In this document: one piece after another, positions 1 to 64,000 of the stretch
Layout: each line of letters starts with the position of its first letter
Numbering within the stretch: position 1 is the stretch's first letter
NCBI GenBank assembly: GCA_965248435.1
Contig: OZ252100.1
Coordinates: forward strand, 5,120,001 to 5,184,000
Length of the DNA: 64,000 bases
DNA from: Candidatus Latescibacterota bacterium
GTDB taxonomy: Bacteria; Latescibacterota; UBA2968; GCA-2709665
Direction: 5' to 3'
Made by a program: the position numbers and the translations under genes
The notes under the pieces: model-generated
Told to the model about the DNA's origin: nothing
Database searches by the model: none
Seen by the model: only the letters and a program-made list of their open reading frames with translations

Positions 1-10
1 CGAGCGTGGA

Positions 11-1309
11 CTACAACACGAGACGGTCGAACGACTTGACGAAGACCAGAAAGTCCAGGAAGTCGACGCGACCGCTGTTGTCGAAGTCGAAGGCCGGAGC
101 GCTGCCGTTGAATGCAAGGGTAAAGGCGATGAAATCCAGAAAGTCGACCTTCCCGCTGTTGTCGAAATCGGTCCGCGGATCGGCGAATATCTGGACGCCG
201 GTTCCGGATATCGGGAGTTCGATGACCTCTCGCTCGGGATCGTTAGTGAAGATGCTGAGCGTACCCTGAAACTCACCTTCTGCGCCGGGTGAAACCGCGA
301 CCTTGAGGTCATAAGATGCACCGGCCTGTATTTCAAAGGAAGATTCCGACGGGGTAACGTTCTCCAGGTCCGATTCCACACCGGTGACGACCAGCTTGCC
401 CTCACCCGAATTCGTGATCCTGACGGTCCTTCGCATCGTGCGGCCCACCTCCGAATCCCCGAAGTCGACCCGGTCGACCGCGAGTTCGATCGCAGGGGGC
501 AGGGCGACGACCGCTATGGCCGGGATCGTGATCTCGAGGCTGGGCTGGTCGGTGTCGTTACTCGTCAGCGTCAGGCGGCCGGAGAGACTTCCATCCCGAA
601 CCGGCATCAACGTGATCTGAATCGTACCGGTTTCGCCCGGTTCGACCGTCAGTTCGGTAACGTCGACGGAGATCTCGTCCAGGTCCGAGCTGATTCCACT
701 GATGTCCAGCGTTCCGGTCCCGGTGTTCACGATATCGAGAGAGAGGGTACGTGAATCTCCGGGCTGGATCTCCGGCCCGAAGTCGAGCGTGTCGGCCGCC
801 TGGATCATGGGGGTCGAGATCAGCTGCTGAATGACTTCGGCGGCCTTTTGCCGGTCGAACCTTCCCGAGCCGCTCTTGTGCCGGACGACACCCTCCCGGT
901 CCACGACCAGCATCGCGTCGACCGAGCCGGCGGCGTTGACGCCGAGGGCGGTCACCCTTGAGGCCTGGAGGAGCAGTGGAAAGGAGACACCGGTCGTGTT
1001 TTCAAAGGCGTTTACCCCGGCCAGGCTGCCGTCCCACATGTCCAGCCCCAGGACCTGAACACCCTGATCTTCGAAGACCTGCCAGATTTCTGTTTCAATG
1101 GACGGACCCGTCCCGAAGCAGACACTTCAGTTGAATCCGAAGAAGTAGAGGACGAGCACGCCGTTTCTGAAATCGGTCGGAGCGTAATTCCTCCCATCGT
1201 GGCCGAGCAGCGAAAAATCAGGCAGTGCATCGCCCACGTTCAAGGCCTTGGCCTCGAGCGGCAGGGCAAGAAGACCCAGGATCAACCAAACCTTCGGTAC
1301 TCGTTCCAT
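11..1309 (-). CDS. Exported AhpC/TSA-like redoxin, probable selenoprotein (UxxC), with two Ig-like (choice-of-anchor D/HYDIN-type) domains and a C-terminal paired EF-hand/dockerin-like tail
   Basis: ORFs 1127..1330 and 11..1039 are in frame across TGA 1127-1129, reading YFFGFN-U-SVCFGTGP, which aligns to YFFGFR-C-PVCYGTGP of the neighbouring paralog. Signal peptide; DFDNSGKVDFLDF-type motif twice at the C-terminus. Confidence 0.85.
1100..1113 (-). promoter_or_regulatory. Putative bacterial SECIS hairpin (GGACG-GGTC-CGTCC)
   Basis: Hairpin begins 13 nt 3' of the in-frame TGA; identical sequence and spacing at 2916-2929. Confidence 0.7.
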
Positions 1310-1373
1310 TCCTTGCGCTCCTATGATCACTCCCGGCTGTTCGATTGCGGATTTCGGATTGCAGATTGCGGAT

Positions 1374-2078
1374 TCAGTTCAAGGGCTGGCCGAACGAGGA
1401 AGCGAAGACCAGGAAATCGCCGAAATCGACGCGGCCGCTGGCGTCCAGGTCGTAGGCCGTTTCATCGGTGTCGTAGGCCTGAGCGAAAAGGACGAAATCC
1501 AGGAAGTCGACGCCGCCGCTCTGGTCAAAATCGGCCCGCGGATCGGCGAGGGCGGAGTCGCTGTCCAAAAGTCCGGAGATGACGTTGGCCGCCCTTCTGA
1601 CATCCTCAGGCTGGGAAGTGCTGATGTGACGGATCACTCCCCCCTGGTCGATGACCATCAACGCGTCGATCTGACCCACAATATTCACCTCGAACCTGTT
1701 CACAGCCGTTTGGGCGGTCCCATTCAACAGCAACGGAAATGTCGTGCCGGTGATCCTGCTGAAATTCAAAACTCCGGACTCACTCCCGTTCCACATCTCG
1801 ATGCCGAGCACCTGAAGGTCACGGTCTTTGAAGGCCTGCCATATTTCACGCTCGACGAACGGGCCCGTTCCATAACATACGGGACAGCGGAATCCGAAGA
1901 AATAGAGGACGAGGACCCTCCCGCTGAAGTCGTCAGATTCATACGTCCCTCCTCCGAGCGCGTCCAGGGCGAAACCGGGCGCCTGATCGCCGACGTTGAT
2001 CGCGGAGATCAGGGTGGGCAGTGAAAGGGATGCAGCGAGGACCCAAAGAATAAGATAAGCTGACGGCCGTCTTTTCAT
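1374..2078 (-). CDS. Exported AhpC/TSA-like redoxin (CxxC paralog) with paired EF-hand/dockerin-like tail
   Basis: Signal peptide, VGDQAPGF motif, CPVC, two DFD/DLD-xSGxVDF repeats. Confidence 0.85.
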   Translation of the reverse strand: MKRRPSAYLILWVLAASLSLPTLISAINVGDQAPGFALDALGGGTYESDDFSGRVLVLYFFGFRCPVCYGTGPFVEREIWQAFKDRDLQVLGIEMWNGSESGVLNFSRITGTTFPLLLNGTAQTAVNRFEVNIVGQIDALMVIDQGGVIRHISTSQPEDVRRAANVISGLLDSDSALADPRADFDQSGGVDFLDFVLFAQAYDTDETAYDLDASGRVDFGDFLVFASSFGQPLN

Positions 2079-2105
2079 CCAGGTCTGTGCCTCGGATCAA
2101 ACGTT

Positions 2106-3125
2106 TCAGCCCAGAGGCCTGTTGAAGGATGTGGCAAAGATGATGAGATCTCCGAAATCGACCCGGCCGCTGGCGTCCAGGTCGAACGCCGGGTCCGTGG
2201 TGTCGAAGGCCTGCGAGAAGCGGACGAAGTCCAGGAAATCGACCTCGCCGCTCCCGTCAAAGTCGGTTCGGGGATCGGCGAAGCGGACGACCGTCTCTCC
2301 GGAGAAGGGGATCATCAGCTCAGGCGTGGCAGGGTCGTTGCTCAAGACGCTCAACGTCCCGGAGAAGGGCCCCTCCTCGGCCGGCGTTACCGTGACGTTG
2401 ATCTCGTGACTCTCTCCGGGGGGGATACTTATCCCTGAGATGTTTGTCGTGATCTCAGACAGGTCGGACCGGACCCCCGTGATATCGAGAGGGGCCGTGC
2501 CAGAGTTGATGACTTCCAAAGTGAAGGTCCTGGATACGCCCGACTCGAGTTGCGAGCCGAGGGTCAGGGCGTTAACGCGCGTCTCAATCGCGGGCTTGTC
2601 GAGAAGCTCCGTAATGGTTTTCGCCGCGACGTCTATCGATTCCCCCGCGAAACGGATGATGCCCTGCTGGTCCGCGACGATGATGTCATCGATGCGACGC
2701 AAAACGCCACTGTAATCGGTCGCGTAGAGGTAGTTTTCGAGGGGCATACCATTCGCATCGAAATTCGTCCTGCTGGCGGCGCGCAGTAGAAGCGGAAAGG
2801 TCACGCCCGTGATCGCCCTGAAGTTGTCCACGCCCGTCGCGCTCCCGTTCCAGATGTCCAGGCCGAGAACCTGCACGCCCTGGTCCTCGAACGCCTTCCA
2901 TAGTTCTTTTTCGATGGACGGACCCGTCCCGTAGCAGATCGTTCAGTCGAAGCCGAAGTGATACAGGACGATGACCTTACCCTCGAAGTCCGCCGACCTG
3001 TAGGTGTCGCCAATGCCGTCATGCAGGGCAAAGGGGGTAAGCGGTCTTCCCACCTCGGCCGTCACGCTGGCAAAGCCGAGGCACAGGAGGACCGCTGTCA
3101 GGGCCGGTTTGGCAAGCTTGAACAA
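2106..3125 (-). CDS. Exported AhpC/TSA-like redoxin, probable selenoprotein (UxxC), one Ig-like domain and EF-hand/dockerin-like tail
   Basis: ORFs 2943..3125 and 2106..2876 are in frame across TGA 2943-2945, reading HFGFD-U-TICYGTGP. AAGGAG RBS before the TTG start. Confidence 0.85.
2916..2929 (-). promoter_or_regulatory. Putative bacterial SECIS hairpin
   Basis: GGACGGGTCCGTCC 13 nt after the TGA, identical to 1100-1113. Confidence 0.7.
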
Positions 3126-3164
3126 TTCTGTTCTGGCTCCTTCCCTCTTGAGGCTCGGCGTACA

Positions 3165-4712
3165 TCAGAAATGAGTGGTCAGCCGCATCTCCATCCCGCG
3201 GAACGGGAGCACCTGATAGCACGTCCCGGAGGTGCACGCCGTGCCTCCGCGACGTTTCCCCGCGAACAGGATGGCGTCGTGTCGTCCGAAAAACTGCGCG
3301 TTCAGATTTATCCCCCACCACGTCACCGGGTCGGTCTCGCGCTCGAAGGTCTCAGGCCTGTCCACTTCCACAGGGTCGGAGGACCGGTCTGTTTGTAAGG
3401 CCGCGCCGAAGCCTGCAGGGTGCTGCCAGGAGAGGGAGGCGTAGGTTTCCGTAAAAAGGGCAGACCCTTCGGGAGGATGAGCTGCCCGCTGCAGCTGGAA
3501 ATCGAATTCAAATCGGTGATCTGTCGGCGTGGAGGTGCCCAGGGTAAACCCCCCGACCCGTCGCCTTGAAATGCCTCGCAGCTCATCCTTGCCCCAGTCG
3601 AAAAAGGCGGTCGCGGTGAACTCGGGATAGAATCTATCGAAGTCCATCTCCAGGTATTGCTCTTCGAAGTCCCTGCTGATGTCGGCGATGTCGTTGCGCC
3701 CCCGGCTCAAGTTGGCCGTAAACGTGGCGAGCCCGGGCTGGTTGTAGGTCGCCTCTATCTGGTAGCCCCTTTCGTTCTGCGGGAAGAGGACGTGTGTGGC
3801 CCGGTTGAGCAGGTATGCGCTATGTTCTCTGACCAGGGACGGCGGATCGTTGACCTGCGAAGAGAGAAGATCGTCGGTCCTGAGTGAAAATCCGTCATAG
3901 TCCTTGTACTCGAAGCCGAATCCCAATCGGGTTCCGCCGAGGTCTCCGGACAGGTAGAAAGCCCGACCCTCTTCTTCCACTCCGGCCCGGTTGGCGATCT
4001 CTCCGTACAGACTCGCGTAAATGTCCTGAATCCCGGAGCGCTCGATCAGGGGGGTCAGTTCGATGCTCCCGATGCCCGACCAGACCCAGTTCGAATCCAG
4101 ACGCCCCGGATCGAGTGCGACCCACGTCCCGCCTACCCTCAGAGGATCCAGGAGCCGGACAGAGAGTTCGCCGCCCGCGACCCAGTCCTGTCTCCGATCC
4201 AGCCCCGATATGTCCGGTGGGACATCCGCCCTCACGGGTCGCCCCACGAGGGCCTTCGCCTCCGCCCGATTGCCGATCCAGGAGACTATTCCCCCTTCCA
4301 GGTCCTGGGAGGGGGTGTAGCGCCTGCGAAAATTGTTGTCTTCGAGGATGACGCCCGGAAGCTCGAAGGCCCTGAGGGTGAGTCCGCGGCCAAGGATGGC
4401 GTAGTAATTACCTGCCACGACCTCGGCGGAACCCAACGTCCAGCGCGCATATTTTTGGGACAGGTTGAGGATGCGTCGATCCTCGCCCAGGGCCTCGAAG
4501 ATTTCGGCGCGGAGTCCGACCTGGATCCTGCTGCTCGGGGCATACTCGAGATTGAACTGCTCGTAGACGGTCGAGATGTCCTCGGCATCCGAACCCGGCA
4601 CCTTGCCCCGCTGCACCTCCGTGACGCTGGACAGGACCACCTGGGCGCCCGCCTTCGCGAAAGAGAGCAGCAGGCCCAGGACCATCAGGCTACATTTCAG
4701 CACGATCAACAT
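3165..4712 (-). CDS. Outer-membrane beta-barrel-like protein, DUF6029-like
   Basis: Signal peptide, amphipathic beta strands, GNYYAILGRGLTLR motif, C-terminal GGTACTSGTC..PFRG..F; adjacent to TlpA as usual for this family. Confidence 0.7.
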   Translation of the reverse strand: MLIVLKCSLMVLGLLLSFAKAGAQVVLSSVTEVQRGKVPGSDAEDISTVYEQFNLEYAPSSRIQVGLRAEIFEALGEDRRILNLSQKYARWTLGSAEVVAGNYYAILGRGLTLRAFELPGVILEDNNFRRRYTPSQDLEGGIVSWIGNRAEAKALVGRPVRADVPPDISGLDRRQDWVAGGELSVRLLDPLRVGGTWVALDPGRLDSNWVWSGIGSIELTPLIERSGIQDIYASLYGEIANRAGVEEEGRAFYLSGDLGGTRLGFGFEYKDYDGFSLRTDDLLSSQVNDPPSLVREHSAYLLNRATHVLFPQNERGYQIEATYNQPGLATFTANLSRGRNDIADISRDFEEQYLEMDFDRFYPEFTATAFFDWGKDELRGISRRRVGGFTLGTSTPTDHRFEFDFQLQRAAHPPEGSALFTETYASLSWQHPAGFGAALQTDRSSDPVEVDRPETFERETDPVTWWGINLNAQFFGRHDAILFAGKRRGGTACTSGTCYQVLPFRGMEMRLTTHF

Positions 4713-5256
4713 CAGGTGGCTCTTCGGTCTCCTGCTCAGCGGGGAGCGCGGCCTCGATTGCGTTGAGCAGGTCCTTGTGTTGACTGGGCCTGAATCCGGA
4801 TAAACGAAGCAGGATTTCCCCGTCGGGGGCGACCAAAAGCGTGGCAGGCAGGGAAGTCACCTGGAACCGGCGCATGACCCCGCCATCGCTGTCGATCACG
4901 ACCGGAATGGTGATCTTTCTCGCCCTGATGAACGGTTTTACTTTCGTCCGACTGCGCGGTCCGTCTTCGTTGACCCCGAGTACGGTGAGACCGCGATCCT
5001 TGAAGCGTTCGTGGAGCCCCACCAGTTTCGGCATCGCCTTGAGACAGGGTTTGCACCAGGTTGCCCAAAAATCGATCAGGACGGGTCCGTTCTTCCGCAG
5101 TGCGGACAGCCTGATCTGTTTCCCCTCCGGAGTTGGGAGGCTGAAGTCGGGCGCCTGGGTCCCGGAGGTGGGTTGCGGCAGCAGCAGCCCGCATAGCACC
5201 AACAGGACCACGGGGGTGCCCCATTTTTGTGTGGACTTCAATTCTGAGGTACACAT
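4690..5256 (-). CDS. TlpA/ResA-family thiol-disulfide oxidoreductase
   Basis: APDFSL...DFWATWCKPC; N-terminal hydrophobic segment; start uncertain. Confidence 0.9.
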   Translation of the reverse strand: MCTSELKSTQKWGTPVVLLVLCGLLLPQPTSGTQAPDFSLPTPEGKQIRLSALRKNGPVLIDFWATWCKPCLKAMPKLVGLHERFKDRGLTVLGVNEDGPRSRTKVKPFIRARKITIPVVIDSDGGVMRRFQVTSLPATLLVAPDGEILLRLSGFRPSQHKDLLNAIEAALPAEQETEEPPDVDRAEM

Positions 5257-5608
5257 AAGGGCCTCCGGTCTCCGATGTCCCACAGGTTGGCTAAGTCTTT
5301 AAATGTCAAAATAAACAACGTGTTCTCTAATATATGTAAAGCGAGCTCCCCTGACAATATCCGAGGCGGGCGCAAATCTGCCCGTCAGGAATCGGGATTA
5401 GAAAATAGCCAAATGCGTGCCGCGATTCGAGTTTCGCTGCATGGCATTTATTTACAGTGGGATATAGCTGATTGTCAGGTTTTACGGATGGCCAGGGTCG
5501 GCCCGTGTGGTCGCAGGTGGGCTGCACGGTCTCACGATGACGTAAGAGGACCTACCTTTTAAAAGACGGGATGCAGCCGAGGGGTGGCGCTTTGGGTGTA
5601 GACCCTGA

Positions 5609-6409
5609 TCAGAGATTCGCACTCAGCCAGCTCAGGATTTCTTGAACCGGGTCGGCTTCACGCAGCAGGAAGTATCCGGAGGCCGCCCCCTGATAGCCCG
5701 TGAGTCGAACCGGACTCGCCGTCTGCTGCGCCATGGACTCGGCGGAGGTATAAGAGAAGCCGTCTCCGAAGGCGGCCAGAAACAGGACGGAGCTTGGCCG
5801 AAAGTTGGACAGGCCCTGAACATACTGCGGCCCGAGGCTGGGTTGCCCTTCCCTGTATTGTGGGGAGATAGAAACGGCCGTCTTGACCTCAGGATAGATG
5901 GACGAGCTTAGAAAGGCGAGGTTTCCGCCGATCTCGACCCCGATGACCGCGATCCGCCCGCTGTCCGCATCCTGGCGGGTCTTGATAAAGCCGATCGCGG
6001 ACCGGACGTCATCCAGCATCTGATTCACTTCGTCCGCCGTAAAAACGCTGAAGGGAGAGTAAACGCCGTTCTTGTCCGTACTCTGACCGTGTCCGCGCAT
6101 GTCGATGGCCAGGGTCAGGTAGCCGCTCCGGACCAACTTCGGGATGAATTCGGGGATAAGGGAGAACCACTGCGTGTGGTTCCCTGAGAACCAGTGGAGC
6201 AGGAGCACGACCGGCCGGGTGCCGCTCTGGTTGCCAGGGGTAAACCAGGTGCCGAAGATCGTGTAGCCATCGTCGGTGGCAAAGCTGGCCGGCTCCATCC
6301 TGACGATCTCGGCGGTTGTGTTCGTCTCTCCGCCTGTGGGCGAATCCTCTCCACAGCCTGCGCCGAACAGGAACAGAAGCAATAAGAAACAGTAACGGTA
6401 CGTGGTCAT
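5609..6409 (-). CDS. Alpha/beta-hydrolase-fold lipoprotein with non-canonical catalytic motifs
   Basis: Lipobox GAGC; VLLLH, AIDMRGHGQS; nucleophile elbow reads GVEIGG. Confidence 0.75.
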   Translation of the reverse strand: MTTYRYCFLLLLFLFGAGCGEDSPTGGETNTTAEIVRMEPASFATDDGYTIFGTWFTPGNQSGTRPVVLLLHWFSGNHTQWFSLIPEFIPKLVRSGYLTLAIDMRGHGQSTDKNGVYSPFSVFTADEVNQMLDDVRSAIGFIKTRQDADSGRIAVIGVEIGGNLAFLSSSIYPEVKTAVSISPQYREGQPSLGPQYVQGLSNFRPSSVLFLAAFGDGFSYTSAESMAQQTASPVRLTGYQGAASGYFLLREADPVQEILSWLSANL

Positions 6410-6618
6410 GGGGCTCTCCTGTTGGATGGTCAGCAATACCTCAAAGAATTAACCAAATTGCCGGCAGGGCGGCAAGCGAGAAGGTGCGAAATGAGTCATA
6501 AATGCCCGAGCTAAGGTTGCCCTATTCCTCCTTGACTTCTCGCACTGCCGGCCTCATACTATTGTTTAAAATCAATGACATGCTTCAATAAACGACCCAA
6601 CCCACCATCGGTTCCACC

Positions 6619-6987
6619 ATGGCTGAAGCCGAGCAATTCACAGATCCGACAGGCAGAGCCTGGGTCGCCGTACCTGCCCCGGACTATGTCGACGGTCAGC
6701 GCGGACAGAGGCTCCTGGAAGTCTGCCTCCAGCTTATGGAAAAGGGCGTGAACCACGTTGCGCTGAATCTCGAACAGACGCGCGTGGTAAACAGCGTGGG
6801 CGTGTCGCGGCTGATCGAGCTTGTGGAGGCCTTCGCCAAGCAGTCCGGAACCTCGGTCGCTTTCTGCACGTCGAATCCGGTTATTTCCAAGACCTTTCGT
6901 ATTATGGGGCTTGCGCAAAAGGCGTCGCTTCTGGACAGTGTCGCGACGCTCAAAAACATGGGCCCCGGGCCTCAGGAGGATGTTTGA
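6619..6987 (+). CDS. STAS anti-anti-sigma factor
   Basis: LNLEQTRVVNSVGVSRLIE with phosphoacceptor Ser; paralog of 10337..10687. Confidence 0.85.
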   Translation: MAEAEQFTDPTGRAWVAVPAPDYVDGQRGQRLLEVCLQLMEKGVNHVALNLEQTRVVNSVGVSRLIELVEAFAKQSGTSVAFCTSNPVISKTFRIMGLAQKASLLDSVATLKNMGPGPQEDV

Positions 6988-6989
6988 GG

Positions 6990-7841
6990 ATGAACGAGAG
7001 GCCTCAGCTGTTCGCGGTGGGGGTACCCCTCCCCGAACTGGAGACCATCCGTTCGAATCTGCCTGCGCTGGAGTTGACTTCGGCCGATGACGCCGCCAGT
7101 GCGGCGGAGACCCTCCGCAAGCGGGAACATCATTACGGGGTGGTCCTGCTTGACCCCCAGGCCCTGGGGGAGGGCGTCGATGCATTTGTGGCATACCTCC
7201 GCGGCTCCTTCGCCGACGTTTCTCTCGCTGCGCTGGGACAAATTCCTGAAGAGGAACGGAAGCGACTCAAACTGTTGGGGGTGTCACATTTTTTTGAGAC
7301 TCCGCTCAACGAAGAATCGGTGGAGCTTTTGTCGCAGATCTCATCCGAACCGAGGAGAAGGCGTGGGACCATGACCGACTGGTCCGTCACGATCGACAAG
7401 AGTAATTGGATCGAAGTCACCGTGCCCAGCAAGGAAGACTACGTATCGAGGATACAGCAGCTGATCGACGTGCTCGAGCAGAGCCGGTTGGATCAGGACA
7501 CGCGCGACGAACTACAGCTTGCAGTGGATGAGCTCGTTCGAAACGCGATCGAGTGGGGCAACCGCCGCGACGCGGAAAAGCAAGTGCGTATCAGCTATTA
7601 CTGTGCGGAGGACCGGGTGATTCTGAAAGTGGAGGATGAGGGTGAAGGGTTCAACGCCGCGGCATTGAGAGATCCGACCGAAGATCTGGAAAAGCATATG
7701 GCAGATCGCGCCGCCGCAGGAAAACGCATGGGGGGGCTGGGTCTTCATTTGATTCGTAATCTGATGGATGAGGTGATTCACAACGACTCCGGAAACGTGG
7801 TGATGTTGACGAAGTATCTGGACCAGGGAAAAAGATCTTAA
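6990..7841 (+). CDS. Degenerate receiver-like domain + RsbW-type HATPase (anti-sigma Ser kinase)
   Basis: LAVDELVRNAIEWGN, VEDEGEGF, GGLGLHLIRNLMDEV. Confidence 0.85.
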   Translation: MNERPQLFAVGVPLPELETIRSNLPALELTSADDAASAAETLRKREHHYGVVLLDPQALGEGVDAFVAYLRGSFADVSLAALGQIPEEERKRLKLLGVSHFFETPLNEESVELLSQISSEPRRRRGTMTDWSVTIDKSNWIEVTVPSKEDYVSRIQQLIDVLEQSRLDQDTRDELQLAVDELVRNAIEWGNRRDAEKQVRISYYCAEDRVILKVEDEGEGFNAAALRDPTEDLEKHMADRAAAGKRMGGLGLHLIRNLMDEVIHNDSGNVVMLTKYLDQGKRS

Positions 7842-7844
7842 CGT

Positions 7845-10321
7845 ATGGATGCCCCTGCGGTGTCTCCGGAAGACCGGACCGACAGACTGCTCTACAGCAT
7901 GAGTTCCCTCTACGAGATGGGCGACCTGATCGCATCGGAAGCGGATATCGAAGAGGTCGCCGAGACGGCTTTGCGGGGCATCATGGGGGCGGTCGCTGTT
8001 TCGTCGGGGGCGCTGCTTATCGACGATGCCAAAGACGGGTGTCTCCGGACCTCGGCGGTCCGGGGGGTTAAGGTGGGTCTGTCCCCGGTTTCGATCGACG
8101 CGTCTGCTCGATCGTTTTTGGCTCGGAAGAAGCGCCCGATCCTTTTCGAGGCGGGCGAATGGCCGAGTGAGCTCAACTGCTGCCGCGAGTCGCTGATGCG
8201 CCTGAACCCTCGCGTCTGGATTCCACTCGTTTTTCGAAACGAGGTCCAGGGGATCCTGAGTCTCGGCGAAAAGTTCCTGGGGGTCGACTACTCGAAGATG
8301 ACGTCCAGCTCCTGTGGACGACGGGGCGACACCTTTCCATCGGCCTCTACAATCAGCGGCTGATTTCCGAGATTCGAAACGCAACATTTCAAGTGAACCG
8401 AAAGGTCGTGGAGCTCGAAACCCTCTACGACGCCGGACTGGCCTTAGGGTCTTCCCTTCAGGTAAAGGAAGTCATCGAGGAGGTGCTGCTGCTGTCGGTC
8501 GGCATCGTGGATGCCCGGGGCGGCTGTTTGATTCTGAAAGACGAACAAACCGGGCGATTTGGGCTCGAGCATTCTGTAGGACTCACGTCCGAGGCGTGTG
8601 AGGTGATGGGTGAGACTTCCTTCCGCCGCAAGATCGCCAGGATGATCAGCTCCAGGAAACCGCTCGAGCCTAGCTCGAAAGATTTCTCGCGTGAGCCGGA
8701 TTTCGAGTTTGCGCTTGCCGCTCCCGTCGGCGAAGTAGGCGGAATCGTTGTCGTCGACAAAGAGACACACGAAGGCATTCAGGCGTTCACGGAAGCGGAC
8801 GCCCATCTTCTGGAACTGATGGGCCAGCAGGCCGGGGCCGCGATCGCGAATGCGCGGCTCTACAAGAGTATGGTGGAGGTCAAGAACTACCAGCAGAACG
8901 TTCTTACAAGCATCGGCAATGGTGTGATTTCAACCGACCTGAAGGGCCGGATCGTGCAGGTGAATCCGTCTGTCAGGAGGATCTTTGGAATCGAAGAGAG
9001 TCTGCGCGGCAAGTCGTGCGCACGGTTTTTTCAAAGGAGCGGATGCAGAGAGATCGCACAGGCCGTAGCGGCCTCTCTAAAGGATGGTGAAGACCGAACG
9101 GTCGTCGGCGAGAACGTCCAGGAACGGGAGATCGCGCTGGACGCCAGCATCACGAGCCTCAGGAACGAACAGGATGAAGTCCAGGGCCTGGTGATCGCGC
9201 TCGAGGATCTGAGCCGAGAGACCCGGATGCGGACGATGTTCAAACAGTATGCGAGCGATCAGGTCGTGGACCTGCTCCTTGCCGACAACAACAGGCCGGT
9301 TCTGGGCGGGGAAATACGGGACGTCACCATCCTCTTCGTGGATGTGCGCGGGTCGACCGCGCTGCTGAGCCGGATCGGCCCGGAAGAGATGGTGCTGCTT
9401 CTCAACGAATGCTTTTCCCGTTTGAACGAGATCATCTTCGGATACAACGGCACGTTCGATAAGTATACAGGCGACGGTTTCATGGTGGTCTATGGCGCAC
9501 CGGTCGCGTTTCCTGACGACAGCGAGCGCGCCGTGATGTCGGCCCTGGCCATGCACCAGGAGATGGAGCGGTTCAATCGGGATCGAGGCGACGCACTCGG
9601 GCTTGGCTACGGGATTACTCGTGGAAAGGTGCTGGCCGGGAACATCGGCTCGATTCGGCGAATGGAGTACACGGTCATCGGACCGGCCGTCGGACTTTCG
9701 GCACGTCTCTGTGACGCGGCCCGCGGCGGAGAGATCTGGACCGGTCCGGAGATACACGCGGAGTTGAAGGACCGTTTTGACTTCGAATCCCGCGGGATTC
9801 AGAGGTTTAAGGGTCTGGATCCGACACACGTCTACGAGGTTTTCGGACCCCGGGGTACGCGTCGGCGCCCGACCAGGAAAGGAGGTGGGAAGATGGTGGA
9901 ACGCAGATCCAAGGCAGAGCCCAAAATAGATCTGACGATCCCCATGATTCCGGACATGGAGCTTGCGGCCAGCAAGACGGCGGAGGGGGTCGGCGAGTTT
10001 ATGGGGTTGGACCAGAATAAGGTCGAAGAAGTGAAAATGGCTTTGATCGAGGCGTGCATCAATGCCTTCGAACACAGCCAGAGCAAGGACCGCCGTGTCT
10101 TCCTGGATTTCGATGTGGGAAACGATGCACTCACGATACGGATTTCTGACCGGGGTCAGGGATTCGATCCGGAGCGTGCACAGGAAATTGCGATCGAGCG
10201 GAGGGAGCGGCACGAGAGCCGCCGCGGGTGGGGGTTGAAGATCATAGAAGAGTTGATGGACGAAGTGGACATCAAATCCGACGAGAACGGTACGGTCATT
10301 ACCATGGTGAAGCGTCACTGA
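7845..10321 (+). CDS. GAF-GAF-PAS-class III cyclase-RsbW HATPase multidomain protein, split by an apparent 1-nt frameshift near 8293
   Basis: ...GVDYS continues in the second frame as EDDVQLLWTTGRHLSIGLYNQRL into ORF 8393..10321. Cyclase motifs TILFVDVRGST, DKYTGDG; kinase motifs IEACINAFEHS, SDRGQGF, RGWGLKII. Confidence 0.8.
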
Positions 10322-10336
10322 GGACAGGAGTCGGCA

Positions 10337-10687
10337 ATGTCAGAGAGTCTGCAGGTACGGGTTCGGCGGGAGGGAGAGATCGGGGTCCTCGAGACCGACG
10401 GCTACATCAATAATCTTGGGGCCGAAAAGGTCGCGGAAATGTGCGAAGGGTTGATTCAGGAGGGCGTCAAGGACTTCGTGATCAACCTCGAGAAGTCGCG
10501 GATCATCAACAGCATCGGGATCTCGATCCTGATCGAGGTCATCGAGAAGGTCAGGGGCCTGGAGGGAAACGTCGCGTTTTGCTGTGTGACGCCCACCATC
10601 GCGAAGACGTTCAAGATTATGGGGCTTCTGAAGGCGTCGAGCATCCACGATGACGAGAGCGCGGCGGTTGCCGCCTTGGCCGGGTGA
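10337..10687 (+). CDS. STAS anti-anti-sigma factor (RsbV/SpoIIAA-like)
   Basis: INLEKSRIINSIGISILIE. Confidence 0.9.
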   Translation: MSESLQVRVRREGEIGVLETDGYINNLGAEKVAEMCEGLIQEGVKDFVINLEKSRIINSIGISILIEVIEKVRGLEGNVAFCCVTPTIAKTFKIMGLLKASSIHDDESAAVAALAG

Positions 10688-10740
10688 GTTGAAGATCGGG
10701 TACCGGGGTTCGGGTACCGGGTACCGGAACTGTGGATCGT

Positions 10741-10878
10741 GTAGAGACGCCCCGGTGGCGGTAGAGACGCCCCGCTGGGGCGTCTCTATGCCGACGCAGA
10801 TACATTGCCAGGGTGGGCGGCGACCGGTGTCTGCATCGGCCGGGGTGGGATCGTTGGAAAACGCGCGGGAGAATCACC
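10741..10878. repeat. REP/REPIN-like element (GTAG-AGACGCCCC..GGGGCGTCTCT family)
   Basis: GTAG-led palindrome plus conserved flank shared with 14380-14486, 17481-17563 and 33534-33620. Confidence 0.75.
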
Positions 10879-10890
10879 TATAATTAATGT

Positions 10891-10925
10891 AAAGGCCCCG
10901 AGGCCAGCCCCCGGGGCCTTTCTGT
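10891..10925. terminator. Probable bidirectional intrinsic terminator
   Basis: AAAGGCCCCG...CGGGGCCTTT hairpin between convergent genes. Confidence 0.6.
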
Positions 10926-10926
10926 T

Positions 10927-13900
10927 TTATGATCGGCGACGCTTTGTCTTGTCCATCCGGACCACGACGCAGGTGATGTCGTCGGCCTGAGGCGCCGCTC
11001 CTCGGAACGCGTCCATCCGTTTCATGATGAAGTCTATGGTTTCCGACGCCGACAGGTCCTCTTTACACGCAGATCGGATCGTTTCCATCGTGGCTTCGAA
11101 CCCGAATTGATCTCCCGCTCCGTTTTCGGCTTCCGGGATGCCGTCCGAATAGAAGACGAGCCGATCTCCATCCTGGAGTTTGGCCTCTACAACAGGAAAC
11201 TCGGTGTCGGGCCGAACGCCGAGCGGGTAGGCGTCCATCACGATCTCTCTCAACTCTCCGGATGATGCGCTGAAATGGGTGGGATATGGACATCCCCCGT
11301 TCGTGAGCCGCACATCTCCGGTGGACAGATTCAGCTCGCCGATTTCGAGACAGATGAACGTCTCCTTCGGGAGCATTCTGCATAGGGCCCGGTTGAGGCG
11401 GTCGAAAACCTCTTCCAGGGTCCCGCCCATTCTCATGTGCGTATCGAGCATCCCGCTGAACATGAGCATGGGCACCGCCGCTTCCATGGCGTGACCCGTG
11501 ACATCGGCCATCACCCCGGCCACGCGACTCTTCGAAAGCGCAAAGTACTGGAAGAAGTCTCCGCCGACGTGATTCGCCGGCACGCAGCGGCCGGCGATGT
11601 CGAACCCTTTGATGCGAAGACTTTCCCTGGCCATCAGGCTCTTCTGCAGGTCGTGGGCGGTCTGGAGTTCATCTTCCGCCTCCGCGATGAGCCTTCGGTC
11701 GCGACGGATCACCCGAACGGTCTGCCAGATCGTCAAGGCGATGAAGAGACTCAGCGCAGAGATCCAGCCGATTCGTTCATAGGGCAGATGCACGTGGAGT
11801 AGAACGGTGGCCGGTGTCTCGGAGTAGACCATGTCCCGGTCGACGGCCTGCACTTCGAACGTATACGAGCCCACGGGAAGATCCTGAACCTCCCAGCGAC
11901 GATCCCGAGTCGTCTTCCAGTCGTCGTCATAGCCCTTGAGGCGGTGTCTGTATACCATGGCGTCCGGCCGGGTCTTGAAGCTCATCCCGTGGAACTCGAA
12001 GCCAACGACTCCGACCGTGGATGGGATCGAAAGTTCGTCCTCGCGTTCGTAGCGGTGGTCGGCCACGACGGCATCGATAACGATCGGCGGGCGGAGCGGG
12101 GCGGGCGAGCGAAACCGCGTTACGCCCTTGTTGGTCCCGATCCAGATGTCGCCGTCCCTGCTCTCCAGAATTCCGCCTCCACTTACGTAGTTGCCCGCCA
12201 GTCCATCGTCGCTGGTCAAGGTCTGAAAGACGTCCCCGTCAAACCGGCTTAAGCCCCCGCCAGAAGTGCCGAACCAGAGATGCCCGTTCCGATCCTTTAG
12301 AATATGGGTCACCTCGTTGGACGCCAATCCGTCCTTTGTCGTGAACGTGGTCCACGCCTGCTCGGGACTTGATCCGGGGTCGAACCGGCTCACCCCTCCC
12401 CCGAACGTGCCAAACCAGATCTCCCCCTCGGGACCTTCCAGCATCGCGAGCACCTCATCTTGAGCCAGCCCGTCTTCTATCGTGAACGTCTCCCAACCCT
12501 TGCACTCCGAAGAAGGATCGTATCGGCTCGCTCCGCGCTTTGTGCCGAACCAGAGATGTCCATCCCGGTCCTGGATTATGGACGATCGAACGGCATTGTC
12601 CGCCAGCCCGTCATCCGTGGTAAAGGTAGCCCAGGTCTGGCCATCGAAGCGGCTGGCACCCCCATCCGTGGCGAACCAGATGTGCCCGACCCGATCCTGG
12701 AAAATCGCGTGTACGTCATCGTTCCCCAGCCCGTCTTTTGTCGTGAAAGTGGTCCACGTCTTCCCATCGTAGTGACTCACTCCGCCCCTCTGCGTGCCGA
12801 ACCAGAAGACTCCGTCCCGATCCTGGAGGATCGAAGACACCCGTTGTCCCACGAGCCCGTCTTCTGCGGTGAAGGTGGTCCACGACTGCCCCGCCTGCCC
12901 TGAGCCCCGTCGAAGGGGACTCGATCCGGAGTCAAACCGGCTCACTCCGCCGGGCGTGCCGAACCAGAGATGCCCGTCCCGGTCCTGGTGGACCGATTCC
13001 ACACGGTCGTTCACCAGCCCGTCTTCTGTCGTGAAGGTGATCCACGTTCGACCGCCATACCGGCTCAGTCCAGTGTAGGTGCCGACCCAAAGGTCACCCT
13101 CCCGATCCTGAAGGAGTGAGATGACGGTGTCGTCAGGCAGGCCGTCTTCTGTGGTGAAGGTGGTCCAGGCAGCCTGTCCCGGGCTTGACCCGGGATCATA
13201 CCTGCTCACGCCGCCCGAGGTGCCGAACCAGGGGTGTCCTTCTCGGTCCTGGAGGAGCGAAGTCACGTGATTGTGCGCCAGCCCGTCTTCTGTGGTAAAG
13301 GTGGTCCAGGCTTGCCCCGGACTCGATCCGGGGCCTGTCCCGCCTGCCCTGAGCTCTGTCGAAGGGGCCTCCGAGCCGGGATCATACCGACTCACACCCC
13401 CCCACGTGCCGAACCAGAAGGCTCCCTCCTGATCCTGGAAGATTGAGGACACATCATTGTGTGCCAGCCCATCTTTTGTGGTGAAGGTGACCCATGACTT
13501 CCCCGGACCTGATCCGGGGTCGTATCGGCTCACACCGTCGTTGGTTCCAAACCATAGATTGCCCTCTCGATCCTGGAGGATCGACCCCACGCTGTCGTTC
13601 GCCAGGCCATCTTCTGTGGTGAGGGTGGTCCACGAGTCGCCATCGTACCGGCTCACGCCGGCGGAGGTGCCGAACCAGAAATGCCCCTCCCGATCCTGAA
13701 GGATCCGTGCCGATCGGTCGTGCGCCAGGCCATCTTCTGTGGTGAACGTGGTCCACGCCACCTGTCCCGAGCCCGGTCCCTGCGTACGCAGGGAGGGATC
13801 GTACCGGCTCACGCCAGAAAAGGTGCCAAACCAGAAACGACCTTCCCGATCCTGGAAGATCGATCTCACCCTGTTGTCGGCGAGACCGTCTTCCGTGTCG

Positions 13901-14151
13901 AGCGTCGTAAAGGTCTGTCCGTCATAGCGAATGACGCCGCTGGCCCTGCTGCAGAGCCAGAGGACGCCATCGCGATCCTGATAGATGCACGGAATAAAGC
14001 CGCTGACGAGGCCGTCGGTGACGTCGTAGGTCCGCCACACGCCCTTCATGGAAGGGGGTGACGAGGCTTGCTGGCCCGTCGACTCGAGAGGGAAAGCGAG
14101 GAATAGGGTGAGGGCTAAGATGTGAAGAACGGGGGTGAGGCGTCTGCGCAT
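10927..14151 (-). CDS. Membrane sensor: beta-propeller repeats + Y_Y_Y domain + TM + SpoIIE/RsbU PP2C phosphatase
   Basis: About 14 WTTFTTEDGL..QDREG..WFGT..GVSRYD repeats; VGGDFF, ADVTGH, FYSDGI, ADDIT motifs. Confidence 0.92.
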   Translation of the reverse strand: MRRRLTPVLHILALTLFLAFPLESTGQQASSPPSMKGVWRTYDVTDGLVSGFIPCIYQDRDGVLWLCSRASGVIRYDGQTFTTLDTEDGLADNRVRSIFQDREGRFWFGTFSGVSRYDPSLRTQGPGSGQVAWTTFTTEDGLAHDRSARILQDREGHFWFGTSAGVSRYDGDSWTTLTTEDGLANDSVGSILQDREGNLWFGTNDGVSRYDPGSGPGKSWVTFTTKDGLAHNDVSSIFQDQEGAFWFGTWGGVSRYDPGSEAPSTELRAGGTGPGSSPGQAWTTFTTEDGLAHNHVTSLLQDREGHPWFGTSGGVSRYDPGSSPGQAAWTTFTTEDGLPDDTVISLLQDREGDLWVGTYTGLSRYGGRTWITFTTEDGLVNDRVESVHQDRDGHLWFGTPGGVSRFDSGSSPLRRGSGQAGQSWTTFTAEDGLVGQRVSSILQDRDGVFWFGTQRGGVSHYDGKTWTTFTTKDGLGNDDVHAIFQDRVGHIWFATDGGASRFDGQTWATFTTDDGLADNAVRSSIIQDRDGHLWFGTKRGASRYDPSSECKGWETFTIEDGLAQDEVLAMLEGPEGEIWFGTFGGGVSRFDPGSSPEQAWTTFTTKDGLASNEVTHILKDRNGHLWFGTSGGGLSRFDGDVFQTLTSDDGLAGNYVSGGGILESRDGDIWIGTNKGVTRFRSPAPLRPPIVIDAVVADHRYEREDELSIPSTVGVVGFEFHGMSFKTRPDAMVYRHRLKGYDDDWKTTRDRRWEVQDLPVGSYTFEVQAVDRDMVYSETPATVLLHVHLPYERIGWISALSLFIALTIWQTVRVIRRDRRLIAEAEDELQTAHDLQKSLMARESLRIKGFDIAGRCVPANHVGGDFFQYFALSKSRVAGVMADVTGHAMEAAVPMLMFSGMLDTHMRMGGTLEEVFDRLNRALCRMLPKETFICLEIGELNLSTGDVRLTNGGCPYPTHFSASSGELREIVMDAYPLGVRPDTEFPVVEAKLQDGDRLVFYSDGIPEAENGAGDQFGFEATMETIRSACKEDLSASETIDFIMKRMDAFRGAAPQADDITCVVVRMDKTKRRRS

Positions 14152-14379
14152 AGGCGAGCACCAACACGAAAGGGGCACACTGAAGACCCGACGTATGCCC
14201 CTTTTTAAATCCCTCGGTTTGAGAGGCCCCGACCCTCAAACAGGATTTGCTGTCAACATCTTATGCTGCAATAAGATCTGCAATGGCAAAATAGGCCACG
14301 GCACCGTAAAAGACAAGGGAAATCACGAAAGGGATCACGAAATGCGCGAAGGAGCACGAAAACGCACGAAACCCTACGG

Positions 14380-14486
14380 CGGCGACCGGTGTCTGCCTCG
14401 GACAGGGTGGGATCGTTCGCGAAGTGCGCGGGGAAATCGTGTGACGGGAATAGCACGGGAATGAATTCCCGCGCGGGAGAATCACA
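14380..14486. repeat. Degenerate copy of the REPIN-like flank
   Basis: GGCGGCGACCGGTGTCTGC..GGGTGGGATCGTT..CGCGCGGGAGAATCAC, as at 10816-10877. Confidence 0.6.
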
Positions 14487-14580
14487 AAGTCCGCCCTCTG
14501 ACGGACTCGCTCTTTCCGGTAAAAAATCCCCACCAGAAAGACTCTGACAGGGAGACTCAACACACAGCTCGACACTTTGT

Positions 14581-14796
14581 TTAAGCTGGTTCTACGTCCA
14601 TGTAGTCGGCTTCGGAGCTTGGCTAGGGAATGGGTTGGCCATCTTCCTTGAGCCCCTCCAAGTGAAATTCAATCGCTTCCTGAATCAGTTTTCTAACTTC
14701 CTCTCTGGTCTCGGCCGCTGCAACACAACCCGGGAGATCGGGAACGTATGCGCCGTAGGAGGCTTCGCCTTTTTCAATGATGATTGCGTATTTCAT
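14581..14796 (-). pseudogene. hicB: HicB-family antitoxin with premature TAG (14623-14625); not in the ORF track
   Basis: MKYAIIIEKGEASYGAYVPDLPGCVAAAETREE..IEFHLEGLKEDGQPIP*PSSEADYMDVEPA. Confidence 0.8.
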
Positions 14797-15089
14797 AGCT
14801 TCGATCCCGCCACTTTTAGTCTTCGAATTTTTCTATCTGGTTTGCTCACTGCGAGTTCGTAAGAGGTCTGAAGGTTCAACCAGAACCGGGGCGTATTGCC
14901 AAACGCGCCGGAGAAAAGCCAGGCCGTTTGCGGCGTGATCCCCCTCTTTCCTTTTACGACCTCGTTGACTCTTTGAATGGGCATGCCAATGTGCTCGGCG
15001 AATGCCACCTGAGTCATCTCCATCGGCTTCAGGAATTACTCAAGAAGAATCTGTCCTGGATGTGTCGGGATTCGGTTCTGTGGGGTCAT
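14793..15089 (-). pseudogene. higA: HigA-family HTH antitoxin with premature TAA (15036-15038)
   Basis: MTPQNRIPTHPGQILLE*FLKPMEMTQ..QRVNEVVKGKRGIT..FWLNLQ. Confidence 0.85.
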
Positions 15090-15223
15090 GCTATCCTCCC
15101 AGTGATAGTCGGTCAATGAGACATCGTATCCTGAGTTTTACTCAGAAATATACACTTTGTCAAGATGTCACGGCTTCTTCCGCGGATATCCCATCGAAAC
15201 TAAGCCCATGCTGAATTCACACG

Positions 15224-15898
15224 CTATGTCGCTCGATCGCTCTCTAACTGACCATCTTTGAGGGTCACGACCCTTTGCGCGCGTCCGGCGATCGATTCGT
15301 CGTGCGTGACGAGGAGGATCGTCTGACCCCGCTCGTGGAGGTCCTCGAGTATCTGCATAATCTCGTCGCCAGTACGGCTGTCCAGGTTGCCTGTGGGCTC
15401 ATCGGCTAGGATGATCGAGGGATCATTAACGAGCGCACGTGCTATAGCGACGCGCTGGTGCTGACCTCCAGAGAGTTCGCTGGGTCGGTGCGACATTCGG
15501 TCTTTCAGGCCCACCATCTCAAGTACGATCTGTGCTCGATCACGGCGGTTCTTTCTGGGGGATGCCGAATAGATGAGCGGTAATTCAACGTTCTGAAGGG
15601 CGGTGGCCCGGTTTAGCAGGTTGAAGGTCTGAAATACGAACCCGATCCTCCGGTTCCGGATCTCTGCAAGGACATCGCCGTTCATTCTGTTAACACGCTC
15701 ACCGCCCAATTCATAGCATCCAGAAGTAGGGGTATCGAGACATCCGAGGATGTTGAGGAGCGTGGACTTGCCCGATCCGGACGGCCCCATTAAGGCGACA
15801 TACTCGTTCTGGGAGACGTTCAGATCGATCCCCTTGAGGGCGTGGATGGACTCGACGCCCATTCTATAGGTCTTCTGTATCTTTTCGAGACGGATCAT
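15224..15898 (-). CDS. MacB/LolD-type ABC ATPase
   Basis: [25 protein letters not shown]. Confidence 0.95.
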
Positions 15899-15908
15899 TC
15901 TTGAGGTG

Positions 15909-17135
15909 TCAATCGTATCGCAGCGCCTCGACAGGGTGGAGGCTCGATGCCCGGGCAGCGGGGTAGACTCCGAAGAATACGCCGATGCCCCCCGAGAAGA
16001 GGATGGCCAGTCCGATAGAACTCAACGAGACTACACTTGAAAACGATGCCTCGGAAAAATGCGCTATTGTCGCAGAACTCCCAAATCCGAGCCCCAGGCC
16101 GCAAACAACACCGAGGAGACCGCCGAATAGGCTGAGGACAGCGGACTCGACGATAAACTGTAGAAGAATGTGCCTCCGTTTAGCGCCAAGAGCTTTGCGT
16201 ATGCCGATCTCTCTCGTGCGTTCCGTGACGGAGAAAAGCATCACATTCATGATTCCGATCCCGCCGACCAACAGGGAAATGCCCGCTACCCCGCCGGCCA
16301 CCAGCTTTAGGACCAGAACGATGCGTTCCAGATTCTCAAGGATGCTCTCGCCGGTCACGATCAAGAATTCGTCGCCGTGTCTATGGAACCGTTCGAGCAC
16401 CATCCGGATGTCCTGAGCAACGCGGTGAACCTCGGCTCCATTGTTCAAGTAGACAAACACTACATCATAGTGGTCATTTCCCGTGATTCGTTTTTGGATC
16501 GTACTCACAGGAACAACGATCTGTTTGCCCCAATCCTCTCCGAAGAGCGTTCTGGGTTTCATCACGCCGATAACGGTATAGCGTTCGCCGTTAAGCTTGA
16601 TCTCTCGGCCAATGGCTTCCTGCTCCCCAAACAGTTCCTCGTCAACCTTGTTGCCGATCACACAAACCCTGCGCCACTCCCTCACGTCCCGGTTGGAGAG
16701 GAACCTGCCCTTGCTCAGGGCCCAGTCCATCATCCGGTGATAGCCCGGTAGGGTTCCCAGGATCTTCAAGGTGGTCGACGCTTTCTGGTAATGCACCTGG
16801 GCATTCCAACTGACCAGAGGAAAGGCCGCATCGATTTCGTCCGATCCGGCAGTGATCGCTTCAATGTCTCCGACTGTCAGCGTCTCCCGCCAGGCACGTC
16901 GAACCCGCCGCCCACCCTTGATGGCCCAGGGACCTGGCGGCTGTACGAGTATGAGGTTCGCGCCGCTGACCTGGACAAATTGCGACACGACGCTGTAGCG
17001 GAGCCCCTCACCGATCGACACGACGCCGACAACGGAGCCTATGCCGATTGTGATACCGAGAATCGTCAAGAGGGAGCGTAACGCGTTGGCATGCAGTTGG
17101 GAAAGCGCTACGGCAATAAGCTCAAGAATGTTCAA
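15909..17135 (-). CDS. MacB/FtsX-type ABC permease
   Basis: [44 protein letters not shown]. Confidence 0.95.
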
Positions 17136-17221
17136 CAGGGTCTCTTCGTTTCGAATGATTGGTTTCTTTGTGACATTGCTGTGGTCTGATTCTACACAAG
17201 AGACGCCCTGCCATGGCGTCT

Positions 17222-17841
17222 CTACAGCAACATCACCGTCGGTGGTGGTGGGTTTGGATAATGCTCATTCTGTTGCCACGTCATCGGATTATTCGCGATG
17301 TACCTTCTGAGAGTGTCCAATGAATCTTGATTCCAAATGATCCGATCATAAAACCCGGGTTGCCACGCGAAATGGTGATATCCCATCTTGCGAATTCGTT
17401 TTGTACAATTCGATTTAAATTGACCGACGATCGATCCCGGCGAATTTGGCATCCAAAATCGTGATGATCGAACGCCATTTGTAGAGACGCCCCGCCGGGG
17501 CGTCTCTAAGGTGGGTCGGGCGCCGGGGGGCGGCGGCCGGTTTCTGCATCGGCCGGGGTGGTATCACTCAGGATCTGTATGATCCCGTGCATATGGTTCG
17601 GCATAACGACCCAAGCGTCCAATTCTACTTTCGGCCGTATCCGCTCCGTTCTTTTCCACTCGTCCGCGACGATTTCACCGATTTCTGAAAATCGAATCTC
17701 TCCATTTGAGATGTCTCCAAGGAGACAGGCATGATCCTTCGTGCAGTTCGTGACGAAATACAAACCGGCCTTTGAGTAATCCCATCCGTGGAGACGTGTC
17801 GACTGGATCCGATATTTTTGACTGAAAAGATCATCCTTCAT
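17222..17841 (-). pseudogene. REP-associated tyrosine transposase (RAYT/Y1), disrupted around its internal REP
   Basis: RLHGWDYS..YFVT, HUH motif VMPNHMHGII, then a stop and frame change at the REP, then GSIVGQFKS..WQPGFYDRII..YIANNP. Confidence 0.85.
17481..17563. repeat. REP palindrome and flank inside the RAYT gene (a second REP lies at ~17199-17225)
   Basis: GTAGAGACGCCCCGCCGGGGCGTCTCTA. Confidence 0.8.
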
Positions 17842-17864
17842 CGTTGGTTCTTGTCTTGTCCTTT

Positions 17865-19073
17865 CTACCTCTCCTCGGTTTTTTCTCTGTAGATTTTCCC
17901 GGCGTTCGCAGCGACCTCATCATCCAGGACAAGGCCGGACAGGATCTCAAAGCGCACCTCCGACCTCAGGCCAAATTGAATCTCCTCCTCGATAAATCCC
18001 TTGGCCTCTTTTCGGTAGACGATCGAACGGCCGCGTGTGCCTTTTTTGTCGCTTTTTCTCGCCTCCACGCCGAAGTCCTCGTACACTGCCTCGATGGGCA
18101 GATAGAGTGTTGAGTCGCGCTCCGCCAAGATGATGTCGATGTCGCAGGACATGCCCTGCCGGAAACGGGGCTCGCGGTCCAGGATGCGGATCTCGGTGTG
18201 GAAGGTGATGATGTTGGTGCCCTGCAGGATCTCACCGACGGGTACAATCCTGTGGACCTCTCCTGTGTAGCTCGTGTCGGGATAGGCGCCTACGATGATC
18301 TTGACCCGCTGCCCGGGCTTCAATCTGCCCACATCGACTTCGCTGATGTCTGCTTTGACTGTCATCTGGCTCGGGTCCCCGATCTCGAATATCTTTTTAC
18401 CCGTTACCGTAGAGAGGGTGCCTGATACGACGACCTCACCGACTTCGACAGGACGACTAATCACGATTCCAGGAACGGGTGAGGGCAGGCGGACGTAATC
18501 CAGCTTCTGATCTTTCTTTGCCGGAGGAGCACCGTTCGTGTGCCGAATATTCGTTCGGGTCTCGATTATTTCTAGTTCAAGCTTCGCAAGTCTGTAGGCG
18601 TTTTGTGACTTTTGGAACTCATCCCGTACGCTTTCGACTTCTTCCTTCGAAATTAACCGGCGTCCAAGCAGCCGTTCCTTTCGGACTAGCCTCTTCTGGT
18701 TCTGCTCCAGGTCGATTCGCACCTGATCAACGGCGGCACGTTTGTTGTAGAGCTGTAGCGTCTGGTTGGGATCGGGTTCGATGATGGCGAGGATATCTCC
18801 ATCCTCTACCACATCGCCAGCTTCCGCGAGGAGCTGGACGATTTCACCGGATACGGTCGATTTGACCTCCACGGTTCGCACGAACTCGATCCGTCCGGTC
18901 TCTTTTAGCTGTTCGATGACCACGCCTCGTTTAACTCTGGTCGTCGCCACGTCTTCTACTGGATCCTTTCTTCTTTCCTCCCGGGTCAGGTTGAGGGTAA
19001 CGATACCCGAGACCAGAACGACGCCAAGGAGACCGAAGAGGAGCTTGCGCTTTCGGGACCACGTTTTCGCCAT
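17865..19073 (-). CDS. MacA/YknX-like membrane fusion protein
   Basis: N-terminal TM, VEVKSTVSGEI..GDVVEDGD, coiled hairpin, SPVPGIV, ISEVDVGRLKPGQ. Confidence 0.92.
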   Translation of the reverse strand: MAKTWSRKRKLLFGLLGVVLVSGIVTLNLTREERRKDPVEDVATTRVKRGVVIEQLKETGRIEFVRTVEVKSTVSGEIVQLLAEAGDVVEDGDILAIIEPDPNQTLQLYNKRAAVDQVRIDLEQNQKRLVRKERLLGRRLISKEEVESVRDEFQKSQNAYRLAKLELEIIETRTNIRHTNGAPPAKKDQKLDYVRLPSPVPGIVISRPVEVGEVVVSGTLSTVTGKKIFEIGDPSQMTVKADISEVDVGRLKPGQRVKIIVGAYPDTSYTGEVHRIVPVGEILQGTNIITFHTEIRILDREPRFRQGMSCDIDIILAERDSTLYLPIEAVYEDFGVEARKSDKKGTRGRSIVYRKEAKGFIEEEIQFGLRSEVRFEILSGLVLDDEVAANAGKIYREKTEER

Positions 19074-19114
19074 CCATTTGCCTTTACGCCGAGGTGAGAT
19101 CGAAGGGTTGTTGT

Positions 19115-19867
19115 TCAGTTCCCCAATCTACCCATCATGCCACCGAGCAGATTCTGGGCGGCGGCAGAAACCAGGAGGTAGATGACCCACAGACCGAAAA
19201 CGAAGTATGCCGCGTGTCTAGTCTCAACACCCGAGGTTATTCCGAGGCCGACAGAGACGAGTGCGAACTGCCAGATCGAAAACACGTTAACCAATGAAAG
19301 GAAGGTGAACAGAAAGCTGCCATGCATCGACTCAGGCAGGAGTAGGCCGGGGCCAAGTTGGACCACTATCGACTTTCTGGCCAATACGAGCGGTACGGTG
19401 ATGATGGCGGCGGGAATGCCCACAAGAGCGCCATAGCTGACAACAGCGAGGGTCTTCTTGTATGTGCCTCGACCGCCGAGCAGGAAGTTGGTAAGCACTA
19501 GAAAGATGCCCGCCTGAATAAAGAGGTTCGCAGCCGAGCCGATTGGAGCGCCAACAAGAGCAGTAATGCCCCCGGCATTCGTCACGCCTTCCAGAACTTG
19601 TGCCCGCTGTTCTTCCGAGAGGTCAGGGTTCTCTTGAAGCTGTTTGCTCATGGCCTCCAGCCCCTCGGTTTGGACAACTGGCATGATCAGGTAGGCAGAC
19701 AGTGCACCTGCAATGGTGACCAGTATCAGCGGGACCAGCCAGTCCTTAAGTCCGACGAACTCGTTGAGCGAACCGAAAGTATTTGCAGGAGAGGTGAACA
19801 CGTTCATCCCCAGTTCAAAAACGCCCATCTGTTGACTGTTTCCTTGAGTTTCTCTCGATTCTTCCAT
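19115..19867 (-). CDS. Yip1-family membrane protein (YknW/As-48E-like)
   Basis: VFTSP..TF motif, about 5 TM helices, NVFSIW; first gene of the MFP/ABC operon. Confidence 0.85.
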   Translation of the reverse strand: MEESRETQGNSQQMGVFELGMNVFTSPANTFGSLNEFVGLKDWLVPLILVTIAGALSAYLIMPVVQTEGLEAMSKQLQENPDLSEEQRAQVLEGVTNAGGITALVGAPIGSAANLFIQAGIFLVLTNFLLGGRGTYKKTLAVVSYGALVGIPAAIITVPLVLARKSIVVQLGPGLLLPESMHGSFLFTFLSLVNVFSIWQFALVSVGLGITSGVETRHAAYFVFGLWVIYLLVSAAAQNLLGGMMGRLGN

Positions 19868-20340
19868 GCCATATCCCCTTGTGTGTGACGACGATCCTTC
19901 GTGGCGCTAGCAGTCTCTATCAAGCAATTGACGTACCCCTCGGCTTGCTAGGCGGTCCGTGTGCTTACCGATACGGGTGACACGGTTGTGAGAGGGATGA
20001 AACTCACCGGCGAGGAGAGCGCCTGTCATAAAAGGGATGCGGTATGGATCTTTCACTCTTACAGATTCAAACGAAAGGCTTTTTCACCTTCAAGTGAGCG
20101 GCAGGTTGCATTACACGACGTGCCGGGGTGTCTATCAAGGGGAACGAGTGCACTTCTTTTCAACAGTTAATTAGACTTCTGGGGAACAAATACAGACCAC
20201 AGAAGGAGGTTCAAGAGCCGGCGGTACGGTGATTGCAGGAATAGTTCTCGAGTTATCTGCAGTGGAAGTGAAGAGGGTGACGCATTCGAGGAGGTGATCG
20301 TGTAGGTAGCACGGTCAATAAGGCGTGGGGAGATGCAGTT

Positions 20341-20955
20341 GTGGACTACGAAGATGACTATCTGATTCTAAACTTGACCCCCTATTTCAATAGTGATGGA
20401 ATTTCTTCCGATGAAGACCGTGCCGACGGATTCTTTACGGCTAACGGATATACCTATGCGGAAGAAGATTTGCCAGCGTCGAATTCGATCCTGGAATGCG
20501 ATGACGTTGTGTTCCGATTTCCTGACAAAAGCGCAGGCCGAGATAATAACATCTCCTTAGAGGGCCAGAAAATTCCGGTTCCTGAGGATCTGTACGACAC
20601 GGTCTACTTCCTTGGCGCGGCTGAAGAGATCAGTTTACGAGAAAACATTCAGTTCGTTTTTTCAGACGGTGGGCGGGAGGAGGCTTTGTTAGGACTAAGC
20701 GGGTGGGGGCTGGGGCGCGAACTCGAATACGGAGAGCGCGCGGCGATTCAATGCGAGGGATACCATATCGTGCGCCCCGTGTCCTACCATCGCTATACGG
20801 ACACCCTCGGTCTTGATCACGGTATTTGGATGCAGAGCGTGTCCATCTCAGACAGACCGTTGGTTGGGATTGAGCTTCCGGATCTTCCGCCGATGCACAT
20901 TTTTGCAATGACACTTCACCGTACAGAGATCGGAAAGTTCCAGAGGAAACAGTGA
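20341..20955 (+). CDS. Uncharacterised acidic beta-sandwich-like protein
   Basis: 204 aa; DNNISLEGQKIPVP..YFLGAA motif recalls accessory beta-sandwich modules of some glycoside hydrolases; overlaps the next gene by 4 nt. Confidence 0.55.
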   Translation: MDYEDDYLILNLTPYFNSDGISSDEDRADGFFTANGYTYAEEDLPASNSILECDDVVFRFPDKSAGRDNNISLEGQKIPVPEDLYDTVYFLGAAEEISLRENIQFVFSDGGREEALLGLSGWGLGRELEYGERAAIQCEGYHIVRPVSYHRYTDTLGLDHGIWMQSVSISDRPLVGIELPDLPPMHIFAMTLHRTEIGKFQRKQ

Positions 20956-21956
20956 AGCGGCTAATTTCAGGTATACCGTTCTGCAATTATCATTATTACA
21001 ACTGCGAACATAGAACATTCGATGTGCTCGTCAGATTTTATGGTTACGAAACGCCGCTCATCCTTCACGCGAATTGGTACTTTTCGTTCCGCAGGCGGGG
21101 CGATGAGAATTTTCAGCTCAGTTCCGGATCGCAGGCCCTCTTTCAAAGTTTGGCAAGATGCGGTATTCAGGTTGTCGTGCATCAGGAGCCCACGATCCAA
21201 GCTGCCTGGGAGCGTGTGGTTTCACAGATTCTGGAAGGACATCCCGTTCCAATCCTGGCAGACCAGAGGCATCTCGAGGACTACTATTTGGTCCGTCAGG
21301 GAGTAGACGGAGGGCACTACGTGATCCTGGACGGTTTTGATGAGGAAAGGAAGACGGTGCACGTCATCGATCCTTCACCCGGGAGAAAGTTTCGAGGAGA
21401 GTTGCCATTTTCCGGTTTCTTCGCAGAGAACGGCAGGATCGATGATGACCGGCCTGGACCTAACTGGTATGAGCTCCGTCTCTCAGAGCCGCGTTGGGCT
21501 CTTTCTGTTGAAGAGGCCGTTAAAACCCTGAGGCAAAACGTTCGTCAAATGCTGCGAGGGAGTGCTTATCTGTCCGATACACTTGTCGGGCTGCAAGGAC
21601 TGCAGATGCTGGCGGAGCAGACGATAGAATGGAGAGATCTAGAGAGCGACGAGGCGCGGTTGCGGCTGAAACACCTGTCAAAATCTCTTAATAATGTCCT
21701 TATGGAACGGGAAGGGCACAGTGATTATCTCAAGCTGGTGGCCCAAGAGATGGATCACCCCGAAGTTGGTATCGTCAGTGAGCAGCTTCGCCACATTGTG
21801 CAAAAGTGGTACGTGTTACGAAATGTCTGTTTAAAGGGCCAGATCAAGGGTCTAGAACAAACGGTCGAGAAACTTTCTGATCGGTTGCGGGAAATCTCAT
21901 GCCTTGAGGAACAGGCGCTGAATCAGTTGAATGGAGTGGTCGGACACTCACGGTAA
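20952..21956 (+). CDS. BtrH-like papain-fold (C39-related) Cys enzyme with C-terminal helical DUF4872-like domain
   Basis: N-terminal NCEH, PVPILADQRHL, GHYVILDGFDEE..VHVIDP, GLQGL..LA, IxxLEEQA. Confidence 0.75.
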   Translation: MKRLISGIPFCNYHYYNCEHRTFDVLVRFYGYETPLILHANWYFSFRRRGDENFQLSSGSQALFQSLARCGIQVVVHQEPTIQAAWERVVSQILEGHPVPILADQRHLEDYYLVRQGVDGGHYVILDGFDEERKTVHVIDPSPGRKFRGELPFSGFFAENGRIDDDRPGPNWYELRLSEPRWALSVEEAVKTLRQNVRQMLRGSAYLSDTLVGLQGLQMLAEQTIEWRDLESDEARLRLKHLSKSLNNVLMEREGHSDYLKLVAQEMDHPEVGIVSEQLRHIVQKWYVLRNVCLKGQIKGLEQTVEKLSDRLREISCLEEQALNQLNGVVGHSR

Positions 21957-22125
21957 GTTTCCCCGCATTTTGAGACAGCTATAGTACTTGGGTACACGAT
22001 CTTTAGAATGTTTCGTGGGAACAAAGCATGCTTTCAACGGCAGGTTCACTGGATGTTTAAAACCCCCAGATCTGCCCGAAAGCCATAAGCGTATGATGGT
22101 ATGATCAAGAAAGGAGGTGATCAAT

Positions 22126-22350
22126 ATGCCGAAGATGAAACCGAAGCTCATCAAACCCCGGAGACGTGATTGCTCAAATGCGGTAGATGCGTATCTGAGC
22201 GAGTCTCAGCAGTGTATGTTAGGTGCCGCAGCATTGGGCACAGCTACGGCTTTAATGGTAGTTATGACTGGAGGGGCCGGCCTTGCCGTTTTCCTTGCTG
22301 CAAATGCGATAGGCGGCCTTGCGCAGGTATCCTATGTTGTTGCCTGCTAG
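22126..22350 (+). CDS. 74-aa candidate RiPP/bacteriocin precursor
   Basis: Strong RBS AAGGAGGTGA; basic leader KPKLIKPRRR; Gly/Ala-rich hydrophobic core; Cys16, Cys30 and terminal Cys74. Confidence 0.7.
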   Translation: MPKMKPKLIKPRRRDCSNAVDAYLSESQQCMLGAAALGTATALMVVMTGGAGLAVFLAANAIGGLAQVSYVVAC

Positions 22351-22582
22351 GATTCCAGAAATCGGTTGCGAATAGCTTTTCGGTTGTAGATCTGGGGGGA
22401 TTAACTTGCGTTTCTCGGAAATTCGTGACATGTATGGAAAGGCTCGTCCAAAAAAAATAGAGAATGGGCCCGATCGGCTTCGAAGAAGTAAGAAGTGCGA
22501 CATCGGAATGAATGTTCGTCCCAAGGAGCCTTCTTATCGCTTGTCAACAGTCATCCAGAACTGACGATGGAAGCGTCGTACG

Positions 22583-23368
22583 ATGAGATCAACACATCAG
22601 TTTCATTCGCAAAGCGCCAGAACTGCGTTACTCAGCAGTAAGAAGATCTGCATTCTTCTCAAGACGAACTTCCTCCTGGGTAAACGACTTACAGAGTCTA
22701 CTTATGTAACAATCCTACTGTATGCTTTGTTTGGATTCTGCACAGCTATTCTAGGAATGCTCTCTCTAATTGCAAAGCCTTGTTTCTTACACGCCACAGT
22801 TTTTTATATAACCTTGCTTGCTCTGGTGCAGGTACTTGCATTGAGTATTTACCAGTCACGATCGGGTATTTACCTAAGTAGATATAAATTGGGGATCTAT
22901 CCTGTATCTAATCACGCTGTCCTATGGTTTTTGTGGCTCAATGAATTTATCGATCTTAAGCTCATAACACTTCTGTTTCCAATATCCACATGTCTGGCGT
23001 TTCTCATCTATCTTCATCGATTAGGGGCAATTTATTATGCAATTCTCATCGCTATTGTTTACGCCACCTTCTGTTTGTTTCTTTTAATCGTAAGATTGAT
23101 TACTGCGGAATTTGAATGGACGCGAACCCCTGTTTCAATTGGAAGTATCGCTCTCTTTCTGGCAATGGCAGTATATTCTAGTCCAGAGAGAAATCGCCAT
23201 CTAATCCACATTGAAAATTCTTTGAGTGGGCAGACTTTCTTCATCAGTATTTTCGGCGTATTTATTCTAGCCTGGCTATTTCTATATGCATGTGCCTACT
23301 ATCTGATTTCTGCTGAACATTTCAAGGAAATGCAAGCACAAGAAACCTACCACGAAGTGTTCGAATGA
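22583..23368 (+). CDS. Multi-pass membrane protein (putative exporter permease/immunity)
   Basis: About 6 hydrophobic helices; AT-rich; overlaps the next gene. Confidence 0.7.
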   Translation: MRSTHQFHSQSARTALLSSKKICILLKTNFLLGKRLTESTYVTILLYALFGFCTAILGMLSLIAKPCFLHATVFYITLLALVQVLALSIYQSRSGIYLSRYKLGIYPVSNHAVLWFLWLNEFIDLKLITLLFPISTCLAFLIYLHRLGAIYYAILIAIVYATFCLFLLIVRLITAEFEWTRTPVSIGSIALFLAMAVYSSPERNRHLIHIENSLSGQTFFISIFGVFILAWLFLYACAYYLISAEHFKEMQAQETYHEVFE

Positions 23369-24090
23369 GTGCCTGTATGACAAGCCCACGAACAGCGAAT
23401 ATAAACATTCCGTATCTCTTGCGTCTTTTAAGCTCAAACTTGCGTTTGACCTGTCGATATTCGGGAATGAGATTTCCTTTACTTTGGATTTCAGCATATT
23501 GCATTCCTTACCTGGCATATGAAACAACGGGCGTCCCAAACCCTGCGTTTAATTTTATTGCCTTGATCGCTTTAATGTTTTCATGCGAACCGTTTCTTGT
23601 GGATGCCTTAAACGGCGAGGTAAACACGCTTGTTCGATACATTGCCAGCGGCGTGGATCTGGTTTATGTCATCCTTATGAACAATACCATCTCGATCTGT
23701 ATTCTTTGCACCTCCTTTTTGCTCCTCGCCTTGGAGATAGAAATCATCAGCGTGCACTCCGGGAATCCTGAAATTTCCGAGACGACACGGTTTATGGGTA
23801 TGTACCTTTTTGCTGCCATCTTTCCTCTGCTGGTCCTTGGAAACTACGCATCGGTTCTTAGACATTCTCTGGGCATTCGGAGAAACGGAACGCTTTTGCG
23901 TCGAGTAGTATTGAGCACAATTCTAATCAGTTTGGCATCGATTCCCTTTGTGATTTGTGAACTCTTCTTTGACACAGTTTTTGTTACCCTGACTGTGATT
24001 TGTTTGAGTATCGGAACGTGGTATATCGTCAGCATTAGGCACGTAGCCCTTATCGCCCGACAACAGATATTCGATTTGATGGAGCTCTGA
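23365..24090 (+). CDS. Multi-pass membrane protein (putative ABC-2-like permease)
   Basis: About 6 TM helices; directly abuts the ATPase. Confidence 0.7.
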   Translation: MSACMTSPRTANINIPYLLRLLSSNLRLTCRYSGMRFPLLWISAYCIPYLAYETTGVPNPAFNFIALIALMFSCEPFLVDALNGEVNTLVRYIASGVDLVYVILMNNTISICILCTSFLLLALEIEIISVHSGNPEISETTRFMGMYLFAAIFPLLVLGNYASVLRHSLGIRRNGTLLRRVVLSTILISLASIPFVICELFFDTVFVTLTVICLSIGTWYIVSIRHVALIARQQIFDLMEL

Positions 24091-24879
24091 ATGGCAACAA
24101 ATGCGCTACAGGTAGAGAAATTGAGTAAGCATTATCGCAAGGGTGCCGTCAAGGCGCTGGATCTGCTTTCACTGGATGTCAAGAGAGGACGGATGTTCGG
24201 GGTGGTTGGGCAGAATGGTGCTGGCAAGACAACACTAATTTATATCATCGCAGGCCTTATCCGTCAGACAAAGGGCAGGTTTTTTATTTTTGATGAGGAG
24301 GTCGAACAGACTGATTATCACTATCGCCGCCGCATCGGTTTCGTGTTGGAGCGTCCGATGTATTTCAATAAGCTCACAGTTAAGGAGTATCTAGAGTTCG
24401 TTGCGGGGATGTACGACATTCCAAAGCAGGAAACGCGCCTAAAGATTGAAGAATTGATCGAATTTTTTGATCTACGCCAAATGGCGGATAGATACATCGA
24501 AACCTACTCAAAGGGAATGAAACAAAAGGTATCTCTCGCCGCTGCTATTATTCACGAACCTGATTTATTGATCCTGGATGAACCGTTTGACGGCATCGAC
24601 TTTGCGTCTTCTGAGGAGATCAAGAACCTTCTTTTACAGATGAATGCCAAGGGCATTACGAGTGTTATTACTTCCCACATTTTGGAGCTTGTCGAATCGC
24701 TATGTGATGAGTGCGCCATTATTCACGAAGGACGAGTGGTGTTTCAAAGCACGATGCAAGATCTTGAGGTGCAGCTCCGGAATACTTCCGATGGTACGCC
24801 GAAGTCTTCTCTGAGGGATATTTTTATGCAGATCACGGCGGCTGATCGGAAGCACAAGTCTCTTTCATGGTTGTCGTGA
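24091..24879 (+). CDS. ABC exporter ATPase
   Basis: GQNGAGKTT, YSKGMKQK, ILDEPFDG, TSH. Confidence 0.95.
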   Translation: MATNALQVEKLSKHYRKGAVKALDLLSLDVKRGRMFGVVGQNGAGKTTLIYIIAGLIRQTKGRFFIFDEEVEQTDYHYRRRIGFVLERPMYFNKLTVKEYLEFVAGMYDIPKQETRLKIEELIEFFDLRQMADRYIETYSKGMKQKVSLAAAIIHEPDLLILDEPFDGIDFASSEEIKNLLLQMNAKGITSVITSHILELVESLCDECAIIHEGRVVFQSTMQDLEVQLRNTSDGTPKSSLRDIFMQITAADRKHKSLSWLS

Positions 24880-24916
24880 GAATCCATTCGCTTGTTGGAA
24901 TGCCATAACCAATCTA

Positions 24917-26404
24917 TTGAAAATGACCATGTTAAAAGGGATAAAGAACTGCTTCCTCGGCGAATACACTAAGAGCCGTAATGCCTTTGAGCACATATGC
25001 CTTCCGGATGAAGGAAGGGAGTTTCTGAAGCCGTCCATAGAAATCTTTACCCAGGAGGTTTACGACGCCTGTGAGGGCCAAAGAGAGAGGGCAACCTGTG
25101 AATTTCAAATAGGAAATAGGGAATTTGAAGACTCCAAGTTTCGTAAGGCAGCGGCTTCGTACTCGGACTCCTTGGTGGCCCTAGAGAGTTTGTCCGGCTA
25201 TATATCTCGTGGCGTTTCTCTGGTGATGCTTTCGGAGCTTTGCGAAGCGGCCAGGATGTTTGAGAAAGGGTGGGATCTGGCACTTCAACAGCGCTCTCAT
25301 CGGTTTAAAGCAGCAATTGGAATCAACTTGGGCCAGGTTTATGTCGATTTGGGTAGGTTAGATTGTTCCCACAAAATCCTAAGGGACGTTGTTGAGGATT
25401 GTCGCGAGACCGGAGATCTTGATTTAAAAGCGATGGCGCTTGCTCATCTCGCCCTAATGATGTTTGTCAGGGGGTCATACGACGAGGGAATTGAGAGCTG
25501 CAACCTCGCGAGTGAGATTTGTCAAGGAGGAGAAGATGACGCTCGAGCCCTTTTTGCTAAGGGCGTCCTGTTTATGGCAAAAGGGGACCTTGAGGAGGCA
25601 CAAACTGTCTTGCAAGAAGGAACAAGATTGCTCAAGGACCTCAAGTATTCTTACACTGACGCCCGAATTCGGTTACAGCTGGCACATCTCCAGTTGCTTA
25701 AGGGAAAGGGGCAGGAGGCATTGGAGGTTTCTAAGGGCGCCCTTCACGGTTTTCAACGGATCCTAAGTCCACAAGGCGAAGCTCGAACCATAGGATTGAT
25801 TGCGATTATTCGTTCTTCCATGGGGGACACTGAACAAGGACGTCAGCTGTTCCGAAAGGCTCTGGCATTAGACCGCCAGACCGGATATCGACGTGGTGAG
25901 ATCAGACAGCTTCTCAATTGGAGCAAGATCAGCCTTCAACTAGGCGATATTGAAAATGCCTGTACCTTATCGCAGGAGGCTGAGAGGCTTGCTCTGATGA
26001 TCGGTCATACTATCGCGCTTCTGGAAGCTACGCCTTTGCGTGCATTGTCGTCAGGGAATATCTCGGAAATAGATAAGAATACCACTTTGAAAGAATGTTT
26101 GGAATTAAGCAGAACCACTTGTATCTCCGTCGGTGAAATCCAGATCCAGCAGTTTCTTAGTTCCGATTACCTGGGCTGTGGACAGCTGGATGAAGCGCTG
26201 GACTGTTGTCGAAAAGCAGTGGATTTGAGCCGAGATTTGGGAAATCGCGTCGAGCAAGCGAAGTCTCACGGCTTCCTGGCCCAGCTATTGGATCAGAAAG
26301 GGGAGCATCAGCTCGCGGCTGAGCAGGTAGGAATCGCCGAGGCAATGCTGCAAAGTATGGGCATTCCGATACAGCCGAGAGGTCAGGTCCCGTTTCCGAA
26401 CTGA
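24917..26404 (+). CDS. TPR-repeat protein (MalT/NB-ARC-type TPRs)
   Basis: Repeated NLGQVY..G, EA..AL..R..G.R.GE helices; no catalytic domain recognised. Confidence 0.75.
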   Translation: MKMTMLKGIKNCFLGEYTKSRNAFEHICLPDEGREFLKPSIEIFTQEVYDACEGQRERATCEFQIGNREFEDSKFRKAAASYSDSLVALESLSGYISRGVSLVMLSELCEAARMFEKGWDLALQQRSHRFKAAIGINLGQVYVDLGRLDCSHKILRDVVEDCRETGDLDLKAMALAHLALMMFVRGSYDEGIESCNLASEICQGGEDDARALFAKGVLFMAKGDLEEAQTVLQEGTRLLKDLKYSYTDARIRLQLAHLQLLKGKGQEALEVSKGALHGFQRILSPQGEARTIGLIAIIRSSMGDTEQGRQLFRKALALDRQTGYRRGEIRQLLNWSKISLQLGDIENACTLSQEAERLALMIGHTIALLEATPLRALSSGNISEIDKNTTLKECLELSRTTCISVGEIQIQQFLSSDYLGCGQLDEALDCCRKAVDLSRDLGNRVEQAKSHGFLAQLLDQKGEHQLAAEQVGIAEAMLQSMGIPIQPRGQVPFPN

Positions 26405-26499
26405 ACCAGATCCCTCCGGAATACTATTCATCCAACGAGATACGCTTCACGAGATACGAGATATGATTTGGATAACGCGCAGAACTGCGGAAGGGCGGG

Positions 26500-26880
26500 C
26501 TAACTCACCTGTTCTGAATCGTTCTTCTCGAGCAGGCGCTCGATCCGTTGGGCGAGGGCATCCATCCGAACAGGTTTGGTCAGGTACTCATCGGCTCCGG
26601 ATTCGTAGAGCAGGTCGGCGATTCTGTAGTCGTTGAGGGCGGTGACGACGATCACCGGTGTGTCGGGTGCCACAGTCTTTATGCGGGGGAGGAGTTCCAG
26701 GCCGTTCACATCGGGCATCTTGATGTCCAGCAGGACGACGTCGGGACGGGTTCTCTGGATGGATGCGAGTCCCTTCTCCGCTTCAAAGGCCACACTGACT
26801 TTGTGTCCCTTTGCCTCGAGGAAGGTCTTTACGACGTCGCAGAAGTCGGGTTCGTCGTCGATAACGAGGATGTTGGGCAC
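26500..26880 (-). CDS. Single-domain response regulator
   Basis: ILVIDDE, LLDIKMPDVNG, VVTA, YLTKP. Confidence 0.93.
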   Translation of the reverse strand: MPNILVIDDEPDFCDVVKTFLEAKGHKVSVAFEAEKGLASIQRTRPDVVLLDIKMPDVNGLELLPRIKTVAPDTPVIVVTALNDYRIADLLYESGADEYLTKPVRMDALAQRIERLLEKNDSEQVS

Positions 26881-27035
26881 GTCTACTTGCCTTTCTGATG
26901 CGATTGAAGAGTCAACTGGTGGAGGGCCGCGGAGACAAGGAACTTTCCCCCGAATTCCTCAAGACCTGGCTCACCTGCCCGCCGCGGCCCGCGCTCCATC
27001 AGTTCAGCAACACCTGGCAGCTGCATACTGTAAAC

Positions 27036-27050
27036 GCAAAGGTTATGCCA
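27036..27050 (-). promoter_or_regulatory. Putative sigma-54 (-24/-12) promoter
   Basis: Minus strand TGGCATAACCTTTGC (GG-N10-GC), about 155 bp upstream of the response regulator. Confidence 0.55.
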
Positions 27051-27270
27051 CAGGAGCAGAGTCGAGGCGGGTTTACGCCAGGTGTCAGATTATCAATGTC
27101 TTAGTCCCATCGGGCAGGTCTCGACACGCGACTCCCTCCTGGATTTGTCCTCCCGGCATGTTATAGAATGTTATATTCTGACTGCCGTTTCATCCTGTTT
27201 GTGACCCGGGTGAAGGCCCGCGATCGCAGCCAAGAAACGACTTATCTGGATCTCTTAGAGGAAGTTTCCG

Positions 27271-28062
27271 ATGGGCATCGTGACCGTGACGCTCACGACC
27301 GACTTCGGTCTCCGAGACGCCTACGTGGGCGCCGTAAAGGGGGTCATTCTCGGCATCTCCCCTGAGGCCCGTCTGGTGGACATTTCACACGAGGTCCCGC
27401 CCCAGGATGTGGAGGCCGGGGCCTTCCTCCTGGCGGGTGCCACTTCCTACTTCGCCGACGGGACGGTGCACCTCGCCGTCGTGGACCCGGGCGTGGGCAG
27501 CGACCGAAGGGGACTGATTGTCGAGACCTCCCGCCATCATTTCGTCGGACCTGACAACGGCATCTTCAGCCCGGTCTTTGCCGCCGAGGAAATCAAGAAG
27601 ATCGTGGAGATCCAGAATCGAGACCTGGCCCTTCCGAACGTGAGCGACACGTTTCACGGGCGGGATCTGTTCGCCCCGGCGGCCGCACATCTGTGCAACG
27701 GCGTCCACGTGGACGCGTTCGGTCCCGAGATAACGGACCCAAAGACCCTGGACCTCTGGGAGACGAAACAGAGCGAGGCGCGGCTGACCGGGAAGGTCGT
27801 CTCCGTAGATACGTTCGGAAACGGGATTACGAATCTTTCCAGGAGAGAGATCGAGGTATGGGCCAAGGGACGCCCGTTTCGGGTCGAGATCGGGAGGTGG
27901 ACGTTCGACAGCATCTCCCGGACCTACGCTGATGAGGCGGTGGGTGAGGCGCTGGTCCTCTACGGGAGCAGGGACACGCTGGAGGTCTCCATCTGCAGCG
28001 GAAGCGCGGAAGCGGTGATGGGACTTTCGCGCGGCAGCGAGGTGAATTTGGTCAAAGCGTAG
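27271..28062 (+). CDS. SAM hydroxide adenosyltransferase / halogenase family (DUF62)
   Basis: TLTTDFG, AVVDPGVGS.R, GPDNG, TFHGRDLFAPAAA, D.FGN.ITN. Confidence 0.92.
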   Translation: MGIVTVTLTTDFGLRDAYVGAVKGVILGISPEARLVDISHEVPPQDVEAGAFLLAGATSYFADGTVHLAVVDPGVGSDRRGLIVETSRHHFVGPDNGIFSPVFAAEEIKKIVEIQNRDLALPNVSDTFHGRDLFAPAAAHLCNGVHVDAFGPEITDPKTLDLWETKQSEARLTGKVVSVDTFGNGITNLSRREIEVWAKGRPFRVEIGRWTFDSISRTYADEAVGEALVLYGSRDTLEVSICSGSAEAVMGLSRGSEVNLVKA

Positions 28063-28089
28063 TCGATTACGGTTTGGATTCCACGACGG

Positions 28090-28773
28090 CTACGGAAGGA
28101 TGTCGAGCAGGTCTGAGATCTGATCGATCTTGTAGTCCGCCTGCTCCTCAGCGTTCTTCGGGGTGCGGGTAGCGTCTCTGCCGTGACGGATGTGCGCCGT
28201 CGACATGCCGAGCCGGTTTGATGCGGCGATCTCGGCATCCAGCTTGTCACCGACGGAGAGGATCTGATCCGGGGGGAGTTCCAGCCGCGCCGCGGACTGC
28301 CGCAGGGCGGCGTCCTTCAAAGGGCCGTCAGCATCGTCGTGCAGGGTCAGTGTCCCCTGTTCTTCGTTGAAGTATCCGTCGAGCGCGAGTCGGCTGACCT
28401 TTTCGCGCTGCCGAAGAGGTCGACCCGCGGTCACGACCGCAAGCAGATAGCCCCTTTCCCGGAGTGTATCGAGCGTTTGCTCCACTCCAGGAAAGGGGTG
28501 AATTGTTTCCACCTCCGGCCTGTTGTAGGCCTCGAGTGCGAGATCGGCGACGTAGGGGGAAAGTTTATAGCGCTCGCAAATCTCTCTGATGGCCCCGGTC
28601 GAGCCGTGTTCCAGAGCGAGTTCAGCCTGAAGGCTGCAGAGCGCGTCCACTTCAAGATCCGAGGCTTCCGACACGATGCTTTCGGCAGCCCTCCGGCGAG
28701 CCGGTTCGGTCAGCTGCCCGGTACAGTCGAAGAGGGTGTCGTCCAGATCGAAGATGACTGCCTTGATGGGCAT
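28090..28773 (-). CDS. HAD-superfamily hydrolase
   Basis: IFDLDDTL, VVTAG, VGDKLDAEI. Confidence 0.9.
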   Translation of the reverse strand: MPIKAVIFDLDDTLFDCTGQLTEPARRRAAESIVSEASDLEVDALCSLQAELALEHGSTGAIREICERYKLSPYVADLALEAYNRPEVETIHPFPGVEQTLDTLRERGYLLAVVTAGRPLRQREKVSRLALDGYFNEEQGTLTLHDDADGPLKDAALRQSAARLELPPDQILSVGDKLDAEIAASNRLGMSTAHIRHGRDATRTPKNAEEQADYKIDQISDLLDILP

Positions 28774-28809
28774 GCTGGGATCGATGTCACGGAGGTTGTT
28801 TACCGGAGT

Positions 28810-30765
28810 TCACGATTCGCCCGAGGCACCGGGCAGGTCGAGTCCGCAGTAGATTCTGCAGATCGCGTCGGCCACCTTTTCGGGGCTGTGACTGATGAAG
28901 TCGCCGACGCCGCGGTTCATCGCCTCGGTTTGATAATCCTCTGTCAGGTCTGCCTGCGTCCAGTGTGCGAGTCCGTCGAGTTGGTTGCTGTCGCACTCGA
29001 CGAGTTCTTTCTTGTCCTTCCTGTAGCGATCGAGCAGCCGCTTCCAGACCTTTCCTGAAGGTGTCTGAAAGAAGGTTTCATCCTGTACGAGAACGTGGTC
29101 CAGAATCTGATTTCCCCTGGCATCCGGAAGATGACGAAGCAGCAGCCTGAGGTGATCGGAAGCCGCGAACCCATCGGTTTGACCGGGCTGGGTCATGATG
29201 TTGCACACATACACCGTCAGTCCGTCGGTGCGGTCGAGCAGCGCGTTTTGGATGTCGGGGACCAGCAGGTTAGTGATGACGCTCGTGAAGAGGCTGCCCG
29301 GTCCCAGGACGACGATGTCGGCTTCAGCGATCGCACGCGCGGCCTCCTTGGATGCCCGAGCGCGATTCTTCGACGGGCGAAACGTCTTTCCCTTTCTTGC
29401 GTGGATCTCGACCTGACCGCTGCCCAGATCTTCGTGGCGTTCGAGGGTCCCGTTTTTCCGTTCGACCTCCCTCAGAATATCGTCGTTCAACACGAGGTAG
29501 GCGCGTTTCAACGGGGGCTTCGCCGGTTTTCTCACCATCCATTCCGTGTAGCGGTGCTCTCCGTTTTCGAGCTCGGCACAGAGGTGGACGTTGTCGGTCG
29601 ACGCCGGAAAGATGGTTCCTTTGACGTGCAGCATCTCACTCGCCGTTCGAATCGCTTCCTGGAAGTCCCCGCTCTGCTGGGTGAGCGCCGCGACGAGAAA
29701 ATTTCCGATGTGGTCATTCTTGAAGATTCCGGCTTCCTGCTCGTTATCGGGAAAGCGGTGCTGAAACACACTGTGGAGACCGGGTGGGATGTGACGAGGG
29801 TCCGCGAGGGCAATCAGGGCGTTGCGGACGTCTCCCGGCGGCTGCACGCCGAGATTCCAGCGGATTCGACCCGAAGAGGCGCCGGTATCCGTCACCGAAA
29901 CGACGGCCGAAGGGCTGTTCGTGTAGGTCTGCATGCCGGTGAGGACGGTCGGAAGCCCCGTGCCGCCACCGATGGCCACGACTTTCAGGTTGTCTCGGTC
30001 TTTTCCGAGCCTGGCGAGCTTGAGCAGCGTGGGCAATTGGGCAAGGTAGCGGATCTGGTAGTCGGGTCGATCTCCCTCCGCCGGTTCTTCTTCAGCGAAC
30101 CGTCCCTTTTTCAGCCACACCGTCGTCAGACCCATCCTGTTTCCGGTTCGGATTTCGTCCTGTGCGCGGTCCCCGACGCAGGCGACCTCCCCGGTGCTGA
30201 GGTCGTGTTCCTTCAACAGCTCCCGGAACCAGTAGTCGTGGGAGCGTGGGCCTTCGTTTACGATTTTGTCGAAGTGAGGTGCAAGCCCGAGCCGATCGAT
30301 CTTGTTTCTCTGGCGAGCGGGTCTTCCGAGGGTGACCAGAAAGAGCAGGATGCCGTCGTTCCGGAGCGCCTTCAGGGTCTCAAAGGCATCGGCAAACGGC
30401 CTGAGGTCCTCCACATCTTCGACGTTGTAGATTTGCTCGAGATCTTCCACGAGGCTTTCGACCGGATCGGCGTCCGACTTCTTCCCTTTCGTGCGAGTCT
30501 TGAGGTAGCGACGAAAGGCATCCGGTTTGTCTTTGAGCAGGCCCTTGGCGATGTCGTAGAACGCGAAGTAGAACGGAGAGGAGGAATAGTAGGGGCCGTG
30601 TCGGCGTTCCAGGTCGTTGATGCGCCTCAGCGCGTAGTCTCTGGACGAGAAGAAACCGTTGCCGTAGAGGTAGTCGGCAACGCGGCCTCGCGCGGCGTGT
30701 ACGAGTGGCGTCAGATCAAACAGCGTCCCGTCAAGGTCGAAGATTATGGCTCGAACATCTTTCAT
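28810..30765 (-). CDS. HAD hydrolase fused to a YvcK/CofD-like (UPF0052) domain
   Basis: N-terminal FDLDGTL..VGDR; then VVAIGGGTGL, PPGDVRN, LGPGSLFTSVITNL, CNIMTQPGQT. Confidence 0.9.
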   Translation of the reverse strand: MKDVRAIIFDLDGTLFDLTPLVHAARGRVADYLYGNGFFSSRDYALRRINDLERRHGPYYSSSPFYFAFYDIAKGLLKDKPDAFRRYLKTRTKGKKSDADPVESLVEDLEQIYNVEDVEDLRPFADAFETLKALRNDGILLFLVTLGRPARQRNKIDRLGLAPHFDKIVNEGPRSHDYWFRELLKEHDLSTGEVACVGDRAQDEIRTGNRMGLTTVWLKKGRFAEEEPAEGDRPDYQIRYLAQLPTLLKLARLGKDRDNLKVVAIGGGTGLPTVLTGMQTYTNSPSAVVSVTDTGASSGRIRWNLGVQPPGDVRNALIALADPRHIPPGLHSVFQHRFPDNEQEAGIFKNDHIGNFLVAALTQQSGDFQEAIRTASEMLHVKGTIFPASTDNVHLCAELENGEHRYTEWMVRKPAKPPLKRAYLVLNDDILREVERKNGTLERHEDLGSGQVEIHARKGKTFRPSKNRARASKEAARAIAEADIVVLGPGSLFTSVITNLLVPDIQNALLDRTDGLTVYVCNIMTQPGQTDGFAASDHLRLLLRHLPDARGNQILDHVLVQDETFFQTPSGKVWKRLLDRYRKDKKELVECDSNQLDGLAHWTQADLTEDYQTEAMNRGVGDFISHSPEKVADAICRIYCGLDLPGASGES

Positions 30766-30864
30766 GGTCGACCCTGGAGTGCTACGCGATCACCGGGTAA
30801 GCTTGGCAACAGCGGAGGATGAATATGATGGAATGTGGAGGGATGCAGAGAGATGGAGGGAGCG

Positions 30865-31236
30865 TCAAACTCGGCAGGCGGCAGCGTCTTCGACTGCTTG
30901 TACGATGTCCGAGAGGTCTGAGGGTTTCTCGAGGACGTGGTGAATACCCAATTCTTTGAGTTCGCCGTTGACCAGATTGTCTACGTATCCCGAAATGACG
31001 AGCACAGGGGTCGTCAGGCCTGATTCCTTGAACAGCCGGGCCACTTCCAATCCATCCAGGCCGGGCATTCGCAGGTCCAGCGTGACGAGGTCGTAATCTC
31101 CGGAGAGGGCGTCCCCGATAGCTGTCGCCAGGTAGGGGGAGCCGTCGACTTCAAAGCCGGCTCCAGACAAGATTTCCTGGAGGGTACTGCGGAAGTTTTC
31201 CTCGTCTTCGATCACCAGAATTCGTTTCGCCATCAC
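30865..31236 (-). CDS. Single-domain response regulator
   Basis: ILVIEDE, LDLRMPGLDG, ISGY, LEKP. Confidence 0.92.
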   Translation of the reverse strand: MMAKRILVIEDEENFRSTLQEILSGAGFEVDGSPYLATAIGDALSGDYDLVTLDLRMPGLDGLEVARLFKESGLTTPVLVISGYVDNLVNGELKELGIHHVLEKPSDLSDIVQAVEDAAACRV

Positions 31237-31340
31237 AGCTATCCCGCACGACGAGTGGGAGTGAATTTATTTTAAAATTACCAATTTGCAAGGACTTTTT
31301 AGTGACCCAGGTCACGTTGATGTAAGAGATCGGCAAAAAA

Positions 31341-32150
31341 ATGGGGGGCTGTGTGATGCAGATCACGCGTGGGTGGAAGAAATCACAGCTACAGGGATCC
31401 CTGGGACTGTTCTGGGGGGCGGTTCTGGATTTCGTCTACCCTCCTCACTGCCTGCTGTGCGATGCACCGCTGGCGTCTGCCCCCGGGCTCTGCCAGGGCT
31501 GTCGCGCCTGCCTGGGCACGATCGAGGGACCGCGCTGTTCGCGGTGCGGCTGCCCGACGGATTCGCGACAGCGCAGCTGCGGCAACTGTGCCGATAAGCG
31601 CTTTCGGTTCTGCAGACTGCGAACTCTCGCCTCCTTCAACCCGCAGATGCAGCGAATGATCCATCTTTTGAAATATCAGGGTAAATGTCTGGCGGGACGG
31701 GTTCTGGGAGACGCCCTCGGAAGGACACTCAGAGAAGACCCGATGCACGCCGTGATCGAGACAGTGGTTCCGGTTCCTCTGCACGCGAGCCGCGAGCGTG
31801 AAAGGGGATTCAACCAGAGTGCGATTATCGCATCGGCCGCCGATGCGCATCTGGGCCTGGGCGTGAGAGGGGATATCCTGAAGCGTGTCCGGCCGACAAA
31901 GACCCAAACGACCCTGGACCTTTCTCAGAGAGAGGCGAACGTGTCGGGCGCCTTCCGCGTCCGGAAGCCCGCGCTGGTTGAAGATCGCTCGCTGCTCCTG
32001 GTCGACGACGTGGTGACGACCGGGTCGACTTCGAACGCGTGCACGGACGCGCTTCTTGAAGCCGGGGCAAGGGAGGTCTTTGTCGCGGCAGCCGCCTGTC
32101 CCTATTTCGATGAGGGTGATTGTCCTGGCGCCTCGGACAACCGGATATAG
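31341..32150 (+). CDS. comF: ComF-family protein (Zn-ribbon + PRTase)
   Basis: CxxC pairs, PVPLH..RERGFNQS, LVDDVVTTGST. Confidence 0.92.
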   Translation: MGGCVMQITRGWKKSQLQGSLGLFWGAVLDFVYPPHCLLCDAPLASAPGLCQGCRACLGTIEGPRCSRCGCPTDSRQRSCGNCADKRFRFCRLRTLASFNPQMQRMIHLLKYQGKCLAGRVLGDALGRTLREDPMHAVIETVVPVPLHASRERERGFNQSAIIASAADAHLGLGVRGDILKRVRPTKTQTTLDLSQREANVSGAFRVRKPALVEDRSLLLVDDVVTTGSTSNACTDALLEAGAREVFVAAAACPYFDEGDCPGASDNRI

Positions 32151-32277
32151 ATCTTGACAGGCAATCCGGGATACGTATACATATACGCACGCTGCGGCAG
32201 GCGCACGACAGTTCGGGTTTGGGTTCACGCTTCGTTCCGATGTCCGCGTGCGTGGCTGACTCGCGGATGGGTCACGC

Positions 32278-33501
32278 GTGGTCTCACGAATCAGGGAGGT
32301 CGATCTGGCAAAGGTCGCGATTACGGACGTGGAGTTGAAGGATGAGCGGGTACTCGTCCGCGTGGACTTCAACGTTCCGCTGGACAGCGGGGGCGTGGCC
32401 GATGATACCCGGTTGAGGGCCGCCCTGCCGACGATCGAGTACATCGTGGAGCAGGACGGTCTGCCGGTGTTGATGTCGCACCTGGGTCGCCCCGGCGGTG
32501 AGCGTGACCCGAGGCTTTCTCTCAAGCCTGTGGCGGAGCGCCTCGAAGCGCTCGTGGGGCGGGACGTGATCCTGACGAAAGACTGCGTCGGTCCGGAGGT
32601 AGAGGCGGCCGTAAAAGGGGCGCGCAAGGGCACCGTGGTCCTTCTGGAAAACCTCAGGTTTCACGCGGAAGAGGAGAGCAACGATCCGGAGTTCGCGCGT
32701 CAGCTCGCGTTGATGGGCACGGTCTATGTGAACGACGCGTTCGGAACCGCCCATCGCGCCCACGCTTCGACAGAGGGCGTGGTCCACTATTTCGCGAACT
32801 GCGCGGCAGGGTTCCTGATGCAGAAAGAGCTGAGCTACCTGGGCGACGCGCTGGCCGATCCCAGGCCGCCGTTCGTGGCCGTGATGGGGGGCGCGAAGGT
32901 GTCTGGAAAGATCGATGTGATCCAGAACCTGATGCCGCGCGTAGACACGCTCCTGATTGGCGGCGGGATGGCGTTTACGTTCTTCGAGGCGATGGGGTTG
33001 GAGATCGGCCGGTCGCTTCTGGAGGAGGATCGAGTCGAAGTGGCCGGATACCTTCTCAAACGCGCGGAACAGGAAGAGACCGAGCTTCTGCTGCCGGTCG
33101 ACTGCGTAGCGACGACCGAAATCAAGGAAGGCGCAGCATCCCGCGTCGTTCCACGGGATCAGTTGCCGGCGGACCTCGAGGGCGTAGACATCGGTCCGGA
33201 GACGCGCGCGATCTTCTCGGACAAGATCAAGGAATGTGGGACCGCCGTCTGGAACGGCCCGATGGGTGTGTTCGAGATCGATGCTTTTGCAGAGGGAACG
33301 AAGGCCGTTGCCGCCGCGTTCGCGGACGCGACCTCACGGGGTGCGACGACGATCGTGGGTGGGGGCGAGACTGCCGCCGCCGTCGCCGAGTACGGCCTTG
33401 CCGAGAAAATGAGTCACGTTTCCACGGGCGGCGGGGCCTCGCTGGAGTTTATGGAAGGGAAGGAGCTTCCTGGAGTGGCTGCTTTGCCGGATGAGGAATG
33501 A
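32278..33501 (+). CDS. pgk: Phosphoglycerate kinase
   Basis: RVDFNVP, SHLGRP, LLENLRF, NDAFGTAHRAHAS, STGGGASLE. Confidence 0.98.
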   Translation: MVSRIREVDLAKVAITDVELKDERVLVRVDFNVPLDSGGVADDTRLRAALPTIEYIVEQDGLPVLMSHLGRPGGERDPRLSLKPVAERLEALVGRDVILTKDCVGPEVEAAVKGARKGTVVLLENLRFHAEEESNDPEFARQLALMGTVYVNDAFGTAHRAHASTEGVVHYFANCAAGFLMQKELSYLGDALADPRPPFVAVMGGAKVSGKIDVIQNLMPRVDTLLIGGGMAFTFFEAMGLEIGRSLLEEDRVEVAGYLLKRAEQEETELLLPVDCVATTEIKEGAASRVVPRDQLPADLEGVDIGPETRAIFSDKIKECGTAVWNGPMGVFEIDAFAEGTKAVAAAFADATSRGATTIVGGGETAAAVAEYGLAEKMSHVSTGGGASLEFMEGKELPGVAALPDEE

Positions 33502-33533
33502 ACGTGAATCGTGGATCGTTGGTCGTGGTTTTT

Positions 33534-33620
33534 GTAGAGACGCCCCGGTGGGGCGTCTCTATCGCGGGGTCGGGCGCCAGGGTCGGGCCGCAGCCGGTGT
33601 GTGCATCGGTCGGGGTGGGT
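33534..33620. repeat. REP/REPIN-like element between pgk and tpiA
   Basis: GTAGAGACGCCCCGGTGGGGCGTCTCTA plus flank matching 17481-17563. Confidence 0.8.
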
Positions 33621-33667
33621 TGTTCGCCCGTGCGAATTCCATAGAGCATTTATCGATAGTGAGCGTC

Positions 33668-34423
33668 ATGCGTAGACCGATCGTGGCTGGTAACTGGAAG
33701 ATGAACAAGGCGGGAGACGAGGCGGAGAGTCTCGCGAGGGAGGTCGCCTCTATCGTGGGCGATGTCGATGCCGTAGACGTCGTGATCTGCCCTCCTTTTC
33801 CTTCGCTGGAACGCGTGGCGCAGGTCCTCGAGGGAGAGCGCGTGATGCTCGGTGCGCAACACGTCCATTGGGAAGCAGAAGGCGCGTTCACAGGCGAGGT
33901 TTCGCCGGGCATGTTGTTGACTTGCGGTTGTCGTTGGGTTATATTAGGACATTCTGAACGTCGCACTCTGTTCGGCGAGACGGACGAAACCGTTAACCGC
34001 CGATTGAGGGCGACTATTTCGTCCGGGCTTTACCCGATCGTCTGCGTGGGTGAGCGCCTGGAGGAGCGAAAGTCGGGACAGACCGAAGCGAAGATCGAGG
34101 AGCAAGTCGAGGGCGCGTTTCAGGGTCTGTCCTCCGAGCAGGCCGAAGGGGTGGTGGTCGCCTACGAGCCGGTCTGGGCCATCGGGACCGGCGAAACGGC
34201 GACACCGGAACAGGCCGAAGCGGTCCATCATTTTATTCGCGAGCTTCTTGAACGGCTGTATTCATCCGAGGTTGCCGAAGCGGTTCGAATTCAGTACGGC
34301 GGTTCGGTGAAACCTGAAAATGCGGCGGACCTTTTCGCGAGGTCGGACATCGACGGCGGTTTGATCGGAGGGGCCTCACTCGAGGCCGATTCTTTCTCCG
34401 CCATCGTGAAGGCCGCCTCTTAG
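33668..34423 (+). CDS. tpiA: Triosephosphate isomerase
   Basis: AGNWKMN, GHSERR, AYEPVWAIGTG, YGGSVK, GGASL. Confidence 0.98.
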   Translation: MRRPIVAGNWKMNKAGDEAESLAREVASIVGDVDAVDVVICPPFPSLERVAQVLEGERVMLGAQHVHWEAEGAFTGEVSPGMLLTCGCRWVILGHSERRTLFGETDETVNRRLRATISSGLYPIVCVGERLEERKSGQTEAKIEEQVEGAFQGLSSEQAEGVVVAYEPVWAIGTGETATPEQAEAVHHFIRELLERLYSSEVAEAVRIQYGGSVKPENAADLFARSDIDGGLIGGASLEADSFSAIVKAAS

Positions 34424-34447
34424 TTCGACATCTTCTGGTAAGAGACT

Positions 34448-34825
34448 ATGGAAATCGTTCTGTTGATCATCCACATTCTGATTTGCATCATCCTCATCGT
34501 CTCGGTTCTTCTTCAGGCGAGCAAAGGGGGTGGGCTCGCGGGCGCGTTCGGCGGGAGCGGCGCTTCGGGTGCGATTCTCGGGAGCACGGGTTCCGCGTCG
34601 TTCTTGAGCAGGCTGACGACCTATCTTGGAGCCGTATTTTTTCTGACCTGCCTCGGGCTCTACTGGCTTTCATCCACCGATGTGCTTCCCGAGACGGCCG
34701 CGGAACAGGCAATCATGGGAGAGACAGGCCCCGTACCTCTTCAGGCGCTCCCTCAAACCGGTGGGAAAGGGTCAGCGGAAACGACAACACCCGCACCTGC
34801 CTCATCGGAGGAACAGCAGAGATAA
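34448..34825 (+). CDS. secG: Preprotein translocase subunit SecG
   Basis: VLLQ..KGGGL.GAFGG..FL.RLT; canonical tpiA-secG-tRNA-Leu order. Confidence 0.95.
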   Translation: MEIVLLIIHILICIILIVSVLLQASKGGGLAGAFGGSGASGAILGSTGSASFLSRLTTYLGAVFFLTCLGLYWLSSTDVLPETAAEQAIMGETGPVPLQALPQTGGKGSAETTTPAPASSEEQQR

Positions 34826-34842
34826 CCTGCCTGGACCTGGGT

Positions 34843-34929
34843 GCCGAAGTGGTGGAATTGGTAGACACGCTGTCTTGAGGGGGCAGTGGGGCTTGCCCCG
34901 TCGGGGTTCGAATCCCCGCTTCGGCACCA
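34843..34929 (+). tRNA. tRNA-Leu(GAG)
   Basis: GCCGAAG/CTTCGGC acceptor stem, TGGTAGAC D loop, TTGAGGG anticodon loop, long variable arm, GTTCGAATC, encoded CCA. Confidence 0.96.
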
Positions 34930-35394
34930 ATGATAGTCGCATACATTTAAGGGCACTTACGCGAGCAACAGAAAGAAAAGGCGTGGGTGCCTTTTTTGTT
35001 TCCCAAGATGCCGTCTCCATCATGTCTCCATCGGTAGGAGACGATCATATGCTGTCAGGGTTGGGGGATCTCGACGCCCTGCCAAACGGGATAGGATGTC
35101 CTATACTTGCATTTGCTTGATGATGCGGGAGGGCAACTGAGTGGGATCCTAATAGGAGGAAAGCCAAACAAAAGAAACTTGAGTAGCCAGCAAACTATTT
35201 TTAGACGATCCGCCGTAAAAGGAAGGGGAAAACTGACTAAGGTCACCCCTTCCTTATTTTTTTGCAAGGCCACAACTTTAGTAATGTTTACCGTAGGCAT
35301 CATTAGGACCATGTTTTTCGTTGATCAAGTCCATGAGAAGATCAGTCGCTTTTCTTATGCGGGAATCGATCATCATAACATCGGTCCTTTCTTA

Positions 35395-36906
35395 TCACGT
35401 AGATGTTGAATCGTGCTTCAATCCGCGGAGCAGACTGACTCCCAGGAGCAGCAATATCAGGGCGAAGGGCAGGCCGGTGGTGACGACACCGGTTTGCAAC
35501 GCCTTTAAACCCCCACCCAGCAGGAGCACGGAGGCGACGATCCCTTCCATTGAAGCCCAGAAGATGCGCTGGACCGTGGGCGGGTTGGGATAGCCGCCCG
35601 CCGTGATGATATCCACCACCAGCGAGGCGGAATCGGACGAAGTGACGAAGAAGATCGTGATGGCGACCACGGACAGAGCAGAGGTGATGGCGGCCAACGG
35701 AAATTGGTCGAGCAGCTTAAAGAGCGCTGTAGCGACATTAGCATTCACCGCCTCGACCACTCCCCCTTGCCCCGAAAGCTCCTGGAAGAGCGCCGTGTTG
35801 CCGAAGACGGTCAGCCACACAAAGGTCAGGAGTGTCGGCACCAGCAGGACACCGAGGAGAAACTCGCGGATGGTGCGCCCCTTTGAAATGCGCGCGATAA
35901 AGATGCCGACGAATGGCGCCCAGGCGATCCACCAGGCCCAGTAGAAAATGGTCCATCCGTGCTGCCACTCCGTGCCGCTATAGGCTTCGGTCCACAAACT
36001 CAAACGGGGCAGATTTGTCAAATAAGCACCCATGTTCTGCACCAGGGCGTCCAGCAGGCGCAGCGTAGGTCCGACGATAAATACGAAGGAGAGCAGCAAA
36101 AGGGCGATGATCATGTTGAGTTGGCTGAGCCGCCGGATGCCCTTGTCGAGCCCGAGGACGACCGATATCGTCGCCAGAAGTGTGATTCCCCCGATCAGGA
36201 CGACCTGCTGTGTCGAACCCTGCCCTAATTCAAAGAGGTAGTCGAGGCCGGCGTTTATCTGTTGGGCACCGAGGCCCAGGGATGTAGCCAGACCGAAGAG
36301 CGTGGCCACCGCCGCGAGGATATCGATCAGGTTGCCCAGACTACCATGAATGCGTTCGCCCAGCAGCGGATAGAACACCGAACGGATGGTCAGGGGTAGC
36401 CCGCGGTTAAACGCGAAATAAGCCAACCCCAGGGCCGTCAAACCATAGAGCGCCCAGGCGTGCACGCCCCAGTGGAAGAAGGTGATGGCCATAGAAAGCT
36501 GGGCGGCCTCGGGCGTTCGCGCTTCGCCCCAGGGCGGCGCAATAAAGTGGTGTATGGGCTCGGCGACGCTCCAGAAGACCAGGCCAATGCCCATGCCGGC
36601 GCTGAAAAGCATGGAAAACCAGCCCCAGGTGGTAAATTCGGGCCGCGCATCGGCCCCGCCCAAGCGGATCTCGCCGTAGCGGCTGAAAAGTAGATAGATG
36701 ACAATGCCCAGATAGACGTTGACCGTAGCGACGAAGAGCCAGCCGGCGCTCGATGTGATCGCGGCCTGGACTGCGGTGAAGACCGCGCTCATCTGCTCCA
36801 GGTAGAACAGACTGAAGGCGACGAAAAGGACGATCAAGCTCGTCGAAGTCCAGAATACAGTAGGGTGAATTTCCAGTTTCAGGCGATTGCGTACAGGTTT
36901 ATCCAA
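35395..36906 (-). CDS. BCCT-family betaine/choline/carnitine transporter
   Basis: WFSMLFSAGMGIG, FHWG.HAW, WT.FYWAWWIAWAPFVG.FIARISKGRT. Confidence 0.95.
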   Translation of the reverse strand: MDKPVRNRLKLEIHPTVFWTSTSLIVLFVAFSLFYLEQMSAVFTAVQAAITSSAGWLFVATVNVYLGIVIYLLFSRYGEIRLGGADARPEFTTWGWFSMLFSAGMGIGLVFWSVAEPIHHFIAPPWGEARTPEAAQLSMAITFFHWGVHAWALYGLTALGLAYFAFNRGLPLTIRSVFYPLLGERIHGSLGNLIDILAAVATLFGLATSLGLGAQQINAGLDYLFELGQGSTQQVVLIGGITLLATISVVLGLDKGIRRLSQLNMIIALLLLSFVFIVGPTLRLLDALVQNMGAYLTNLPRLSLWTEAYSGTEWQHGWTIFYWAWWIAWAPFVGIFIARISKGRTIREFLLGVLLVPTLLTFVWLTVFGNTALFQELSGQGGVVEAVNANVATALFKLLDQFPLAAITSALSVVAITIFFVTSSDSASLVVDIITAGGYPNPPTVQRIFWASMEGIVASVLLLGGGLKALQTGVVTTGLPFALILLLLGVSLLRGLKHDSTST

Positions 36907-36934
36907 GACAGGTCTCCGATCGTCCGGGTTAAAT

Positions 36935-37771
36935 TCAAGATTTGACGAAGTGCTGGACGCCCCAGGTCAGGTAGCACCGCTGGCCGCCCTCGATCCAGCG
37001 CGCCAGCCCCACTTTCATGCGATCTATATAGTCATCGCTGACGACCTCTCGCAGATGCCCTTCTTTCTTTTTGGTTTCTTCCAGCACGCGCGTGTAATGG
37101 GTGATCAAATGCGGGGTGAAATCGCGGAATCCTTCGTTGCGCCAGCCAAATTTCCGGGCCTGGTCCAGGTAAAATCCAGGCGAGCCCAGCGTCTCCAGAT
37201 GGATGCGGTCGAGGATGGGTTGCAGCACCCCCTCGGGACAGTCGTCTGCCTGCATGGGATCGGTGAGGATAAACTCTCCACTCTTCTTTAACACGCGGTC
37301 CACTTCTTCGAGCACCTGTTCGCGGTGACCACTGTGCAAGATGGCGTCCTGGGACCAGACGATATCGAAAGTGCCATCCTCACAGGGGATATCTTCGAAA
37401 CTGCCATCGACGACTTCTATGTGGTCGTCCAGCCCCGCCTCGCGGTTCATTTGTCGATGGCGTTCGTTCTCCACTTCACTCAGGTTGAGCGCGGTGACGC
37501 GACACTCGTGATTAGCAGCCAGAAAGCGCGCCGCTCCACCGAATCCAGATCCAAGATCGAGCACCTGTGCAGTGGCACTGAGATTGTCGAGCTTCGCCGC
37601 CAAATGCGCCACAGTGCGGCGGCTGGCGACGGATATAGACTCATCCGAATCGGCATACATGCCAACGTGGATATCCTCGCCTCCCCATATCAAATAGTAG
37701 AAATTATCTGCGTCCTCGCTGTCGTAATACTCTCTGGCTACATCGACGGCCGGTGAATAATCGGTGGTCAT
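36935..37771 (-). CDS. Sarcosine/dimethylglycine N-methyltransferase-like (SDMT family)
   Basis: YYDSEDADNFY..IWGGEDIHVG, LDLGSGFGG, WSQDAILHS, FILTDPMQ. Confidence 0.88.
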   Translation of the reverse strand: MTTDYSPAVDVAREYYDSEDADNFYYLIWGGEDIHVGMYADSDESISVASRRTVAHLAAKLDNLSATAQVLDLGSGFGGAARFLAANHECRVTALNLSEVENERHRQMNREAGLDDHIEVVDGSFEDIPCEDGTFDIVWSQDAILHSGHREQVLEEVDRVLKKSGEFILTDPMQADDCPEGVLQPILDRIHLETLGSPGFYLDQARKFGWRNEGFRDFTPHLITHYTRVLEETKKKEGHLREVVSDDYIDRMKVGLARWIEGGQRCYLTWGVQHFVKS

Positions 37772-38126
37772 CTTCTATCCTCCTCAAGTTTCTTGTCGGT
37801 AGGCTTTCTTGGCAATGCGACTGAAGCGAGCCAACGGCTTTATATCACGCGTTCCTCGATGAACTTCTTGAGATCTTCCCTGGGGTGCTGATGACGAAAG
37901 GGAAGCCGTCAAAAGGGTCTAAGAGGACATTCTGGAGGTAGGAATGGACTCTCCCAGCGAACGAGAAACTGGGAGAATCCACAGGTAGGCTATTATTTGA
38001 TTCCGATTGCGTGGAAATTCAGTATGGCAGGCTCATTGGAGACTCCATCCCCCGTAACGGACACCGAATTGGCCCTATGATAAGTGCATCAACAGAAATT
38101 CACAAATGAAAAGTAAACTCACCCCA

Positions 38127-38238
38127 GTTCGAATCCCCGCTTCGGCACCAGTTAAAAAACAAAGGGTTACGTCAATTGGGCGTAACCCCTTTTTATTGCC
38201 AATTGCGCCACTGCTGCCATTTTGCTACCGTTTGGATC
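38127..38238 (+). repeat. tRNA-Leu 3'-end copy (24 nt) + conserved hairpin/arm tail, unit 1
   Basis: GTTCGAATCCCCGCTTCGGCACCA, then AAGGGTTACGTC..CGTAACCCCTTTTT..TTGCGCCACTGCTGCCATTTTGCTACCGTTTGGATCA. Confidence 0.92.
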
Positions 38239-38256
38239 AATTGAGGGCTTAGGGGC

Positions 38257-38910
38257 ATGACGAAAATACCGCGTGGCGGCTTGGTAAGAACCGACAAGGG
38301 ATTGCGTTGCTGGTGGTGCCTTACGGACCCCCTCTACATTCGTTATCACGACCGTGAGTGGGGCCGACCTGTACGCGACGACACGCGGCTGTTTGAGAAA
38401 ATGTGTCTTGAGGGATTTCAGTCGGGTCTGAGTTGGCTGACGATTCTAAAGAAGCGCGAAAACTTTCGCGAGGCCTTCGATGGGTTTGACATTGAACGGG
38501 TCGCGCGATTCGGGAAACGGGACGTGACTCGACTGTTGAAAAATGCCGGTATTGTGCGTCACCGGGGCAAGATCGAATCGACCATCAACAACGCCAAACG
38601 CGCGCGCGAGTTGGTGGAAGAGGCAGGCTCTTTGGCGGCGTATTTTTGGCGTTTCGAGCCTGAAGCTTCGTCGCGTCCCAAACGGATGACGCTTGCGAAA
38701 ATCATGGCGATGACAAAGTCGCCAGAGTCGATTGCGTTGTCCAAAGATCTAAAAAAGCGTGGCTTTACCTTCGTGGGGCCCACCACGGCGTATGCCTTCA
38801 TGCAGGCGATGGGAATGGTGAATGACCATATTGAAGGGTGCGGAATTCGAGAGGAGGCGATCGCGGCGCGCACGAAGTTTCGTCGCCCGAGTTTCGTTGC
38901 CGACGATTAA
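38257..38910 (+). CDS. tag: DNA-3-methyladenine glycosylase I
   Basis: RCWW..YHD.EWG, LEGFQSGLSW, FVGPTT.YAFMQA.G.VNDH..C. Confidence 0.95.
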   Translation: MTKIPRGGLVRTDKGLRCWWCLTDPLYIRYHDREWGRPVRDDTRLFEKMCLEGFQSGLSWLTILKKRENFREAFDGFDIERVARFGKRDVTRLLKNAGIVRHRGKIESTINNAKRARELVEEAGSLAAYFWRFEPEASSRPKRMTLAKIMAMTKSPESIALSKDLKKRGFTFVGPTTAYAFMQAMGMVNDHIEGCGIREEAIAARTKFRRPSFVADD

Positions 38911-38951
38911 CCTTGTGCATAGAGGATATCCCGGAAAGAAAGGAACCCGAC

Positions 38952-40292
38952 ATGCCAAATCGCAAGACCGCTTTGATGCTGCTTGAGTTAGTTGGTTTGG
39001 CTTTTTTGGCTGTAGTTTGCAGCGATAACAAGACGTACAACGAAGCCGGGCAAAAGGCTTACGAGCAGGGCCACTACGCCGAAGCTGAAAAGCAATTTGT
39101 GGCCGCTCTCGAAGAAGCAGAAAAGGTCGGGCCTCAAGATCCTGGCCTCGCCACAAGCCTGAACAATCTGGCGGGAGTTTACAGAGCCCAGGGCAAGACT
39201 GCAGAGGCCGAGCCGCTATACAAGCGGTCACTGGCGATATTGGAAAAGGCCCTTGGGCCAGACCATCCTGTTGTGGCGGCCTCCTCGAACAATCTGGCGG
39301 GACTTTACAGAGCCCAGGGCAAGACTGCAGAGGCCGAGCCGCTATACAAGCGGTCACTGGCGATATTGGAAAAGGCCCTGGGGCCAGACCATCCTGATGT
39401 GGCGGCCTCCTTGAACAATCTGGCGGGACTTTATAGAGCCCAGGGCAAGTATGCAGAGGCCGAGCCACTATACAAGCGGTCACTGGCAATCAAGGGGAAA
39501 ACGCTTGGGCCAGACCATCCTGATGTGGCGACCTCCTTGAACAATCTGGCGGGACTTTACAGGGCCCAGGGCAAGTATGTTGAGGCCGAGCGACTAAACA
39601 AGCGGTCACTGGCGATATTGGAAAAGGCCCATGGACCAGACCACCCCTCTGTGGCGACCTCTTTGAACAATCTGGCGCTACTTTACAGAGCCCAGGGCAA
39701 GTACGCAGAGGCCGAGCCACTAAACAAGCGGTCACTGGCGATATTGGAAAAGGCCCATGGACCAGACCACCCCTCTGTAGCGACCTCCTTGAACAATCTG
39801 GCGCTGCTTTATCATGACCAGGGCAAGACTGCAGAGGCCGAGCCATTATACAAGCGGTCACTGGCGATATGGGAAAAGACCCTGGGGCCAGACCATCCTG
39901 ATGTGGCTACCTCCTTGATCAATCTGGCGGATTTTTACGGAACCCAGGGCAAGTATGCAGAGGCCGAGCGACTGAACAAGCGGGCACTGGAGATCATGGA
40001 AATGGTCCTGGGGCCAGACCATCCTGATGTGGCGATCTCCTTGAACAATCTGGCGGAACTTTACAGAGCCCGGGGCAAGTACGCAGAGGCCGAGCCACTA
40101 TACAAGCGGTCACTGGCAATACTGGAAAAGACCCTGGGACCAGACCATTCCCATGTGGCCAAAAGCCTGGAGAACTACGCTGCCCTGCTACGGAAAACGC
40201 AACGCAACTTCGAGGCGGAAGAAATGAAGGCTCGCGCAAAGGCGATCCGGGTCGAGCAAGCAATGAGAAACACATCCGTGATAAGTGAATAG
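38952..40292 (+). CDS. TPR protein with near-identical 42-aa kinesin-light-chain-type repeats
   Basis: About 8-9 repeats of GPDHP.VATSLNNLA.LY.AQGKY.EAEPLYKRSL; N-terminal hydrophobic segment. Confidence 0.92.
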   Translation: MPNRKTALMLLELVGLAFLAVVCSDNKTYNEAGQKAYEQGHYAEAEKQFVAALEEAEKVGPQDPGLATSLNNLAGVYRAQGKTAEAEPLYKRSLAILEKALGPDHPVVAASSNNLAGLYRAQGKTAEAEPLYKRSLAILEKALGPDHPDVAASLNNLAGLYRAQGKYAEAEPLYKRSLAIKGKTLGPDHPDVATSLNNLAGLYRAQGKYVEAERLNKRSLAILEKAHGPDHPSVATSLNNLALLYRAQGKYAEAEPLNKRSLAILEKAHGPDHPSVATSLNNLALLYHDQGKTAEAEPLYKRSLAIWEKTLGPDHPDVATSLINLADFYGTQGKYAEAERLNKRALEIMEMVLGPDHPDVAISLNNLAELYRARGKYAEAEPLYKRSLAILEKTLGPDHSHVAKSLENYAALLRKTQRNFEAEEMKARAKAIRVEQAMRNTSVISE

Positions 40293-40316
40293 GATAGGGG
40301 ATCGCTGGATTTGGCT

Positions 40317-40470
40317 TTGAGGGGGCAGTGTGGCACGCCCTGTCGGGGTTCGAATCCCCGCTTCGGCACCAGTTAAAAAACAAAGGGTTACGTCATCAAG
40401 ACGTAACCCCTTTTTATTGCCAATTGCGCCACTGCTGCCATTTTGCTACCGTTTGGATCACTTGATGCGA
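40317..40470 (+). repeat. tRNA-Leu 3' half (anticodon loop to CCA, variant variable arm) + conserved tail, unit 2
   Basis: TTGAGGGGGCAGTG..GTTCGAATCCCCGCTTCGGCACCA; tail nearly identical to unit 1. Confidence 0.92.
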
Positions 40471-40736
40471 ACCCAACTGCTGGGTTTTTCGCCTACAAGG
40501 GGTTTCACGAACCGGTTCGAATAGAATGTTATCGGGGGCGGAGTCTGTGTAGTTCGAAGATATACCCACTTCAGACGAGAACGTTAGTGGCCACCTGCAA
40601 AGGCAATGCTATGAACAGAGATATGGTAGAGCTAGCACAGATCGAGGATTCTTTCCGGGGGAGGTTCGAAGCCACCGTCCGGGATAGAGCGAAGCAAAAA
40701 AACGTGGTGTAACAGCTCATTAAGGAGATATCGCAA

Positions 40737-41621
40737 ATGGTCGACATTCCCTATGTGGTATCCGAGGAAGAAAAGTACTATTTCGACCTCAGAGGCTACC
40801 TGATCATCCGTAACGTGCTTTCTCCGGAAGAAATCGGTGCCTGCAACCACGCCATCGACCAGTTTACCGACCAGATTGTGCCCGGCAACGAAATCGGGGA
40901 ACTCTCCCGGGGCTCAGAGGCTCTGGCCGGCAGCGGCCGGATCGAATTGCGCGGCATGCTCGGCTGGCCCGAACCCCACCGCAGCCCTTTCCGCAACCTA
41001 CTGATCCACCCGGTCGTCGTCTCCCGCCTCAACGAATTCTCCGGCAAGGGTTTCCGCCTGGACCACGGCCCCCTCCTCATCAGCGCCAAAAAAGGCACCG
41101 AAGGCCACTGGCTCCACGGCGGCGGCGAACCCTTCAGCCCGGCCGTCTGGTACCACCAGCAAAACGGCAAAATCTACTGCCGCGGCATCACCGTCGCCTG
41201 GCAGTTGGCCGTCTGCGGTCCCGGCGACGGCGGCTTCTGCATCGTGCCGGGAAGCCACAAACTCAGCGAACCCACGCCGGAGGAAGTCCGTTTCGCAGAA
41301 GATGATATGGACCTCATTGTCCAGCCTGAAATGGATGCCGGCGACGTCCTCTTCTTTGCCGAAACCGCCACTCACGGCGCCCTGCCCTGGAAGGCTGACC
41401 ACGACCGCAGGTCCGTCCTCTACAAATACACCTCCCGGGCCGCGGCCCGGGAGGTGGGCAAGCACTTTACGCCACAAGAGCGTTACGGCGAATGGGTCAA
41501 CGAACTCACCCCCGAACAGCAGGCTGTCCTCTACGGCCCCGGCGTGCACCACGGAGGGCGGCTGCCCCTGCTGGAGTCGGATGGGAAATCAGTGCAGATC
41601 GTGGAAATGGAGACCAAATAA
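40737..41621 (+). CDS. PhyH-family Fe(II)/2OG dioxygenase-like protein
   Basis: YFDLRGYL, GGFCIVPGSHK, GDVLFF.E...HG, RRSVLYKY. Confidence 0.88.
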   Translation: MVDIPYVVSEEEKYYFDLRGYLIIRNVLSPEEIGACNHAIDQFTDQIVPGNEIGELSRGSEALAGSGRIELRGMLGWPEPHRSPFRNLLIHPVVVSRLNEFSGKGFRLDHGPLLISAKKGTEGHWLHGGGEPFSPAVWYHQQNGKIYCRGITVAWQLAVCGPGDGGFCIVPGSHKLSEPTPEEVRFAEDDMDLIVQPEMDAGDVLFFAETATHGALPWKADHDRRSVLYKYTSRAAAREVGKHFTPQERYGEWVNELTPEQQAVLYGPGVHHGGRLPLLESDGKSVQIVEMETK

Positions 41622-42534
41622 TGGACGCCAAAGAACGCTACCTCTGGGATTTGAACGGGCACCTGATTGTCTGCAACGTCCTCAGCGAGGAGGATCTCAA
41701 AGCCGCAAACGATGCCATCGACTTCTGCGCCGACCGCATCGTGCCGGGCGATGAAAACCGCCTTTCCAGAGGCTCCACGTTCTGCAGGGCCTGGGGCGTC
41801 CCGGATTGCAGGGCACCAACCTGCTCGACATCGAAAAACCATACTGCGACATCTTCCGCAAACTGCTCGTCCACCCCGCCGTCATCTCCCGCCTGAAAGT
41901 CATGTGCGGCACAGGCTTCCGTCTCGACCACGGCCCCCAGTTTATCGGCGGTATCAAAGGCACCTCCGGGCACGCCCTCCACGGCTCCGGAGCCCCCCAC
42001 AAACCCTACGTGGCCTATCGCAACCGGAACGGTGAAATGCACTGCGCCGGCGTCACCGTCTCCTGGCAACTGGTCGAAGTGCCTGAAGGCAAAGGCGGGT
42101 TCGCCTGCGTGCCCGGCTCTCACAAATCCGACTTCGACATGCCCGAAGGCGTGCGCACCGTGGACGACGACATGGGCACCTCCATCAACCCCGAAGCCCA
42201 CCCCGGCGACGTTGTCTTCTTTATGGACGGGGCTCAGACCCACGGCACATATCCCTGGGTGAACGACCACGAGCGCCGTTCCATCCTTTACAAATTCGCC
42301 TCCCGTACCGCCGTTCGCTCAGGTGTCTCCGTCCAGATTGCTCCCCCGGAGATCTACTGGGATGAAAACATCGTCGACGGCATGACGCCGGAAGAGCGTG
42401 CTGTCATGTATGGCCCCTGCTCGGGCCACGGAGGCGTCGTCCCCTCCCTCGATGTCACAGAAGACGGCACCGTCATCGTGGAAGGTGGAGACGAGACCAA
42501 AGCACCCCCGACGCCTGATGGACCTCCGCAATGA
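41621..42534 (+). pseudogene. Second PhyH-family paralog with apparent 1-nt frameshift near 41780
   Basis: MDAKERYLWDLNGHL..SRGST switches frame to LQGLGRP..DHGP..PGSHKS..THGT. Confidence 0.8.
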
Positions 42535-42854
42535 CGGTCACAGGGAAGCCACTCGGGCGGGGTAGAGCTATCCTGATTACACAGCCTCCCGCTTAATCCC
42601 TCTCTGTTTCCCCATTTACATAACATCCAGTTCTGACTCAACCTCCTGGCACCCTCTTTGCCTGTCTGTAATGCAAAAGGAGGGTGCCAATGTTTTGCCC
42701 GGAAGAACTACGACGCCAGACTGATTGAAGACTTGGAGCGGGCTTGTGACAATGGTCACTTATTTTGGTAGCATGGTTTTGCATCCTGTCTATATTGAGA
42801 AATCCGGCCTCAGTTCATAAGTGACCCCAACCCTACAGGACGGAGGAACCAGCC

Positions 42855-44393
42855 ATGCGATACTCTCGACTTAAGTGGGTTTTGCCCATCGTAGTCTGCA
42901 CTTTGGCCGTTGTGACATCTGCTTATGCTCAGGTAAGAAGGGCGCCTCCGCCTCCGGGTAGACAGACACAGCAGGACTCTGTTACCGAGATCAAAGAGTT
43001 GAAACGCCAGATTGACCAACTGATGGGTAAACTCCCCCCCAACGTACAGGACGAGCTTGAAAAGGAACTGGCACAACCTCCTGGACCGCTCTCTCGCGGG
43101 CAGCCCCCTCAGACAGGCCGACCGCTGCCGTCGGACCAAGAGGCGGTGAAGCGTAAGATCCTTACGCTGAAGGATGAGATGGACAAACTGATGAGCAAGC
43201 TGCCACCGCGCACACAGGCCGAGCTCAAGCAGGAGCTGGCACAACCTCCGGAATCACCCCAGAAACCGGGTAGACCACAGCCGGGCCGAGGATCTCCACA
43301 GCTCGGAGGAACGCAGCTGGCTCCGCCACGGCCTGGTGCCCCGCAGCCAGGTTCACAGCAGCAACCCGGAGCTCCGCCGATTGGCGGAACTCAGCCCGGT
43401 CTGCCACAGCCTGGCCATGGTTCCCCCCAGTTCGGCAGACCTCAGCCGGGCCCACCTCAGCCGGGTACAAAGCATGCCGGTCCACCCGGAAAATCCCAGC
43501 CAGGTGCCCAGCGGCCTGGTGTGACGGAGGCCGGTCCACCCAGGCCCGGCGTCCAACCGTCTGGACCCCAGCCGGCGCCTCAGCAGCCTCCACCCCAGAA
43601 AACGGGCGTCCAACCGTCTGGACAACCCGCCCTCCTGATCGACGAGGAGTGCGCGTTCGTGAGCAGCACCTCGATGGGGGAAGTCCCCCCCAGAAGTAAT
43701 GTGGTCCCGCCACTCACGGTCGAGGTGGAGGGGGGCAGGATCCCCAACAAACTATTCCGGTGGATCGAGGACTCTTTTGCCGGCAGCGGAGTCGCGACCA
43801 GATCGGGTGAGATCCACATCATCCGCATCTCAGACTACGAATCGATGGCCGTCCGCGAATTCCAGAACGCCCACATCTCGAGCGTCACCTTTTCCGCGCT
43901 GGACGCCAATAGCCTCGATCCAACCCGCATCACGGTTGCTTTCAACCCTGAGAGCATCGTCAATAAGGCGGGCACCGGCAAGACCTCCAGTCCGCCAGGG
44001 TGGCCAGGGCAGAAAGGTAGGACATACTTTCGCGTGACCTTGGATGGGTTACCAACCAGCCACGTGTCACGGATCGAGTCGTTCGCCTGGAGTCGAGACT
44101 TGGATGGGAACACGGTCACGGTCCCGGAGCTCGAGCTGACCATCTCAATGATCGACTATGATGTCTACTTGGAAAAATTCGAAGCGTTTGTGATCTCCGG
44201 TAACCTTGGGACCGAACAGGAACTTGCCGGCAGTCTGGAACTCCTCGCCGGTAATCTTAAGACCGTTCTGGCCACTATTGAGCTGGGGGGCGTCACGCCC
44301 GTCTCCATCGACATCGGCAAATTTGAGGCGAGCAAGGAAGCAATGGCCCGCTTCAAGGTCCGTCTCAATGTCGGTAGCATGCGGTTCAAATAG
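42855..44393 (+). CDS. Secreted protein: signal peptide, duplicated helical unit, Pro/Gln/Gly-rich linker, C-terminal tandem gp19/Hcp-like tail-tube domains
   Basis: RBS GGAGG; AYA cleavage site; LF.WI..SF..RSGEI..REF.NA.ISSVTF.ALDA and FRV.LDGL...VSRIESF..P.L.LT..G..EQE..GSLELL patterns recalled from tandem tube proteins. Confidence 0.65.
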   Translation: MRYSRLKWVLPIVVCTLAVVTSAYAQVRRAPPPPGRQTQQDSVTEIKELKRQIDQLMGKLPPNVQDELEKELAQPPGPLSRGQPPQTGRPLPSDQEAVKRKILTLKDEMDKLMSKLPPRTQAELKQELAQPPESPQKPGRPQPGRGSPQLGGTQLAPPRPGAPQPGSQQQPGAPPIGGTQPGLPQPGHGSPQFGRPQPGPPQPGTKHAGPPGKSQPGAQRPGVTEAGPPRPGVQPSGPQPAPQQPPPQKTGVQPSGQPALLIDEECAFVSSTSMGEVPPRSNVVPPLTVEVEGGRIPNKLFRWIEDSFAGSGVATRSGEIHIIRISDYESMAVREFQNAHISSVTFSALDANSLDPTRITVAFNPESIVNKAGTGKTSSPPGWPGQKGRTYFRVTLDGLPTSHVSRIESFAWSRDLDGNTVTVPELELTISMIDYDVYLEKFEAFVISGNLGTEQELAGSLELLAGNLKTVLATIELGGVTPVSIDIGKFEASKEAMARFKVRLNVGSMRFK

Positions 44394-44625
44394 CCTGAAT
44401 CCAACGGAGACAACAACCAGAGCAGCAGCATCAGACTAGACCCTAGAATCCAGCCGGGACGAGAATCCCAATGAAAGGCGGCGGGACAGAATCTTCTCCT
44501 CACCTTCAAATCGGCCTGTAGGACGGACTTCCATTTGGCCTGGCAAACACATCTCGCGCTGGCCTCCCACCAGCCCGCCTGGAGGTTCTTGACTCACCAT
44601 ATTCAGTTGTCAAAGAGCAGATCCG

Positions 44626-44684
44626 CGGTATACCACTTCGGCCCGTTCGGTGTTCACGCACCGGCGGGCCTTTCTCTTTGCTTA
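44626..44684 (+). terminator. 59-bp terminator-containing direct repeat, copy 1
   Basis: GGCCCG.TCGGTG..CACCGGCGGGCC-TTTCTCTTT; near-identical at 45757-45815. Confidence 0.75.
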
Positions 44685-44814
44685 GATTCGCCACTTCTTC
44701 TGGGCTCTGGAATCACTATATTGAGTGATCACTGTCACGTGCTTTTTTGGTTTAAATGCGTAAACTAAACGTGCTTTCCGAGTCTTGCAGGAAACCCAAA
44801 AGGAGGAACATGCC

Positions 44815-45729
44815 ATGCGAACCCATAAATTACCCTTGGTCTTGACCCTTACGATTCTCCCTTTAATCATTTCCACACCAAGCAAAGCAGCCGACTTACG
44901 AACAGACCGATACGAACAAAAAGCAGTTCTGTTGATTGGGGGCCAAGATCCAAACGCAATCCGTGTTAATCTGGGGGAAAAGGTGCAAACCAGGTCCTCT
45001 GGGCAGCGTGTTGTGGAAACAAACCAGGGCCGGCTGCTTGATTTCAGCGTTTATATCGATCTAACATTCCCTACATCATCACTATCCAGTTGGATACATG
45101 AATCGGTTACCAAAGGAGTCGCCAGCACAAGGCTTGTCGAGCTCACAAGTTATGACCCCGCTTTGGGTAAAATGCGTCAGGATGTGTTCCCCAGCAACTA
45201 TGTCATCTCGCGGGTTATCTTCCCCATGTTAAACGCTAAGAGCAGCTCCCAAGCCGAAATGTCGGTCCAGATCATCCCCAGCGGTCTCCCGTTAGGCTCA
45301 GGAGGGGGAGGGGGATCTACTGGGCGTGTTGAACATAAAACCCAGACGCTGATTAGTGAGAGAGACTTCAGTGTGGAAAACAACATCGGTCTGCCTGAGG
45401 ACGTGCAAGTCCAAGCCGTTAGCCATCTGACCTGGCAGAAGGAAGGTGGCCAGGTCCAGATTTCACCGGTTCAATTGACACTACTCTTGACCAAAGACGT
45501 TGCAAAGGCCTTCTCTGACCTCATGACGAAAGTTCGCATAGGTGGCTTGCTGCGAGGTAGCATTACCCTGCATCTGATGAACCCGATGACCAGGTTGCCG
45601 ATGTATTCGATCGAGCTGCATAATCTGACGCTTGTTTCATTCCAGCAGTCTCAATTGATGGATCGATCCGGTCTCCTCTCCGGTGAGATGGTAATAAAAC
45701 CCGCACAGGTCATTTTTACTTCCCGTTGA
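44815..45729 (+). CDS. Secreted protein, divergent paralog of the tandem tube-like region of 42855..44393
   Basis: RBS AAGGAGG; signal peptide; LSSWI..S..G...R, ISRV.FP.LNA.S, Gly linker, F.V....GLP, GSI.L..L....I.L. Confidence 0.55.
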   Translation: MRTHKLPLVLTLTILPLIISTPSKAADLRTDRYEQKAVLLIGGQDPNAIRVNLGEKVQTRSSGQRVVETNQGRLLDFSVYIDLTFPTSSLSSWIHESVTKGVASTRLVELTSYDPALGKMRQDVFPSNYVISRVIFPMLNAKSSSQAEMSVQIIPSGLPLGSGGGGGSTGRVEHKTQTLISERDFSVENNIGLPEDVQVQAVSHLTWQKEGGQVQISPVQLTLLLTKDVAKAFSDLMTKVRIGGLLRGSITLHLMNPMTRLPMYSIELHNLTLVSFQQSQLMDRSGLLSGEMVIKPAQVIFTSR

Positions 45730-45756
45730 TTCGGTAGTCCATGGGCAGATGGGCAT

Positions 45757-45815
45757 CGGTATACCGCTTAGGCCCGCTCGGTGTTCACGCACCGGCGGGC
45801 CTTTCTCTTTGCTTA
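45757..45815 (+). terminator. 59-bp terminator-containing direct repeat, copy 2
   Basis: See 44626-44684. Confidence 0.75.
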
Positions 45816-45980
45816 AATTTTCGGAAAGGGACAGGCGGGAGGGTGCGGTTCAGGTGAAAATGGCGCTACTGGCCGTGGAGGAGGATAATATTTGACATTG
45901 CGCCGAGACGGTGGTAAATAAATCTCACAGAGTAAGTGATGTCATGCGTGGACCAGAACAAACAGAGGGGAGGACTAAGC

Positions 45981-46355
45981 GTGAACCGCCTAATTACAAT
46001 GAGCACCCTGCTAACCAGTCTGACCTTGATCTGTGCTCCTAAGTCAGCAACAGCTCAAGATCCGGCAAAGGCGTCACCAACCAATTATAAGGTCGTGTTG
46101 GAGAATGATCGTGTTCGAGTTCTGGAGATGAGACTTCATCCTGGGGAAAAGGATAACAAGCACTCACACCCGTCTGAGATTGTTTATTTCGTTCACCCGG
46201 CCAAGGTGAAAATCACGCTTCCAGATGGAGAAACCATAGATGCGGAACTCAAGAAAGGTCACGTGATGTTTCACGATGCGTGGACACACACAGTACAAAA
46301 TGTAGGCACAGAGGAACTACTTGCGATTATCGTGGAGTTAAAGGAGATGCCGTAG
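45981..46355 (+). CDS. Exported small cupin
   Basis: Signal peptide; YKVVLENDRVRVL..PGE....HSHP..HTV.NVG..ELK. Confidence 0.85.
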   Translation: MNRLITMSTLLTSLTLICAPKSATAQDPAKASPTNYKVVLENDRVRVLEMRLHPGEKDNKHSHPSEIVYFVHPAKVKITLPDGETIDAELKKGHVMFHDAWTHTVQNVGTEELLAIIVELKEMP

Positions 46356-46612
46356 GGATCTTTCTGGATTTTGCTGTTGGATGACAATTCGAGAGTGAAC
46401 CCCCAGTGGGGGAACAAAACCAGAGTCTTCCGATATGACTTGACAGGCCTATTCAGGCAGTTGCAAATTACCCCTCGGCGGCGTCCCTTTGTATGGAATC
46501 TGTGGTGGTGCATATTGGGGACTGCCGAATGTAAGAACTCTTGAAACCCAGACGGTGTCCCTGATGTCGGGATGTCTTCTGGGTTCTTCGTCTTTACAGG
46601 GAAACTAAAAGT

Positions 46613-47629
46613 TTGACCGAAACCATTCTCGCTGACGGATACCCCGCCCTGAGCGCAGAGGTCACCCGTCTCCTCCAGGAGGGAAAGGTGCGAGCGGTCG
46701 CGGCGGTGGAGCGTGAAACGCTGGTGACCTATCACGGGATCGGGCGCGTGGTGAGCGAGTACCTGCTGGCGCACCCCGCGGGCTACGGCGAGCAGACGAT
46801 GACGCGACTTGCGTCAGACGCAGGGCTTAGCAGGTCTATAATTTACGAAGCCGTTGATTTTTATAGATTTAGACCAAAATTCCATGCGCGTGGAAAATTG
46901 GTCTGGACGCATTATCGAGCCCTCCTCAGGCTGCCGACGGACGCGGAGCGTGACGCGGGTGAGGCAGCGGCCCTGAAGCACTCCTGGAGCGTGCGCGAGC
47001 TGGAGGCGCAGATCAGGGCAGGGGCGATCGCGCCCGCTGCCCGGGCGTCTCGCGAGGTCGCGCCGACCCATCCCCTCGCAGCGCTTCGCGGGCAGTTTTA
47101 CACCTACAAGCTGATCGAGGGGAGCGAACCCGGTGATGGGTTACGGTTGGACCTGGGATTCGGGATACAGCTCGCCTGGCCGATTCCGGAAGAGGAGAGG
47201 TATAGAGCGGGGCAATTCGTGACCGCGTCGCGCGAAGCAGATGAGGCCTACTGCTTCGTTCAGGTCACCGACCGGACCGCCGCGTTCTACACGTATCGAG
47301 CGAAAGTCCTCAGGGTGATCGACGGAGATACGGTCTGGCTGGACATCGACTGCGGGTTCAGGGTGTGGACGCGCCAGAAGGTGCGCCTCCGGGGCATCGA
47401 TACTCCGGAGATCGAGACCGCGGAAGGCGTCCAGGCGCGAGACTTTGTCGTGGACGCGCTGAAGGGCCTGCCGTTCGTCGCGGTCACCACGACGAAGCCG
47501 GACAAGTACGATCGATACCTGGCCGATCTGTTCTACCTGGCTGGAGAAGAGGACAAAGAGGGGGTGCTCAAGGAAGGGGCATTTCTGAATCGCGAGCTCG
47601 TGCAGGCGGGGTTCGCCAGGAGAGTCTAG
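46613..47629 (+). CDS. DUF1016(YhcG)-N-like domain fused to a thermonuclease (SNase) domain
   Basis: Y..IGR..YG......LA, L.WTHYRALL..WSVREL..QI; VLRVIDGDT, VRLRGIDTPE, DKYDRYLA, LN.ELV..G.A. Confidence 0.85.
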   Translation: MTETILADGYPALSAEVTRLLQEGKVRAVAAVERETLVTYHGIGRVVSEYLLAHPAGYGEQTMTRLASDAGLSRSIIYEAVDFYRFRPKFHARGKLVWTHYRALLRLPTDAERDAGEAAALKHSWSVRELEAQIRAGAIAPAARASREVAPTHPLAALRGQFYTYKLIEGSEPGDGLRLDLGFGIQLAWPIPEEERYRAGQFVTASREADEAYCFVQVTDRTAAFYTYRAKVLRVIDGDTVWLDIDCGFRVWTRQKVRLRGIDTPEIETAEGVQARDFVVDALKGLPFVAVTTTKPDKYDRYLADLFYLAGEEDKEGVLKEGAFLNRELVQAGFARRV

Positions 47630-47640
47630 ACAAGCTTCTT

Positions 47641-47707
47641 TCTTTGGCGATTGCGTAACTGCTACTATTTTGCTACCGTTTGGATGACTTGATGCGGACT
47701 CAACCCC
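47641..47707 (+). repeat. Tail-only remnant of the tRNA-att repeat
   Basis: ATTGCG..CTGCT....TTTTGCTACCGTTTGGAT.ACTTGATGCG matches the unit 2 tail. Confidence 0.75.
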
Positions 47708-47743
47708 ATGGCAAATGCCTACACACATCAGTGTGGTATCCCG

Positions 47744-48556
47744 ATGCGACTCATGTATGCGTTCTCAGTGCTGATTGCTGGCCTTTTGATTTCTTGCGAA
47801 GGCAAACAGGGACCGACGGGTCCAGAAAATCTCACTTTCGCTGATCTGAATCTTGAGGCGGCCGTTCGGGCCTCGATCTCGCAGCCAACAGGAGATATCC
47901 TATCATCGGACGTCTCTGGACTTACCAGTCTAAATGCTAGTAGCAGAGGCATCGTGAGCCTGGATGGGATCGAAAACCTCACCGTGCTGGACTCGCTCAA
48001 TCTCCTTAACAATCAGATCAGCGAACTGTCCGCATTGTCAGGCCTTACCTCACTGAAGAGTCTCGATCTTGGTATCAATCAGATCAGCGAACTGTCCGCA
48101 TTGTCAGGCCTTACCTCACTGAAGAGTCTCGATCTTGGTATCAATGAGATCAGCGACATCTCTGCGCTGTCAGGCCTCACCTCGCTGGGGTCGCTCTATC
48201 TCTTTAACAATCAGATCAGCGAACTGTCCGCATTATCAGGCCTCACCGGGCTCAGGGATCTCCGTCTGTTCAACAACGAGATCAGCGACATCTCAGCGTT
48301 GTCGAGCCTCACCTCGCTGGAGATTCTCTATCTGAATAAGAACGAGATCAGTGACATCTCTGCGTTGTCAGGTCTCACCGCGCTGGAGGTTCTCAGTATC
48401 GAGACCAATGAGATCAGCGATATCTCAGGACTCGTCAACAACGAGGGACTCGGCTCAGGAGATTTGGTGGGCCTATCTCCTAACCCTCTGAGCGAGGAGG
48501 CGCTATCGGTTCAAATCCCGGCACTCAAGGCACGGGGGGTGACGGTTATCAATTAG
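47744..48556 (+). CDS. Internalin-type LRR lipoprotein
   Basis: Lipobox LISC; 22-aa N.IS..SALSGLT.L..L.L repeats. Confidence 0.9.
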   Translation: MRLMYAFSVLIAGLLISCEGKQGPTGPENLTFADLNLEAAVRASISQPTGDILSSDVSGLTSLNASSRGIVSLDGIENLTVLDSLNLLNNQISELSALSGLTSLKSLDLGINQISELSALSGLTSLKSLDLGINEISDISALSGLTSLGSLYLFNNQISELSALSGLTGLRDLRLFNNEISDISALSSLTSLEILYLNKNEISDISALSGLTALEVLSIETNEISDISGLVNNEGLGSGDLVGLSPNPLSEEALSVQIPALKARGVTVIN

Positions 48557-48638
48557 GATTCCCACTTTTGCCAAGAGGCACGATGGATGAAGGTCGATCC
48601 CACCCGATCCTGGCGGCCTGCTCAGGTCTGGAGGACCT

Positions 48639-49364
48639 ATGCCAGAAAACGAAATAAGATTGGGAAAGCTGACTCGAAGGGAATTCCGAGAAGCGCACGA
48701 GGCGGGGCGTTTCAGCTCGGCGATCATCCCCACGGGATCCCTGGAGCAACACCTTGAACACCTGGCGATGGAGCACGATACGGCCTCCGCGTGCACCATC
48801 GCAGAGGAAGTCGCAAAGCGACTCTATCCCCAGGTCGTGGTCTGCGCCCCGTTGATGGTCGGGGTATCGGAGCACCACATGGCCCACAAGGGGACGATAT
48901 CGATCAAGGTGTCGACTTTCCTGGGCGTCCTGTTCGATACCGTCGAGAGCCTGGTAAGACACGGCGTGAGGAACATCCTCATCCTGAACGCGCACGGCGG
49001 TAACGTCGGCCCGATAGAAAGCGCGCTCCGGCAGTGGTTGCTCCATTTTCAGCTGACATCCCGAGAAGTGAATCTCCAGTTCTGTTCATACTGGGACCTT
49101 CTGGACGAAGCGTTCACGAGTCGACACCTGGAAACCAGGTCCTTCCCGGGCCACGCGACGGAGTTTGAAACCGCCTTCGCACTGGCGGCGAATCCCGAGA
49201 ACGTGCGCCTGGACGCCGTGGCAGGCCAGGATGTGGAGGGACCCGCCGAAGCGACTGCAGAGAAGGGCAGGGCCCTCGTGGAAGAGTCTGTACGCCGGGT
49301 GACGGCATTCGTGTCTGAGATGATTGACGGCAGGATTCAGGCGGAAGCGTTGAAGCACCACTAG
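48639..49364 (+). CDS. Creatininase-family amidohydrolase
   Basis: IIPTGSLEQH..HL...D, S.HH, LNAHGGN, HA.EFET. Confidence 0.92.
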   Translation: MPENEIRLGKLTRREFREAHEAGRFSSAIIPTGSLEQHLEHLAMEHDTASACTIAEEVAKRLYPQVVVCAPLMVGVSEHHMAHKGTISIKVSTFLGVLFDTVESLVRHGVRNILILNAHGGNVGPIESALRQWLLHFQLTSREVNLQFCSYWDLLDEAFTSRHLETRSFPGHATEFETAFALAANPENVRLDAVAGQDVEGPAEATAEKGRALVEESVRRVTAFVSEMIDGRIQAEALKHH

Positions 49365-49399
49365 AGACCCTCCTTCCTTTTCGCAGCGAGGCAAAAGCA

Positions 49400-50506
49400 A
49401 TGAAAATCAACCGTGTCGATCTCTACGAAGTGGACGTGCCCGACCGTCCCTGGGCCTGGTCGGACGAGGTGTTCGGAATGCCGGCCCACCGGAAACACAC
49501 GATTCTTTTTCTCGTGGTCCGCACCGACGCCGGGGTAGACGGACTGGGTGAGGTGCCCCTGACGTTCGGCCGGGAGCTGGTGGAAGCGGAGGTGGCCGGG
49601 TGGGTGGGACGCGATCCGCTCAGCCTAGACCTCGCGGCCGCGACTTCGATGTCTGAACCCGACGCGGCATCTGTCGCGATACGGCGCGCCCTGGAATGTG
49701 CGGTCCTGGACATCAGGGGCAAGGTGCAGGGCTGTCCGGTGTCGGACCTGCTGGGCGGGGCGGTGCGCGAGCGGATACCGGTCTCTCTCTGCACGGGATA
49801 CAAGACGGTCGAGAACACGGCCAGGGATGCGGTGTGGGGCTGGGAGCAGGGGTTCCGTACCTATAAGATGAAGTGTATCGTGGAGGAGGAACTCCCCGAT
49901 CTGAGGGATCGGGTGGCCTATGTCGCCGACCGGGTGGAGGCGATCCATCGCGAGGTCCCGGAGATGGCGGTGCGCCCCGACATCCGCCGCCGTCTGAAAG
50001 AGGTCTGGGCAGCCGAGGAGCTGGCCCGGCGGCTGGAGGGACACTGCGTGGACTGTCTGGAGAGCCCGATCACGACCGGGGCGGAGGACGGCACGTTTTC
50101 GGAGTGGCGCCGCCTGCGAGGGCTCATTTCGTTCCCGATCGCCGAACACGCAGCGGAGGACCTCGCGCGGACCATGCGGTCGGCGGATGCCGTGGACTAC
50201 GTGATCATCAGCGCACATACGGCCGCAGAGAAGGTCCGCACGGCCGCGACCGTGGAGACGCTCGGGCTTCAGGCTTGGGTCCAGTCCATAGGGCTGGGGG
50301 TGGACAACGCCCTTGCCCTGCACCTGTGCGCCGCCGGAAAGAGTCTGACCCGTCCCAACGACATCGTCGGCCTCTGGGCCAAGGAAGACGACTGCGTGCG
50401 GGAGGCGTTCTCCGTAGAGGAAGGCACGGTCGCCGCGCCCGGGGGACCCGGCCTGGGGGTGACCCTGGACATGGAGGCCGTGGAACGATACGCAGTGGGC
50501 CGATGA
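49400..50506 (+). CDS. Mandelate racemase/muconate lactonizing enzyme family
   Basis: TDAG..G.GE, LDI.GK..G.PV..LLGG, KMK, PGLGV.LD. Confidence 0.9.
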   Translation: MKINRVDLYEVDVPDRPWAWSDEVFGMPAHRKHTILFLVVRTDAGVDGLGEVPLTFGRELVEAEVAGWVGRDPLSLDLAAATSMSEPDAASVAIRRALECAVLDIRGKVQGCPVSDLLGGAVRERIPVSLCTGYKTVENTARDAVWGWEQGFRTYKMKCIVEEELPDLRDRVAYVADRVEAIHREVPEMAVRPDIRRRLKEVWAAEELARRLEGHCVDCLESPITTGAEDGTFSEWRRLRGLISFPIAEHAAEDLARTMRSADAVDYVIISAHTAAEKVRTAATVETLGLQAWVQSIGLGVDNALALHLCAAGKSLTRPNDIVGLWAKEDDCVREAFSVEEGTVAAPGGPGLGVTLDMEAVERYAVGR

Positions 50507-50521
50507 AGGGGGCGACGAGTT

Positions 50522-50614
50522 GGTTCGAATCCCCGCTTCGGGACCCATGAAAAAACAAAGGGTTACGTCATTGAGACGTAACCCCTTTTTAGTGCCAATT
50601 GCGCCACTGCTACC
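50522..50614 (+). repeat. Degenerate tRNA-Leu 3'-end copy + conserved tail, unit 3
   Basis: GGTTCGAATCCCCGCTTCGGGACCC..AAAGGGTTACGTCATTGAGACGTAACCCCTTTTT..GCCAATTGCGCCACTGCTACC. Confidence 0.9.
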
Positions 50615-50632
50615 GGCATACCGGAGACCGCG

Positions 50633-51022
50633 CTAACGCGATTCGTCCTCAGTGTCAAAATGGGCCGGCATGGTGATCTCGATGACCTCCCAGTCATCGG
50701 AATACTCCAGTACCTCGTGCTTGACCCCGGGCGGCTGATACCAGGCGTCGCCGGACTCCACACGGATCTCACCGATGTCTTCGAAGTAGAGCTGTGCCCA
50801 GCCCTTGATCATGTAGACCATCTGGAAGTCCAGATCGTGGGAGTGATAGCCAATCGGGCCCTTGCAGGGTTGGTCGGCGCGAATGATGTGCGCCAACACC
50901 TTGCCTCCCGTGGCGTCCCTGATCCCCAGGTCGCGGTAGCCGAAGTAGGGCCGCAGACCGTCCTTGACCCACTGGGCATCCTTTGCGTGCGCCGCAAACG
51001 TTTTGGTCGTTTTCTCGGTCAT
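50633..51022 (-). CDS. Cupin-domain protein
   Basis: GLR..F.YRDLGI..AT.G, H.H..DFQ, GD..YQPP..KH. Confidence 0.88.
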   Translation of the reverse strand: MTEKTTKTFAAHAKDAQWVKDGLRPYFGYRDLGIRDATGGKVLAHIIRADQPCKGPIGYHSHDLDFQMVYMIKGWAQLYFEDIGEIRVESGDAWYQPPGVKHEVLEYSDDWEVIEITMPAHFDTEDESR

Positions 51023-51217
51023 CGTGCTACTCCTATCGCCATCAGATAGTGAACCTGCTATCCACGAGGATTACCCAGCCGGTGTGACGGTGGATTCGGC
51101 CGAAGCTCATCCGAGGCTTTGGTCCGACCCGGAACATGTCTTAACTGTCCGCAATTTAATCAATGATCTCGAAGGTGTCAAAAACTGTCGGTGCCCGGCC
51201 TTCTTGCAGTCATTCAG

Positions 51218-51270
51218 GCGTAACCTTTTTTCTTTGGTAATTGCGCAACTGCACCCATTTTGCTACCGTT
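51218..51270 (+). repeat. Tail-only remnant of the tRNA-att repeat
   Basis: GCGTAACCTTTTT..ATTGCGCAACTGC..CCATTTTGCTACCGTT. Confidence 0.7.
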
Positions 51271-51566
51271 CACAGACGAGCGGAAGAGTCCAGATTGTTG
51301 TCTTTCCCTACCACGAACAGGTTCGGATTAAGACCCTATGGGGTGGATTCTGCGAAGTTCGTGATACACCCCCGCGCCAGACAATATTGTTGGTTCGCTG
51401 ATACCGTAGTTGAACTAAACCGCTTCGCGGTGGCCTGCTGCAAGGCCTTTGCTCTTTGACAACCAGGATATGATACCGTGCAAGTCCGGAGCCACTTTGC
51501 AAATGGCTCTGTGCTTCGCATCCTCCTTCTGCTAACAACGTCCACCATCAGCAGAAGGAGAGAGCC

Positions 51567-52418
51567 ATGACCAAGCATCGGAAGCGAATGATCCGGGACA
51601 TGCAGTTGAAAGGTTTAGATCCGGATACGCAGAAGGCGTACGTGAGCGGAGTGGCCGGGCTGTGTCGTTACTGCAAGACACCGCCCGACCGGCTCAGCGA
51701 AGAAGAGATCCGCGCCTATCTGCACTATCTGATCACTGAGCGGAAGCTGTCCCAAAGCTATGTCAACCAGGTATACAGCGGACTGAAGTTTCTGTTCCAA
51801 ACGACGTTGAAGCGTGACTGGGTCGAGTGGGGCATCCCGCGTGCGAAGAAGGCAAAGAAGCTCCCGGTGGTACTCTCCACAGAGGAAGTGCAGCGGCTGA
51901 TCGACAGGACCAACAACCTGAAACACCGTACGCTGCTGATGGTCATTTACTCTGGTGGGCTCAGACTGAGTGAGGCCATCGGGCTAAAGCTTTCCGATAT
52001 CGACAGTGACCGGATGCTGATCCGTGTGCGGGGCAAAGGCCAAAAAGAGCGAGAGACGCTTCTGGCCCAGGAGGCGTTAAAGGCACTCCGCGTCTACTGG
52101 CGCAGCTACCAGCCTCGCGATTGGCTGTTCCCTGGCGAAAGACCGGATGCACCGCTCCACGCCCGCAGTGTCCAGAAAGTCTTCGAGCAGGCCTGCCGAC
52201 GCGCCGAGATACAAAAGCGTGCGAGTGTCCATTCTCTGCGTCACAGCTTCGCCACACATCTTCTGGACAACGGAGTGGACGTCCGTTTCGTCCAACAACT
52301 GTTGGGTCACACGAGCCTGCGAACCACCACCGTCTACCTCCACGTCACCACTCGCGATCTCACGCGTATCAGAAGCCCCCTGGACCTTTTGGGAGATGAA
52401 GACAAGCCGACCTTGTAG
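51567..52418 (+). CDS. Tyrosine recombinase with N-terminal SAM-like domain
   Basis: YSGGLRLSE, GKG.K.R, HSLRHSFATHLL, LLGH.S..TT..Y.HV. Confidence 0.95.
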   Translation: MTKHRKRMIRDMQLKGLDPDTQKAYVSGVAGLCRYCKTPPDRLSEEEIRAYLHYLITERKLSQSYVNQVYSGLKFLFQTTLKRDWVEWGIPRAKKAKKLPVVLSTEEVQRLIDRTNNLKHRTLLMVIYSGGLRLSEAIGLKLSDIDSDRMLIRVRGKGQKERETLLAQEALKALRVYWRSYQPRDWLFPGERPDAPLHARSVQKVFEQACRRAEIQKRASVHSLRHSFATHLLDNGVDVRFVQQLLGHTSLRTTTVYLHVTTRDLTRIRSPLDLLGDEDKPTL

Positions 52419-52430
52419 CAGAGGTCGGCC

Positions 52431-53615
52431 ATGTCACAGCCTCTCGAAGTCGCCGACATCTTCCGAGTCCACGGAGATGGGTATCAAGCACACTACGGTG
52501 ATCACATGCCGCTTCGGCAGAAGCGGGCCATGCGAGCCATCCAGATCTGCCGAACAGCTGCGCTGGGCGGACACGTGGAAGTGTGCGGGCAGTGCGGAAC
52601 GAAGCGGATCGCCTACAACTCCTGCCGCAACCGGCACTGTACGAAGTGCCAGTTCCTGACGACCGAACGATGGATCGACGCTCGTAAAGAGGATCTCCTT
52701 CCGATCCCATACTTCCACGTCGTCTTCACGTTGCCCGAGCCCCTGCGGCCGCTTGCTCTGCGGAACCAGAAGCTGATCTACAACCTGGTGTTTAAAGCCG
52801 CATCGCAGAGTCTTCTGGAGCTGGCGCGGGAACGGAAGTATCTTGGAGCGCAGATCGGCTTTACCGCCGTGCTTCATACATGGTCTCAGACACTCATCGA
52901 CCACCCGCATCTGCACTGTATCGTAACTGGAGGTGGGCTGACCCACGACGGTCAGGAATGGAAGGCGGCGCGACGGGGCTTCTTTCTACCCGTAAAAGTT
53001 CTGTCCCGACTGTTCCGGGGGAAGTTCCTCGCGTTCCTGAAGGACGCGCACCAGGAAGGCCTTCTGGCGTTTCCGGGATTGAGTGCTCCACTGGAAGATG
53101 CGTTCTTCGATCTGCTTCGGGGTCTTTACCAGAGGGAATGGACCGTTTACGTCAAGCCGACTTTTGCGGGTCCAGAACGCATCGTGGCCTATCTGGGACG
53201 ATACACGCACCGGATCGCCATCTCCAACCACCGGCTGGTCGCCTGTGAGGGCGACCGGGTCTCATTCCACTACCGGGACCGCCAGGCCGGCAACCGACGG
53301 AAGCTGATGACCGTCGATGCCTACGAGTTCATCCGGCGGTTCCTGCTTCACATCCTGCCGGATGGCTTCGTGAAGATCCGGCACTACGGACTGCTCAGCA
53401 ATCGGGGTCGCCGGAAAAAGCTCGCACGATGCCGTAGGCTCCTGGGCACTGTATGCACGACGGCTTCCGCAGCCACAAAGGCGACCTGGCAGGACCTTCT
53501 GTTCCGGGTAACAGGCATCGATCTTCAGGTCTGTGCGCAGTGCGGAGGCCCTATGCTCACAGTCGGAACCCTCGCGCCTCTGCGAGCGCCTCCGGCACAT
53601 GTTGCCGTAGCTTGA
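52431..53615 (+). CDS. IS91-family-like HUH transposase with Zn-binding domain
   Basis: CRTAALGG, SCRNRHC..C, FHVVFTLP, HTW...HPHLH, YLGRY.HR, RHYG.L.N. Confidence 0.93.
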   Translation: MSQPLEVADIFRVHGDGYQAHYGDHMPLRQKRAMRAIQICRTAALGGHVEVCGQCGTKRIAYNSCRNRHCTKCQFLTTERWIDARKEDLLPIPYFHVVFTLPEPLRPLALRNQKLIYNLVFKAASQSLLELARERKYLGAQIGFTAVLHTWSQTLIDHPHLHCIVTGGGLTHDGQEWKAARRGFFLPVKVLSRLFRGKFLAFLKDAHQEGLLAFPGLSAPLEDAFFDLLRGLYQREWTVYVKPTFAGPERIVAYLGRYTHRIAISNHRLVACEGDRVSFHYRDRQAGNRRKLMTVDAYEFIRRFLLHILPDGFVKIRHYGLLSNRGRRKKLARCRRLLGTVCTTASAATKATWQDLLFRVTGIDLQVCAQCGGPMLTVGTLAPLRAPPAHVAVA

Positions 53616-53820
53616 GCTCCTACACCATCCCTTGTCCGCAAGCCCAACCACCCAACACGGCAGTAGTCTGTCCACTCTTTGAGCTTGGTAGAGCGACTAT
53701 GGGATCCTGCGACATCGGCCCCTCCAAACAGCTTCAAATACGGTCCGATGACTGGGCCAGCCCAGCGGTCCTTACACAAGAATCACTCATCCAATCCCCA
53801 TAGGCAGGTGAAGCGGCTTC

Positions 53821-53895
53821 GTTCAACACCGTGTATCCGGAATCCCGCTCCCGTCCACGCTTCTCCGACTCCGGATACACGCTTAATCGTTATAC
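53821..53895 (+). other. attC-like site
   Basis: GTTCAAC (RYYYAAC)...CGTGTATCCGGA / TCCGGATACACG...GTTATAC; 75 bp. Confidence 0.6.
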
Positions 53896-54005
53896 GAAAT
53901 TACCCATCCCTAGATAGACGTGGGGCGCTGCAAAAACAGAACCACTCCTGTACTTTTATACCGCTTCTGTATTTATCTGTAACAGGTCGATAAGGGAGGG
54001 ATATT

Positions 54006-55205
54006 TTGAAAATAACTGCCATCGAGACGATCCGGATCGAAGAGTTCTCCAATATGCTGTGGGTACAGATCCATACGGATGAGGGCTTGGTAGGGCTCGG
54101 TGAGACTTTATACGGACCACAGTCCGTAGAGGGCCATATCCATGGGATCATCGCGCCCTATCTGATCGGTCAAGATCCCCTGTTAATCGATCGCCACACC
54201 AGTCATCTGATCGGCTACGTTGGATTCAACGGATCCAGCGCTGAACAGCGAGGGCGCTCGGCCATCGATATAGCTCTCTGGGACGTGTGGGGACAGGCCA
54301 CGGGCCAACCCATTCATCAGTTGTTGGGTGGGGCCGTACGGGAGGATATTCGCGTTTATAATACCTGCGGTGGCTATGGGTATGCTCGCTTTAAGCCCGT
54401 GTACGATACTTCCGGTTTCGAATTACCCGACACGGGCGCTAAGGGTCCTTACGAGGATCTAGACGCCTTCCTCAACCATGCGGACGAATTAGCGCACAGC
54501 CTGTTGGCCATGGGGATTACGGGAATGAAGATCTGGCCTTTCGATGCAGCCGCAGAGGCCTCGAACGGGGCCTACATCTCCGCAGCCGATCAGGAGCAAG
54601 CATTACTGCCGTTCGCCCAAATTCGAGAAGCCGTTGGCAACTCTATGGACGTCATGTGCGAATTGCATGGATTATGGAATCGCCCTACAGCCAAGACAAT
54701 TGTTGCTGCGTTGGAAGAATTTAATCCGCTCTGGATCGAAGACCCCGTCCAGATGGATCAGCTTGAAAGTCTGGGTGAGGTACAGGCATCGACCCGTGTG
54801 CCCATCGCTACAGGTGAAACGCTGGGGGGCAGAGCCCAATTTAAAGACTTGCTGCAGCGCAATGGGTGCGGGGTGGTGATTATGGACGTCGCTTGGTGCG
54901 GGGGCATCTCGGAAGCACGAAAGATCGGGGCCATGGCCGAAGCCTGGCATGTTCCCGTTGCCTTCCACGACTGCACCGGCCCCGTGGTGCTAGCCGCTTC
55001 GACCCATCTGGCACTTAACGCCAGAAACTGTTTCGTTCAGGAAATCGTGCGGGCCTTCTACTACGATTGGTACAAAGAGGTGGCCACTCATCTGCCGCCG
55101 CTGAAAGAAGGACGCATTTCGGCCCCCGACGGTCCTGGACTGGGGCTCAAACTCATCCCCGACAGATTAAAGACCCGTGACGTACACGTCCGGCGAAGCG
55201 AGTGA
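54006..55205 (+). CDS. Mandelate racemase/galactonate dehydratase-like enolase-superfamily enzyme
   Basis: MKITAIET, HTDEGLVGLGET, DIALWD..G, KIWPFD, WIED, GE.L, HDC.GP. Confidence 0.92.
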   Translation: MKITAIETIRIEEFSNMLWVQIHTDEGLVGLGETLYGPQSVEGHIHGIIAPYLIGQDPLLIDRHTSHLIGYVGFNGSSAEQRGRSAIDIALWDVWGQATGQPIHQLLGGAVREDIRVYNTCGGYGYARFKPVYDTSGFELPDTGAKGPYEDLDAFLNHADELAHSLLAMGITGMKIWPFDAAAEASNGAYISAADQEQALLPFAQIREAVGNSMDVMCELHGLWNRPTAKTIVAALEEFNPLWIEDPVQMDQLESLGEVQASTRVPIATGETLGGRAQFKDLLQRNGCGVVIMDVAWCGGISEARKIGAMAEAWHVPVAFHDCTGPVVLAASTHLALNARNCFVQEIVRAFYYDWYKEVATHLPPLKEGRISAPDGPGLGLKLIPDRLKTRDVHVRRSE

Positions 55206-55354
55206 GCACCAGTGATGGTGCGTGCATTATCACCGCCATGAATGTCAATATTGAGAGAGGCAACCACCCGCCTCCGCGGGACAGCAGCCGTCGGCCATGC
55301 TGACCGTTACACCCAAGCGGCCAGATTGGATAGGGCGCGCGCAGAGAGAATAGG

Positions 55355-56086
55355 ATGAATCACAAAGACGATAAACCTATCGGACTACGATCTTATGAAA
55401 GTTGGGCAGAACGCTATGCCGCGGCTGTAGACTCAAAACCTCCCAATGCACACTGTGAACGCCCTGCTATGCTGTCATTGCTCCCAGAAATCAAGGGAAA
55501 GCATGTGCTCGATGCCGGATGTGGTCCAGGTTGGTATGCTGAGCATTTAGTCTCCAGTGGCGCCAAAGTTACTGCTATTGATGTCACACCAAAGATGGTG
55601 GAAATTACAAAGGAGAGATTGGGCACGTCGGTAGATGTGTACGAGGCAGATCTGAGTAAACCTCTCGACTTTCTGGAGAGTGGATCAGTCGACTGCATCG
55701 TTTGCTCGCTAACGCTACACTACATCGAAGATTGGGCAGATGTCTTTACGGAGATGTACCGCATACTCCGCGAATCAGGCCATTTGGTGTTCTCCACACA
55801 TCATCCCTTCAACCCCTCAGTACTGGAACAAGGCAAGTACTTTGAGACAGAGCTGGTTGAAGATGTATGGGGAAGTTTTGGCAAGCCTAAAGTCAAGGTG
55901 CAGTTTTTTAATCGACCCCTAAGTGAGATGATTCTGCCCTTACATACGGCGGGTTTTCTTGTCGAACAGATTATCGAACCACTCCCTACTGAAGAATGCA
56001 AAGAACGGTATCCGGAGTTTTATAAGAGTGTGTCACAATGTCCTTGGTTTCTTTGTGTCCGAGCAAAAAAGAAATTGAAGGCATGA
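55355..56086 (+). CDS. Class I SAM-dependent methyltransferase
   Basis: VLDAGCGPG, SL.LHYIEDW, LVFSTHHP. Confidence 0.92.
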   Translation: MNHKDDKPIGLRSYESWAERYAAAVDSKPPNAHCERPAMLSLLPEIKGKHVLDAGCGPGWYAEHLVSSGAKVTAIDVTPKMVEITKERLGTSVDVYEADLSKPLDFLESGSVDCIVCSLTLHYIEDWADVFTEMYRILRESGHLVFSTHHPFNPSVLEQGKYFETELVEDVWGSFGKPKVKVQFFNRPLSEMILPLHTAGFLVEQIIEPLPTEECKERYPEFYKSVSQCPWFLCVRAKKKLKA

Positions 56087-56189
56087 GGCTATAGCGCGCG
56101 CACGGCAGCCGGCGCCTGACTGACACCTCGTTTCAGTCTGCGCCCCGCCTGGGGATGAATCTTTCACATCGCTGGGGGAATTCCACGAA

Positions 56190-57122
56190 ATGGATCGAAC
56201 CACGCTTGGCAGAACGGGCCTCGAGGTCAGCGTCGTAGGAATCGGCGCCGGAGGTCCGAGCCGGATCGGCAAGAGAACCGGTAAGACGGACCGGGAGTCG
56301 GCCGACATCGCCCTGAAGGCGTTCGAGGCCGGCGTCAACTTCATCGACACGGCTGAGGGATACGGTACCGAGCCGATCATCCGGCTGGCTCTCGAGGACA
56401 TTCCACGTGACCAGCTGATCATCTCGACCAAGAAAAGCTCGAAGGGTCGAACAGCCGACTCTGTCGTCACAAGCTGCGTAGAGAGCCTGGAGCGGCTCGG
56501 GACCGACTACATCGACGTCTACAGCCTCCACGCCGTCTTCCCCGATGACTACGCGCGATGCTGCGAAGAGCTCTACCCGGAGCTGGTCAAACTGCAGGAA
56601 GCGGGCAAGATCCGCTACATCGGCATCACGGAGACGTTCAACTCGGACAAGGCGCACGACACGCTGAAAGCCGCCCTCGCCGACGACCTGTGGGACGTCG
56701 CCATGGTCGGGTTCAACATCCTGAACCAGACCGCGCGGGACGCTGTTTTCGCGAGGGCGATCGAACAGGACGTCGGGATTCAAGTGATGTTCGCCGTTCG
56801 CACAGCAATGAGCGACCCCGCGTTCCTCGTCGAGGTAGTCGGCGGGCTGATCGAGGCCGGTCAGCTGGATGCGGGCGATCTGGACGACCTCGGCCATCCG
56901 CTCGACTTCCTCGTCCACGAGAGCGGCGCGGTCAGCATTCCCGACGCCGCCTACCGCTTCTGCCGATACGAGCCCGGCACGCACGTCATTCTGTCCGGAA
57001 CCGGCAATCCCGATCACCTGCAGGAAAACATCGCGAGCTTCGAGCGCCCACCGCTTCCTCAGGCCGACGTCGACCGCCTGAAGCACATCTTCCGCAACGT
57101 CGATTCCATCACCGGTCAGTAG
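56190..57122 (+). CDS. Aldo/keto reductase
   Basis: LGRTGLEVS, NFIDTAEGY, ISTK, SL.RLGTDYID, GKIRYIG. Confidence 0.93.
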   Translation: MDRTTLGRTGLEVSVVGIGAGGPSRIGKRTGKTDRESADIALKAFEAGVNFIDTAEGYGTEPIIRLALEDIPRDQLIISTKKSSKGRTADSVVTSCVESLERLGTDYIDVYSLHAVFPDDYARCCEELYPELVKLQEAGKIRYIGITETFNSDKAHDTLKAALADDLWDVAMVGFNILNQTARDAVFARAIEQDVGIQVMFAVRTAMSDPAFLVEVVGGLIEAGQLDAGDLDDLGHPLDFLVHESGAVSIPDAAYRFCRYEPGTHVILSGTGNPDHLQENIASFERPPLPQADVDRLKHIFRNVDSITGQ

Positions 57123-57237
57123 GTGACCGCTCGATTCGACTTCGCGGTCGTGGGGTGTGGCTGCTCTCTGCGCATTTTGTTTTCTGAGGCCACGGCCACT
57201 TCGTCAGCCCGCAGACCGAACGTTACACGCAAGCGGC
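57122..57237 (+). other. Degenerate attC-like palindrome ending CGTTACACGCAAGCGGC (the same ending occurs at 55305-55321)
   Basis: Nested TTCG/CGAA, GCGG/CCGC and GTGGCTG/CGGCCAC pairs directly after the stop codon. Confidence 0.4.
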
Positions 57238-57305
57238 GCAAGAGTTCCCACCACCCCCACTCGGATTAATTGTGCACAGGAAAAATCGGAAAGCAGGCAG
57301 ACCTA

Positions 57306-57905
57306 GTGCGTTTTCATTTTATCCGACACGGTAAGAGAGACCGCAAGATCGGCGATCCTCCATTGACATCAGAGGGTCGAGAAGAGGCAGAACTACTCGC
57401 CAGGAAGTTAGCATCAAACGGCATCGCACGAATTTTCAGCAGTCCGCTGGCACGAACAAGAGAGACAGCGGAGATCATCGCCACCATTTTGAATCTTGAA
57501 GTTACTGAAGATTCACGGCTACGTGAACGAATGAATTGGGGTGACATCGAAGGCCAACCTTTCGACGAGTTCGTAACCGAATGGGAGCGGTGTAGCAGAG
57601 AACGAGACTACCAACCCAGTGTTGGCGATTCAAGCCTTGGCGCTGGTAGACGCATTGAGGCTTTTGTATCCGATCGCTACCTTCAAGCATTCAAAGACAC
57701 TGTGATTGCGGTGACCCATGGCGGCATCCTGGCAGACTTCCTTCTCAACGTTTTCTCATCTGAAGAACTGGGTCGCGTGTGTTCGAAATTTTGTGATGAC
57801 CCATACAGTGGCGAAGTCATGCGTGAGTGCTCGATTACAACCGTTTCGTATGACGGGAACCGGCATGGACTCGACGCTGTTGGGGTCGTCCTATTTGGGG
57901 ATTAA
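57306..57905 (+). CDS. Histidine phosphatase family protein
   Basis: FIRHG, SSPL.RT.ETA, LRE, VTHGG. Confidence 0.92.
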   Translation: MRFHFIRHGKRDRKIGDPPLTSEGREEAELLARKLASNGIARIFSSPLARTRETAEIIATILNLEVTEDSRLRERMNWGDIEGQPFDEFVTEWERCSRERDYQPSVGDSSLGAGRRIEAFVSDRYLQAFKDTVIAVTHGGILADFLLNVFSSEELGRVCSKFCDDPYSGEVMRECSITTVSYDGNRHGLDAVGVVLFGD

Positions 57906-57994
57906 TTCTGAGCAGAAGTCGAATATTCACTACGTTTACGGCGGTCCAGCATATATCAAACTTATCTTGAATGTGATCCCTATCAGGAGTGATC

Positions 57995-58155
57995 ATGGTT
58001 GCCCGTGAAGTGGAGAGAGTTGAAGTCGTTGACTATGACGAATTATGGCCCGCCGCATTCCAGAGAGGACGTGAAGTGCTCATCAATGCGATCGGCGAGT
58101 ACGTGGTTGGCAGCATTCAACACGTCGGCAGTACTTCAGTTCACGGGCCCACTGG
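57995..58155 (+). pseudogene. N-terminal fragment of a GrpB-family nucleotidyltransferase-like gene
   Basis: VEVVDYD..WP..F....L...IQHVGSTSV.G, after which the similarity is lost. Confidence 0.75.
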
Positions 58156-58333
58156 CTTCAGAAAGGTGGAGAGCTGTATAACAAGCCAACGCACTACGAC
58201 TCCAGACGAATTGCCTGTGTTTCATCAACGAATTCATAAACACAGGCTATTTTTGTTGATCGGCGACGGAGGACGAAGCGATCTTTCACGACCACGCAGA
58301 CATAGTCACAGATTAAATCCGTAAGGAGGTCAA

Positions 58334-58846
58334 ATGCCACTCAAATACAAAGAAGGCCAGACGTTTCCATCGATCAGCTTGATCGACGATCGAGGGAACG
58401 AAGTTTCGATTGCAGAGGTGGCGAGCCGACAGCCGCTGATCCTTGCGTTCTACCGCGGGCCCTGGTGACCGAAGTGACAGGTTCAACTGAAGGAACTGGT
58501 CCAGTTCCATACACGAACAGAAGTGGCTTCCTGCCGAATCGCCGTCGTTTCCGTGGATCCCCCAAGGGTTCAGGAAGCTTTCAAAGCGGGTTTGGGTGCT
58601 CGGTTCCCCTTTCTGAGTGACGAGAATCTGACGCTCACCGACGAGCTCGGCATCCGCGAGTCGACGGATACGCGTCACGGTCCGCTGCCCGTGCCCTTTA
58701 CGTTCGCGCTGCTGCCCGATCTGACCATTCATCGAATTTTCAACGGTTGGTACTTTGTCGGCAGACCCACGCCGGATGAGCTGAGGATCACGATTCGGGA
58801 AATGATGGCCAGGGCCGTGAAGGACCTCGACTTCAGGGGAGAGTAA
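58334..58846 (+). CDS. AhpC/TSA-like redoxin with two in-frame TGA codons (W-U-P-K-U), probable UxxU selenoprotein
   Basis: RBS AAGGAGGT; LILAFYRGPW-TGA(58466)-PK-TGA(58475)-QVQL, in frame with ORF 58523..58846 (VSVD, FPFLSD). Confidence 0.85.
58492..58508 (+). promoter_or_regulatory. Putative SECIS hairpin GGAACTG-GTC-CAGTTCC
   Basis: Perfect 7-bp stem 14 nt after the second TGA; GGTC apex as in the other two. Confidence 0.7.
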
Positions 58847-58968
58847 GACGGCGATTTGGCCCTGAATGAAGTCACACGCGCCAATTTTCTTTCTGCCTGT
58901 AACGAAAAAGGAGGGGCCAGGGGCAGTTCTGACGATAAGATTGTTCATAGCCCCCACTAGCCTCTACC

Positions 58969-59067
58969 GGGCAGTGGGGCGCGCCCCGTCGGGGTTCGAA
59001 TCCCCGCTTCGGCACCCATGAAAAAACGAAGGGTTACGTCATCAAGACGTAACCCCATTTTTGTGCC
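58969..59067 (+). repeat. tRNA-Leu 3' half + conserved hairpin, unit 4
   Basis: GGGCAGTGGGGCGCGCCCCGTCGGGGTTCGAATCCCCGCTTCGGCACC..AAGGGTTACGTCATCAAGACGTAACCCC. Confidence 0.92.
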
Positions 59068-59114
59068 TCGAAACCTCGGCGTCCGTATAGCGTCCATTCA
59101 ACCTTACGCCTCAC

Positions 59115-59423
59115 TCAGAGTTGGAGCGCCTTCTCTATCTTATCCTCCTTTTCCTCGGGCTGCTGCTGGCCTTGCATACGAAGGCCAAGGTCATCCATGA
59201 TCTCCTTCATACGGTTGATGCGTTCCTCCGTCTCCTCCATCTCTTCGGTTACTTCGGCCAGCCCATCCTTAGCGGACTTAAGTCTTTTCCGAGCGCCCAC
59301 CAGGCCTGACTTGACGCTGATCAGTCGCTGCTCAAGCTTTCGCTTTCCAAACGAGGTGTAGTACTTGACGACGACCACAGCGAAAAGAGCTACGGCAACC
59401 CAAATCATAGTCCAAAACCCCAT
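59115..59423 (-). CDS. Small membrane-anchored coiled-coil protein
   Basis: N-terminal TM followed by a heptad-rich charged helix. Confidence 0.7.
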   Translation of the reverse strand: MGFWTMIWVAVALFAVVVVKYYTSFGKRKLEQRLISVKSGLVGARKRLKSAKDGLAEVTEEMEETEERINRMKEIMDDLGLRMQGQQQPEEKEDKIEKALQL

Positions 59424-59801
59424 TGAGGGACTGAGTCAGATGGCTCACGAAAAACATCGTCCAGTTCCTATGTACGGCTTCCTCAAAGGTATGTCAAACA
59501 GTATCCTCAAACTCCTCTCCAGCCTGTCGCGTTCCTGACAGAAAATTGAGACCTGTTTTTTCAGTCTGATAGCGTTATCAGATACAACGTGCCGATCTCT
59601 GCTAAGGTCGAGAAAACTCTTAAGTACACGTGCAGAAAGAGGCTACACCTCGCCAGTTGCCGAGACGCATCTGTTGGTGCTGCCAGTATTAAGATAGAGC
59701 CTACTCTCTCTGAATCGTCAAGTTCAGTTCCTCGAATACGGGCTGGAACCGCAGGTCCCTCACTTCTGCCGCCGGCCGCTCCCTTGGCCGCTCTCCCTGC
59801 A

Positions 59802-59830
59802 TTGACAAGCTGGTGAGTCCAGCCTAGATT
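59802..59830 (+). promoter_or_regulatory. Putative sigma-70 promoter
   Basis: TTGACA-N17-TAGATT, 65 bp upstream of 59896. Confidence 0.55.
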
Positions 59831-59895
59831 AGCGCCTGTGAACAGTGCGCTGAATCAAACTTCCTGTCCCTTATCGTCATAAGAAAGAAGGAAAA

Positions 59896-61089
59896 ATGAA
59901 CACCGATCAGTCACCGTCGGCGGCGGAGTCTGAGCCGATCTCGAACTATTACCGCGCATCGGCCTTTGCTGACGCCAAACCCGAGCTTGCGGCTCCCGGG
60001 GCCACGCCAGAGAGGTTGGCTCACCTGAAGGAGCACGGTTTTGTCATCATCGCCGACTTTGTCGGCAACCCATTCATCCCCGTTCTCCGCGAGGCGGGCC
60101 GCCGTGTTACCGAAGCGTGCTCACCCGAGAATGGCTACGGCAAGATCGACTGCTCGAAGGGCTACGTGCACCGCGCGAAAGAGGACGAGCCCTGGGCGAT
60201 TCGGGGCATCATCCATCCCGCCTTCAAGGAGCCCGTCTTCGCCGAGTTCCTCGGCTCTCCGGATTTCATGAGCTTCGTGGACTCCTGGTGCGGCGGCCTC
60301 CAGCCTGAGGATCTGGTGATGATTGCAATTCTCCTGTGGTGCAATCCCCGGCGGAACGAGAATAAGCTCAGCTGGCACCGGGACGTGAAGTGGTGGGGCA
60401 CCGGGGAGCGCTCCCTTGCGCAGCAGGAGGCCCGGGACGGCCCTGAGGCCTACTCCGAGGAGGTCGAAAAGGTCCGCTGGGAGGAAATCCGCGCCGAAAA
60501 CGCTGAGGCTGTCACTGAGCGGAACGGAGTGAGCATGTTCCTGGCGCTGGTCGACGACGAGTGCCACGAACTCGTGCCTGGCAGCCACGATCGGTGGCGT
60601 ACGCCGTTTGAGCACGACGTGCTCCTCCCGCAAGCCATGAAAGACCAGGGAGTAGCGCACACTCCAGGTTGGAACGGCGTGGACCCGCTGCCAAACCAGG
60701 TCGCGATCCGGCTCAAGGCCGGGGAAGCTGTCATCCGCAGTGGAGCCACGATCCACACCGGGCACACCGTCTCTGATCGTGAGCGCAACACTTTGTCAAT
60801 CGGTTGGTCGAAGTGGACGGGGCCGTTCACCGGGGAGCCCTCGGTGGTGGACGTGCGAAGCGCGTGGCAACTCGACCCCGCCGTGCGAGCAGCTTTGCCA
60901 CACGAGTGGATGAAGACGACGTGGGACCGTTGGGCCGAAACGCAGAAACTGGGGGATACGATCGAGGACCGGTACTCGGCGTTCGATATCGCGCGTATCA
61001 AAGCTGGGGAGGTGGTGGGTCGGCGCGGAGAGTTGGAGCGCCAGGCCGCGGCGGCAGGCGAAGTGTGGAAGCCCTTCCAAACCGTGTGA
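59896..61089 (+). CDS. PhyH-like Fe(II)/2OG dioxygenase
   Basis: HGFVII, WHRD, LVPGSH.RW, LKAGE....IH.G. Confidence 0.8.
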   Translation: MNTDQSPSAAESEPISNYYRASAFADAKPELAAPGATPERLAHLKEHGFVIIADFVGNPFIPVLREAGRRVTEACSPENGYGKIDCSKGYVHRAKEDEPWAIRGIIHPAFKEPVFAEFLGSPDFMSFVDSWCGGLQPEDLVMIAILLWCNPRRNENKLSWHRDVKWWGTGERSLAQQEARDGPEAYSEEVEKVRWEEIRAENAEAVTERNGVSMFLALVDDECHELVPGSHDRWRTPFEHDVLLPQAMKDQGVAHTPGWNGVDPLPNQVAIRLKAGEAVIRSGATIHTGHTVSDRERNTLSIGWSKWTGPFTGEPSVVDVRSAWQLDPAVRAALPHEWMKTTWDRWAETQKLGDTIEDRYSAFDIARIKAGEVVGRRGELERQAAAAGEVWKPFQTV

Positions 61090-61211
61090 AGAAGGACTCG
61101 TGTTGCCCGGGATTCAAGAATTTGCCCACTCAGGGGGGTAAGGCAGATCGAGAAAACATAAAGCATACTACCTCCCGAAGCATCGAGAGTTTGACCAGTT
61201 GACCCAACCAG

Positions 61212-61967
61212 CTACCCGCGACCGATGTAGGGCATCTTGGTGGCCATGATGGTAATGAACTGGACGTTCGCATCGAGCGGGAGGCTGGCCATGTGGACGA
61301 CCGCGTTGGCGACGTGCTCGACGTCAATCGTGGCCTCCGGGACCGTCTCCCCATAGGGCTGGAGGCGGCCGCCCTCGCGGGTTTGCCGGGACCGCTCGAC
61401 GAAAGCGTTCCCAATATCGATCTGCCCGACGGCGATGCTGTATTTCCGGCCGTCGAGGGACGATGACTTCGTGAGGCCAGTGATGGCGTGCTTCGTGGAT
61501 GTGTAGGGAGCCGAGTTGGGTCGAGGCACGTGCGCGGAAACGGATCCGTTGTTTACGATACGGCCGCCCTGCGGGTCCTGATCCTTCATGATTCTGAAGG
61601 CCTGTTGCGTGCACAGGAAGGTGCCGGTCAGGTTCGTATCGACGACCGACTTCCACTGCTCATAGGTGAGATCTTCGAGGAGTACGGAAGGCGCACCGAA
61701 GCCGGCGTTGTTGAACAGGAGATCGAGACGGCCATACGTCTCGACCACCTTTCCGAAAAGAGTCTCGACCTGGGATGGATCGCCCACGTCCGTGGGAACG
61801 ACGATGCCGGATCCGCCTGCCTTCTCGATCTCGGCCACTGTTTCATCCAGGGGTTCGGGACGGCGCCCGGCGACGCCGACCGCATAGCCGGCTTTGGTCA
61901 GTGCGATCGCAGTGGATCTTCCGATACCGGATCCACCTCCTGTCACGATTGCGATTTTGTCACTCAT
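61212..61967 (-). CDS. Short-chain dehydrogenase/reductase
   Basis: [21 protein letters not shown]. Confidence 0.95.
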
Positions 61968-61999
61968 GCGTCCTCTCCGGTGTCAAAATTCGAATTGCT

Positions 62000-63048
62000 G
62001 GATTCAATGACTAAGTGCAACACTTGGACTTGAAGACTTCAGCTGGTGTTTTGAAGTTAAGACATTTTCTTGGTCGGTTGTTGATCCGGTTCTGAATTTT
62101 CTTTAACTCGTGTTTGCTGACCTTTGAGAAGTCTGTCTTCTTGGGGAGGTATCTGCGGACCAGACCGATAGCGTTTTCCACAGCGCCTCGCTCCCAGCTG
62201 TGGAACGGTTTGCAGAAATAGGATTTGGTGCCAAGCACCTCGTTGACCCGTTGATGTTGGCCGTTTTCGGATCCGTTGTCATATGTGATGCTCTTCCTCA
62301 TGTGGGGAGGATGTCGCCCAAGGCGTCGATTAATCGCTTCGGCGACCTCCGAGGGTCCGTTCTTTGCCAGCTTAGCCAGGTGTAGGTATCTCGACGATCG
62401 CTCAAGACAAGCGCCAACGGCCTGTTTGCTCTCACGAGAGATGATGGTGTCGGATTCCCAGTGGCCAGGTTGTTTCCGTTTTTCGATGTAACGGGGACGT
62501 CGATCGATCGAAATACGGCCTGGAATGTGGCTTTCCCGGTGTTTTCGGGTATGCCACCGCGGCTTTCGTTTTTTGTGAGCTCGGGATAAGCAAGCAACCA
62601 GATCCCGCTGCTTGTGCACCTTTGGATCGTAGATATACTGGTAGATGGCTTCGTGGCTGATACCCGCGCTCGGACGCTCCTCGGGAAGCCTCCCAGCGAT
62701 CAACTCGGGAGACCATCCTTGCTTGAGTTTGGTCTCGACATATCGCCGGATAACCGGATTCTTCAGCCGTTTCCGCTTGCCGGCCTCCCGCTTACGTTTC
62801 TCAGCCCTTCTGTGAGCCTGGAGGCCCGAGTAACTCTCAGCTATCGGGGACGGATTACGTTTCAACTCTCTTGAAATCGTGCTGGCGCTCCGGTCAAGGG
62901 CCTTGGCAATATCTCTAAGGCTTGCACCAGTGGCTCGACAAAGCGCAATCTGCTCGCGTTCGTCTATCGTAAGATGCTTGTAATTGTTTCCCATACACTT
63001 AGGATAGGACAGTTGCTACCCTAAGTGTTGCACTTCCTTATTGAACTC
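62000..63048 (-). mobile_element. IS30-family insertion sequence
   Basis: About 26-bp imperfect inverted repeats (TTCAAT....AAGTGCAACACTT) at 62000-62025 and 63023-63048 flanking the transposase. Confidence 0.88.
62011..62994 (-). CDS. IS30 transposase
   Basis: YKHLT..ER, STISRELKRN, WSPE.I, GHWE.D, ITYDNG.E, WERG..EN, N.RPRKCL...TP.E. Confidence 0.96.
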   Translation of the reverse strand: MGNNYKHLTIDEREQIALCRATGASLRDIAKALDRSASTISRELKRNPSPIAESYSGLQAHRRAEKRKREAGKRKRLKNPVIRRYVETKLKQGWSPELIAGRLPEERPSAGISHEAIYQYIYDPKVHKQRDLVACLSRAHKKRKPRWHTRKHRESHIPGRISIDRRPRYIEKRKQPGHWESDTIISRESKQAVGACLERSSRYLHLAKLAKNGPSEVAEAINRRLGRHPPHMRKSITYDNGSENGQHQRVNEVLGTKSYFCKPFHSWERGAVENAIGLVRRYLPKKTDFSKVSKHELKKIQNRINNRPRKCLNFKTPAEVFKSKCCT

Positions 63049-63169
63049 GGGATTCCGATAATCTGCTTGAGCAGCTGCTTCTGCCTTCCTCCATCTCACC
63101 CTGGTAGCAGATGCACTCCGTCGTTCGACCTGCTGTCTGCCCGTCAGGACAATGTTGGCTGATTGCATT

Positions 63170-64000
63170 TCAGTTTTTCCAACCCCCGACGAAATCCTCG
63201 ACGCCATAATCGGCAGGCATATTGTAGGGACAGAGACGCGCAGGTTCGTCTTGGAAGCCCGACACGTACTGTTCTGGTGCTGATTCCAGCTTTTCGTTGA
63301 ACGTCTGGAATCGCTGCCACAACGTCTCTGTCTCGGATGCGGTGAATCGGTCGGCGATCTCCTTGAACTGGGGCCAGGCGGAGCGCGTCCCGTTGGGATC
63401 GAATCGGATCTTCTTCGCCAGCTTTTCCAGGATGGCCACGCAGACGATCTGTTCCTCTTTTGCCGGATGGAGGGCATCCAGACCCTCCCGGAAGGCAGGT
63501 TCGTCCTTTGCGATCAGCGCCCTGTAGATAGAAGTAACTTGATCCAGTTCACGTTCGAAAAGCTCACGGGATCGCTTGAACGCGTTTCGAGACCCGGGTG
63601 ACAGGTGCCTTGTGAAATCAAGATCCCACACCCGGGTGTGGGGGTTAAGGGGATAGGCGGATCCGCCAAAGCTCCGGTAATTCGCGATCAGGGTTCGTCT
63701 CAGCTTTGAGCTGTAGTTGCTTGGCCAGTGCTGGATCAAATTCGTGTATACGACGCCGTCACCCGCCTTGAGATCCACGGGTGTGGGGAGGGGTTTGCGC
63801 AGGCTTTCCAGAAGGCAGCGTTTCTCCTCTTCGGTCATCGGCCTCCGATGGCTTCCTGGGACGACCCACAAGACGCTGTCATCGTAAAGTGCGATGTTCC
63901 ACTGGATGTTGGCGGGGCCGTTGGCCTGGAGGTCTTTCTGAAGGCCGCCGATCGGAGGCTGTTCATCCGGATGAATGTCGAAATGCCACCGATCAGGCCC
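63170..64000 (-). CDS. PhyH-like dioxygenase (5' end outside the window)
   Basis: WHFD..QWNIALYDD..LWVVPGSHRR, LKAGDGVVY....HW. Confidence 0.8.
   Translation of the reverse strand, partial: GPDRWHFDIHPDEQPPIGGLQKDLQANGPANIQWNIALYDDSVLWVVPGSHRRPMTEEEKRCLLESLRKPLPTPVDLKAGDGVVYTNLIQHWPSNYSSKLRRTLIANYRSFGGSAYPLNPHTRVWDLDFTRHLSPGSRNAFKRSRELFERELDQVTSIYRALIAKDEPAFREGLDALHPAKEEQIVCVAILEKLAKKIRFDPNGTRSAWPQFKEIADRFTASETETLWQRFQTFNEKLESAPEQYVSGFQDEPARLCPYNMPADYGVEDFVGGWKN

Follow-up and report, generated by a model that had tools for sequence, protein, structure and literature searches.

We propose, with a probability of roughly 80%, that positions 58334-58846 on the forward strand of the 64-kb stretch of DNA analyzed here (the whole stretch being, hereafter, the window) constitute an intact gene for a small redox protein with selenocysteine (Sec) at both active-site residues. 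The candidate coding sequence starts at the ATG at 58334, 4 nt downstream of a Shine-Dalgarno sequence read from the DNA (AAGGAGG, 58323-58329, forward strand), and comprises 170 codons followed by the TAA at 58844-58846 when TGA is translated as U. The only non-standard codons in this translation are those for U45 and U48, giving FYRGPW-U-PK-U-QVQL. An earlier, sequence-only reading of this DNA had described a strong ribosome-binding site and a 170-aa frame with this very active-site stretch, and the AAGGAGG, ATG and TAA located here bear that description out. The first TGA (58466-58468, forward strand; Sec45) occupies the nucleophilic position, which aligns with the N-terminal Cys of CxxC motifs, and the second (58475-58477, forward strand; Sec48) occupies the resolving position, which aligns with the peroxidatic Cys of BCP and, in ResA, with the latter of the two Cys residues of the CxxC motif.

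The assignment of the product to the redoxins is supported by both profile and structure comparisons. The 170-residue sequence matches the Pfam domains AhpC-TSA (PF00578; 8.4e-19; 68.2 bits over residues 8-128, the cut-off being 26 bits) and Redoxin (2.3e-14), and its AF2 model (pLDDT 91.2, pTM 0.88) contains a helix spanning residues 46-65, with Sec45 at the N-cap and Sec48 in the first turn, which is the geometry of CxxC. The best Foldseek matches of this model are BCP/PrxQ, AhpE and ResA proteins, with TMq values up to 0.83 (3hjp, E = 3.8e-13, TMq 0.83; 5epf, TMq 0.77; also 1xxu), so that the model shows a peroxiredoxin fold with the UxxU redox motif set in a thioredoxin-like scaffold. The earlier placement of the TGAs at the redox positions is borne out by alignments in which they fall on both Cys residues of the ResA CxxC and, in BCP-type peroxiredoxins, on a Thr and on the peroxidatic Cys.

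In the mechanism that we envisage, translation would begin at the ATG at 58334 and end at the TAA at 58844, and the UGA at 58466 and the UGA at 58475, three codons later, would each be decoded as Sec. A SelB-type factor with Sec-tRNA(Sec) would be recruited for both codons by a single hairpin at 58492-58508. The resulting 170-aa protein with a peroxiredoxin-like thioredoxin fold is predicted to be cytoplasmic, given that no N-terminal signal peptide is evident by eye. It would most likely alternate between a reduced diselenol(ate) form and an oxidized form with an intramolecular diselenide, and the substrate reduced in this cycle could be a peroxide or a disulfide/selenenylsulfide.

Conservation of the UGA pair and selenocysteine use in the host

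Related genomic loci, 15 in all, were compared; they represent at least 7 phyla, with Latescibacteria, Binatia, Spirochaetales, Pseudomonadota, Acidobacteriota, Acidimicrobiales and SAR324 among the taxa named. The motif is UPKU in 11 of these loci and UPKC (L012), SPKU (L007), UPRD (L014) and CPRD (L015) in one locus each. Codon 45 is TGA in 13 of the 15 loci (the 11 with UPKU, L012 and L014), TGT in L015 and TCA in L007, and codon 48 is TGA in 12 of the 15, with TGT (Cys) in L012. That two TGAs at these positions were unlikely to have arisen by chance had been argued from the window alone, and the recurrence of the same pair in 11 of the 15 loci supports this argument. Among the 104 more distant representatives that cover the site, Cys is found at position 45 in 99 and at position 48 in 7, the motifs being CxxE (51), CxxD (41) and CxxC (7). 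The expectation that relatives carry WCPxC/D/E holds for these distant proteins, which show C-P-x-C/D/E. At both positions, an in-frame UGA is aligned with Cys in homologs, as a Sec/Cys pair. The sequence-only reading was to be abandoned if homologs never had TGA or Cys at these sites, and both occur.

Purifying selection acts on the coding sequence both before and after the UGA codons, with dN/dS of 0.29 over the upstream codons 2-44 and 0.13 over the downstream codons 49-168. Across 12 aligned genes, in-frame stops are confined to codons 45 and 48; furthermore, the ATG is kept among the homologs, and a GGAG-like, SD-like motif precedes it in most of 11 homologous loci compared. Global reassignment of TGA (genetic codes 4 or 25) is rejected because in seven loci (L001-L003 and L009-L012) the gene itself ends in TGA; TGA is also the true stop of gene B within the window.

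Judging from these sequences, the UPKU proteins belong to one compact clade with members in several phyla. In a quick tree built from a 57-row alignment (the gene from the window, 14 loci, which are all but the partial L007, and 42 of 150 representatives hand-picked for coverage), L012 is nested inside the UxxU clade. No Cys-Cys version of the UPKU clade is present among the close matches listed from collections drawn from ~15 billion predicted proteins. Conceivably, and we put this forward only tentatively, the clade represents a redoxin with an obligate dependence on selenium that is passed from phylum to phylum; the lack of a Cys-Cys version would then suggest a diselenide chemistry irreplaceable by sulfur.

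The window itself contains further candidate selenoprotein genes. On the reverse strand, the gene at 11-1309 is predicted to encode a redoxin(U-S-V-C)-DUF1573 fusion with Sec61 specified by the TGA at 1127-1129. Read-through of this codon restores a full AhpC-TSA domain across the TGA (residues 25-144; profile positions 1-123 of 124), a hairpin, GGACG-GGUC-CGUCC, lies 13 nt past the TGA, and the three homologs found are all N-terminally truncated. A second candidate on the same strand, at 2106-3125, would encode a redoxin(U-T-I-C)-DUF1573 fusion (Sec61; TGA at 2943-2945) and likewise has the GGUC-loop hairpin 13 nt past its TGA. Between the two lies a Cys paralog (1374-2078, reverse strand) with the motif C-P-V-C, in which the corresponding codon is TGT (1884-1886). 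With two more candidate redoxin genes of this TGA/Cys-pair type, each with a GGUC-loop hairpin, Sec decoding by the host is very probable. Scans of the 64 kb, out of a contig of ~5.66 Mb, for tRNAs and Rfam families, and Pfam searches with the larger open reading frames, detected no selA, selB, selC or selD in the window, where the only tRNA found is tRNA-Leu. A tRNA-Sec close to the UxxU gene was considered and rejected: the sequence at 58963-59017 is a tRNA-Leu 3' fragment in which ARAGORN finds no tRNA, and the Rfam tRNA-Sec match is noise (14.6 bits, E = 9).

The alternative that fares best against these data, and which we nevertheless regard as improbable, is that a selC*-type tRNA (tRNA-ReC), aided by the hairpin, decodes one or both UGAs as Cys, in which case the protein would be UxxC, CxxU or CxxC and would form no diselenide. 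Precedent for it comes from UXXU hydrogenases: tRNA-ReC-like tRNAs are reported for ~56% of the UXXU-hydrogenase genomes vs. ~2.3% of other Sec-type genomes, and one or both UGAs are said to be possibly read as Cys where such tRNAs occur (PMC13582414). Moreover, Cys is tolerated at position 48 in L012. However, if Cys served equally well, TGT and TGC versions would be expected to be common, yet there is no full-length Cys-Cys homolog in the best 120 matches. Furthermore, the two other UxxC genes in the window retain TGA beside a TGT or TGC codon, and a selC*-like tRNA was not found within the window. Insertion of Sec at both codons accordingly remains the interpretation that we prefer, as a prediction from sequence.

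A conserved hairpin downstream of both UGA codons

The putative SECIS is a hairpin at 58492-58508 on the forward strand (GGAACTG-GTC-CAGTTCC) that overlaps the codons for ELVQF and can be drawn either with a 6-bp stem and the loop GGUCC or with 7 bp and the loop GUC. It starts 14 nt downstream of TGA2 and 23 nt downstream of TGA1, in exact agreement with the earlier measurement, and the distances from UGA to loop are 20 nt for UGA2 and 29 nt for UGA1. The hairpin is weak: its MFE of -7.6 kcal/mol sits on the edge of the threshold in the published bSECIS model. That model specifies a loop of 3-9 nt, a stem of 4-16 bp, G in loop positions 1-2, 16-37 nt from UGA to loop, and an MFE of at most -7.5 (PMC13188914). 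For both UGAs, the hairpin lies within all of these limits, the one on MFE being passed only narrowly. Perfect 6-bp stems with a 5-nt loop starting with G number 16 in the 128,000 strand positions of the window. The 71-nt stretch folds no better than its shuffles (z = -0.19), such that the signal resides in a conserved local hairpin, not in overall stability.

The hairpin core is conserved, with none of the 6 pairs broken in 14 sequences and 96.7% of the alignment cells paired, against at most 60% in slid registers. Compensatory changes affect two core pairs in 5 cells, and the resulting covariation score was reached by 0 of 500 shuffles, a comparison based on 14 sequences (13 distinct) in which kinship can outscore shuffles without any structure. 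The first compensatory pair couples CTG>TTG with CAG>CAA, both synonymous, in L006, L010 and L011; the second includes a His>Ser change and is, accordingly, non-silent. Since the hairpin overlaps the conserved peptide ELVQF, its conservation is partly due to coding. In the RNAalifold consensus of the 60- and 91-nt alignments, no helix other than this one reaches 4 bp. A lower SECIS stem and a second hairpin were sought in both alignments and rejected, the only other conserved element being a 3-bp mini-helix. Rfam models do not match the hairpin in either the gathering or the permissive scan. The two single-UGA variants, L012 with UGA1 only and L007 with UGA2 only, both retain the hairpin at equal spacing. 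The sequence-only reading had assigned a single SECIS to the gene, and the present analysis likewise detects one conserved downstream hairpin, now with compensatory changes.

The spacing raises the question of whether this hairpin can reach the first codon. The fdhF gene of Escherichia coli requires a spacing of ~11 nt between UGA and SECIS, and UGA1, at 23 nt, is far from that. It might be supposed that UGA1 uses a second signal, for which a protein factor, an effect of context or the weak CAG...CUG mini-helix immediately past UGA2 could be candidates, and that the hairpin at 58492 serves UGA2 alone, in which case there would not be one SECIS for two codons. Consistent with this possibility, RNAalifold places the 3-bp helix 9 nt past UGA1, extending to 4 bp in some sequences and with one two-sided change, and the 23-nt spacing of UGA1 exceeds the 13-14 nt of the three other TGAs in the window. 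The mini-helix, however, falls short of every bSECIS threshold (a stem with 4 bp or more, an MFE no higher than -7.5), and in half of the sequences its loop has no G at positions 1-2. The 29 nt between UGA1 and the loop of the main hairpin is within the published range. Moreover, L012, which has UGA1 alone, keeps the main hairpin along with the compensatory changes of its UxxU sister L009. We consider such a second signal to be slightly less probable still than the decoding of UGA as Cys and favor recruitment of Sec-tRNA(Sec) to both codons by the single hairpin.

Annotation of the gene and its location on a tRNA-Leu island

The two-Sec redoxin gene is routinely misannotated. The gene call in the window is a 107-aa fragment (ORF 58523-58846), and standard ORF calling splits the frame into pieces of 44, 51 and 107 aa. 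The top 120 homologs retrieved from the protein collection are at most 137 aa long and cover at most 71% of the query, and none of the 120 spans the motif because all are called downstream of the TGAs; likewise, every listed representative with at least 69% identity is a fragment beyond residue 49. The gene had been described as hidden, and these truncated calls bear the description out. No NCBIfam model reaches its cut-off on the UxxU redoxin (the best is NF040769), and thus pipelines built around models of this type will probably miss the complete gene. With both its own call and every close database relative reduced to fragments, this case illustrates how selenoprotein genes with two UGAs vanish from annotation.

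The short calls, the truncated forms that are all the databases contain among the best 120 homologs, and the position of the locus at an island edge beside a truncated GrpB remnant could also be taken to indicate a pseudogene or a sequencing artefact in which the 107-aa ORF, if anything, would be functional, but this is very improbable and is contradicted by the identical TGA pair in 11 independent genomes with no further stop or frameshift, by the upstream dN/dS of 0.29 with conserved ATG and ribosome-binding site, and by the loss from a 107-aa product of the strands in residues 15-39 and most of helix 46-65 (to residue 63), all parts of a fold predicted with confidence.

The putative two-Sec gene is located in a genomic island with repeated tRNA-Leu fragments. 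The 3' end of the tRNA-Leu(gag) gene at 34843-34929 recurs in att-type direct repeats, one of which, 55 nt long (58963-59017, forward strand; 87% identical to 34875-34929), closes the island unit and lies 117 nt past the stop codon of the UxxU gene. The same unit is opened by the fragment at 50492-50546 (forward strand); copies are also found at 40317-40371 and, in shorter form, near 38096. A hairpin resembling a terminator, GGGTTACGTC...GACGTAACCC, with a T run behind it (59031-59056, forward strand), recurs after each tRNA-Leu fragment in a five-unit alignment. The unit further encodes, on the forward strand, a tyrosine recombinase of the integrase type (51567-52418; Pfam Phage_integrase, 2.2e-43, and Phage_int_SAM_4) and, beside it, an IS91-family Y2 transposase (52431-53615; Y2_Tnp, 2.3e-61, and Zn_Tnp_IS91). 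At the island edge, the UxxU gene adjoins the truncated GrpB remnant.

This arrangement agrees with the earlier view of the gene as mobile cargo just before an att unit, in that it is the last gene ahead of the tRNA-Leu repeat in an integrase-bearing unit. Horizontal transfer is the probable route by which the gene would have reached this genome, as the last cargo gene of a unit integrated at tRNA-Leu. Among the relatives, 47 of the 78 flanking ORFs called at the 15 loci were scanned with Pfam, and these 47 included neither a shared neighbor gene nor mobile-element genes within 3 kb; synteny is confined to the closely related loci L002 with L004 and L008 with L013. The island would provide an example of a SECIS-bearing gene traveling as cargo into a host that already holds other candidate selenoprotein genes.

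Comparison with known selenoproteins and redoxins

The closest known category is the peroxiredoxin-like thiol:disulfide oxidoreductases, which reviews list under PF00578 with UxxC or UxxU motifs and one or two Sec residues (PMC9312934, PMC13188914). Compared by domain and motif definition, the window's protein has the same PF00578 domain, above the gathering score, and carries UxxU at the CxxC-equivalent site at which these selenoproteins have Sec. A GOS read in the supplement of PMC2398784, FIRGAW-U-PK-C-SLQL, closely resembles the active-site stretch, and the exact UPKU motif has no occurrences in four GOS supplementary files; a literature search on UPKU returned unrelated matches only. Relative to the listed family, the UPKU clade is distinguished by having no full-length Cys form among its listed close relatives.

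Among classical redoxins, the best structural matches are BCP/PrxQ and AhpE (3hjp, 5epf and 1xxu), whose peroxidatic Cys aligns with Sec48 and whose sequence identity to the window's redoxin is 15-20%. The active-site signature of peroxiredoxins is P-x3-T-x2-C. In the comparison with 5epf this signature is lost, Arg41 standing for Pro, Sec45 for Thr and Sec48 at the Cys, and a canonical peroxiredoxin is rejected on these grounds. The W-C-P-x-C of ResA (C-P-H-C) aligns residue for residue with W-U-P-K-U, and the folds of ResA/TlpA proteins match with TMq 0.68-0.71, the sequence match being just 24.5 bits. ResA is, however, membrane-anchored, extracytoplasmic and Cys-using, whereas no signal sequence is evident by eye in the window's redoxin.

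SelL shares with the window's redoxin a UxxU motif in a peroxiredoxin-like thioredoxin fold. For SelL, one SECIS is stated to act on two UGAs two codons apart (PMC4989117), and the protein is described as forming a diselenide bond and occurring in marine bacteria and aquatic animals (PMC2397514). Membership in the SelL family itself is rejected: NF040769 ('SelL-related redox protein') is the best NCBIfam match at 41.6 bits (residues 9-111) against a cut-off of 120, and the tested relatives score 26-43 bits. A second parallel is offered by the bacterial UXXU Group 4 [NiFeSe] hydrogenases, in which two UGAs two codons apart are followed by a single conserved SECIS with G in loop positions 1-2 and for which the service of two codons by one SECIS has been proposed (PMC13582414). 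These belong to an unrelated protein family, in which Sec coordinates metal instead of forming a redox pair.

These precedents temper the claim of the sequence-only reading that UxxU is rare and decoding from one SECIS mechanistically unusual: its novelty was overstated, both features being already in the literature (PMC9312934, PMC13188914, PMC4989117, PMC13582414). As the kind of protein is already catalogued, the gene is a good example rather than a new principle. What it adds is a well-sampled bacterial UxxU clade from 13 genomes of at least 7 phyla, to which public genomes and metagenomes contribute over 100 clusters of proteins in truncated form. Given the fixed architecture, with the UGAs 14 and 23 nt before the hairpin, and the hairpin-keeping variants L012 and L007, this clade would, if our interpretation is correct, provide a natural system for gauging the reach of a single bacterial SECIS and the reloading of SelB within three codons. 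Its one covarying SECIS never changes its spacing, and some members naturally have just a single UGA; the clade offers material for testing whether one in-ORF SECIS serves two nearby UGAs, an idea found as a statement for SelL and as a proposal for the UXXU hydrogenases.

A redoxin gene with two in-frame UGA codons

On sequence grounds, the 170-codon gene at 58334-58846 (+), here termed the UPKU redoxin, is predicted to encode a true selenoprotein, one of the Prx-like UxxU type (U, selenocysteine or Sec, at residues 45 and 48). Its anatomy as first proposed, namely the ribosome-binding site, the frame, the two TGAs and the spacings of 14 and 23 nt to a hairpin, was recovered in full on re-reading: a Shine-Dalgarno motif, AAGGAGG, read from the sequence at 58323-58329 (+), precedes the ATG at 58334; in-frame TGAs on the plus strand at 58466-58468 (UGA1) and 58475-58477 (UGA2) give FYRGPW-U-PK-U-QVQL when translated as Sec; and the frame closes with TAA at 58844-58846. 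Read with the standard code, this frame is split into ORFs of 44, 51 and 107 aa. In Pfam, the read-through protein scores 68.2 bits for AhpC-TSA, where the cut-off is 26, and also matches Redoxin.

Scanning one genome per species, with TGA translated as U, gave 15 loci (L001-L015) encoding relatives, assigned by record titles to Latescibacteria, Binatia, Spirochaetales, Pseudomonadota, Acidobacteriota, Acidimicrobiales and SAR324. The motif is U-P-K-U in 11 of the 15 (L001-L006, L008-L011 and L013), U-P-K-C in L012, S-P-K-U in L007, U-P-R-D in L014 and C-P-R-D in L015. Thus, homologs do carry TGA (at both positions in 11/15) or Cys (L012, L015) at the sites where the sequence-only reading would have taken a consistent lack of either as evidence against it. 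In the 12 gap-free genes, codons 45 and 48 are the sole in-frame stops; the dN/dS ratio is 0.29 over codons 2-44 and 0.13 over codons 49-168. The start codon is conserved across the aligned genes, with a Shine-Dalgarno-like motif 5' of it in most loci. The recurrence of the TGAs, the absence of other stops and the dN/dS values rule out chance, as originally argued, and likewise decay as their origin; global TGA reassignment is excluded because L001-L003 and L009-L012 terminate this very gene with TGA.

Among 571 proteins matching at E ≤ 0.001 in a 5.8-billion-cluster collection, the best 120 are all ≤137 aa with query coverage ≤71% and hence were all called 3' of the TGAs. In a 50%-identity library, each listed representative with ≥69% identity is a fragment starting past residue 49. 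No close Cys-Cys form was seen among the matches listed from both collections.

The partial locus L007, at a contig edge, has TCA (Ser; L007:100-102) instead of UGA1 and lacks three residues within the conserved GPLPVPFTF; either decay of this copy or a misassembly may explain these differences. The taxon label of L007 (Enterobacteriaceae) looks doubtful, as does that of L002, given the synteny of L002 with L004 from Binatia.

A conserved hairpin and probable Sec decoding in the host

The candidate SECIS, GGAACTG-GTC-CAGTTCC (58492-58508, +), begins 14 nt past UGA2 and 23 nt past UGA1. With its GGUCC loop, 6-bp stem, UGA-loop distances of 29 and 20 nt and MFE of -7.6 kcal/mol for the hairpin alone, it fits the bSECIS model as set out in the accessible part of PMC13188914 (loop 3-9 nt, stem 4-16 bp, G in loop positions 1-2, UGA-loop 16-37 nt, MFE ≤ -7.5), so that this single hairpin qualifies for both UGAs. 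Taken as a whole, the surrounding 71 nt show no more stable folding than shuffled sequence (z = -0.19).

Comparative evidence comes from 14 aligned sequences, 13 of them distinct. All 14 keep the six core pairs intact, with the caveat that the stem also encodes a conserved peptide, ELVQF. At pair 31-39, two synonymous substitutions (CTG>TTG with CAG>CAA) replace C-G by U-A in L006, L010 and L011; at pair 27-43, L009 and L012 have A-U instead of G-C. Of all hairpin cells, 96.7% pair, as against ≤60% when the 3' arm is slid by 1-3 columns; the covariation score, 0.231 versus 0.142 ± 0.026 in shuffles, was reached by none of 500 shuffles, in a small sample and for a hairpin whose energy lies at the edge of the bSECIS threshold. 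RNAalifold, applied to 60 and 91 columns, returned the main helix and a 3-bp CAG...CUG mini-helix, and no other consensus helix. Moreover, the loci retaining a single UGA, L012 (UGA1) and L007 (UGA2), carry this hairpin with unchanged spacing. Both UGAs are thus very probably decoded via one conserved in-ORF element, as the sequence-only reading had suspected.

In the sister subfamily, L014 (Dehalococcoidia MAG) has a single Sec (TGA 3169-3171) and L015 (Rubrobacterales MAG) has Cys. The L014 hairpin, GGCGC-AGUU-GCGCC, lies about 11 nt past the TGA and differs from that of the UPKU clade; the two SECIS are therefore not homologous.

No sel gene or tRNA-Sec lies within the 64-kb window. Indirect evidence for Sec decoding in the host is offered by two of three paralogous secreted redoxin genes on the minus strand: gene A (11-1309, FGFN-U-SV-C, Sec61 at TGA 1127-1129) and gene B (2106-3125, FGFD-U-TI-C, Sec61 at TGA 2943-2945), candidate selenoproteins in which the AhpC-TSA domain extends across the TGA on read-through. 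Between them lies a CxxC paralog without DUF1573 (1374-2078, FGFR-C-PV-C). Genes A and B each carry a GGACG-GGUC-CGUCC hairpin 13 nt past the TGA, so that all three window hairpins share a GGUC apex 13-14 nt from a Cys-aligned TGA. The search with the N-terminal region of gene A found just three homologs, each truncated to 314-345 aa, which would fit a stop at the TGA site. Both genes are fusions to a DUF1573/ASH Ig-like part and are truncated by standard gene calling.

Active site, fold and descent

Position 45 is Cys in 99 of the 104 representatives, among the best 150, that span both sites (CxxE 51, CxxD 41, CxxC 7; the others are DxxE 2, WxxE 1, SxxD 1 and GxxD 1), which bears out the earlier statement that relatives have WCPxC/D/E. 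In alignments to solved structures, U45 and U48 match both Cys of ResA W-C-P-H-C; against the BCP-type peroxiredoxin 5epf, U48 falls on the peroxidatic Cys, U45 on Thr and Arg41 on the Prx Pro. An AlphaFold2 model (pLDDT 91.2, pTM 0.88), built from a 57-row alignment of the window gene, 14 of the 15 loci (partial L007 omitted) and 42 representatives chosen for coverage, places a helix (46-65) directly past U45; among PDB structures, the model matches Bcp4 (3hjp, TMq 0.83), BcpB, AhpE and ResA best.

In a quick tree, the 12 UxxU rows and L012 (UxxC) are intermixed and separate from both the 42-row CxxE/D clade (SH-aLRT 89) and two CxxC rows on long branches; one clade holds 12 of these 13 rows (SH-aLRT 84), with L010 unresolved at its base. 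L012 groups as sister to L009, which belongs to the same order; this suggests that Cys replaced Sec secondarily in L012. The window gene and L001, a locus from Latescibacteria, form a pair (SH-aLRT 92). Inter-phylum branches are short, from which we infer spread by horizontal transfer.

Island cargo and known UxxU proteins

Downstream of the core genes pgk, tpiA, secG and tRNA-Leu(gag) (34843-34929) come four island units, each closing with a tRNA-Leu 3'-end copy and a terminator-like hairpin. These copies, of 21-55 nt, open array segments at ~38096-38260, 40317-40480, 50492-50650 and 58963-59111; common to all four is the hairpin GGGTTACGTC..GACGTAACCC, along with a partly shared 66-nt segment that recurs at 47639 and 51229. 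The last unit (50546-58963), the only one with an integrase, comprises a tyrosine recombinase (51567-52418), an IS91-type transposase (52431-53615), an MR/MLE enolase-superfamily enzyme, a methyltransferase, an aldo-keto reductase, a histidine phosphatase, a truncated GrpB remnant and, eighth and last, the UPKU redoxin. With the integrase in the unit and the tRNA-Leu copy at 58963, the original placement on mobile cargo before an att unit holds. The 111-aa ORF directly upstream (57989-58324, +) matches only the first 39 of 159 GrpB profile positions and looks like a truncated gene remnant. Among the 15 related loci, neighbours vary and no mobile-element gene lies within 3 kb, which marks the redoxin as a self-contained module whose location in an island is peculiar to the window's genome.

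Elsewhere in the region, an ORF just past the last tRNA-Leu fragment (62011-62994, -) combines HTH_38 and rve (integrase core), typical of DDE transposases. Tandem repeats occur inside a TPR_12-rich protein (38838-40292; 126-nt period, 8 copies, 39034-40215) and a leucine-rich-repeat protein (47708-48556; 66-nt period, 6 copies, 47911-48438). The second unit has two adjoining PhyH (phytanoyl-CoA dioxygenase-like) ORFs (40737-42534, +), followed by a 512-aa protein that contains internal 73-nt repeats and weakly matches, below the cut-off, the T4 gp19 tail-tube domain (E = 8.8e-4).

With respect to known systems, the abstract of the SelL paper reportedly describes a bacterial SECIS placed where it could act on either codon or on both. 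In the accessible parts of the literature, SelL is a diselenide protein that is present in marine bacteria (PMC2397514) and whose two UGAs, two codons apart, are both acted on by a single SECIS (PMC4989117); a 2026 paper on UXXU hydrogenases brings up the single-SECIS idea and a tRNA-ReC alternative (PMC13582414); UxxU was reported for a Prx-like 2 family in the GOS study (PMC2398784); and a PF00578 Prx-like thiol:disulfide oxidoreductase, UxxC/UxxU with 1-2 Sec, is given in reviews as a high-confidence predicted family (PMC9312934, PMC13188914). Novelty was therefore over-rated at first, the PF00578 UxxU family and single-SECIS UxxU decoding being already published in what is accessible of these sources (PMC9312934, PMC13188914, PMC4989117). 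One read in the GOS supplements has FIRGAW-U-PK-C-SLQL, and UPKU occurs 0 times in the four supplementary files (PMC2398784). In NCBIfam, the UPKU redoxin comes closest to SelL-related redox protein, with 41.6 bits where the cut-off is 120, and its relatives score no better; the clade is without a dedicated curated model. The UPKU redoxin is a new example of the already catalogued Prx-like UxxU selenoproteins, carried as island cargo.
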